DNA of 16,032 bases from Candidatus Fraserbacteria bacterium (lineage in GTDB: Bacteria; Bipolaricaulota; Bipolaricaulia; RBG-16-55-9). Location of the stretch: positions 1 through 16,032 of the forward strand of contig JBBIOR010000031.1 in assembly GCA_037443265.1 (NCBI GenBank). The letters run 5' to 3'. Numbering within the stretch: position 1 is the stretch's first letter; each line of letters starts with the position of its first letter. The translations under genes were made by a program, and so were the position numbers. Below the pieces are notes generated by a model. That model saw only the letters and a list, made by a program, of their open reading frames with translations. It did no database searches and was not told the DNA's origin. Of the stretch, positions 1 to 16,032 are shown piece after piece.

Positions 1-13
1 ATCCCGGGTGTGA

Positions 14-166
14 TCAGGGTTCGATCACTACCCCTCCGCCACCTCCAGTCAGCCCACCCAGCGCCATCAACCCGGTCCCGACTCCCATGGCCCGAAGCAC
101 CTTTCTACGTGTGAGTCCTCCCCGACCTTCCTTGACCTCTTCGTATGATTCCTTGCCGCAACACAG
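14..166 (-). pseudogene. Internally deleted paralog of the Tat-lipoprotein precursor: signal peptide fused directly to the C-terminal GGGGGVVIEP tail
   Basis: Reads (L)CCGKESYEEVKEGRGGLTRRKVLRAMGVGTGLMALGGLT-GGGGGVVIEP*. The first part matches the N-terminus encoded at 3022-3140 and the end matches the C-terminus at 2286-2318. CTG at 166-164 stands where the full copy has ATG; AGGAGG RBS at 182-177; the lipobox Cys is absent. Confidence 0.8.
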
Positions 167-218
167 TTTTCTTGTACCTCCTTCTTTGGCGAACTTCAAG
201 TCCACCTGTAAGGTAAGG
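48..218. repeat. Direct repeat, copy 2 of 3022-3190 (5' UTR, RBS and Tat signal coding region)
   Basis: 48-166 aligns ungapped with 3022-3140 with 9 mismatches in 119 nt by manual count. Similarity continues through ACTTCAAGTCCACC and TAAGG x2 (209-218). Confidence 0.95.
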
Positions 219-264
219 TGGGGTCGTGACCAAATTCGCTTTATATCAGCTCTTCTAGGAACGA

Positions 265-573
265 TCAGGTTTGCTCCAATCTCTGCATGCGCTTGCTGAG
301 CCACCTTCTTATGATCACTAATAAGGGAATATCCAGCAAGTTAAGAGCGACGAGGATGACCAACATGAGGGCTACCGTGCGCTGTTCGCTGGAGACAGCT
401 AGCAGCATGGCAAGCACTAACGCGATCCAGGCATTGATGAAAGCAAGTGGCTTCCAGCGGAAGAGGGCGAGAGCGAAGAGAAACTCAAGGATGATCCCCA
501 GGGTTAGCAAGGTCACTACTCCTCCCATGGAACTCAAGAAGGCTTCGATAGCTTCTACGATCCCGATTGGCAT
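265..573 (-). CDS. Small membrane protein (about 3 TM helices), candidate immunity protein
   Basis: 102 aa, three hydrophobic stretches and a basic C-terminus (RRWLSKR). Starts 3 nt after the stop of the upstream ORF. The immunity role is inferred from position only. Confidence 0.7.
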   Translation of the reverse strand: MPIGIVEAIEAFLSSMGGVVTLLTLGIILEFLFALALFRWKPLAFINAWIALVLAMLLAVSSEQRTVALMLVILVALNLLDIPLLVIIRRWLSKRMQRLEQT

Positions 574-576
574 GGG

Positions 577-945
577 CTATCTCTTTGCATCTCCTTCCAA
601 GAGGTTCTCCGGCGGAGAGAGCTTCAAGGGTCGGTAGAGCCTCTTAATGAGCACAGCTAGAACCTGTAGGGTGCCAAGAACGATGAGGATAACAGCAACC
701 ACAGGATGGCCGTCCTTAAAGGCCATCATAATGCCAATGGCTAAGCCCAGCCAGGACACGATTAACATCTCCAAGGGATAGAATCTGAGGGAGCGTGCTA
801 TCTTGGGATAACGTGCGATATTTCGAAAGTTCTTGCTCCAATCTATGAGGAAAATACCGCAAAAAGCCGCCACGGCTTGGATGAGGCCTATCCCGAGGAG
901 AAACCATCCATCTACCGAGGAACCCCAAAAACTCGTCAGCTCCAT
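577..945 (-). CDS. Small membrane protein (about 3 TM helices), candidate immunity protein
   Basis: 122 aa with three hydrophobic segments. Its strong RBS (TAGGAGGG) overlaps the TAG stop of the Cys-rich ORF 958-1500, which suggests translational coupling. Confidence 0.75.
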   Translation of the reverse strand: MELTSFWGSSVDGWFLLGIGLIQAVAAFCGIFLIDWSKNFRNIARYPKIARSLRFYPLEMLIVSWLGLAIGIMMAFKDGHPVVAVILIVLGTLQVLAVLIKRLYRPLKLSPPENLLEGDAKR

Positions 946-957
946 CTTGAATCCCTC

Positions 958-1500
958 CTAAGGTGCAGGACAATCAGCGGATGATGGATTGCAAGGTGGT
1001 GGAGGATTCCCTCCAGAATCACTACCCCCAGTACCACATCTGCCACAGGCACGTGCTGTAAAGTACGTCTCCGCCAGCAGGAAAAAGACACCGACCAAAC
1101 ATCCCGCTAATCCTGTAAGGCAAGCCGCACCAGTGCGCCAGGCACCATAGTAATGTCCTGCTGTACCAATCCCACACGCAACGCAGCTCTCTGCGTCTTG
1201 TGCAATGACACCCTGAGAAGAAGCAGTGCTAGGGAACAACTTGCCTGCTTGAACTACAAATTCTTTGTGCTGAATCAAGAGTTGATATAGTCTCTCACCC
1301 AGGGGCAAGAGTGGGGAGTCATCGATGCCCTTAAACAATTCAGCAAGCTGCTGAGCGCTCTGCTCGGAATCCGCACGAGTTACATCAACTTGCCTACCAT
1401 TCCAAGCTACGCTGACGCTATGTGCCGCGATCAATTCAGGATACCTAGTTTCCTCCTCACGATACCATTCAATCGTCCTTGCGGGATTCGGTTTTAGCAT
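958..1500 (-). CDS. Signal-less (probably 5'-truncated) precursor with a C-terminal Cys-rich peptide (tip 3)
   Basis: 180 aa. SSQGVIAQ junction, then a 79-aa tip with 8 Cys (CVAC...C-x6-C...CGRC plus a Gly/Pro tail). No Tat signal and no clear RBS; the ATG overlaps the stop of the orphan tip. Confidence 0.7.
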   Translation of the reverse strand: MLKPNPARTIEWYREEETRYPELIAAHSVSVAWNGRQVDVTRADSEQSAQQLAELFKGIDDSPLLPLGERLYQLLIQHKEFVVQAGKLFPSTASSQGVIAQDAESCVACGIGTAGHYYGAWRTGAACLTGLAGCLVGVFFLLAETYFTARACGRCGTGGSDSGGNPPPPCNPSSADCPAP

Positions 1501-1686
1501 TCATCCACCGCCACCATGATGGCACCAGCAGGGCCCACAACGGCGCCGCCGCAGCCGATACAGGAAACCCTAGTGGGTTCAGCTGCCACACGCTGAGCAG
1601 GCCACGCCAGCTGCGACTCCCGCGGCAACCGCCACCAGAATAGAGCCCAGACATCCCCAGAACCCCTGAGCACTCACGATAGTTTG
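1494..1686 (-). pseudogene. Orphan Cys-rich peptide tip (tip 2): no start codon, 1-nt frameshift
   Basis: Reads QTIVSAQ-GFWGCLGSILVAVAAGVAAGVACSAC. Removing one base at 1586-1587 continues it as AAEPTRVSCIGCGGAVVGPAGAIMVAVDEC* (TAA 1496-1494). The repaired peptide has symmetric Cys spacing and the same CAAxPxxxxC loop as tip 1. Confidence 0.7.
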
Positions 1687-1688
1687 AG

Positions 1689-2252
1689 CTAACGCTCTTC
1701 TTGATTCTTGACAAAACTCTTTACTATGAGACGAGGTGCGTTGAAGCCGTACACGCTCCAGGCAGCTGCCGTCATCGGTGGCAGGACCAAGGCCAAGGCC
1801 GTCTTGAGAAGCGGATCTTTGATGGATGGATACAGCGAGCACGTGAGATTGTTCCCAATGGTGGCACCTGTCCAGCCAAAAAGGTAAGCCAATCCCCAAT
1901 CCCCATAGATACCTTGGCGGATGGTTGTAAGATACACGAGGGTCGGTATGTTGAATACTGGCAAGAATATCTCATGCCTCGGGCGGATCTCATGCAGTAG
2001 GGTGCCTGACTTGCACCAGTCGTCAGGGGTCTCCACGAGAGAATTTAAACGTCCTGTGGCAAGTAGGAACCCAATTCCTGTGACAAAGTCTACCGCGACA
2101 GTAGCGAGCAGCTGCTCTTGTCCTTCAGAAGTGAGCCATATATCCCAAGGCCACCCTGATCCTTCTGCCTCAACTCCCCATAAAGTCGCCATTGTCACCA
2201 TCAAGAAAAGAATCATCATGCAGGATCCCAACTTACTCCTCAAAATTCTCAT
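1689..2252 (-). CDS. Membrane protein with N-terminal signal/TM segment, candidate immunity protein for tip 1
   Basis: 187 aa; basic-hydrophobic N-terminus ending ..VEA, then several hydrophobic segments. AAGGAGGG lies upstream; the gene starts 33 nt downstream of the precursor stop. Confidence 0.75.
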   Translation of the reverse strand: MRILRSKLGSCMMILFLMVTMATLWGVEAEGSGWPWDIWLTSEGQEQLLATVAVDFVTGIGFLLATGRLNSLVETPDDWCKSGTLLHEIRPRHEIFLPVFNIPTLVYLTTIRQGIYGDWGLAYLFGWTGATIGNNLTCSLYPSIKDPLLKTALALVLPPMTAAAWSVYGFNAPRLIVKSFVKNQEER

Positions 2253-2285
2253 GGTGATAGCCTGCCCTCCTTCTTACTTCTTACC

Positions 2286-3140
2286 TCAAGGTTCAATGAC
2301 GACACCACCTCCGCCACCGCATCCACCGCACGCCACACAAGCAGCAAGGCAGACTGCAGCTGCGAATGCTAGAGCAGCCTGACAATCTGATGAATTCGGC
2401 CATGCAGCACATATTATGGCGGCAGTCACCGCTGCAGCGGCACAGATAGCAGCAGCTGTTGAGCAACTGACTTCTTGTGCTTCCACGATACCCTCAGAGC
2501 TTTCTTGCATGCCATCCGCGATTTCCTCGGCTTTGATTCTTAAGAGTTCTTGGCGTACATGCTGCACAAGACCGCCCTCTTTGAGAATGTGCGCTACCGC
2601 TTGTTTCCATCGTTCACTATTGTTAATGATCTGAAATGTGCCTTCAAGAACGCCTTTGAAATGGGATGGAAGTTTGGAGATTTAAAATTCCTCAATAAAT
2701 TGCTTTTGCAATTGATATGCGGCCTCCTTGTCGTAACTATTCCACTGGAGCTTCATATTGAACTCCTGAGATATGCCAACCTTATGTAGTTTATCAAGGG
2801 CTTCTAGTGTCCACTGCTTCGCCGAATTGATTTTGACCTTGATGAGTTTTTTCTGCAAATGGCCATTTCGAGACTGATATGCCCTTGCGAGCGTGTGGAA
2901 TACATCCTTCCACTGATCTTTAGTAGCTTGTAGAAGTTTCACCAGATCAGAGTGATTCCCCTGGGCCAGTAAGGTGCTACGACTATCTTCACCACTTCTG
3001 GCTGTCCAATCGACACATCCCGTCAGCCCACCCAGCGCCATCAACCCGGTCCCGACTCCCATGGCCCTAAGTACCTGCCTTCGTGTGAGTCCTCCCCGAC
3101 CTTCCTTGACCTCTTCGTATGGTTCCTTGCCACAGCACAT
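2286..3140 (-). pseudogene. Tat-exported lipoprotein precursor with C-terminal Cys-rich peptide (tip 1), interrupted by one in-frame TAA
   Basis: ORFs 2682-3140 and 2286-2567 share a frame, and the gap is open apart from TAA at 2684-2682 (..FIEEF*ISKLPSHFKGVLEG..), giving 284 codons. Tat motif TRRQVL, hydrophobic core, lipobox LTGC, junction SSEGIVEAQ, 62-aa Ala-rich tip with 8 Cys. RBS AGGAGG at 3154-3149. Confidence 0.8.
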
Positions 3141-3190
3141 GACTTCTACCTCCTCTGTGGGCAGACTTCAAGTCCACCGGTAAGGTAAGG
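3022..3190. repeat. Direct repeat, copy 1 (matches 48-218)
   Basis: Direct sequence comparison, as described for 48-218. Confidence 0.95.
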
Positions 3191-3215
3191 TAAGGTAAGG
3201 TAAGGTAAGGTAAGG
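3181..3215. repeat. Pentanucleotide microsatellite (TAAGG)7
   Basis: Seven perfect TAAGG units; the paralogous position (209-218) has two. Confidence 0.98.
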
Positions 3216-3241
3216 ATAACACAACTTTAAAGATTTGTCAA
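3213..3241 (-). promoter_or_regulatory. Sigma70-type promoter for the peptide locus
   Basis: TTGACA (3241-3236), 17-nt spacer ending in TGT (extended -10 TG), TATCCT (3218-3213). Confidence 0.75.
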
Positions 3242-3275
3242 GACCCTTAAAAATAGAGACAAGCCCACGCACAAA

Positions 3276-4232
3276 TTAGAGGTCGCGAACGATCTCCGTC
3301 CCCGCCTGTCCCTCTAACGCTTCTTTCGCCTGTTCCAACGACGCAATGATCGCCCGCTCCCCGCCGTTCTCTAAAAACAGAATGGCCGCCTCAATCTTCG
3401 GCCCCATGCTCCCCGGCGGAAATTCTCCAGATTGTAAATGGCGCTTGGCCTCCTCCAGAGTGAGCCTCTCCAGATCTAGCTGCTGCGGCGTTCCATAGCG
3501 AAGAGTCACCCGCTTGACGTCCGTTAAAATCAGAAGCACGTGGGCACCCAACGCGGTAGCCAAGCGCTCGGACGCCAAGTCTTTGTCAATGACGGCCTCA
3601 ACTCCCCGCAGCCGCCCGTTCTCCCGCACCACCGGCACACCCCCTCCCCCACAGGCAATGACCACATGCCCGGCCGCCACCAGCTTGTGAATGACCCTCC
3701 ACTCCACAATCTCGATGGGCCGAGGCGAAGGCACAACTCGACGATAAGCCCGAGGTCCTCTCCCCACTCTTTTGATCACATAGCCCCGGGTCCGCTGCAA
3801 CGGCTCAGCTTCACTTAAAGAATAAAACGGCCCGATGGGTTTCGTAGGCTCCAAAAAGGCGGGATCGCACGCATCGACGACGACTTGAGTGATGACCGTC
3901 ACGACGGGTTTATTAAGCCCTTCTGCCCCGAGGGCCTCTCCCAGCGCCTGCTGGAGCAGATAGCCGATCTGGCCTTGCGTCATCGCTCCACAGACATCCA
4001 AGGGCCAAGGAGGCACAAGCTCTTGGGCCTGCTCCTGTTGGATGAGCAGTTGTCCCACGTGCGGCCCGTTGCCGTGGGTCAGTACCACCCGCGCGCCGCT
4101 CCCCACCAGGCGGGCGATCTGCCGGCACGTTCGGGCGATGGCCGCCCTCTGCTCTTGCTCTCCCCCATGGCCAGACAAGAGGGCGTTGCCTCCCAAAGCG
4201 ATGACAATCGTCTGTGGCCTTCGGCTGTTCAT
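3276..4232 (-). CDS. arcC: Carbamate kinase
   Basis: Motifs VIALGGNAL, THGNGP(H)VG, TQGQIGY, PTKPIGPFY, RRVVPSPRP, GGGGVPV, EAVIDKD and GSMGPKIEAA; 318 aa. Confidence 0.95.
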   Translation of the reverse strand: MNSRRPQTIVIALGGNALLSGHGGEQEQRAAIARTCRQIARLVGSGARVVLTHGNGPHVGQLLIQQEQAQELVPPWPLDVCGAMTQGQIGYLLQQALGEALGAEGLNKPVVTVITQVVVDACDPAFLEPTKPIGPFYSLSEAEPLQRTRGYVIKRVGRGPRAYRRVVPSPRPIEIVEWRVIHKLVAAGHVVIACGGGGVPVVRENGRLRGVEAVIDKDLASERLATALGAHVLLILTDVKRVTLRYGTPQQLDLERLTLEEAKRHLQSGEFPPGSMGPKIEAAILFLENGGERAIIASLEQAKEALEGQAGTEIVRDL

Positions 4233-4243
4233 GCGAGAGATTT

Positions 4244-5641
4244 TTAGACGTGCTCGACTTTGATGAGATTGGTCGTCCCCGGCACGCCGAAGGGGACCCC
4301 GGCCGTGATGATCACGGCTGCGCCTTTGGGGAGACTCATGGCCTCGGCGGCCGCCTCGATCGAGCGCCGGAGCATGAGATCCGTGTCTTTAAAGAACTCA
4401 ATCTGGATCGGATAGACCCCCCAGACCAGCGCCAGCTTGTTCTTGACCTTCTCGGAGTAGGTTACGGCCAGGATGGGGATGCGCGGACGGAATTTCGCCA
4501 CGAGCTTGGCCGTCGAGCCGGAAGTCGTCGAAGGGATGATGGCCGCAGCTTCAATGCGCTCGGCAATCTGGCAGGCCGACTCTCCAATGGCTTCTGGCAC
4601 TGTCGCGTGCTGGCCACGATATTTGTGATAAACAGAGGGAGCCTGTTCGATGCGCTGGGCAATCGTGCTCATCACCCGCACGGCCTCGATGGGATATTTT
4701 CCGATGGCCGTCTCCTCCGAAAGCATGAGGGCATCGGCCCCGTCGAGGATGGCGTTGGCCACATCGGCCACCTCCGCGCGCGTCGGGGTGGGATGCTCCG
4801 TCATCGATTTGAGCATCTGTGTGGCGATGATCACGGGTTTTCCGGCGCGATTGCACCTCATCACGATCTCCTTCTGCACCAGGGGGACTTCCTCGATGGG
4901 CAACTCCACGCCCAAGTCCCCGCGGGCCACCATCACCCCATCGGCAGCGTGGATGATCAGGTCGATGTTCTTCACGGCTTCGCGCGTCTCGATCTTGGCG
5001 ATCACATCGATGTTCGAATCTTTCAAAAGAGCCCGCACTCGGTGTAGGTCATCGGCCCGCTGGACAAAGGAGACGGCCAGATAGTCCACCTCCAGCTCGG
5101 CCGCAAAGCGGACGTGCTCATCCTCCTGATCGCTTATGGGAATGACCACCCCCGGGACGCTCACGCGCTTGCGTTCTCCCAGCAGGCCACTATTCAGAAC
5201 CCGGCAGACGACTTCCGGGGAGCGCACTTCGACTACGCGCAGCCGAATCTCCCCGTTGGCCAGAAGCACTTCCATCCCCGGCTTGAGATAGTGCGAAACC
5301 CCCTGTTGATTGATGGAGATGCGCGTCTCATCTCCCAAGATGGGCTCCTCTGTGAGGACCAGCTCCTGGCCCGCCTGGAGCCGGATGGTTTCGCCCTTGA
5401 GATCGCCTGTGCGCAGCGCGTGGCCCGGCGTGTCCACCATGACGGCCACGGCCCGCTGGAAGGCTCTGGCCACCTGCCGCACCCGCTGGGCGAGCAGGCG
5501 GTGCTCCTCCCGCGCACCATGGGAGAGATTGATCCGAGCCACGTCCATCCCCGCTCGGATCATCTCAGCCAGCGTCGGCTCATCCCAGGAGGCCGGACCT
5601 AAGGTGACTACGATCTTAGTTCGCTTCATCACCAATCCCAT
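4244..5641 (-). CDS. pyk: Pyruvate kinase
   Basis: Motifs KRTKIVVTLGPAS, ARINLSHG, IAKIE, DGVMVARGDLGVE, ATQML.SM, PTRAEVADVANAILDGAD and GTTN. The start could also be the Met at 5629. Confidence 0.97.
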   Translation of the reverse strand: MGLVMKRTKIVVTLGPASWDEPTLAEMIRAGMDVARINLSHGAREEHRLLAQRVRQVARAFQRAVAVMVDTPGHALRTGDLKGETIRLQAGQELVLTEEPILGDETRISINQQGVSHYLKPGMEVLLANGEIRLRVVEVRSPEVVCRVLNSGLLGERKRVSVPGVVIPISDQEDEHVRFAAELEVDYLAVSFVQRADDLHRVRALLKDSNIDVIAKIETREAVKNIDLIIHAADGVMVARGDLGVELPIEEVPLVQKEIVMRCNRAGKPVIIATQMLKSMTEHPTPTRAEVADVANAILDGADALMLSEETAIGKYPIEAVRVMSTIAQRIEQAPSVYHKYRGQHATVPEAIGESACQIAERIEAAAIIPSTTSGSTAKLVAKFRPRIPILAVTYSEKVKNKLALVWGVYPIQIEFFKDTDLMLRRSIEAAAEAMSLPKGAAVIITAGVPFGVPGTTNLIKVEHV

Positions 5642-5666
5642 TTCGAGCCTCGCGAGCCACAGCCAA

Positions 5667-5695
5667 ACTATATTGAGGACTCCAGGCCCAGTCTA
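5667..5695 (-). promoter_or_regulatory. Possible sigma70 promoter for pyk-arcC
   Basis: TAGACT (5695-5690), 17 nt, TATAGT (5672-5667). Confidence 0.4.
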
Positions 5696-5734
5696 TCAAG
5701 TCTCTAAGACAAAGCAAGCGACTGATCGAGATCA

Positions 5735-5763
5735 TTGTCCGCGGTGGTGCGAACCCTTATCAT
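5735..5763 (+). promoter_or_regulatory. Possible sigma70 promoter for the sdh operon
   Basis: TTGTCC (5735-5740), 17 nt, TATCAT (5758-5763). Confidence 0.45.
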
Positions 5764-5807
5764 AGTCAAAGCTTTCAGCGTTCAACCATCAGCGGAGGTG
5801 GAATCTT

Positions 5808-6530
5808 GTGGCAGCTGCTCTAGCGGAGCGATTGCCCTGGTGGCTCTCGCCGGCGACCGTCTTTGTGGGGCTCAGCGCGTTTGTGGTCTATGCGACCTGG
5901 GCTGTGGTCTTTGGAGAGGGCACCCATCAGTTCGAGAATTATCTCTCGCCGTTCTATTCGCCCTATCTGGGAGGGCTGGGTCTCCCCTTCTCGCCCGCCA
6001 TTCTCATCATGTGGGTGCCTTTGGGCTTCCGCCTGACTTGTTATTACTATCGAAAAGCCTACTATCGTGCGTTCTTCTGGGATCCTCCCGCCTGCACCCG
6101 AGGGGAACTGCGCGGCGAGCAATATCACGGCGAGACGAGATTCCCGTTCCTCTTGCACAATTTACATCGCTACTTTCTCTACGGCGCCCTCGTCGTCTGG
6201 GTCTTCCTAGCCATCGATACCGTAAGGGCCTTCCTCTTCGACGGGCACTTCGGCATACGACTGGGCTCATTGATCTTTCTGGCCAACATCGTGCTGTTGG
6301 GACTCTATACGTTCTCTTGCCACTCCTGGCGCCATCTCATCGGAGGGAATCTCGATTGCTTTTCCTGCTCGACCGCCGCGAAGCTGAGGCATGGGGCTTG
6401 GCAGAGGGTGAGCCTGCTCAACAAGAATCACATGCTGTGGGCCTGGACGAGCCTCGGCTCCGTGTCCTTGGCGGATCTCTATGTGCGGCTTCTGGTGGCC
6501 GGGATCATCACGGACCCGAAGTTCATCTGA
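5808..6530 (+). CDS. Succinate dehydrogenase membrane anchor, mycobacterial Sdh1 (Rv0249c-like) type
   Basis: About 5 TM segments; motifs YLSPFYSP, RLTCYYYRKAYYRAF, NLHRYF, SCHSWRH and HMLWAW. GGAGG RBS before GTG; directly upstream of sdhA-sdhB. Confidence 0.85.
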   Translation: MAAALAERLPWWLSPATVFVGLSAFVVYATWAVVFGEGTHQFENYLSPFYSPYLGGLGLPFSPAILIMWVPLGFRLTCYYYRKAYYRAFFWDPPACTRGELRGEQYHGETRFPFLLHNLHRYFLYGALVVWVFLAIDTVRAFLFDGHFGIRLGSLIFLANIVLLGLYTFSCHSWRHLIGGNLDCFSCSTAAKLRHGAWQRVSLLNKNHMLWAWTSLGSVSLADLYVRLLVAGIITDPKFI

Positions 6531-6544
6531 TCTGAGGGTACGCT

Positions 6545-8315
<1,771 letters not shown>

Positions 8316-8323
<8 letters not shown>

Positions 8324-9059
8324 GCCTACCCCGCCATCTTGGGTGCGCGTCTGGCGCGGCTCTTCCCAGGGAGGCGAATTTTTAGATTATAAAGTCCCCG
8401 GCGAGCCGGGCATGGTGGTGCTGGATGCCCTCCTGTATATTCAAGCCAACTACGCTCCGGATCTGGCGATTCGCTGGAACTGCAAGGCGGCCCACTGCGG
8501 CTCCTGCAGTGCCGAAATCAACGGGAAGCCCCGCCTCACCTGCAAGACGCGCCTTTCGGAATTCGAGGGCCAGATCATCACTGTCGCGCCCATGAGGGCC
8601 TTCCCGATCATCAAAGATCTGGTGACCGACGTCAAGTGGAATTATGAAGTGCTCAAGAAGATCCCGCCGTTTCAGCCGCAGCCAGATGCCAAGGAGCCTT
8701 GGACGATCTATCAGCGGGATATCGAGCGCGCACAAGAATTTCATAGATGCATCGAGTGTTTCTTGTGTCAGGACGTCTGCCACGTGCTGCGCACGCACCG
8801 CAAGATGGCGGAGTTTGCCGGACCGCGCTTTCTGATCAAACTGGCCGCCCTGGAGATGCACCCCCTGGACACGGGCCAGCGCCTGGAATTCATTAAAGAC
8901 GCAGCGGGCATCGGCTACTGCAACATCACCAAGTGCTGCACAGAAGTCTGCCCCGAGCAGATCACCATCACGGATAACGCGATCATTCCGCTCAAGGAGC
9001 GTGTGGCCGATGAGTTTTATGATCCGCTGCGCTGGCTGCTCCGAAAGCTCCGGGGCTAG
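8316..9059 (+). CDS. sdhB: Succinate dehydrogenase/fumarate reductase iron-sulfur subunit
   Basis: CKAAHCGSC..C [2Fe-2S] motif, CIECFLCQDVC and CNITKCCTEVCP. ATG at 8316 follows AGGAGGAG and overlaps the end of sdhA by 8 nt. Confidence 0.95.
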
Positions 9060-10017
9060 AATCCTTCCTCCTCTCCCAGGGGTTTTGCACGTGGCAGGGG
9101 CGTCCGGTCTTGGCTATGTAATCTTGATGATACTCCTCCGCCGGCCAGAAGGTCTGGGCCGGCTCCAGTTGGGTGACGATGCGTCTTTTACCGTACCGCC
9201 TGGAAGCCTCCAGCTCGCGGAGGAAGCGTTCCGCTTCCTGCCGCTGTTCTTCGCTCGTGTACCAGATCCCAGAACGATACTGCTGCCCTATGTCAGGCCC
9301 CTGCCGGTTCAGCTGAGTGGGATCGTGCATGTCAAAAAAAGCCTCTAAGAGCCGGCGGTAGCTGATCCGCTTGGGATCGTAAATCACCTTCACCGTTTCC
9401 GCGTGTCCGGTGTTGCCCGCGCACACCTGCTCGTAGGTGGGATGATCCACAGGCCCCTGCATGTATCCCGAGATGACGTCGATGACGCCAGGACCCTGCT
9501 GGAAGTAATGTTCAAGGCCCCAGAAGCACCCTCCGGCAAAGTAGGCCACCTCGGCCTCTACGGGACGGCTTTCCGGCGGAAGCTCCTCCCCCCGCTCGTA
9601 AAAGCGCAGGGCCGCGGAGTTGAGGCAATGGCGCTCCCCTGTAGGGGGCGGACCGTCATCGAACACGTGCCCCAAGTGCGCTCCGCAGCGGGCACATAGC
9701 AACTCCGTTCGCACCATGCCATGGGAGAGATCGGGCTTGCGCGCCACATGCTCGGGGTCGAACTCGCGGTAAAAAGAGGCCCAGCCGGTGCCAGATTCAT
9801 ATTGATGATCGCTTAAGTACAGCGGCAATCCACAGACGACGCAGACGTAGATCCCATCTTTGGGGTGGTCGACAAACTGGCCGCAGAAGGGCGGTTCGGT
9901 GCCAGCCTTCTGGGTGACGCGAAAGCTTTCCGGGTCCAAGCGGGCCGCTCGGCTCGCTACTTCTTCCTGGGGCAGGGGCGTGATGTCGTAATGGGATTTG
10001 GAATACCGCGGCTTCAC
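8992..10017 (-). CDS. msrAB: Bifunctional methionine sulfoxide reductase, MsrB (N-terminal) fused to MsrA (C-terminal)
   Basis: MsrB: GTEPPF, CVVC/CARC Zn pairs, HLGHVFDDGP, RHCLNS. MsrA: FAGGCFWG, TGHAE, HDPTQLNRQGPDIG, AEEYHQDY. RBS AAGGAGG before GTG. Confidence 0.95.
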   Translation of the reverse strand: MKPRYSKSHYDITPLPQEEVASRAARLDPESFRVTQKAGTEPPFCGQFVDHPKDGIYVCVVCGLPLYLSDHQYESGTGWASFYREFDPEHVARKPDLSHGMVRTELLCARCGAHLGHVFDDGPPPTGERHCLNSAALRFYERGEELPPESRPVEAEVAYFAGGCFWGLEHYFQQGPGVIDVISGYMQGPVDHPTYEQVCAGNTGHAETVKVIYDPKRISYRRLLEAFFDMHDPTQLNRQGPDIGQQYRSGIWYTSEEQRQEAERFLRELEASRRYGKRRIVTQLEPAQTFWPAEEYHQDYIAKTGRPCHVQNPWERRKDSSPGAFGAASAADHKTHRPHAP

Positions 10018-10066
10018 GGATGCCCTCCTTTATCTCGACTGGGAGTCTACCCGGGCATATAGGCCA

Positions 10067-10096
10067 TTGACAACTGGGCAGAGGATGCTCTACACT
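10067..10096 (+). promoter_or_regulatory. Probable sigma70 promoter for sodC (near-leaderless transcript)
   Basis: TTGACA (10067-10072), 18 nt, TACACT (10091-10096). The ATG is 8 nt further on and has no Shine-Dalgarno sequence. Confidence 0.55.
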
Positions 10097-10104
10097 GCCA
10101 GAAT

Positions 10105-10731
10105 ATGAGGGAGAGACGGCTGCTCAGCCTCCTGGTCATAGTCGCGGGGATCTGGGTTCTGGTAGTCCCCGCGTGGGCGGCCGAGGAGCGAGCTGTGGTG
10201 GAACTGCGCGACTCACAAGGGCAGCTCGTAGGCATCGCCATACTCGCACAAGAAGAGGCAGGCGTTCGCATCGGCGTGGTCGTGAAAAACCTAAGCCCTG
10301 GGCTGCACGGCATTCACCTCCATGCCGCCGGCACATGCGAGCCACCGGATTTCTCATCGGCGGGTCCTCACTTCAACCCGCTAGGCAAGAAGCACGGCTT
10401 GGACAACCCCCAAGGCCCTCATGCGGGAGACTTGCCCAATCTCGCAGTCGGGCCCGATGGCACGGGCATCCTGGACATCATCACGGAGCGCGTGACGCTT
10501 AAGGCGGGGCCGCTATCGCTCTTCGACGCCGATGGAAGCGCCCTGGTCATCCACGCCGGCCCGGATGATCAACAGAGCGATCCCGCGGGCAACAGCGGCG
10601 GACGCATCGCCTGCGGGATCATCCTGCCTCGCGTTGAACCAGGCCCCGGTGACGGCAGGCCTACGCTCTTGCTGCTCATATTGGTCGTCCTGACTGCGCT
10701 GCTCCTTCTCTTTCTAGGGGTGTTGCGCTGA
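10105..10731 (+). CDS. sodC: Cu/Zn superoxide dismutase with signal peptide and C-terminal TM anchor
   Basis: HGIHLH, GPHFNP, KHG, HAGDLPNL, VIHAGPDD and GNSGGRIACG; signal peptide ending AWA; Leu-rich C-terminal helix. Confidence 0.93.
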   Translation: MRERRLLSLLVIVAGIWVLVVPAWAAEERAVVELRDSQGQLVGIAILAQEEAGVRIGVVVKNLSPGLHGIHLHAAGTCEPPDFSSAGPHFNPLGKKHGLDNPQGPHAGDLPNLAVGPDGTGILDIITERVTLKAGPLSLFDADGSALVIHAGPDDQQSDPAGNSGGRIACGIILPRVEPGPGDGRPTLLLLILVVLTALLLLFLGVLR

Positions 10732-10738
10732 AAGACGC

Positions 10739-10767
10739 TTGACATCTCCTTGCGCAGATCATAAAAT
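10739..10767 (+). promoter_or_regulatory. Sigma70 promoter for bpsA-speD
   Basis: TTGACA (10739-10744), 17 nt, TAAAAT (10762-10767). Confidence 0.75.
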
Positions 10768-10884
10768 CTCCTTTGATCTCCAAAGGGGGAGCCGCGAGGT
10801 CTCCAGTCCAGGACCTCGCATGAGCGCTGGAAATTCCAACTACGCAGAGCTGTGGATTAGCTCTGCTCTAAGAGGAGGGGGTCA
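10768..10884 (+). promoter_or_regulatory. Structured 5' leader, candidate cis-regulatory RNA
   Basis: Perfect 8-bp stems GCGAGGTC/GACCTCGC (10794-10801/10812-10819) and GCAGAGCT/AGCTCTGC (10844-10851/10859-10866), plus CTCCTTTG/CAAAGGGG and TGGAAATTCCA, in about 110 nt before the RBS. Confidence 0.45.
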
Positions 10885-12012
10885 TTGGCTCGAACGAGCC
10901 TCTATGAGCGAATCCGACGGAAGACGACCGTACCGGCCACGGAGCGAGACGTCGAGCGGGTCCTCGCCAGCCTTAAGGCCGCGCAGGATATCTGGGAGCT
11001 CATGGGCATCTGTGACGTCCCGCTGGCTGTCTTGCCCGTCATCCTGGAGGAGTGTCAGCGAGAGGGCCTGCTGCGGCGGCAGGGGGATCGTTGGGAACTC
11101 ACATCGGCCGGTCGAGCCTTCGTCGAGGAGCGCGGCTGGACCCCTCTTCCATCAGCCCGCTGCCCGGCCTGCTTGGGCCGCGGCCTCGATCTCTCCCCCC
11201 TCCAGAAGCTCCTAGAAAAATTCACAAAGATCAGCGAAGATCGTCCGCCTGCGCACGCGGAGTACGACCAGGGATACGTGACGCCGGAGACGACCATCGC
11301 GCGCATCGCCCTCATGCGCCTCCGGGGAGATCTCGATGGCAAGAGGGTCATCGTGCTGGGGGATGATGATCTGGTGGGAATCGCAGCCGCGCTGAGCGGC
11401 TTTCCCCAGCATATCACCGTGCTGGAGATCGATCAAGATCTTGTGGCCTTCATTCAAGAGATCCAGGAACGCTTCGGACTCCCCAGGCTCGACGTGCGGG
11501 CTCATGACCTGCAAGACCCCCTGCCTCATGATCTTTTAAGGAGCTATGACACGTTTGCCAGTGATCCTCCGGAGAGCCTGGATGGATTCAAGCTCTTCGT
11601 AAGCCGGGGTCTAAGCACTCTCCGGGGCGAAGGGAGCGCGGGCTACTTTGGGCTCAGCCGCCATGAAGCCTCTTTAGCCAAGTGGCACCAGCTGCAAGCT
11701 TGGCTGCTTATGCAAGGTGCCGCAATCACAGACGTCATCGATGACTTCAACACCTATCTCCCCTGGCCCTACTGGGAGGAGATGCGTGCCCGCCACTGGC
11801 TGCAAATTCAAAGACCTCCCACGCGCCCTTGGTATCGCTCGACCCTCTATCGCGTTGAGCTGATTTTAGCGAAAGAGTACCCGAATGAGCCCTTCCAGGG
11901 GACGTTTGAGGATCCCGAGCTGGCAACTGTGGGCAGAAGCCCTTCCGGCACAGGAGGTGACAATGCGGCCGCTGGGACGACATCTCATCATGGACGCCTG
12001 GGAGTGCAATGA
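10885..12012 (+). CDS. bpsA: Branched-chain polyamine synthase (N4-bis(aminopropyl)spermidine synthase, DUF43)
   Basis: CPAC.GRG, YDQGYVTPETTIARIALM, LGDDDL, EID, DPPES, GYFGLS..EAS..KW and WYRS. TTG start after AGAGGAGG. Confidence 0.9.
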   Translation: MARTSLYERIRRKTTVPATERDVERVLASLKAAQDIWELMGICDVPLAVLPVILEECQREGLLRRQGDRWELTSAGRAFVEERGWTPLPSARCPACLGRGLDLSPLQKLLEKFTKISEDRPPAHAEYDQGYVTPETTIARIALMRLRGDLDGKRVIVLGDDDLVGIAAALSGFPQHITVLEIDQDLVAFIQEIQERFGLPRLDVRAHDLQDPLPHDLLRSYDTFASDPPESLDGFKLFVSRGLSTLRGEGSAGYFGLSRHEASLAKWHQLQAWLLMQGAAITDVIDDFNTYLPWPYWEEMRARHWLQIQRPPTRPWYRSTLYRVELILAKEYPNEPFQGTFEDPELATVGRSPSGTGGDNAAAGTTSHHGRLGVQ

Positions 12013-12379
12013 AGAGATCAATTCCGTGGAGGCCATCGCGGAAGCCTTGTGCGAGGCCGTCTCAAGAAGCCGGGCCACGCTGATCGAGCTGTTCGTCCAT
12101 CCCTTCACCCCACACGGGGTAAGCGGAGTCGCCGTGATCGCAGAATCGCACATCGCCGTCCACACGTGGCCGGAGAAATCTTACCTGAGCCTGGATGTGT
12201 TCACCTGTGGGGAACGCGCGATGCCTGAGGCGGTCATCGAGGTCTTTAAAGAGCGCTTCCGACCTGGGCGCTGCCACCTTATCGAGATTCCCCGCGGCCA
12301 GTGGCCCGCGACGGCGCAGAATAGCTTCGCTGTTTCTCACTCCGCTCGAAATAGCCTACAGCACGCCTGCGACAGTTGA
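11963..12379 (+). CDS. speD: S-adenosylmethionine decarboxylase proenzyme (short, class 1B type)
   Basis: LGRHLIMD, HPFTPHGVSGVAVIAESHIAVHTWPE (E-S pyruvoyl cleavage site) and DVFTCG. ATG 11963 follows GGAGGTGA. Supplies dcSAM for BpsA. Confidence 0.9.
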   Translation: MRPLGRHLIMDAWECNEEINSVEAIAEALCEAVSRSRATLIELFVHPFTPHGVSGVAVIAESHIAVHTWPEKSYLSLDVFTCGERAMPEAVIEVFKERFRPGRCHLIEIPRGQWPATAQNSFAVSHSARNSLQHACDS

Positions 12380-12427
12380 CTTCCGCTCCACCGGAGGCTA
12401 CCCTCTCTTCACGAGGTGATCCGCGGC

Positions 12428-13753
12428 ATGGCGCGATGGGAGCTCCGAATCGTAGGGCTCTTATTCCTGCTCGTCTCCGGCCTGCCGCTCACAGCTCAGC
12501 CGGAGATCCCCGTCACCGTGACGGTGACCCTCGACGGAAGGCCCGCCGAGGCCCTAATCAAAATCTTTCAGAATGAGCAGCTGCGGAGCGTAGAGTATAC
12601 CGATGTGCATACGCCCGGTCGCGCTCAATTCCAACTACCCCCGGGAGACTATACTCTGAGCGTCGAGCGCGGGGCCGGCTTCACAGCCCTACCCAAGACT
12701 TTGCCGCTGGCCGTCTCCAGCTCTGCCGTGGTGCTGGCTGCCCGTCTGGAGCGGGCACTCGATCCCCGCTCGCAGGGCTATTATTCAGCCGATTTGCACG
12801 CCCACTCTCTCGCGGGCAACGCAGCCATGGAACGATTCTTTCGGCTCCGCAACGAGGCGGCCACCCCCACAGATCAACTCGTGGGCGTGCAGATGGCAGC
12901 CGATCTCGACATCGTCTTCCTAAGCGATCACAACTCCGTCGACGGACACGAGCTCTTCGCCCGGACGGCCCGTGAGCGCGCTGTTCCCTTCCTCTTGAGT
13001 GAGGAGATCACCACGCTGGTGGCGGGCCATTTCAACCCCTATCCGCTCAACCCGGCAGAGCTGGTGGAATTCGATTTCAACAAGACACCCAGTCAATTCT
13101 TTGCCGAGGCTCGAGCCAAAGGGGCAGTGATCCTGCAAGTCAATCACCCTTACGATCCGCTCTTCGGCTATTTCCTCGAGCGCAATCGCGCGCTGTTCGA
13201 TCCCTCCTTTGACGCGGTGGAAGTCTTCAACGGCCCCTTCGACGAGACCGACCTTAGGACCATCCAACGGATGTTCGAGTTCTGGAACGAGGGTAAGCGC
13301 TACACGGCCGTAGGCGTCTCCGACGATCACGACTGGAAAGATCTGCTCACACAATACGGCACCCCGCGAACCTATGTGCTAGCGGGGGAGGAGCTTTCTG
13401 TGGAGAGATTCATCGCAGCGCTCAAGGCGGGTCGTGCCTTCGCCACGTATGGGCCACTGGTCTTCTTCACGGCCTTGGGCTTCGCCGTGCCGGGGGATAC
13501 GGTGCAGCTTAGAGCCGGTGAGAAGCTCTCGCTTAGGGCGGAGATTCAAAGCGTCACGCCGTTGGATGGACTGAAGGCCGAGATCGTCCATAATAGGGAG
13601 CCTCTGGGCTCGTTTGTGCTGCACGGCCTATCCCAGACGATCTCAACGGAGGATACCCCCACCCGCGCCGGCTGGTATGCCGTGCGCCTGCTCGACGCCC
13701 AGCAAAGATATCTGGCCCTGACCAACCCCATCTGGGTTGAACTAGGCTCTTAA
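12428..13753 (+). CDS. Secreted PHP-domain (CehA/McbA-like) metallohydrolase
   Basis: Signal peptide, N-terminal beta-rich domain, motifs DLHAHS, SDHN, SEEIT, GHFN, NHP, EVFNG, SDDH and terminal TNPIWV. Start placed at ATG 12428 (GAGGTG 9 nt upstream); GTG 12416 is the alternative. Confidence 0.75.
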   Translation: MARWELRIVGLLFLLVSGLPLTAQPEIPVTVTVTLDGRPAEALIKIFQNEQLRSVEYTDVHTPGRAQFQLPPGDYTLSVERGAGFTALPKTLPLAVSSSAVVLAARLERALDPRSQGYYSADLHAHSLAGNAAMERFFRLRNEAATPTDQLVGVQMAADLDIVFLSDHNSVDGHELFARTARERAVPFLLSEEITTLVAGHFNPYPLNPAELVEFDFNKTPSQFFAEARAKGAVILQVNHPYDPLFGYFLERNRALFDPSFDAVEVFNGPFDETDLRTIQRMFEFWNEGKRYTAVGVSDDHDWKDLLTQYGTPRTYVLAGEELSVERFIAALKAGRAFATYGPLVFFTALGFAVPGDTVQLRAGEKLSLRAEIQSVTPLDGLKAEIVHNREPLGSFVLHGLSQTISTEDTPTRAGWYAVRLLDAQQRYLALTNPIWVELGS

Positions 13754-13815
13754 GAAAAGATCGTATCGGAAAGCCCAGCCAGGATTCTATAATTGAATTT
13801 GAGGAGGGGATGTGC

Positions 13816-14607
13816 ATGAAGCAGCTCGCTGTGGCACTAAGCCTTGTGGGGATATTGATGGCCTTCTCTTGGGCGCAACCGGACAGCGGCCAGATGGAGC
13901 AGACTCCCGGAGCTCCAAAGTCCATGGATCAAAAGCAGCTCCAGAGGGAGATCATGCTGCTTCGACTCATCAACGAGATGGGCCTGAGCCAGGATCAGCT
14001 GACCACTCTCAAAGAGATCGTCTCAAGCTTGGAGGCCGGCCAGCAAGCCGTCCTCCAAGCCCAACAGGAACTCCGGGATTTCCTCGCCAGCTACTCAGGA
14101 ACTCCAGAGGGCTTCGCGGAAGCTGTCAAGCCCTATGATGAGAAGGTCGCTCAAGCTAGCAAGAACTTCCAAGAGAAGCTCCAGGCCTCCGTGGAGCGGG
14201 TCAAGAGCGTGCTCACCCTCAAGCAAGGCGAGATCCTGCACAAGTTCCTCCTGCAACACAGGCGCCACGCCCTCCAGAAATTTGCGATGCCCATGCCCAA
14301 ATGGCCTGAGGATATGGAGTTCCACAGGCGGGGGTATGCTCCTCCGAAAGACGCCTGGGAGAAGCTTAAGCAGCTAAAAGAGCAGATCGGGAGATGGCTA
14401 GATCGCTGGGGTATTGATCTCGATGCCAAGCGCCTTGAGAGACAACACGCCATGCCGCGCGGGGAAGAGATGCCCATGCATGGGGGCATCAGCTCGCTGG
14501 AGGGCGACTTCATCGAACGCTTCCTCATGCACCACCTAGATCTTCTAGATCTGCTAGAGAAGATCATCACGGAGAAGCTCCAGAAGATGGGCACAACTCA
14601 CATTTAA
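13816..14607 (+). CDS. Exported helical protein, Spy/CpxP-like (LTxxQ-type motifs)
   Basis: Signal peptide ending AFSWA; LSQDQ and LTLKQ motifs flank a coiled-coil; Met/His-rich segments. AGGAGG spacing favours ATG 13816; TATAAT at 13788-13793. Family assignment is tentative. Confidence 0.6.
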   Translation: MKQLAVALSLVGILMAFSWAQPDSGQMEQTPGAPKSMDQKQLQREIMLLRLINEMGLSQDQLTTLKEIVSSLEAGQQAVLQAQQELRDFLASYSGTPEGFAEAVKPYDEKVAQASKNFQEKLQASVERVKSVLTLKQGEILHKFLLQHRRHALQKFAMPMPKWPEDMEFHRRGYAPPKDAWEKLKQLKEQIGRWLDRWGIDLDAKRLERQHAMPRGEEMPMHGGISSLEGDFIERFLMHHLDLLDLLEKIITEKLQKMGTTHI

Positions 14608-15314
14608 CGCATCACAAGGTAGAGCAGCAGAACGGTTCCCAGCACTAGAAGAGCGGCCCAACGCCTAAGATCCTCCAACAGCGATGAGCTCTCTTCTCCA
14701 ACCGCCTGCCATTGGCGCATAAGCGCTTCCGCTTGCTGGACGGCCTGATCTAAACGTTTTGTGAGTTGCTCAGCTTGTTCTAGCGTTGCCAGGGCCCGCT
14801 GGGGAATTTGAGGATCTTTTACGAGCGCGTTGGCCGCATCCAGCGTCTCTTCCAACTGGGCAAGCACGCGGGTAAGCCGCTGGGAGAGCTCCAGCTCCGA
14901 GACAGTCCCCGCGCCGATGAGCATCTCTCCCGCCTTAAGAATGCGACCCTCGCCCGGCCCCGGCCAGATCTCCACATACTTTTCGCCCAACAGTCCGAGC
15001 ATCCCGATGAGCACCCGATCATCGGAGCGAATCTGAAGGCCCTTGGGCAGCCAGAGACGGAGTTCCACTTGCGTCACAGGCGAAGAGGCTTCACGGACGA
15101 TCCGGATGCCCTTCACCTCACCCACCTCTACGCCAGCGAACTTCACGGGTGCTCCCACCACCAACCCACCTGCCGACTCGAAGACCGCCCGAATCTCATA
15201 GCCCGTGCTCAGCACGCGCCAGTCCCGGATCGCCAGGACGATGACGGCCATAATCAGCAGCCCCAAGACCACGAACAGCCCAACCCGTAAGAGCAGACGG
15301 GGCTCCCTCTCCAT
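14604..15314 (-). CDS. mlaD: MlaD/MCE-family lipid transport protein
   Basis: N-terminal TM (RVGLFV), F.SAGGL.VGAPVKFAGVEVGEV, GLLGEKYVEIWPG, helical region and a second TM at the C-terminus. Confidence 0.88.
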   Translation of the reverse strand: MEREPRLLLRVGLFVVLGLLIMAVIVLAIRDWRVLSTGYEIRAVFESAGGLVVGAPVKFAGVEVGEVKGIRIVREASSPVTQVELRLWLPKGLQIRSDDRVLIGMLGLLGEKYVEIWPGPGEGRILKAGEMLIGAGTVSELELSQRLTRVLAQLEETLDAANALVKDPQIPQRALATLEQAEQLTKRLDQAVQQAEALMRQWQAVGEESSSLLEDLRRWAALLVLGTVLLLYLVMR

Positions 15315-15323
15315 GAAAGCCTC

Positions 15324-16031
15324 CTACGAGCGCCCGTAGGGGTGTCCCAAGAGGAATTCCCGAACCAGCGGCTCCTCCATGGCTTGAAACTCCTCCGGTG
15401 TGCCCCAGGCCACGATTCGGCCGCCTCCGAGTAACGCCAGACGATCCCCGATCTCGAAGGCCGTCGTGAGATCATGCGTCACAATGAGAGACGTGACGCC
15501 CAATTGATCTCTGAGTTTGCAAATGAGCGCGTTGATCTCCTGACCCATGAGGGGATCGACCCCGGAGGTGGGTTCATCGTACAAGATGATCTCGGGCTTT
15601 AGGGCGATGGCCCGCGCCAGCCCCACGCGCTTCTTCATCCCACCCGAAAGCTCGTTGGGGTACATCTCTTCAATGCCCTTAAGGCCCACCAGAGTGAGAC
15701 ACTCCCTCACGCGCTCGCCTATCTCCTTAGGAGGCATCCTCGTGTGCTCGCAGAGCGCAAAGCCGACGTTCTCAAAGACCGTCAAAGAGTCAAAGAGAGC
15801 CGCCTCCTGAAAGAGCATTCCGATCTTGAGCCGCACCCGATCCAGCTCCCGCTCAGAGAGCCTCGTGATCTCTACGCCGTCGATAAAGACGCGGCCGGCA
15901 TCGGGTCTTAGGAGCCCAATGATGTGCTTGAGCAGCACGGTCTTGCCACAGCCGCTTCGGCCCAAAATCACGAGTGTTTCCCCGCGCTTCACCGAGAGAT
16001 CTACACCGCGCAGGACGGGTCGGCCTCCTAA
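15324..16031 (-). CDS. mlaF: ABC transporter ATP-binding protein, MlaF/Mkl family (5' end outside the window)
   Basis: Walker A GRSGCGKT, FQEAALFDSLTVFENV, LSGGMKKRVGLARA, ILYDEPTSG and VTHD. The frame stays open to the window edge (LGGRPVLRGVDLSV). Confidence 0.9.
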   Translation of the reverse strand, partial: LGGRPVLRGVDLSVKRGETLVILGRSGCGKTVLLKHIIGLLRPDAGRVFIDGVEITRLSERELDRVRLKIGMLFQEAALFDSLTVFENVGFALCEHTRMPPKEIGERVRECLTLVGLKGIEEMYPNELSGGMKKRVGLARAIALKPEIILYDEPTSGVDPLMGQEINALICKLRDQLGVTSLIVTHDLTTAFEIGDRLALLGGGRIVAWGTPEEFQAMEEPLVREFLLGHPYGRS

Positions 16032-16032
16032 G

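Follow-up and report, generated by a model that had tools for sequence, protein, structure and literature searches.

A candidate hypervariable array of Tat-lipoprotein precursors and membrane-protein partners at a contig end of Candidatus Fraserbacteria

Genes and features at the contig end

The window, by which we mean the whole stretch of DNA analyzed here (16,032 nucleotides from Candidatus Fraserbacteria bacterium, GCA_037443265.1 JBBIOR010000031.1:1-16032), begins at a contig end and hence there is no sequence to its left. All seven elements of the original prediction, from a promoter to an emptied precursor copy, are present in the feature region (14..3241), where all are read on the minus strand. 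The GC content of this region is 51.5%, versus 60.1% in the remaining window. Its features are as follows:

3213..3241, minus strand: promoter-like site, TTGACA-17-TATCCT with a TG extension (10 of 12 positions match)
3179..3215, minus strand: (CCTTA)7.4, a perfect pentanucleotide repeat that separates the -10 box from the Shine-Dalgarno sequence
3141..3178, minus strand: conserved 5′UTR with a GAGGAGG ribosome-binding site, inside a block with 84.5% identity to its counterpart at the syntenic locus in another genus
2286..3140, minus strand: gene 1, 284 codons, a class-A Tat-lipoprotein precursor matching the family profile at E 6.8e-54
3015..3140, minus strand: signal peptide of gene 1 (codons 1-42), with MCCGKE n-region, TRRQVL twin-arginine motif and LTGC lipobox
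2286..2489, minus strand: tip 1, with 8 Cys, two hydrophobic helices and a GGGGGVVIEP end
1689..2252, minus strand: 187-aa membrane protein of a divergent partner family found after class-A precursors
1497..1698, minus strand: orphan tip 2, of the C-x18-CxxC-x8-CxxC-x17-C type, lacking body and signal peptide
958..1500, minus strand: 5′-truncated class-B precursor, a 180-aa ORF with tip 3, 53% identical to the C-terminal half of precursor P0006
577..945, minus strand: M1, 122 aa, 3-4 transmembrane segments (dN/dS 0.29 against locus L025)
265..573, minus strand: M2, 102 aa, 3-4 transmembrane segments (dN/dS 0.28 against L025)
14..224, minus strand: remnant, a second 5′UTR (two CCTTA units) and signal peptide copy with a CTG start codon

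The sequence bears out the predicted layout, in which a Tat signal and a lipobox precede the body, a Cys-rich hydrophobic tip ends the protein and genes for membrane proteins lie downstream; in gene 1 the order is MCCGKE, LTRRQVL, LTGC (Cys42), a helical body and the tip. The gene is interrupted by a single in-frame TAA at codon 153 (2682-2684), which is K, A or V in the paralogs, and TAA is an ordinary stop codon here, terminating 295 of ~1,130 long ORFs and also the neighboring arcC. A frameshift was rejected as the lesion, which is this one TAA. Intact paralogs occur in the same genome (C7a, 283 aa; C21, 295 aa), as do intact members in relatives. Across the family alignment T-R-R-x-V-L-[KR] is invariant or almost so and Cys42 of the LTGC lipobox is invariant. 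The paralog P0002 scores 17.8 bits with TIGR01409 (cut-off 16.7), the Tat signal of gene 1 lies below the Pfam cut-off (14 vs 22.7 bits), and the genome encodes TatC, two copies of Lgt, and LspA, all above cut-offs. Judged from its motifs, the family signal is of the Tat plus lipobox type. A match to the NF058595 ‘lipo-invert’ C-terminal anchoring domain, seen in gene 1 only (14.7 bits vs a cut-off of 37 bits), was rejected as compositional because this invert_tail model gives weak matches in 14 of 14 control genomes and matches above cut-off in none.

The truncated orphans that had been predicted were found, one tip-only (1497-1698) and one a half-gene (958-1500). Tip 2 is complete as a fragment but its reading frame is broken, as it spans two frames with one frameshift near 1583-1588; it matches the C-terminal ~70 aa of P0034 and P0072 (E 1.8e-15 and 4e-14), and this homology begins ~12 aa ahead of the first Cys. 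The supposed signal-less precursor is present and has tip 3, in which 8 Cys are invariant and the tail is Gly/poly-Pro, but it actually corresponds to the 3′ half of precursors of another, longer class, since its identity to the C-terminal half of the 338-aa P0006 marks it as a 5′-truncated copy. A variant of this ORF in run X3 has two 3-nt insertions and no other difference. The dN/dS values indicate that M1 and M2 are real genes under purifying selection. In the remnant, which ends 13 nt from the contig terminus and is ~87-91% identical to 3011-3196 over positions 37-224, the signal peptide is joined directly to a GGGGGVVIEP stop tail (14-166). Nine of the ten codons of this tail differ from those of gene 1, all synonymously, so the remnant is not a copy-paste chimera of gene 1. 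Positions 1651-3043 are identical in a second assembly of the likely source run.

The precursor family, its shared 5′ block and its partner genes

The precursor family has no match in Pfam, NCBIfam, PADLOC, PHROGs or PDB sequences, and the same searches revealed no similarity to a known toxin, bacteriocin or immunity family. It is rare, with 87 clusters among 1.84 billion representatives and 13 matches among 5.8 billion proteins, and the expectation that it was undescribed thus holds for the databases searched. Within the phylum it is found in 14 of 184 genomes, all of one order, with several genes per genome. The bodies are helical in class A and beta-plus-helical in class B, and the tips are hydrophobic alpha-helical hairpins of ~60-90 aa with 4-8 Cys. 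Depending on tip type there are 4, 6 or 8 Cys at widely varying spacing, and many tips lack CxxC. In the tip-2 type, the turn of the hairpin has a recurrent CxxC-x6-10-CxxC, whereas class B, with 8 invariant Cys, has CxxC at each hairpin end; the tip cysteines are placed such that they could staple the two helices. Of 71 members, 26 have an [AG]Q motif ahead of the first Cys of the tip. Structure models of P0002 (pLDDT 68.7; tip helices 210-240 and 247-269) and P0006 (pLDDT 70.4; tip helices 253-283 and 286-305) predict helical hairpins behind a confidently folded body. Fold searches gave generic matches only, both with Foldseek (best E 0.16 and 0.062) and in the VIA fold comparison (a designed helix bundle at Z 9.0 and JlpA at Z 5.2).

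The original prediction envisaged an exchange of tips on a constant N-terminal region, for which the family gives no support. Conservation falls ~4 codons past the lipobox Cys rather than at the tip, and the bodies are as divergent as the tips or more so: between P0001 and P0036, identity is 64% for the tips but only 29% for the bodies, class-A bodies are 21-37% identical among rows, and the relatives of tip 1, in P0022 and P0036, are each 64% identical to it. The two large tip clusters require 1 change on the body tree, which is the minimum, compared with a mean of 5.3 and a minimum of 3 in 300 shuffles. These comparisons indicate that tip type tracks body phylogeny and that tips are often better conserved than bodies.

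The constant part of the modules, as far as the alignments indicate, is instead the ~210-nt block of promoter, (CCTTA)n tract, 5′UTR and signal peptide, which the modules may share as a handle for expression and recombination. Its synonymous divergence (pS) is 0.13-0.25 in several G000-G001 pairs, versus 0.61 for pyk and 0.70 for arcC. The number of CCTTA repeats is 7, 9, 3 and 2 in the copies of this genome; those in relatives have 11, at least 4, at least 4 and 6. One contig of run X2 has one more unit in the remnant copy, and the end of the tract lies 40 nt from the start codon in all eight copies that have a promoter or stand at a contig start. The leader folds no better than shuffled sequences (z = -0.13). 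A promoter scan found 2 sites overall versus 2.6 expected by chance, and the -35 region and spacer of the gene-1 site recur upstream of C21 and C7a. A 5′ block that exceeds housekeeping genes in synonymous-site conservation between genera, and a pentanucleotide tract at a fixed start-codon distance, are unusual whatever the function.

Each tip had been expected to be accompanied by variable small membrane genes, and at least one predicted multi-TM ORF does follow immediately in 16 of the 18 cases examined, but the pair downstream of class B is constant. Homologous M1 and M2 genes follow four of five class-B-type tips (those in the window, L025, L027 and L030; E down to 1.5e-44), and five M2 relatives were found in 5.8 billion proteins. 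Hence class B, with its 8 invariant Cys and constant gene pair, comes near to the invariant C-termini in a constant context that the original prediction had named as evidence against itself. Six class-A precursors are followed by members of a weakly related signal-plus-TM family, and the partner membrane family thus appears matched to the precursor class.

The syntenic locus L025, in genus g2, encodes a pyk protein 80% identical to that of the window, and blastn aligns three blocks, at 74% identity for pyk plus arcC, 84.5% for the 5′ block and 77.8% for M1/M2; the DNA between them has no similarity to the window. This comparison points to the same chromosomal site in another genus, with conserved flanks and a different cassette set. 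L025 has additional M1-like genes in tandem, an orphan (6567-7037) followed by four TM genes, and Gp49/HTH and HicB genes. Broken precursors adjoin intact partners in gene 1 (TAA) and in C7b and L027 (frameshifts); HicA-like fragments below Pfam cut-offs adjoin C7b and the C21 end, and an Rce1-like CPBP protease adjoins L027. The loci come mostly from fragmented MAGs, and the array structures are incomplete because the contigs break in the shared 5′ block, in several genomes. We tentatively regard the feature region as one end of a hypervariable island of modules from an undescribed, order-specific family.

Possible functions of the modules

The function that we consider most likely, at somewhat less than an even chance, is that the module array pairs a membrane-targeting toxin, either bacteriocin-like or a contact-dependent lipoprotein, with membrane-embedded immunity. 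Each module would join a Tat-exported lipoprotein precursor, ending in a hydrophobic Cys-bearing hairpin that is possibly disulfide-bonded, to one or two small multi-pass membrane proteins, whose family would depend on the precursor class. The hairpin would be held soluble within the folded precursor, which would be exported folded through Tat and then lipidated. The hairpin would next enter the membrane of a neighbor, either uncleaved or after cleavage close to the frequent [AG]Q junction, and the cognate membrane protein would neutralize it in the producer and its kin. This proposal is suggested by the pairing of 16 of 18 tips with multi-TM ORFs, by partners that are class-specific and, for M1 and M2, under selection (dN/dS 0.29 and 0.28), by the different content at one site and the tandem extra partner copies in L025, by orphan tips and broken precursors beside intact partners, by a low-GC conflict-island context with toxin-antitoxin genes nearby, by the presence of TatC, Lgt and LspA in the genome, and by the tips modelled as helical hairpins. 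On the other side, no known toxin, bacteriocin or immunity relative was found and the fold matches are generic; the two-helix hydrophobic C-terminus may be a mere membrane anchor, and the CxxC-loop-CxxC motifs could bind metal. It is possible, but rather doubtful, that the modules form an undescribed class of antagonism, in which Tat-exported, lipid-anchored pro-toxins would hide a payload, a disulfide-stapled hydrophobic alpha-hairpin, in a soluble carrier fold until delivery and would be countered by class-specific membrane neutralizers. Whole modules (mature protein plus immunity gene) would be swapped behind a ~210-nt handle nearly identical across paralogs and genera, with repeat length tuning or switching expression, giving a functional analogue of halocin C8 that is either independent or too diverged to recognize.

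Tips that are co-inherited with bodies, and conserved partner families, would fit a non-toxic two-component envelope complex equally well. There is a lesser chance that these are variable, non-toxic envelope lipoproteins with an N-terminal lipid anchor and a C-terminal hairpin anchor, which the downstream membrane proteins would help to assemble or anchor. Strain variation would then serve, for example, phage or predator evasion or adhesion, with expression switched via the shared 5′ block and (CCTTA)n as in phase-variable families of Mycoplasma and Borrelia. The multi-copy genes, the conserved/variable boundary at the signal peptide, the conserved synonymous sites of the 5′ block (pS 0.13-0.25 vs 0.61 for pyk and 0.70 for arcC) and tracts of n = 2-11 at a fixed ATG distance all agree with this explanation. 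However, it is not obvious how a repeat of 5 nt could turn expression on or off from an untranslated leader (leader fold z = -0.13), and antigenic variation leaves unexplained the intact class-specific partners beside broken lipoprotein genes, the tandem extra partner copies and the nearby toxin-antitoxin genes.

The paired CxxC at the hairpin ends might alternatively bind a metal or cluster or form a redox relay in Tat-exported cofactor-binding or thiol-redox membrane proteins, the partner membrane protein completing the complex. The Tat signal motif would fit, the Tat route then being used for a protein that folds with its cofactor before export, as would the CxxC-x6-10-CxxC at the tip-2-type turn and the class-B tips with CxxC at both ends and 8 invariant Cys. 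This is improbable, though, given Cys numbers (4, 6 or 8) and spacing that vary between tip types, the many tips without CxxC, the lack of a match to any cofactor-binding family, and strain-variable arrays, orphans and pseudogenes that would be unusual in redox housekeeping. Even less probable is a locus without present function, made up mostly of decaying pseudogenes or created by faulty assembly of a repeat-rich contig end. The nonsense codon in gene 1, the frameshift in tip 2, the truncated third gene, the internally deleted last copy with its CTG start, the contig stop 13 nt beyond it and the breaks of several genomes' contigs in the shared block might all suggest as much. Against this stand the intact paralogs C7a (283 aa) and C21 (295 aa) and those in relatives, the purifying selection on the partner genes, the full match of 1651-3043 in a second assembly of the likely source run, and the 9 synonymous codon differences between the decapeptide tails of the remnant and gene 1.

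If the modules do encode toxins and immunity proteins, they would add to bacterial competition a new export route and payload (Tat plus a lipid anchor, and a Cys-stapled hydrophobic hairpin), provide a first functional entry point to an uncultured candidate phylum whose genomes measure ~2 Mb, and offer naturally diversified small membrane-active peptides with matched neutralizing proteins.

Comparison with known systems

The precursor of halocin C8 in haloarchaea, ProC8, is described as a ~283-aa protein with a Tat signal and a hydrophobic, Cys-rich C-terminal part of ~70-80 aa (bioRxiv 10.64898/2026.07.27.741052, citing Sun et al. 2005). The precursors described here share this plan of Tat signal, N-terminal body, hydrophobic Cys-rich C-terminal part and ~283-aa length, and a protein-language-model search ranked a Halocin C8 cluster fourth (score 0.79), no more than a lead. 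The likeness is architectural, without detected homology, as had been surmised: TIGR04449 (halocin_C8_dom) gave no match in a six-frame search of the whole genome, with a positive Haloferax volcanii control, PF22862 (Hac8_like_N) gave none at E ≤ 10 in the genome or in any of 13 family members, and NCBIfam scans of the precursors gave no halocin match at E ≤ 1. The present modules differ in having a lipobox and separate membrane-protein genes, whereas immunity to ProC8 is conferred by its own N-terminal part. In the survey of the same preprint, the bacterial homologues listed are from Bacillota, Nitrolancea and WOR-3, without this lineage (bioRxiv 10.64898/2026.07.27.741052).

The MafB/MafI loci of Neisseria are reported to be strain-variable and to consist of a signal-peptide gene and a small partner, followed by 5′-truncated orphans with partners (PMC4287609). 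The window orphans (1497-1698 and 958-1500, then M1 and M2) resemble these. CDI/Rhs arrays have the same orphan-plus-partner layout. Both known systems swap C-terminal toxin domains on a large conserved N-terminal domain, whereas here the constant part is the 5′UTR and signal peptide only, tip type tracks body phylogeny, no known toxin domain is present and export would be by Tat with a lipobox. The SitA lipoprotein toxins of Myxococcus, delivered by outer membrane exchange, are likewise described as multi-copy, polymorphic and lipobox-bearing, with adjacent immunity genes (PMC5562445, PMC8546572). They have no sequence relation to the present family, whose tips look membrane-active rather than enzymatic. 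SitA proteins are not known to be of the Tat type, and their C-terminal toxin domains are enzymatic, with an intracellular action.

In Staphylococcus aureus, the type VII membrane-depolarizing toxin TspA, with a membrane-active C-terminal region, is reported to be neutralized by TsaI, a multi-copy polytopic membrane immunity protein (PMC7456083). The small multi-pass membrane proteins downstream of the present precursors, sometimes in tandem, are similar, but the T7SS stands against Tat and lipoprotein export here and there is no homology. To our knowledge the Cys-stapled hairpin design is no feature of TspA. The Vlp/Vsa families of Mycoplasma and Vmp of Borrelia combine a conserved promoter/5′UTR/signal-peptide block with divergent mature lipoproteins and a repeat next to the promoter, much as a shared 5′ block and a simple-sequence repeat head the divergent lipoproteins described here. 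We know of no cognate membrane-protein partner genes or Cys-rich hydrophobic tips in those families. Their repeats switch expression by changes in length and are located in the promoter spacer or within the coding region, whereas the (CCTTA)n tract of the present modules sits in the leader.

An array of precursors and membrane genes at a contig end

The array lies in a draft genome of 1.69 Mb (44 contigs, 88% complete) and abuts the end of a contig, as the left edge of the window (contig C31, bases 1-16032) is base 1. The GC content of bases 1-3270 is 51.5%, versus 60.1% in the rest of the window. The array elements listed in the original prediction were all borne out by the window sequence and, together with the neighboring genes, they are as follows.

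3241-3213, minus strand: promoter-like TTGACA-17-TATCCT site
3179-3215, minus strand: perfect (CCTTA)7.4 tract, then a 40-nt leader with GAGGAGG
2286-3140, minus strand: gene 1, 284 codons, a class-A Tat-lipoprotein precursor
1689-2252, minus strand: 187-aa membrane protein, 3' of gene 1
1497-1698, minus strand: tip-only fragment (tip 2) with one frameshift, directly past the stop of the 187-aa protein
958-1500, minus strand: 180-aa ORF with tip 3, the C-terminal half of a class-B precursor (the second, longer class), its ATG overlapping the last tip-2 codons
577-945, minus strand: small membrane gene M1
265-573, minus strand: small membrane gene M2
37-224, minus strand: second copy of leader and signal peptide (the remnant), ~87-91% identical to 3011-3196
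3276-16032: ordinary genes, for a carbamate kinase-type amino-acid kinase, pyruvate kinase, succinate dehydrogenase/fumarate reductase subunits, MsrB-MsrA, Cu/Zn superoxide dismutase, BpsA, AdoMet decarboxylase, MlaD and an ABC ATPase

The product of gene 1 begins with MCCGKEPYEEVKEGRGG, followed by the twin-arginine motif LTRRQVLRAMG, a hydrophobic stretch and the lipobox LTGC (Cys42), after which a helical body leads to a 67-aa tip with eight Cys and two hydrophobic segments, and to the terminal GGGGGVVIEP. Its single interruption is an in-frame TAA at codon 153, where paralogs have K, A or V, and TAA serves as a normal stop codon in this genome. A second assembly of the likely source run, which is not independent of the genome, shows no difference over 1651-3043. 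As predicted export machinery, genes for TatC, two copies of Lgt and LspA are present in the genome. Tip 2 matches the final ~70 aa of the family proteins P0034 (E 1.8e-15) and P0072 (E 4e-14), with homology starting ~12 aa ahead of the first Cys, while the 180-aa ORF is 53% identical to the 338-aa class-B protein P0006 and has eight invariant Cys. There were no Rfam matches at E ≤ 1 within bases 1-3400.

In the remnant, CTG takes the place of ATG and the signal peptide is fused directly to GGGGGVVIEP and a stop. The tail peptide is identical to that of gene 1 but 9 of its 10 codons differ at the third position, and because of these nine synonymous differences we consider the remnant a deletion derivative of a diverged paralog rather than a copy of gene 1. 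The same differences suggest that the terminal peptide may itself be under selection. A contig from sequencing run X3 joins the remnant's tail to an apparent real tip. Runs X2 and X3 cover ~390-1487 and have zero depth over ~1609-2948, a lack of cover that is no evidence, and a joint from 210 to 3015 in X2 is ambiguous as it falls within the repeated 5' block. Close variants of the class-B orphan with M1 and M2 occur in X3 (window 639-1479) and X2 (489-1487); between them these runs represent another sample of the same study and, from a different study, a hot-spring metagenome. In the X3 variant, two insertions of 3 nt each, after 1110 and after 1383, and substitutions leave the reading frame intact.

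Two features of the ordinary genes can be recorded. At 8260-8295 a perfect (CCAGAA)6 repeat lies in the flavoprotein subunit gene, at its 3' end, and is translated there as QNQNQNQNQNQ. It also overlaps the region listed as the start of the iron-sulfur subunit ORF, the other frame reading TRTRTRTRTR. The N-terminal part of the Cu/Zn superoxide dismutase (10105-10731) is signal-like and its C-terminal stretch, LLLLILVVLTALLLLFLGVL, is hydrophobic, which suggests a membrane-anchored form.

A variable island with a constant 5' block

At the syntenic locus L025, from another genus of the same taxonomic family, a pyruvate kinase 80% identical to that of the window adjoins an array of its own. By blastn the two loci match in pyk and arcC (74% over 2,360 nt), in the 3' part of M1 plus M2 (77.8% over 424 nt) and in the 5' block (84.5% over 213 nt, ending ~4 codons past the lipobox Cys), and no DNA similarity was detected between these blocks. 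The L025 array has a different first precursor, two other membrane genes and its own class-B orphan, and its 3' part runs through two extra M1-like genes, M1 and M2 to xseA. Upstream of it are a HicB-like gene and a Gp49-type (HigB-like) toxin, the latter paired with an HTH protein. Next to locus L027 of a relative is all or part of an Rce1-like CPBP intramembrane protease, and HicA-like fragments, under the Pfam cut-offs, adjoin the paralog C7b and sit at the end of contig C21 in the source genome. These toxin-antitoxin and CPBP neighbors, in two genomes, are at:

L025, 3723-4744
L027, 1960-2895
source genome, C7, 38406-38687 and 36449-36622
source genome, C21, 30334-30696

The element that is constant across modules is the block of promoter, repeat, leader and signal peptide. 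The (CCTTA)n tract of family genes is placed 3' of the -10 box and 5' of the ribosome-binding site, and n varies (7, 9, 3 and 2 in the source genome; 11, at least 4, at least 4 and 6 in relatives), while the distance from its end to the ATG is 40 nt in every one of the eight copies that either have a promoter or stand where a contig starts. Contigs from several genomes begin within the tract, and three family genes with different leaders are without it. The other tracts are at:

C7, ~40270-40320
C21, ~28230-28250
L025, ~4905-4960
L014, L026 and L027, contig starts

The minimum free energy fold of the leader RNA pairs the repeat with the Shine-Dalgarno sequence, yet its z of -0.13 led us to discard it as evidence.

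Comparison of the leader and signal-peptide block (3015-3215) with L025, L026, L027 and paralogs gave synonymous divergence (pS) of 0.13-0.25 for several pairs across two genera, compared with 0.61 for the flanking pyk (pyruvate kinase) and 0.70 for arcC (carbamate kinase). The lowest value, 0.13, is between C7b and L027 of the related genome G001, with four synonymous and no non-synonymous differences in 40 codons, and other pairs between the source genome and G001 have values of 0.19-0.22. This low divergence points to gene conversion, transfer or selection on the nucleotide sequence itself. The Tat signal n-region (window 3126-3140 and all MCCG-type paralogs) has an invariant Met-Cys-Cys-Gly-Lys, then acidic ETYEEVKEG, and is conserved across genera; one idea is that it might serve as a dedicated signal-peptide chaperone site.

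Members, tips and bodies of the family

The source genome has further copies, including the intact C7a (283 aa) and C21 (295 aa), the frameshifted class-B-like C7b, the decayed C16, and copies cut by contig ends at the end of C21 and the start of C22. Searching 5.8 billion proteins through a word index yielded 13, each either unnamed or labelled "hypothetical", and a profile search of 1.84 billion cluster representatives gave 87 family representatives at E ≤ 1e-3, of which 52 reached 1e-10 or better and 23 reached 1e-30 or better. Of 184 genomes in the phylum, 14, the source genome included, have a match at E ≤ 1e-5, and all fall within one order (by family, 4/8 in f1, 1/1 in f2, 1/4 in f3, 7/18 in f5, 0/3 in f4 and 0/149 in six others). 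A scan of genome contigs returned three loci only, all from one Candidatus Fraserbacteria MAG; plasmid and phage collections held no family match, nor did metagenome contigs by protein pattern or degenerate DNA motif. The family is unmatched in Pfam, NCBIfam, PADLOC and PHROGs apart from weak Tat-signal matches, and a match to NF058595 ('invert_tail') was dismissed as compositional. No papers were found on 'lipo-invert', and the titles and abstract openings of those found on "Fraserbacteria" contain no description of the family. Hence the family is undescribed, in agreement with the original prediction.

It had also been proposed that a constant N-terminal region carries swapped tips joined at a shared junction. 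The junction is real for the three window tips. Among 71 sequences surveyed (200-400 aa, at least four Cys in the last ~105 residues, five duplicating locus-derived rows), nearly all of which have 4, 6 or 8 Cys, [AG]Q shortly precedes the first tip Cys in only 26, which is why we do not regard the junction as a family-wide rule. The constant N-terminus does not hold, as class-A bodies are only 21-37% identical, and the tips are recurring types that are often the better conserved part (P0001-P0036, tip 64% and body 29%; P0029-P0047, 56% and 26%). On a quick maximum-likelihood tree of 58 class-A bodies, from which the five duplicates and eight class-B or related rows were excluded, the two largest tip clusters (15 labelled rows) require one change, the minimum possible, versus a mean of 5.3 and a minimum of 3 in 300 label shuffles; since related rows share labels, this indicates co-inheritance of tip and body and nothing further. 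In many members the C-terminus consists of a linker rich in Gly or Pro and a short tail whose last residue is Pro (VVIEP, VKIIP, EDLTP, ERITP, EVITP, CPEP, CPAP, DLAP), as at window 14-46 and 2286-2318, in P0022, P0036, P0038, P0040 and P0064, and in class-B proteins.

AlphaFold2 models from shallow alignments of 13 rows each predict an all-helical body for the class-A P0002 (pLDDT 68.7, pTM 0.63) and a seven-stranded beta meander with helices for the class-B P0006 (pLDDT 70.4, pTM 0.69), both ending in a two-helix hairpin. The Cys spacing, for example C-x18-CxxC-x8-CxxC-x17-C in tip type 2 or, in class B, CxxC at each end with a pair at the turn, suggests that the cysteines may staple the hairpin across its helices. 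Fold searches of solved structures with both models gave generic arrangements or weak rows only, and the best PDB sequence match (E 0.054) is a designed three-helix bundle.

Candidate functions and known systems

Among the loci read, 16 of 18 tips have a predicted multi-pass membrane ORF directly 3', the two others being tip 2 of the window and that of the second gene of L028. Four of five class-B tips are followed by the M1 and M2 pair (window, L025, L027 and L030), while C7b, the most divergent, precedes an unrelated 196-aa membrane protein. Among 5.8 billion proteins, M2 has only five relatives, one of them on a contig whose length equals that of the contig with two class-B precursors. The class-A partners that follow six precursors form a family of weakly related proteins, marked by a signal peptide, by Gly-rich segments and by a common LP..AA...G[FY]N end. 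A complex prediction for tip 3, M1 and M2 scored 0.00 without controls and is evidence neither way.

We tentatively favor, at slightly under even chances, a putative membrane-targeting toxin with membrane immunity, because class-specific partners remain intact next to precursors that are broken or truncated, additional partner copies occur in tandem and there are orphan fragments, and because of the variable content at a fixed site, the low GC and the toxin-antitoxin neighbors. The original interpretation is partly supported: its toxin-immunity-like architecture survives and its tip exchange does not. A variable, non-toxic envelope lipoprotein with an assembly partner, which we consider somewhat less likely, accounts at least equally well for the conservation of the 5' block, for the repeat and for the joint inheritance of tips and bodies. 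That the CxxC pairs act in metal binding or redox chemistry is improbable. Mere decay or artefact is more doubtful still: it would concern the interrupted and truncated precursors, while M1 and M2 are under purifying selection between the window and L025 (dN/dS 0.29 and 0.28).

The putative toxin-immunity pairing can be compared with several known systems. Halocin C8 shares its overall plan with the precursors (10.64898/2026.07.27.741052); as had been claimed, the likeness is architectural, and no homology was detected, with neither halocin C8 domain model matching and a protein language-model look-up giving only a sub-threshold lead (0.79). TspA/TsaI combines a membrane-active toxin with polytopic immunity, like the putative pairing here. 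The MafB, CDI and Rhs arrays have orphans in common with this array but differ in the position of the junction, and SitA has a lipobox, as do the precursors described here.

Follow-up and report, generated by a model that had tools for sequence, protein, structure and literature searches.

The window analyzed here is the whole 16,032-nt stretch of contig JBBIOR010000031.1 (positions 1 to 16,032; assembly GCA_037443265.1) of a Candidatus Fraserbacteria bacterium. It carries a decaying cassette array consisting of one nonsense-interrupted gene (gene A), two orphan tips, and a signal-peptide remnant (Table 1). The three Cys-rich tips are genuine, though decayed, representatives of a rare lipoprotein family that Fraserbacteria-like bacteria export. 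None of them lies in an intact precursor: an in-frame TAA separates tip 1 from gene A, tip 2 survives as a frameshifted fragment, and the tip-3 gene is 5'-truncated; therefore, nothing here need be expressed. The TAA was also present in Logan contig 1651-3043 of run X1, and Logan contig 1502-1680 was identical to the tip 2 fragment. In the signal-peptide remnant, CTG replaces ATG, and no promoter precedes it, while the promoter block of gene A was also found upstream of the paralogs C7a, C21a, and L007. One X1 contig joins position 1690 to 3015 (side of 40 nt) and might represent a signal copy beside a tip-2-type gene. No Rfam match was obtained for positions 1-3400 (E ≤ 0.1).

Table 1. Features of the cassette array in the window
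Feature	Position	Strand	Basis
Promoter-like site TTGACA-17-TATCCT with extended TG	3213..3241	-	10/12 matches
Pentanucleotide repeat (CCTTA)x7, -10 box to 5' leader	3181..3215	-	Copy number varies between loci; Logan contigs break here
Tat-type lipoprotein signal of gene A (MCCGKE...RR...LTGC)	3015..3140	-	Weak TAT_signal matches; RR and lipobox Cys invariant in A1
Gene A helical domain, first part	2685..3014	-	55% identity to intact ortholog P0017; helical in P0017 model
In-frame TAA between gene A and its tip	2682..2684	-	Frame unchanged across the stop; opposite a His in the P0017 alignment
Gene A helical domain, second part, ending in IVEAQ junction	2475..2681	-	Translation; alignment to P0017
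Tip 1, 7-11-9-11-7, with C46, C52, and GGGGGVVIEP tail	2286..2474	-	Translation, A5, ortholog model
187-aa exported or membrane ORF, immunity-like partner	1689..2252	-	2 TM by KD
Tip 2 orphan fragment, TIVSAQ junction and tip	1494..1680	-	Arms in different frames, change between 1588 and 1586
Tip-3 gene central domain, 5'-truncated, without signal peptide	1198..1500	-	Aligns to residues ~160-260 of full-length P0005, P0008, P0014
Tip 3, 3-18-7-18-3, then PPPP run and tail Cys pair	958..1197	-	Translation, A3, model
122-aa 3-TM ORF (mem122), tip-3-class partner	577..945	-	Homologs after tip-3-class genes in L007, L009, L012
102-aa 3-TM ORF (mem102), second tip-3-class partner	265..573	-	TM count, synteny
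Remnant: signal-peptide copy fused to last codons of a tip-1-type tail	14..304	-	91% nt identity to 3011-3139

An earlier note on this DNA had reported mirror-symmetric Cys spacing in all three tips, and this observation is confirmed: the minus-strand translation reproduces every tip boundary and Cys position exactly. The mirrored residues are Cys 4, 11, 22, 31, 42, and 49 in tip 1 and Cys 5, 8, 26, 33, 51, and 54 in tip 3, where the tail pair is C69/C76. Tip 2 is spread over two frames, of which the AQ frame contains an 18-3 arm and the other frame a 3-18 arm, so that the mirrored arms are independent of any repair. The only repair-dependent feature is the loop of 9, and two intact homologs, P0024 and P0027, validate it by having the 18-3-9-3-18 spacing of repaired tip 2. 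The loop motif CAAxPxxxxC described for tips 1 and 2 was present as CAAWPNSSDC and, across the frame change, as CAAEPTRVSC, and Pro at this position was found repeatedly among homologs. The hydrophobic character ascribed to all tips was observed for both arms of tip 1 (KD19 1.7-2.2) and the first arm of tip 2, while the second arm of tip 2 was borderline and the first arm of tip 3 was not hydrophobic (KD19 ~0.2-0.3). The AQ dipeptide from which each tip had been counted is not universal either, since an [AGS]Q junction is carried by 24 of 47 examined tips and is missing in the rest.

The tips are the C-termini of Tat lipoproteins, not free-standing peptides. Proteins of this family comprise 248-351 aa (about 285 aa). 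A conserved signal, MCCGKE...RR...LTGC, is followed by a central domain that is helical or mixed, in many cases by a V-x-[AGS]-Q junction, and by a C-terminal tail of 45-80 aa that is predicted to form the hairpin. Residues R20, R21, and C42 are invariant in alignment A1, with L-[TS]-G-C at the lipobox, and TAT_signal models weakly matched 15 of 31 members, with scores mostly under the curated cut-offs. The model NF058595 ('invert_tail', the lipo-invert C-terminal anchoring domain) gave at best 17 bits and E 0.005 for the tip-1 piece against a cut-off of 37 bits, and matched 4 of the 31 members below threshold (best E 0.002). Since 53 of the 184 genomes, as well as control genomes, gave similar sub-threshold matches in many unrelated frames, these matches were considered compositional noise.

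The family is rare. Only 57 clusters were found at E ≤ 1e-3 among 1,835,955,588 representatives, and its members are present in 12 of the 184 genomes of the phylum, all within one order. A search of genome contigs yielded matches only in a Ca. Fraserbacteria MAG, the 190 pattern matches of a metagenome-contig scan with A1 included no relative, and tblastn of P0017 against plasmids gave no match (E ≤ 10). For the tip-3 region alone, a word-index search returned the query itself only, and ESM Atlas returned no cluster above 0.80 and none for halocin. Pfam reported no match for the window tips (E ≤ 1), and a PDB sequence profile search revealed nothing meaningful. No prior description of the tip family was found in the literature searched, where papers on Fraserbacteria lipoproteins dealt with outer-membrane tethering and Mla, and the literature on disulfide-bonded hairpin toxins with immunity led to a review of colicins.

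Conservation of the Cys residues in homologs, on which the earlier interpretation depended, was observed. Among the 10 sequences of A5 (20-53% identity), tip 1 has five mirrored Cys that are invariant and a sixth that is nearly so, while the extra C46 and C52 are not conserved; mirrored Cys are also conserved in the tip-3 homolog alignment A3. The arm spacing differs by class (7-11, 18-3, 3-18, 4-12, 4-11, or 18 alone), each class being internally mirrored, and where the spacing of one arm changes between classes, the other arm changes in mirror image. The arms remain mirrored at loop lengths of 6 to 42 residues. In P0013 and P0048, both Cys of the inner pair are missing together. Intact members of the tip 2 class, besides P0024 and P0027, are P0039 and P0042.

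AlphaFold2 predicted the antiparallel helix-loop-helix that the earlier note had expected, with the loop at the center of the Cys mirror, both for P0017, the intact ortholog of gene A with tip 1, and for the window ORF with tip 3. The P0017 model (mean pLDDT 79.7, pTM 0.73) contains helices 227-249 and 254-273 joined by loop 250-253, in blocks at pLDDT 91-95, and the tip-3 model contains helices 103-127 and 131-156 at pLDDT 77-83. Across these helices, 2 to 4 Cys pairs are predicted to face each other in a nested, mirror-spaced manner. The hairpin models, conserved mirrored Cys, mirror covariation, and joint loss of the inner pair are what nested 1-6, 2-5, and 3-4 contacts predict. The tail is very probably a helical hairpin with mirrored Cys contacts, and these contacts are probably disulfides. 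The earlier interpretation is partly supported: the hairpin, the mirrored Cys, and their conservation stand, a hydrophobic first arm of tip 3 does not, and the nested disulfides, membrane insertion, and heat stability that it proposed are hypotheses. Foldseek found no match in PDB at E ≤ 1e-3 (best E 0.13), and a wide VIA-align search returned only generic helical bundles (Z ≤ 8.7). Resemblance to alpha-pore-forming toxins (AhlC, SmhA, HblL1, MakA/E, ClyA, and YaxB) was at Foldseek E 0.5-1.6 and TM < 0.2 and was not counted.

Similar arrangements are known in two groups of small proteins. The accessible text of the sources describes the twin CX3C/CX9C (CHCH) proteins as helix-loop-helix structures with nested disulfides between mirror-spaced Cys, oxidized after translocation (PMC2064014, PMC4571295, PMC12114033), and the family tips are likewise predicted to carry Cys at mirror positions on both helices of such a structure. 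However, the twin CXnC proteins are soluble eukaryotic proteins of the mitochondrial intermembrane space, have two disulfides with a fixed spacing of 3 or 9, and are oxidized by Mia40, whereas the family has 2-4 pairs, class-specific spacings of 3, 4, 7, 11, and 18, and hydrophobic Ala/Gly-rich helices on bacterial Tat lipoproteins. Plant alpha-hairpinins are outlined in PMC11591084 and PMC7191063, as far as the accessible sections go, as antimicrobial peptides of helix-loop-helix structure, in which four Cys of a fixed motif form two disulfides. They are short, cationic, and soluble, unlike the window tips with 6-8 Cys, which are mostly hydrophobic and belong to a lipoprotein.

A same-strand ORF with 2-6 TM segments is located directly 3' of 16 of the 18 tip-bearing genes and fragments with a downstream flank; the second gene of L033 is one family gene without it. 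The partners are class-matched for two types: the mem122 and mem102 pair follows the tip-3 class in four of five loci, with a 6-TM ORF in the fifth, and a 6-TM ORF is present in both loci of the C21 type. Judging by this synteny, the small downstream membrane protein would be a class-matched partner, most likely for immunity. Strict tip-specific immunity fits poorly because homologs of the 187-aa partner follow family genes of several tip types (L023, L015, L030, and L024). No toxin family of Pfam or NCBIfam was among the matches listed for the window and the members.

The loci have the appearance of polymorphic cassettes, with a conserved signal module, several tip classes, and orphans downstream. 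Modules lacking the 5' part are represented by tips 2 and 3 of the window and by L007 7552-8034, and Logan contigs revealed alternative upstream joins in other samples; for the tip-3 gene, the X2 and X3 contigs diverge upstream of ~1480-1488. The AQ junction was ruled out as the recombination point because orphans retain 10 to ~100 codons upstream of it. In CdiA-CT and Rhs systems, displaced 3' cassettes lacking the 5' part are located downstream, each with its own small partner gene. In such polymorphic toxins, the N-terminal part serves in trafficking and is conserved, whereas the C-terminal modules vary, as the accessible part of PMC3482391 states. The family resembles them in its conserved N-terminal part, variable tips, and orphan cassettes with partner genes. 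However, its carrier is a small Tat lipoprotein instead of a filamentous or RHS protein of large size, variation extends to the central domain, and no known toxin or immunity domain was recognized. Pore-forming colicins shield a hydrophobic Ala/Gly-rich helical hairpin near their C-terminus in a bundle of helices, and beside the toxin gene lies that of a small polytopic membrane immunity protein. The family likewise combines a predicted Ala/Gly-rich C-terminal hairpin with small adjoining membrane-protein genes; unlike its tips, colicins have no Cys staples, and no fold or sequence match supporting a relationship was found by Foldseek, VIA-align, or the PDB profile search.

The closest architectural parallel is provided by the archaeal halocin C8. 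The accessible sections of bioRxiv 10.64898/2026.07.27.741052 and PMC11509114 describe ProC8 of Natrinema as a Tat-exported protein of 283 aa that is cleaved into the N-terminal HalI, responsible for immunity, and a 76-aa C-terminal peptide, which is the released antibiotic; some RHS polymorphic toxins likewise carry a HalC8 domain as their tip (bioRxiv 10.64898/2026.07.27.741052). As far as ProC8 is described there, the family shares its layout: a Tat signal, a precursor of ~283 aa (exactly 283 aa in paralog P0001), and an N-terminal domain of ~200 aa followed by a Cys-rich, mostly hydrophobic C-terminal peptide of ~60-80 aa. Unlike ProC8, the family has a lipobox Cys, so its N-domain would stay lipid-anchored, is followed by genes of small membrane proteins and not of ABC transporters, and occurs in multi-cassette loci with orphan tips. 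TIGR04449 (halocin_C8_dom) had no match in the whole genome (E ≤ 10), the window tips (E ≤ 1), or 14 A1 members (E ≤ 0.1), nor among the best 25 of 43 families obtained for 31 A2 members (E ≤ 10). The HalI-like family PF22862 was not found in the genome (E ≤ 10; Haloferax control positive), in the window proteins, or among the best 25 of 69 families for A2 members. The family is therefore an analog of halocin C8 and not a member of its family. ESM Atlas search with P0001 placed an unnamed cluster on top (0.92) and a 'Halocin C8' cluster at 0.79, which is a lead only. No paper on halocin C8 disulfides was found in the literature searched, and the likeness concerns architecture.

Taken together, we tentatively interpret the tips as hairpin peptides, probably stapled by disulfides, on halocin-C8-like bacteriocin precursors, which are arranged as polymorphic cassettes with immunity-like partners; cleavage and toxicity are parts of this reading suggested by analogy. 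An antagonistic toxin/immunity function is a possibility that we take seriously, though not yet a probable one.

An unlikely explanation is that these are variable surface lipoproteins, whose hairpin serves as a re-entrant or two-helix second membrane anchor, whose downstream proteins assist in assembly or docking, and whose variation helps to evade phages or predators. Nucleotide-level conservation covers the module of promoter, leader, and signal peptide but not the mature parts, which vary; the leader contains a pentanucleotide repeat of variable copy number, and two family genes are frameshifted just after the signal. Such features are typical of phase-variable surface lipoproteins, e.g., Mycoplasma Vsp/Vlp/Vsa. 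The hydrophobicity of both tip 1 arms (KD19 1.7-2.2) and the occurrence of one partner family behind different tips also agree with an anchor. Against this, a plain anchor would have no need for 2-4 Cys pairs that are precisely mirrored and kept in all classes, tip 3 lacks hydrophobicity in its first arm, and AlphaFold2 packs the hairpin with the helical part as one confident domain (pTM 0.73). The retention of partner genes by orphan 3' cassettes is also reminiscent of toxin/immunity cassette arrays.

It is improbable that the Cys residues bind a metal or iron-sulfur cofactor, in which case the CxxC...CxxC motifs of tips 2 and 3 would form nested Cys4 sites and the cytoplasmic insertion of the cofactor would explain the need for Tat. 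Tat signals typically go with cofactor-bearing proteins, and two CxxC motifs do occupy mirror positions in tips 2 and 3. Moreover, the only real non-family gene with an exact six-Cys palindrome in the genome encodes a DnaJ-type zinc finger (C6:84148-84255), the nested CxxC pairs of which bind zinc. However, the six mirrored Cys of the tip 1 class and of several other classes are 7 and 11 residues apart along the helix and cannot converge on one metal site, although their location within the family proteins is that of the CxxC tips. The only i/i+3 spacings of tip 1 (C46/C49/C52) involve its unconserved extra Cys, and the Cys motif is variable, whereas cofactor motifs are usually fixed. Among the matches listed, there were none to models of Fe-S proteins and zinc fingers save for one member with zf-ChsH2 (E 0.004).

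Very unlikely are RiPP-type precursors, in which the N-terminal part would be a long leader and the tail Cys would be enzymatically converted to thioethers, thiazoles, or similar groups. No radical-SAM, cyclodehydratase, or lanthionine-synthetase gene was found in the window or the related loci examined, which are flanked by housekeeping genes or small membrane ORFs, and a Tat lipoprotein signal is not a RiPP leader. The tail Cys lie on both arms in mirror positions, whereas sactipeptides, to our knowledge, have Cys on one arm only. In favor of such precursors, there is a Cys/Gly/Ala-rich core after a conserved junction, and sactipeptides have nested hairpin cross-links, as noted in the accessible text of bioRxiv 10.64898/2026.07.27.741052.

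The significance of the symmetry was assessed against shuffled sequences. Perfect-mirror six-Cys tips had p ~0.001-0.005 each, and tips 1 and 3 of the window, with 8 Cys, only ~0.03-0.08 individually. Summed over 55 related tips, exactly mirrored pairs numbered 119, compared with a mean of 83.0 (sd 2.9) and a maximum of 94 in 4000 shuffles, a test that overstates independence because the 55 rows are related. Three mirrored pairs were exact in 20 of the 55 tips and within +/-1 in 33; 10 more, with 4-5 Cys, had two mirrored pairs, and 12 were unmirrored, e.g., P0007 and P0018 (7-11-8-23-7). The Cys count is even in 50 tips. Across the whole genome, a run of six Cys was present in 391 of 13,889 six-frame open frames, and six of these runs were exact palindromes: two in the family, the DnaJ-type zinc finger, and three Arg-rich off-frames. 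The view that the symmetry is a structurally meaningless by-product of low-complexity Ala/Gly/Cys composition or internal inverted duplication, consistent with the modest p-values of the window's own 8-Cys tips and the palindromes in off-frames, is already disfavored and extremely unlikely given the family-wide excess, the covariation of arm spacings, the conservation of mirrored but not extra Cys, the independently modeled AlphaFold2 hairpin centered on the mirror axis, and the absence of inverted DNA repeats within the tips.

According to the halocin-C8-like reading, the protein would fold in the cytoplasm with the hairpin packed on its own helical domain, as the confident single-domain model suggests. 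It would then be exported in the folded state by Tat and lipid-anchored. The facing Cys may be oxidized to nested disulfides by a DsbA/DsbB pair encoded in the genome, where a DsbA-like gene (PF13462, 118 bits) adjoins DsbB (PF02600, 41.7 bits) at C24:16275-17221; VKOR (PF07884) was not found in this 88%-complete genome. By analogy, the protein would resemble a bacteriocin or polymorphic toxin in which the stapled hairpin is active and directed at membranes, and cleavage at the junction might set the hairpin free, like halocin C8 from ProC8. The class-matched 3-TM or 6-TM partner encoded just downstream would, by synteny, most likely be the immunity protein. In its boldest form, which we regard as doubtful, this is a hitherto undescribed bacterial counterpart of halocin C8, where one Tat-lipoprotein gene combines an anchored self-protecting or chaperoning domain with a releasable killer hairpin carrying three to four nested disulfides of class-specific spacing, and which has cassette exchange from silent 3' modules, a switch in the pentanucleotide repeat of the leader, and matched membrane immunity proteins.

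The mirror-image covariation of Cys spacing between classes reveals helix-helix pairing from sequence alone with unusual clarity, and similar modules might be sought elsewhere by this signature. From the parallel with ProC8, a toxin and its shield in one Tat-exported precursor may be a design that recurs in both domains of life, and a testable idea arises of how halocin C8 is processed. If the halocin-C8-like reading is true, the hydrophobic alpha-hairpin with a ladder of nested disulfides would be a new structural class of peptide weapon, and no conflict system would have been described earlier for this uncultured, probably thermophilic Fraserbacteria-like lineage. Hairpins this small and this highly cross-linked may also be of interest in peptide engineering. 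Even if the tails are only anchors, the array would still be a clear hypervariable surface-lipoprotein locus outside the usual model organisms.

Translating the minus strand of window positions 1-3300 in three frames exactly reproduced the coordinates and Cys numbering of the three Cys-rich C-terminal tails (tips), and the mirror symmetry of their Cys spacing was both confirmed and generalised to other members of a lipoprotein family. Tip 2, which retains about 10 codons upstream of its junction, had been described by the earlier note after repair of its reading frame. Its first arm (spacing 18-3) is terminated by a stop and its second arm (3-18) lies in the other frame, so the mirrored arms are independent of the repair and the loop length alone needs read-through of the frame change. 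Tip 3 carries an extra tail Cys pair beyond a PPPP run. At the C-terminus of many tips, a Gly run precedes x-x-x-[TE]-P or C-P-[EA]-P (variants VVIEP, VKIIP, EDLTP, ERITP, DLAP, CPEP, and CPAP), which may represent a conserved end motif.

Features of the window, of other contigs of the same genome (C6, C7, C21, C24), and of related loci in other contigs (L007, L008, L009)
Feature	Location	Strand	Description
Tip 1	Window 2474-2286	minus	Directly after IVEAQ; Cys 4, 11, 22, 31, 42, 49; spacing 7-11-9-11-7; extra C46, C52
Tip 2	Window 1665-1494	minus	After IVSAQ; spans two reading frames
Tip 3	Window 1197-958	minus	After VIAQ; Cys 5, 8, 26, 33, 51, 54; spacing 3-18-7-18-3
ORF upstream of tip 1	Window 3140-2685	minus	In frame with tip 1
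Interrupting TAA	Window 2684-2682	minus	Single stop between the two halves
Tip-3 ORF	Window 1500-958	minus	180 aa
Remnant	Window 304-14	minus	Signal-region copy (91% identical) joined to final codons of a tip-1-type tail
Conserved n-region	Window 3140-3100	minus	MCCGKE(T)YEEVKEG; also in paralogs
Polyamine genes	Window 10885-12379		Branched-chain polyamine synthase (BpsA_C, 278 bits) adjoining SAM decarboxylase
(CCTTA)n	Window 3181-3215	minus	7 copies
(CCTTA)n	C7 ~40250-40300 (C7a)		~10 copies
(CCTTA)n	C21 ~28230-28250 (C21a)		3 copies
(CCTTA)n	L007 ~5900-5960		~11-12 copies
(CCTTA)n	Starts of L008, L009
C7 gene 1	C7		Intact, 283 aa (P0001); tip spacing 4-12-18-12-4
C7 gene 2	C7		Tip-3-type tail; frameshift directly after signal
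C21 genes	C21		Intact 295-aa gene (P0007) and second signal copy at contig end
Frameshifted tip-3-class gene	C7 38187-38405 / 37292-38221		Frameshift soon after signal peptide
Frameshifted tip-3-class gene	L009 38-283 / 237-1142		Frameshift soon after signal peptide
HicA-/HicB-like fragments	C7 38409-38795; C21 30292-30696; L007 5412-5741		Directly 5' of signal-peptide copies
DsbA-like and DsbB genes	C24:16275-17221		PF13462 adjoining PF02600
DnaJ-type zinc-finger region	C6:84148-84255		CxxCxGxG; Cys spacing 6-3-17-3-6

The ORF upstream of tip 1 begins with a twin-arginine lipoprotein signal (MCCGKE...RR...LTGC). P0017 (287 aa), taken from the representative library, aligns colinearly with the two halves of this interrupted gene (55% and 53% identity) and has His at the position of the TAA; the gene is therefore a nonsense-interrupted Tat lipoprotein ending in tip 1. 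The tip-3 ORF lacks a signal and aligns to the C-terminal half of the full-length proteins P0005, P0008, and P0014 (333-351 aa), which identifies it as a 5'-truncated orphan. In the remnant, CTG replaces ATG and the promoter is missing. Logan contigs of sequencing run X1 matched the window without differences at the TAA and the tip-2 frame change, but X1 may be the source sample and thus provides no independent support. Contigs of runs X2 and X3 carried tip 3 and its neighbour and diverged upstream of positions ~1480-1488, thereby marking a recombination breakpoint. The G+C content of the cassette region (window 1-3250) is 48%-54% versus ~58%-62% for housekeeping genes, which makes it island-like. 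The rest of the window is occupied by housekeeping genes, including those for pyruvate kinase, succinate dehydrogenase subunits, MsrAB, Cu/Zn SOD, BpsA, SAM decarboxylase, and MlaD. Pairing of BpsA with SAM decarboxylase is typical of thermophiles and is consistent with the labels "hot springs" and "subsurface" given to runs carrying related sequence.

Two further family loci, on contigs C7 and C21, were present in the same genome. Searching 1,835,955,588 representatives with a profile built from 14 members gave 57 clusters at E≤1e-3. Within the phylum, this profile had matches in 12 of 184 genomes, which all belong to one order (f1, 4/8; f2, 1/1; f3, 6/18; other families, 0), and the search of genome contigs matched only three contigs of one Candidatus Fraserbacteria MAG. 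Pfam and NCBIfam recognised nothing in the family proteins except the Tat signal, and no prior description of the lipoprotein family was found in the literature searched. In the distant members P0058 (383 aa) and P0059 (395 aa), inspection by eye showed a Hint-like (intein-like) C-terminal domain, a feature of some polymorphic toxins; it is preceded by a Pro/Gly linker and, before that, by a short hydrophobic stretch containing Cys.

The n-region of the signal, with two Cys after Met, is far better conserved across genomes than the mature protein, and its identity between paralog copies is ~91%-95% (91% nucleotide, 93%-95% amino acid). Gene conversion, an mRNA element, or a role in Tat targeting could account for this. 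The (CCTTA)n repeat starts within the -10 box of a conserved promoter-like TTGACA-17-TATCCT element and continues into a conserved leader bearing a GGAGG ribosome-binding site. Assembly contigs break at the repeat, and in one X2 contig the remnant copy is longer by one unit (place 207). The repeat is a candidate phase-variation switch. The main rival to a membrane-acting role of the tips is that the family comprises non-toxic, phase-variable surface lipoproteins having a second, stapled anchor; this explanation agrees well with the variable repeat and with the conservation of the promoter, leader and signal module. The frameshifts after the signal in the C7 and L009 genes, which belong to different genomes, may result from sequencing error, decay, or a slippage switch. 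The HicA-/HicB-like toxin-antitoxin fragments were recognised by eye in translations, and in C21 a HicA/HicB fragment continues in frame into a signal copy.

Mirror symmetry was evaluated for the C-terminal Cys clusters of 55 family tips, each with at least four Cys and some nearly identical (e.g., L012/P0014 and P0003/P0031). The Cys count was even in 50 of them. Three exactly mirrored pairs were found in 20 tips and three pairs within one residue in 33; a further 10 tips, having 4-5 Cys, contained two mirrored pairs. The mirror was missing in 12 tips (P0007 and P0018 with spacing 7-11-8-23-7, P0002, P0006, P0029, P0034, P0049, P0055, P0056, P0061, P0063, and the L017 gene). The exact mirrored pairs summed to 119, whereas shuffling gave a mean of 83.0 (sd 2.9) and at most 94 in 4000 shuffles, although the rows are related and their independence is overstated; for the 8-Cys tips of the window taken singly, p was ~0.03-0.08. 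Covariation of arm spacing between classes is a stronger argument than this pair count. The arms are spaced 7-11 in tip 1, P0017, P0037, P0057, and P0033; 18-3 in tip 2, P0024, P0027, P0039, P0042, and L016; 3-18 in the tip-3 class; 4-12 in P0001; 4-11 in P0022 and P0003; and 18 alone in P0064. Every class is mirrored internally around loops of 6 to 42 residues, and the intervals 3, 4, 7, 11, and 18 correspond to a/d positions of a single helix face; the earlier note had proposed a one-face placement for 3, 7, 11, and 18. Cys conservation in homologs was evident from the tip-1 alignment (10 sequences, 20%-53% identity), where the six mirrored Cys show little or no variation and C46 and C52 are unconserved. 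In the tip-3 alignment, P0013 and P0048 have jointly lost the two inner Cys but retain the outer CxxC pairs. As a genome-wide control, six-Cys runs spanning 30-62 residues were collected from open frames of at least 60 aa; they occurred in 391 of 13,889 frames. The exact palindromes among these runs numbered only six: three came from Arg-rich off-frames and two from this family, and the DnaJ-type zinc finger was the only other real gene segment with such a palindrome.

An AlphaFold2 model of P0017 (31-row alignment; mean pLDDT 79.7, pTM 0.73) predicted an all-helical mature protein whose tail consists of helices 227-249 and 254-273 joined by loop 250-253, with blocks at pLDDT 91-95. The model of the tip-3 ORF was weaker (mean pLDDT 62), its tail comprising helix 103-127, a loop, and helix 131-156 (pLDDT 77-83). 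In both models, the loop falls on the Cys mirror axis, as expected for the antiparallel helical hairpin suggested previously. Nested pairing is supported by the covarying mirrored arms, the Cys conservation, and the predicted hairpin; the earlier interpretation is thus supported in part, for the hairpin and the nested pairing. Kyte-Doolittle windows bore out the supposed hydrophobicity for tip 1, where both arms are TM-like, and for the likewise TM-like first arm of tip 2, but not for the first arm of tip 3. Fold searches gave no specific match. Structural matches extended to about residue 254 of the P0017 model, hinting that the first tail helix might belong to the bundle.

Nested metal sites yield the same Cys signature, as the palindromic DnaJ-type zinc finger illustrates, and tips 2 and 3 could form nested Cys4 sites of this kind through their CxxC pairs; in the tip-1 class and several others, however, the six mirrored Cys are 7 and 11 residues apart, too distant along a helix to share a metal, so one common role in cross-helix stapling is the more economical reading. 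Oxidation outside the cytoplasm is plausible, since the proteins carry a Tat signal plus lipobox and the genome encodes a DsbA-like/DsbB pair; the organism is thus probably able to oxidise exported Cys. On balance, we consider it rather likely that the mirrored Cys form disulfides. An interhelix disulfide requires that the helices pack closely, and the richness in Ala and Gly may partly serve this purpose, not membrane affinity alone.

A same-strand ORF with 2-6 predicted TM segments follows 16 of the 18 tip-bearing genes or fragments having a downstream flank (three in the window, two in C7, one in C21, two in L007, and L008, L009, L012, L013, L015, L016, L017, L024, L030, and L033 gene 2). 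Such an ORF is missing after window tip 2, whose immediate neighbour is the tip-3 ORF, and after L033 gene 2. The partners are class-matched to the tips. Tip-3-type tails are followed by a pair of 3-TM ORFs resembling the 122-aa and 102-aa ORFs of the window (mem122 and mem102) in the window, L007, L009, and L012, and by one 6-TM ORF instead in C7; the C21-type tail has 6-TM partners in both C21 and L017, and these two ORFs are homologous. The 187-aa ORF located after tip 1 has homologs behind four other tip types, which counts against strict specificity. With 5 clusters, this family of partners equals the lipoproteins in rarity. No modifying enzymes were found near the family genes in the window or the related loci examined.

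In the ESM Atlas, a "Halocin C8" cluster scored 0.79, too low for such a match to mean much, but this led to a real architectural parallel with ProC8, the precursor of halocin C8 (HalC8). ProC8 is a 283-aa Tat-exported precursor, and RHS polymorphic toxins can likewise end in HalC8 domains (bioRxiv 10.64898/2026.07.27.741052; PMC11509114). Because the halocin models TIGR04449 and PF22862 had no match in the lipoprotein family, we treated it as ProC8-like in working and not as a halocin C8 member. Twin CX3C/CX9C proteins and plant alpha-hairpinins have the mirror-Cys hairpin as their signature, and the orphan 3' modules, with their partner genes, are reminiscent of polymorphic toxin loci (PMC3482391).

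The analysis establishes the Cys pattern with its conservation and covariation, the predicted hairpin, the Tat-lipoprotein setting, the synteny with partner genes, and the decay of the cassettes. In the membrane-acting mechanism proposed for the family, the mirrored Cys would be oxidised to nested disulfides, and the hairpin would be shielded by the protein's own helical domain during Tat export. The hairpin, which might or might not be released at the V-x-[AGS]-Q junction (found in 24 of 47 tips), would then act on a target membrane, while the downstream membrane protein would provide protection.

What the first reader, a model, noticed from the sequence alone, without database searches (positions are those of the whole stretch)
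1198..2500. Shared '..AQ' junction before each tip: putative processing site and recombination point
Seen: SSEGIVEAQ|EVSC (tip 1), QTIVSAQ|GFWGC (tip 2) and SSQGVIAQ|DAESC (tip 3), with the first Cys 4-5 residues after AQ. The DNA is also similar (GGT ATC GTG GAA GCA CAA / ACT ATC GTG AGT GCT CAG / GGT GTC ATT GCA CAA). The orphan tip 2 fragment begins only a few codons before this motif. Inference: the motif marks where the mature peptide is released and where tips are swapped, analogous to the VENN boundary of CdiA. No protease gene lies in the window.
Basis: partly seen in the sequence, partly recalled or inferred. Interest (0 to 1): 0.7.

Follow-up and report, generated by a model that had tools for sequence, protein, structure and literature searches.

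The report
Conserved junction before cysteine-rich toxin tips
The "AQ" is part of a real, conserved four-residue motif that sits in the short linker between an exported lipoprotein carrier and a cysteine-rich membrane hairpin in a small, undescribed bacteriocin-like gene family of Candidatus Fraserbacteria; it may be a cleavage site, but it is not where the cassettes are swapped.

Summary
All three ..AQ junctions are on the minus strand at the stated codons.

In relatives the motif is longer, [V/I/L]-x-[A/G/S]-Q, and ends 1-7 residues before the first tip cysteine. It occurs in 20 of 41 tip-bearing family members, against 1.1-1.5 expected and a maximum of 6 in 2000 shuffles.

The genes belong to a tiny family: 58 representatives among 1.84 billion proteins, in Ca. 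Fraserbacteria-like genomes. Each has a near-invariant 5' leader with a Tat-type signal and lipobox, then a variable folded domain, a short low-confidence linker ending in V-x-A-Q, and a Cys-stapled two-helix hydrophobic tip. Multi-pass membrane genes follow.

- **Window genes.** Tip 1 belongs to one gene (3140..2289) broken by an in-frame TAA. Tip 2 is a frameshifted orphan. Tip 3 is an orphan that keeps 100 codons upstream of AQ.
- **Swap point.** Homology runs straight through AQ: 60% identity before and 61% after for tip 1, 55% and 47% for tip 3. DNA identity between loci stops at the lipobox Cys codon (window 3015), not at AQ. The swap-point reading is therefore not supported.
- **Cleavage.** A halocin-C8-like maturation cleavage is plausible but untested.

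Verdict: partly supported; a new variant of a known kind.

The parts
3179..3215 (-). (TTACC)n pentanucleotide repeat (GGTAA on the + strand), 7.4 copies, in the conserved 5' leader upstream of the main gene
   Evidence: Tandem Repeats Finder found period 5, 7.4 copies and 100% matches. The copy number ranges from 0 to about 11 among 9 aligned loci.
3015..3140 (-). Conserved N-terminal module MCCGKEPYEE..LTRRQVLRAMGVGTGLMALGGLTGC: twin-arginine signal plus lipobox (L-T-G-C). Its 3' end is the sharp boundary between constant and variable DNA.
   Evidence: PF10518 TAT_signal scores 15.8 bits, below the cut-off. The paralogue P0001 passes TIGR01409 at 17.8 bits against a cut-off of 16.7. blastn homology to 7 other loci ends at 3003-3015.
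2289..3140 (-). Main gene 'A+B' (alpha class, tip 1). It is one reading frame interrupted by a single in-frame TAA at 2684..2682.
   Evidence: Read with X at the stop, it aligns colinearly with the intact 287-aa P0016 over 271 residues (52% identity, E 2e-68). The X is opposite His.
2475..2486 (-). Junction motif V-E-A-Q of tip 1
   Evidence: In the model of the homologue P0016, the equivalent Q225 is at the start of helix 224-249, after a coil at 217-223.
2289..2474 (-). Tip 1: 8-Cys, Ala-rich two-helix hydrophobic hairpin ending in CGGCGGGGGVVIEP
   Evidence: The Cys framework is shared with P0016 and P0034 (61% and 59% identity after Q). Two helices are predicted in the homologue.
1689..2252 (-). 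Gene C: 187-aa multi-pass membrane protein directly after tip 1, a putative cognate immunity or partner protein
   Evidence: ORF list. No Pfam or NCBIfam family. The role is inferred from position only.
1494..1692 (-). Orphan tip 2 (beta class). It reads ..AQTIVSAQ|GFWGC..CSACGS* in one frame and continues as ..AEPTRVSCIGCGG..DEC* in another. It is a frameshifted 3' fragment with no upstream gene body.
   Evidence: Three-frame translation. The 6-Cys pattern matches full-length P0027, P0037 and P0032. Unitig 1502-1680 has depth 29 against 11.8-13.2 for its neighbours, and one contig joins 1690 to 3015.
1666..1677 (-). Junction motif V-S-A-Q of tip 2
958..1500 (-). Gene E: orphan 3' part of a gamma-class gene (tip 3). 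It has 100 codons before Q and then an 8-Cys hairpin with a PPPP tail.
   Evidence: Residues 10-159 align to residues 162-313 of the 338-aa P0005 (53% identity, E 5e-47), without a break at AQ. There is no signal peptide.
1198..1209 (-). Junction motif V-I-A-Q of tip 3
577..945 (-). Gene F: 122-aa membrane protein that follows gamma-class tips
   Evidence: Homologues follow gamma-class genes in G001 (L027) and G008 (L028). One also lies in the syntenic locus L025.
265..573 (-). Gene G: 102-aa membrane protein, always found after F
   Evidence: 46-69% identity to the genes after F in L025, L027 and L028.
14..224 (-). Remnant 'H': a second copy of the 5' leader and signal peptide, with CTG in place of ATG, fused directly to a ..GGGGGVVIEP* tail. 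It lies at the contig start.
   Evidence: Direct repeat of 37-224 with 3011-3196. Alignment A4. tblastn.

Best explanation
**What the genes are.** The three tips belong to a small Ca. Fraserbacteria-type gene family whose products are built in four parts:
1. A nearly invariant 5' leader and twin-arginine signal ending in a lipobox Cys.
2. A variable folded carrier domain, either all-alpha or beta-plus-alpha.
3. A short flexible linker ending in [V/I/L]-x-[A/G/S]-Q.
4. One to seven residues later, a 45-85-residue hydrophobic two-helix hairpin stapled by 6-8 cysteines.

Each gene is followed by small multi-pass membrane genes. The loci also carry truncated orphan copies.

**Most likely working (inferred).** The precursor is exported folded by Tat and lipid-anchored. 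The hairpin is a membrane-active, bacteriocin-like effector, and the downstream membrane proteins protect the producer. The V-x-A-Q motif is the maturation site where a peptidase that prefers small residues cuts. A cut between the small residue and Q would fit the -3/-1 rule and leave an N-terminal Gln that can cyclise. A cut after Q is the alternative. Either would free the hairpin, as in halocin C8.

**Shown versus inferred.**
- Shown: the motif, its conservation, its place in a linker at the domain boundary, the gene architecture, the orphans, and the conserved pairing of tip 3 with F and G.
- Inferred: toxicity, immunity and cleavage.

**Cassette exchange.** Exchange does not use this motif. 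The constant-to-variable switch is at the lipobox codon.
For: **Family.**
- A profile search of 1.84 billion representatives found 58 proteins at E <= 1e-3, 33 at <= 1e-10 and 11 at <= 1e-30.
- The word-index search found 13 of 2684 candidates.
- Apart from weak Tat-signal hits, there are no Pfam or NCBIfam families.

**Motif.**
- It is present in 20 of 41 tip-bearing sequences, against 1.1-1.5 expected.
- Among those 20, position -3 is V in 17. Position -1 is A in 10, G in 7 and S in 3. The Q-to-Cys gap is 4 residues in 10.
- It occurs in all three tip classes.

**Structure.**
- P0005 model: folded domain 60-240 with pLDDT 82-92, segment 247-253 below 50, Q254, then helices 256-283 and 286-306.
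- P0016 model: helical domain, coil 217-223, Q225, then helices 224-249 and 254-273.

**Toxin-cassette context.**
- There are paralogous loci on C7 and C21.
- The syntenic locus in a Ca. Fraserbacteria MAG carries a different main gene, another orphan (P0065), and F and G homologues.
- Gamma-class tips are followed by F-like and G-like genes in 3 genomes.
- PT-HINT (PF07591) is present in 2 distant members, P0055 and P0060, at E 1e-12 and 4e-15.

**Precedent.** Halocin C8 shows Tat export followed by cleavage by an unknown protease (passages). An archaeal precursor is activated by extracellular protease (PMC12893001, abstract).
Against: - No cleavage has been observed. There are no protein or RNA data for these genes.
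- The strict motif is missing in 21 of 41 tip-bearing members. Several of those have only a more distant Q or none, for example P0002, P0030 and P0036.
- In the close pair P0011/P0015 the motif is the most variable spot (RVEGQ versus LVKAH). P0015 belongs to a frameshifted gene, however.
- No peptidase is consistently linked. None lies in the window. A CPBP/Rce1-like gene sits beside one cassette in G001, but only a remnant exists in this genome, and its distribution does not track the family: 19 of 41 relatives against 9 of 41.
- The tips do not match the halocin C8 domain model.
- The linker is short, so the motif could simply cap the first helix.
Confidence: 0.45

Rival explanations
1. The motif is structural and is never cut. 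It is a helix-start or membrane-interface signature. The protein then works intact, held by an N-terminal lipid and a C-terminal hairpin. It could be a doubly anchored surface protein or a contact-dependent effector, with the downstream membrane proteins as partners.
For: - Q lies at or 2 residues before the first residue of tip helix 1 in both models.
- The spacing to the first Cys is narrow, 4 residues in 10 of 20. That would suit a packing or disulfide-geometry role.
- The motif is dispensable in about half of the members.
- No linked peptidase was found.
Against: - The V at -3, a small residue at -1 and an invariant Q form a pattern typical of peptidase sites rather than of helix caps (established knowledge: Ser, Thr, Asp and Asn are the usual N-caps).
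- The motif is kept across three tip classes whose helices are otherwise unalignable.
- The Tat-exported halocin C8 precursor of the same size and layout is cut.
Confidence: 0.3
2. The AQ codons would be the recombination point where tips are exchanged, like VENN in CdiA.
For: - Orphan tip 2 starts about 8 codons before its Q. The stretch shared with a second copy in the source metagenome begins at 1680-1690: unitig 1502-1680 has about 2.2-2.5 times the depth of its neighbours, and one contig joins 1690 to 3015.
- Some distant pairs are more alike after Q than before it, for example P0005/P0010 at 20% versus 42%.
Against: - Homology is continuous across AQ in the tip-1 and tip-3 classes.
- Orphan E keeps 100 codons before Q (about 92 of them aligning) and P0065 keeps 68.
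- Contig break points in three metagenome runs lie at 1479-1488 and 3014-3015.
- One contig aligns only to 1196-1271. By my hand translation of its printed loose ends, it still encodes a homologous gamma protein on both sides, so this is not a swap.
- Junction DNA shares only 7-8 nt, which is chance level.
- blastn finds no locus-to-locus similarity at any AQ.
Confidence: 0.05
3. The three AQ dipeptides are a coincidence of Ala- and Gln-rich composition.
For: AQ alone is a short, common dipeptide. There are 38 other AQs in 6631 background positions of the family.
Against: Observed 10 of 41 for AQ and 20 of 41 for the four-residue motif at the junction, against 1.7 and 1.1-1.5 expected. No shuffle out of 2000 reached these values.
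Confidence: 0.02

Closest known systems
Halocin C8 precursor ProC8 (haloarchaea)
   Same: - It is about 283 aa with a Tat signal, a roughly 200-aa N-terminal part and a 76-aa Cys-rich hydrophobic C-terminal peptide released after export.
- The protease and mechanism are unknown (passages).
- The halocin C8 domain is also used as a tip of polymorphic toxins in a Chloroflexota bacterium (same paper, passages).
   Different: - There is no match to TIGR04449 halocin_C8_dom in the genome or in 12 tip-bearing proteins.
- PF22862 was not hit in Pfam scans at E <= 1.
- Here a lipobox follows the signal.
- In ProC8 the N-terminal part itself is the immunity protein. Here separate membrane genes follow each tip.
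- This family is bacterial and arranged as cassette arrays with orphans.
Polymorphic toxin loci (CdiA-CT with VENN, Rhs, PT-HINT proteins)
   Same: - Several paralogous loci, with truncated orphan 3' modules that carry their own downstream small genes.
- Strain-to-strain replacement at a syntenic site.
- A short conserved motif in front of the variable tip.
- Two distant family members carry PT-HINT.
   Different: - The constant part is only the 5' leader and signal peptide. The whole mature protein is replaced, and the break is at the lipobox.
- No VENN, Rhs or filamentous delivery domain is present.
- Tips are small membrane hairpins, not enzymes.
- Tips are as conserved as the preceding domain, or more so.
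Variable lipoprotein families with a conserved signal-peptide cassette, and repeat-controlled genes (Mycoplasma Vsp/Vlp, Neisseria opa CTCTT repeats; recalled, not tested)
   Same: - A highly conserved 5' region and prolipoprotein signal are joined to variable mature parts.
- A pentanucleotide tandem repeat of variable length lies next to the start codon.
   Different: - The repeat lies upstream of the ATG, not inside the coding region.
- There is no evidence of switching.
- The C-terminal Cys-rich hairpin and the linked membrane genes have no counterpart there.
Cys-stapled helical-hairpin antimicrobial peptides (plant alpha-hairpinins, CXXXC..CXXXC; recalled, not tested)
   Same: Two antiparallel helices carry paired Cys motifs at both ends (CxxC..CxxC or CxxxC..CxxxC), as read.
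   Different: These peptides are unrelated in origin. The tips here are far more hydrophobic, and the disulfide pairing is only inferred.

Membership tests
Halocin C8 family | C-terminal halocin_C8_dom (TIGR04449, cut-off 24 bits) | tested here: not met
   There were 0 matches in the genome at E <= 10. The control rang in Haloferax volcanii. There were no hits in 12 tip-bearing proteins at E <= 10.
Halocin C8 family | N-terminal HalI-like domain (Pfam PF22862, named in the paper read) | tested here: not met
   Pfam scans of the window proteins and 8 family members at E <= 1 list no such family.
Halocin C8 family | Tat signal on the precursor | tested here: inconclusive
   The twin-arginine motif LTRRQVLRAMG is present. 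P0001 passes TIGR01409 at 17.8 bits against 16.7. The window gene and the others stay below the Pfam cut-off, at 13-17.6 bits against 22.7.
Halocin C8 family | Proteolytic release of the C-terminal peptide | not testable with these tools
   This needs protein chemistry.
Polymorphic toxin system | Variable C-terminal module followed at once by a cognate small gene | tested here: met
   Every locus examined has membrane-protein genes directly downstream. Gamma tips are followed by F-like and G-like genes in 3 genomes. Immunity function itself was not tested.
Polymorphic toxin system | Orphan 3' modules downstream of the main gene | tested here: met
   Tip 2 fragment and gene E in the window. P0065 in L025.
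Polymorphic toxin system | Long conserved N-terminal delivery region with the break just before the toxin (for example PT-VENN PF04829) or a releasing domain (PT-HINT) | tested here: not met
   There is no VENN. Only the signal peptide is constant. PT-HINT is present in only 2 of 58 representatives and in none of the window's genes.
Bacterial lipoprotein | Lipobox [LVI][ASTVI][GAS]C at the end of the signal peptide | tested here: met
   L-T-G-C is read directly in the window gene, and the Cys is invariant in 12 of 12 aligned members. Lipidation was not tested.
NCBIfam NF058595 invert_tail | Score over 37 bits | tested here: not met
   Tip 1 scores 18 bits. The model gives such weak hits in 14 of 14 control genomes, so the hit is unspecific.

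The most novel reading that the evidence does not exclude
V-x-[A/G/S]-Q would be the recognition site of a still unidentified maturation peptidase. That peptidase would release disulfide-stapled hairpin bacteriocins, possibly with an N-terminal pyroglutamate, from Tat-exported lipoprotein carriers. This would give the first defined cleavage motif for halocin-C8-style Tat precursors. It would also describe a new cassette system in which only the leader and signal peptide are constant.
Probability: 0.3. Interest if true: 0.65.

Novelty: new variant of a known kind. Interest (0 to 1): 0.5.

Why it matters
If the motif is a cleavage site, it gives a concrete, testable handle on how hydrophobic Cys-rich antimicrobial peptides are released from large Tat-exported precursors. 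For halocin C8 that step is still called unknown in the text read.

It also brings to light a family that Pfam and NCBIfam do not cover, in a candidate phylum without cultured members. The layout is unusual for conflict systems: a constant leader and signal, with the whole mature protein exchangeable.

The value is limited, because the family is tiny and everything beyond the sequence pattern is inference.

Tried and rejected
- **Metagenome locus scans.** Alignment A1 and then P0010 as queries found no confirmed relatives. The genome-contig scan gave only 3 loci, all from one Ca. Fraserbacteria MAG.
- **Fold search.** The P0005 model against the PDB gave 0 matches at E <= 0.001.
- **Protein atlas.** The tip-3 peptide scored at most 0.81, which is noise level.
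- **Complex prediction.** Tip 3 with F and G gave no answer (score 0.02, controls not run).
- **NF058595 invert_tail.** The weak hit is unspecific.
- **CPBP/Rce1-like protease as the processing enzyme.** The gene lies next to one cassette in G001 (PF02517, E 8e-20). This genome holds only a 58-codon remnant, and 19 of 41 relatives have a match against 9 of 41 with the family. There is no specific link.
- **RNA.** No RNA holder was listed among the sequencing runs. There were no Rfam matches in 1-3400 at E <= 1.
- **5' leader fold.** The leader folds so that the last repeats pair with the ribosome-binding site, but no better than shuffles (z 0.64).
- **Literature.** 'lipo-invert' found 0 papers and 'Fraserbacteria' with 'toxin' found 0 papers. 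Mei et al. 2008 (PMC2566001) is not held, so the residues at the ProC8 cleavage site could not be compared.
- **Earlier scan notes.** Nothing was found by sequence or by words.
Full report
**1. Observation**

All features lie on the minus strand.
- Tip 1: ..SSEGIVEAQ|EVSC.., with the Q codon at 2477..2475.
- Tip 2: ..QTIVSAQ|GFWGC.., with Q at 1668..1666.
- Tip 3: ..SSQGVIAQ|DAESC.., with Q at 1200..1198.

The DNA likeness is no more than what shared amino acids give. The longest common runs are 7-8 nt, and runs of 7 nt or more are seen in about 19% (356 of 1886) of random 63-mer pairs from the same region.

**2. What the genes are**

The window is the first 16 kb of contig C31 of a 1.69-Mb, 44-contig MAG that is 88% complete. 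Fraserbacteria. The closest relative with the same genes is indeed titled Ca. Fraserbacteria.

Gene order on the minus strand:

| Gene | Coordinates | Description |
|---|---|---|
| A | 3140..2685 | Signal plus helical domain |
| (stop) | 2684..2682 | One in-frame TAA |
| B | 2681..2289 | Same frame as A, tip 1 |
| C | 2252..1689 | 187 aa, membrane protein |
| Tip 2 fragment | about 1692..1494 | Orphan |
| E | 1500..958 | Tip 3 |
| F | 945..577 | Membrane protein |
| G | 573..265 | Membrane protein |
| H | 166..14 | Second leader and signal copy |

- **A and B are one gene.** Read with X at the stop, A+B aligns colinearly with the intact 287-aa P0016 (52% identity over 271 residues, E 2e-68). 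The gene is broken by a nonsense codon. The contig of the likely source run agrees with that base, which is not independent evidence.
- **E is a 3' fragment.** Residues 10-159 match residues 162-313 of the 338-aa P0005 (53% identity, E 5e-47). E lacks the signal and the first 150 or so residues.
- **Tip 2 is a decayed fragment.** Its 6-Cys pattern (C..CxxC..SCxGC..C) matches full-length P0027, P0037 and P0032, but only if a frameshift between CSAC and AEPTRVSC is crossed.

**3. The family**

- The word-index search with an own-genome paralogue gave 13 of 2684 candidates at E <= 0.01.
- A profile of 12 full-length members, searched against 1.84 billion representatives, gave 58 proteins at E <= 1e-3.
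- With the 42-residue signal as query, 9 of 41 related genomes have a match. The strong matches are in four genomes of one family.
- Paralogues lie on C7 (two) and C21 (one, plus a start at the contig end).
- All full-length members begin MCCGK..RR.V.....G..L..C (11 invariant columns).
- Apart from weak Tat-signal hits, Pfam and NCBIfam find nothing. The exception is PT-HINT (PF07591) in two distant members, P0055 and P0060.
- By Cys pattern and by the preceding domain, three classes stand out. Alpha has a 6-8-Cys hairpin after an all-helical domain with the motif ILKEGG.S.H.R (tip 1). Beta corresponds to tip 2. Gamma has 8 Cys and a proline-rich tail, after a beta-plus-alpha domain (tip 3).

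**4. The motif in relatives**

- In 41 of 66 sequences with a recognisable Cys-chained tip, [VIL]-x-[AGS]-Q ends within 8 residues of the first tip Cys in 20. The expected number is 1.1-1.5, and the maximum of 2000 shuffles is 6.
- [AGS]Q occurs there in 23, and any Q in 24.
- In the 20, V holds position -3 in 17. Position -1 is A in 10, G in 7 and S in 3. The gap from Q to Cys is 4 residues in 10.
- The motif occurs in all three classes. These sequences are kin, so the numbers show conservation, not independent origin. The 41 include the window's own E and B and three own-genome paralogues.
- Against the motif: 21 of 41 lack the strict form. In the near-identical pair P0011/P0015 the motif itself differs (RVEGQ versus LVKAH), with P0015 part of a frameshifted gene.

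**5. Structural place**

- P0005 model (mean pLDDT 70, pTM 0.69): a confident domain at 60-240, a segment at 247-253 with pLDDT below 50, Q254, then helices 256-283 and 286-306.
- P0016 model (mean pLDDT 68.5, pTM 0.64): a helical domain, a coil at 217-223, Q225, then helices 224-249 and 254-273.

The motif therefore ends a short flexible linker and abuts the first helix of a helical hairpin.

**6. Is it the swap point? No.**

1. Identity does not drop after Q.

| Pair | Before Q | After Q |
|---|---|---|
| A+B vs P0016 | 60% | 61% |
| A+B vs P0034 | 36% | 59% |
| E vs P0005 | 55% | 47% |
| P0011 vs P0015 | 70% | 91% |
| P0005 vs P0010 | 20% | 42% |

2. Orphans begin at different distances before Q. 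E keeps 100 codons (about 92 of them aligning), P0065 keeps 68, and tip 2 keeps about 8.
3. blastn between this locus and eight others finds the 5' leader and signal at 67-94% identity. In the seven loci whose match reaches the end of the signal, it ends at window 3003-3015, the lipobox Cys codon; the eighth (L005, 67-73%) stops inside the signal at 3064. It also finds F and G. It finds nothing at any AQ. The leader (84-94% to G001) is more conserved than the flanking pyruvate kinase and carbamate kinase genes (75%).
4. In contigs of three metagenome runs, break points lie at 3014-3015 and at 1479-1488. One contig joins 1690 to 3015, with the letters between not known. Unitig 1502-1680 has depth 29 against 11.8-13.2 for its neighbours, so a second copy of tip 2 exists outside the MAG.
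5. One contig aligns only to 1196-1271, ending one codon after Q. By my hand translation of its printed loose ends, it goes on encoding a homologous gamma protein on both sides (..GERFYQLLL.. and ..DTGSC.NC..). This reflects falling nucleotide identity, not a swap.

**7. Function**

- The syntenic locus of the Ca. Fraserbacteria MAG lies between carbamate kinase and xseA. It holds a different main gene, other membrane genes, another orphan (P0065), and F and G homologues.
- Gamma-class genes are followed by F-like and G-like genes in three genomes.
- Paralogous cassettes, orphans, strain-specific replacement and PT-HINT in distant members together fit a toxin-immunity cassette system. The hairpin would be the membrane-active effector. 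This is inference; nothing was tested.
- Halocin C8 is the nearest described design. It has Tat export, then cleavage by an unknown protease into an N-terminal immunity part and a 76-aa Cys-rich peptide (passages). Sequence membership fails, however.
- V at -3 and a small residue at -1 match the classic -3/-1 preference of type I signal peptidases (established knowledge). A cut before Q would leave a Gln that can cyclise. The site lies N-terminal, not C-terminal, to the hydrophobic helix, which is unusual for that enzyme. I therefore name no protease.

**8. Verdict**

- The processing-site reading is plausible, with my odds at about 0.4-0.5.
- The recombination-point reading is not supported.
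- The family appears undescribed: searches found no papers, and Pfam and NCBIfam have no model for it. Supplements of the papers read were not consulted.

Noticed in passing
window 3179-3215 (and 207-223); L001, L002, L025, L026, L027, L029: A pentanucleotide tandem repeat, (TTACC)n on the coding strand, lies between a conserved TTGACA box and the ribosome-binding site of every family gene. The copy number runs from 0 to about 11 among 9 loci. One metagenome contig carries one extra unit at 207. This could mean repeat-length (phase-variable) control. The repeats can pair with the GGAGG site, but the fold is no better than shuffles (z 0.64).
   Followed up: partly
window 2682-2684: An in-frame TAA splits the tip-1 gene into A (152 aa) and B. 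The intact homologue P0016 has His at this position. The gene is a pseudogene, a strain variant or an error; the contig of the likely source run agrees with the base.
   Followed up: yes
window 14-224 (contig start): A second copy of the leader and signal has CTG in place of ATG and is fused directly to a ..GGGGGVVIEP* tail like that of tip 1, with the whole body deleted. P0040 looks like a similar internal deletion that keeps a GGGGG tail. The glycine-codon runs may be deletion hot spots.
   Followed up: partly
window 3003-3215 versus L025-L027: The 5' leader and signal DNA is 84-94% identical between this genome and the Ca. Fraserbacteria MAG. The adjacent pyruvate kinase and carbamate kinase genes are only 75% identical. 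The homology ends at the lipobox Cys codon. This suggests gene conversion or transfer of the leader, and it is the real constant-to-variable boundary.
   Followed up: yes
G000 C7:38184-38260; L004/L027 (G001:C47): Two family genes in two genomes are frameshifted shortly after the signal peptide, one of them at a GGGG run. With the TAA in the window gene, 3 of the 9 gene starts aligned lead into broken bodies. This could be decay, MAG errors or on/off switching.
   Followed up: no
L027:1975-2892 (G001:C47); G000 C7:36503-36625: A CPBP/Rce1-like intramembrane protease gene (PF02517, E 8e-20) lies directly after a tip-3, F, G cassette in G001. Only a 58-codon remnant lies beside the C7 cassette of this genome. 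Its distribution in relatives does not follow the family.
   Followed up: yes
window 1502-1690: The unitig covering orphan tip 2 has about 2.2-2.5 times the depth of its neighbours in the likely source run. One contig joins 1690 to the end of a signal peptide (3015). A second, probably full-length, gene with the same tip 2 sequence, frameshift site included, therefore exists but is not in the MAG.
   Followed up: partly
P0055, P0060 (database proteins): Two distant family members carry a C-terminal PT-HINT domain after a single hydrophobic helix and a PPGGGGG|C junction. The glycine run resembles the GGGGG tails of tip 1 and its relatives.
   Followed up: no
L025:5412-5741: A HicB-like antitoxin gene (PF15919 and PF21748) lies directly upstream of the main gene in the syntenic G001 locus. 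By eye, and untested, similar toxin-antitoxin fragments lie next to the C7 and C21 loci.
   Followed up: partly
window 3126-3140 and all full-length members: The N-terminus MCCGK is invariant in 12 of 12 aligned members. Two cysteines at positions 2-3 of a Tat signal are unexplained.
   Followed up: no
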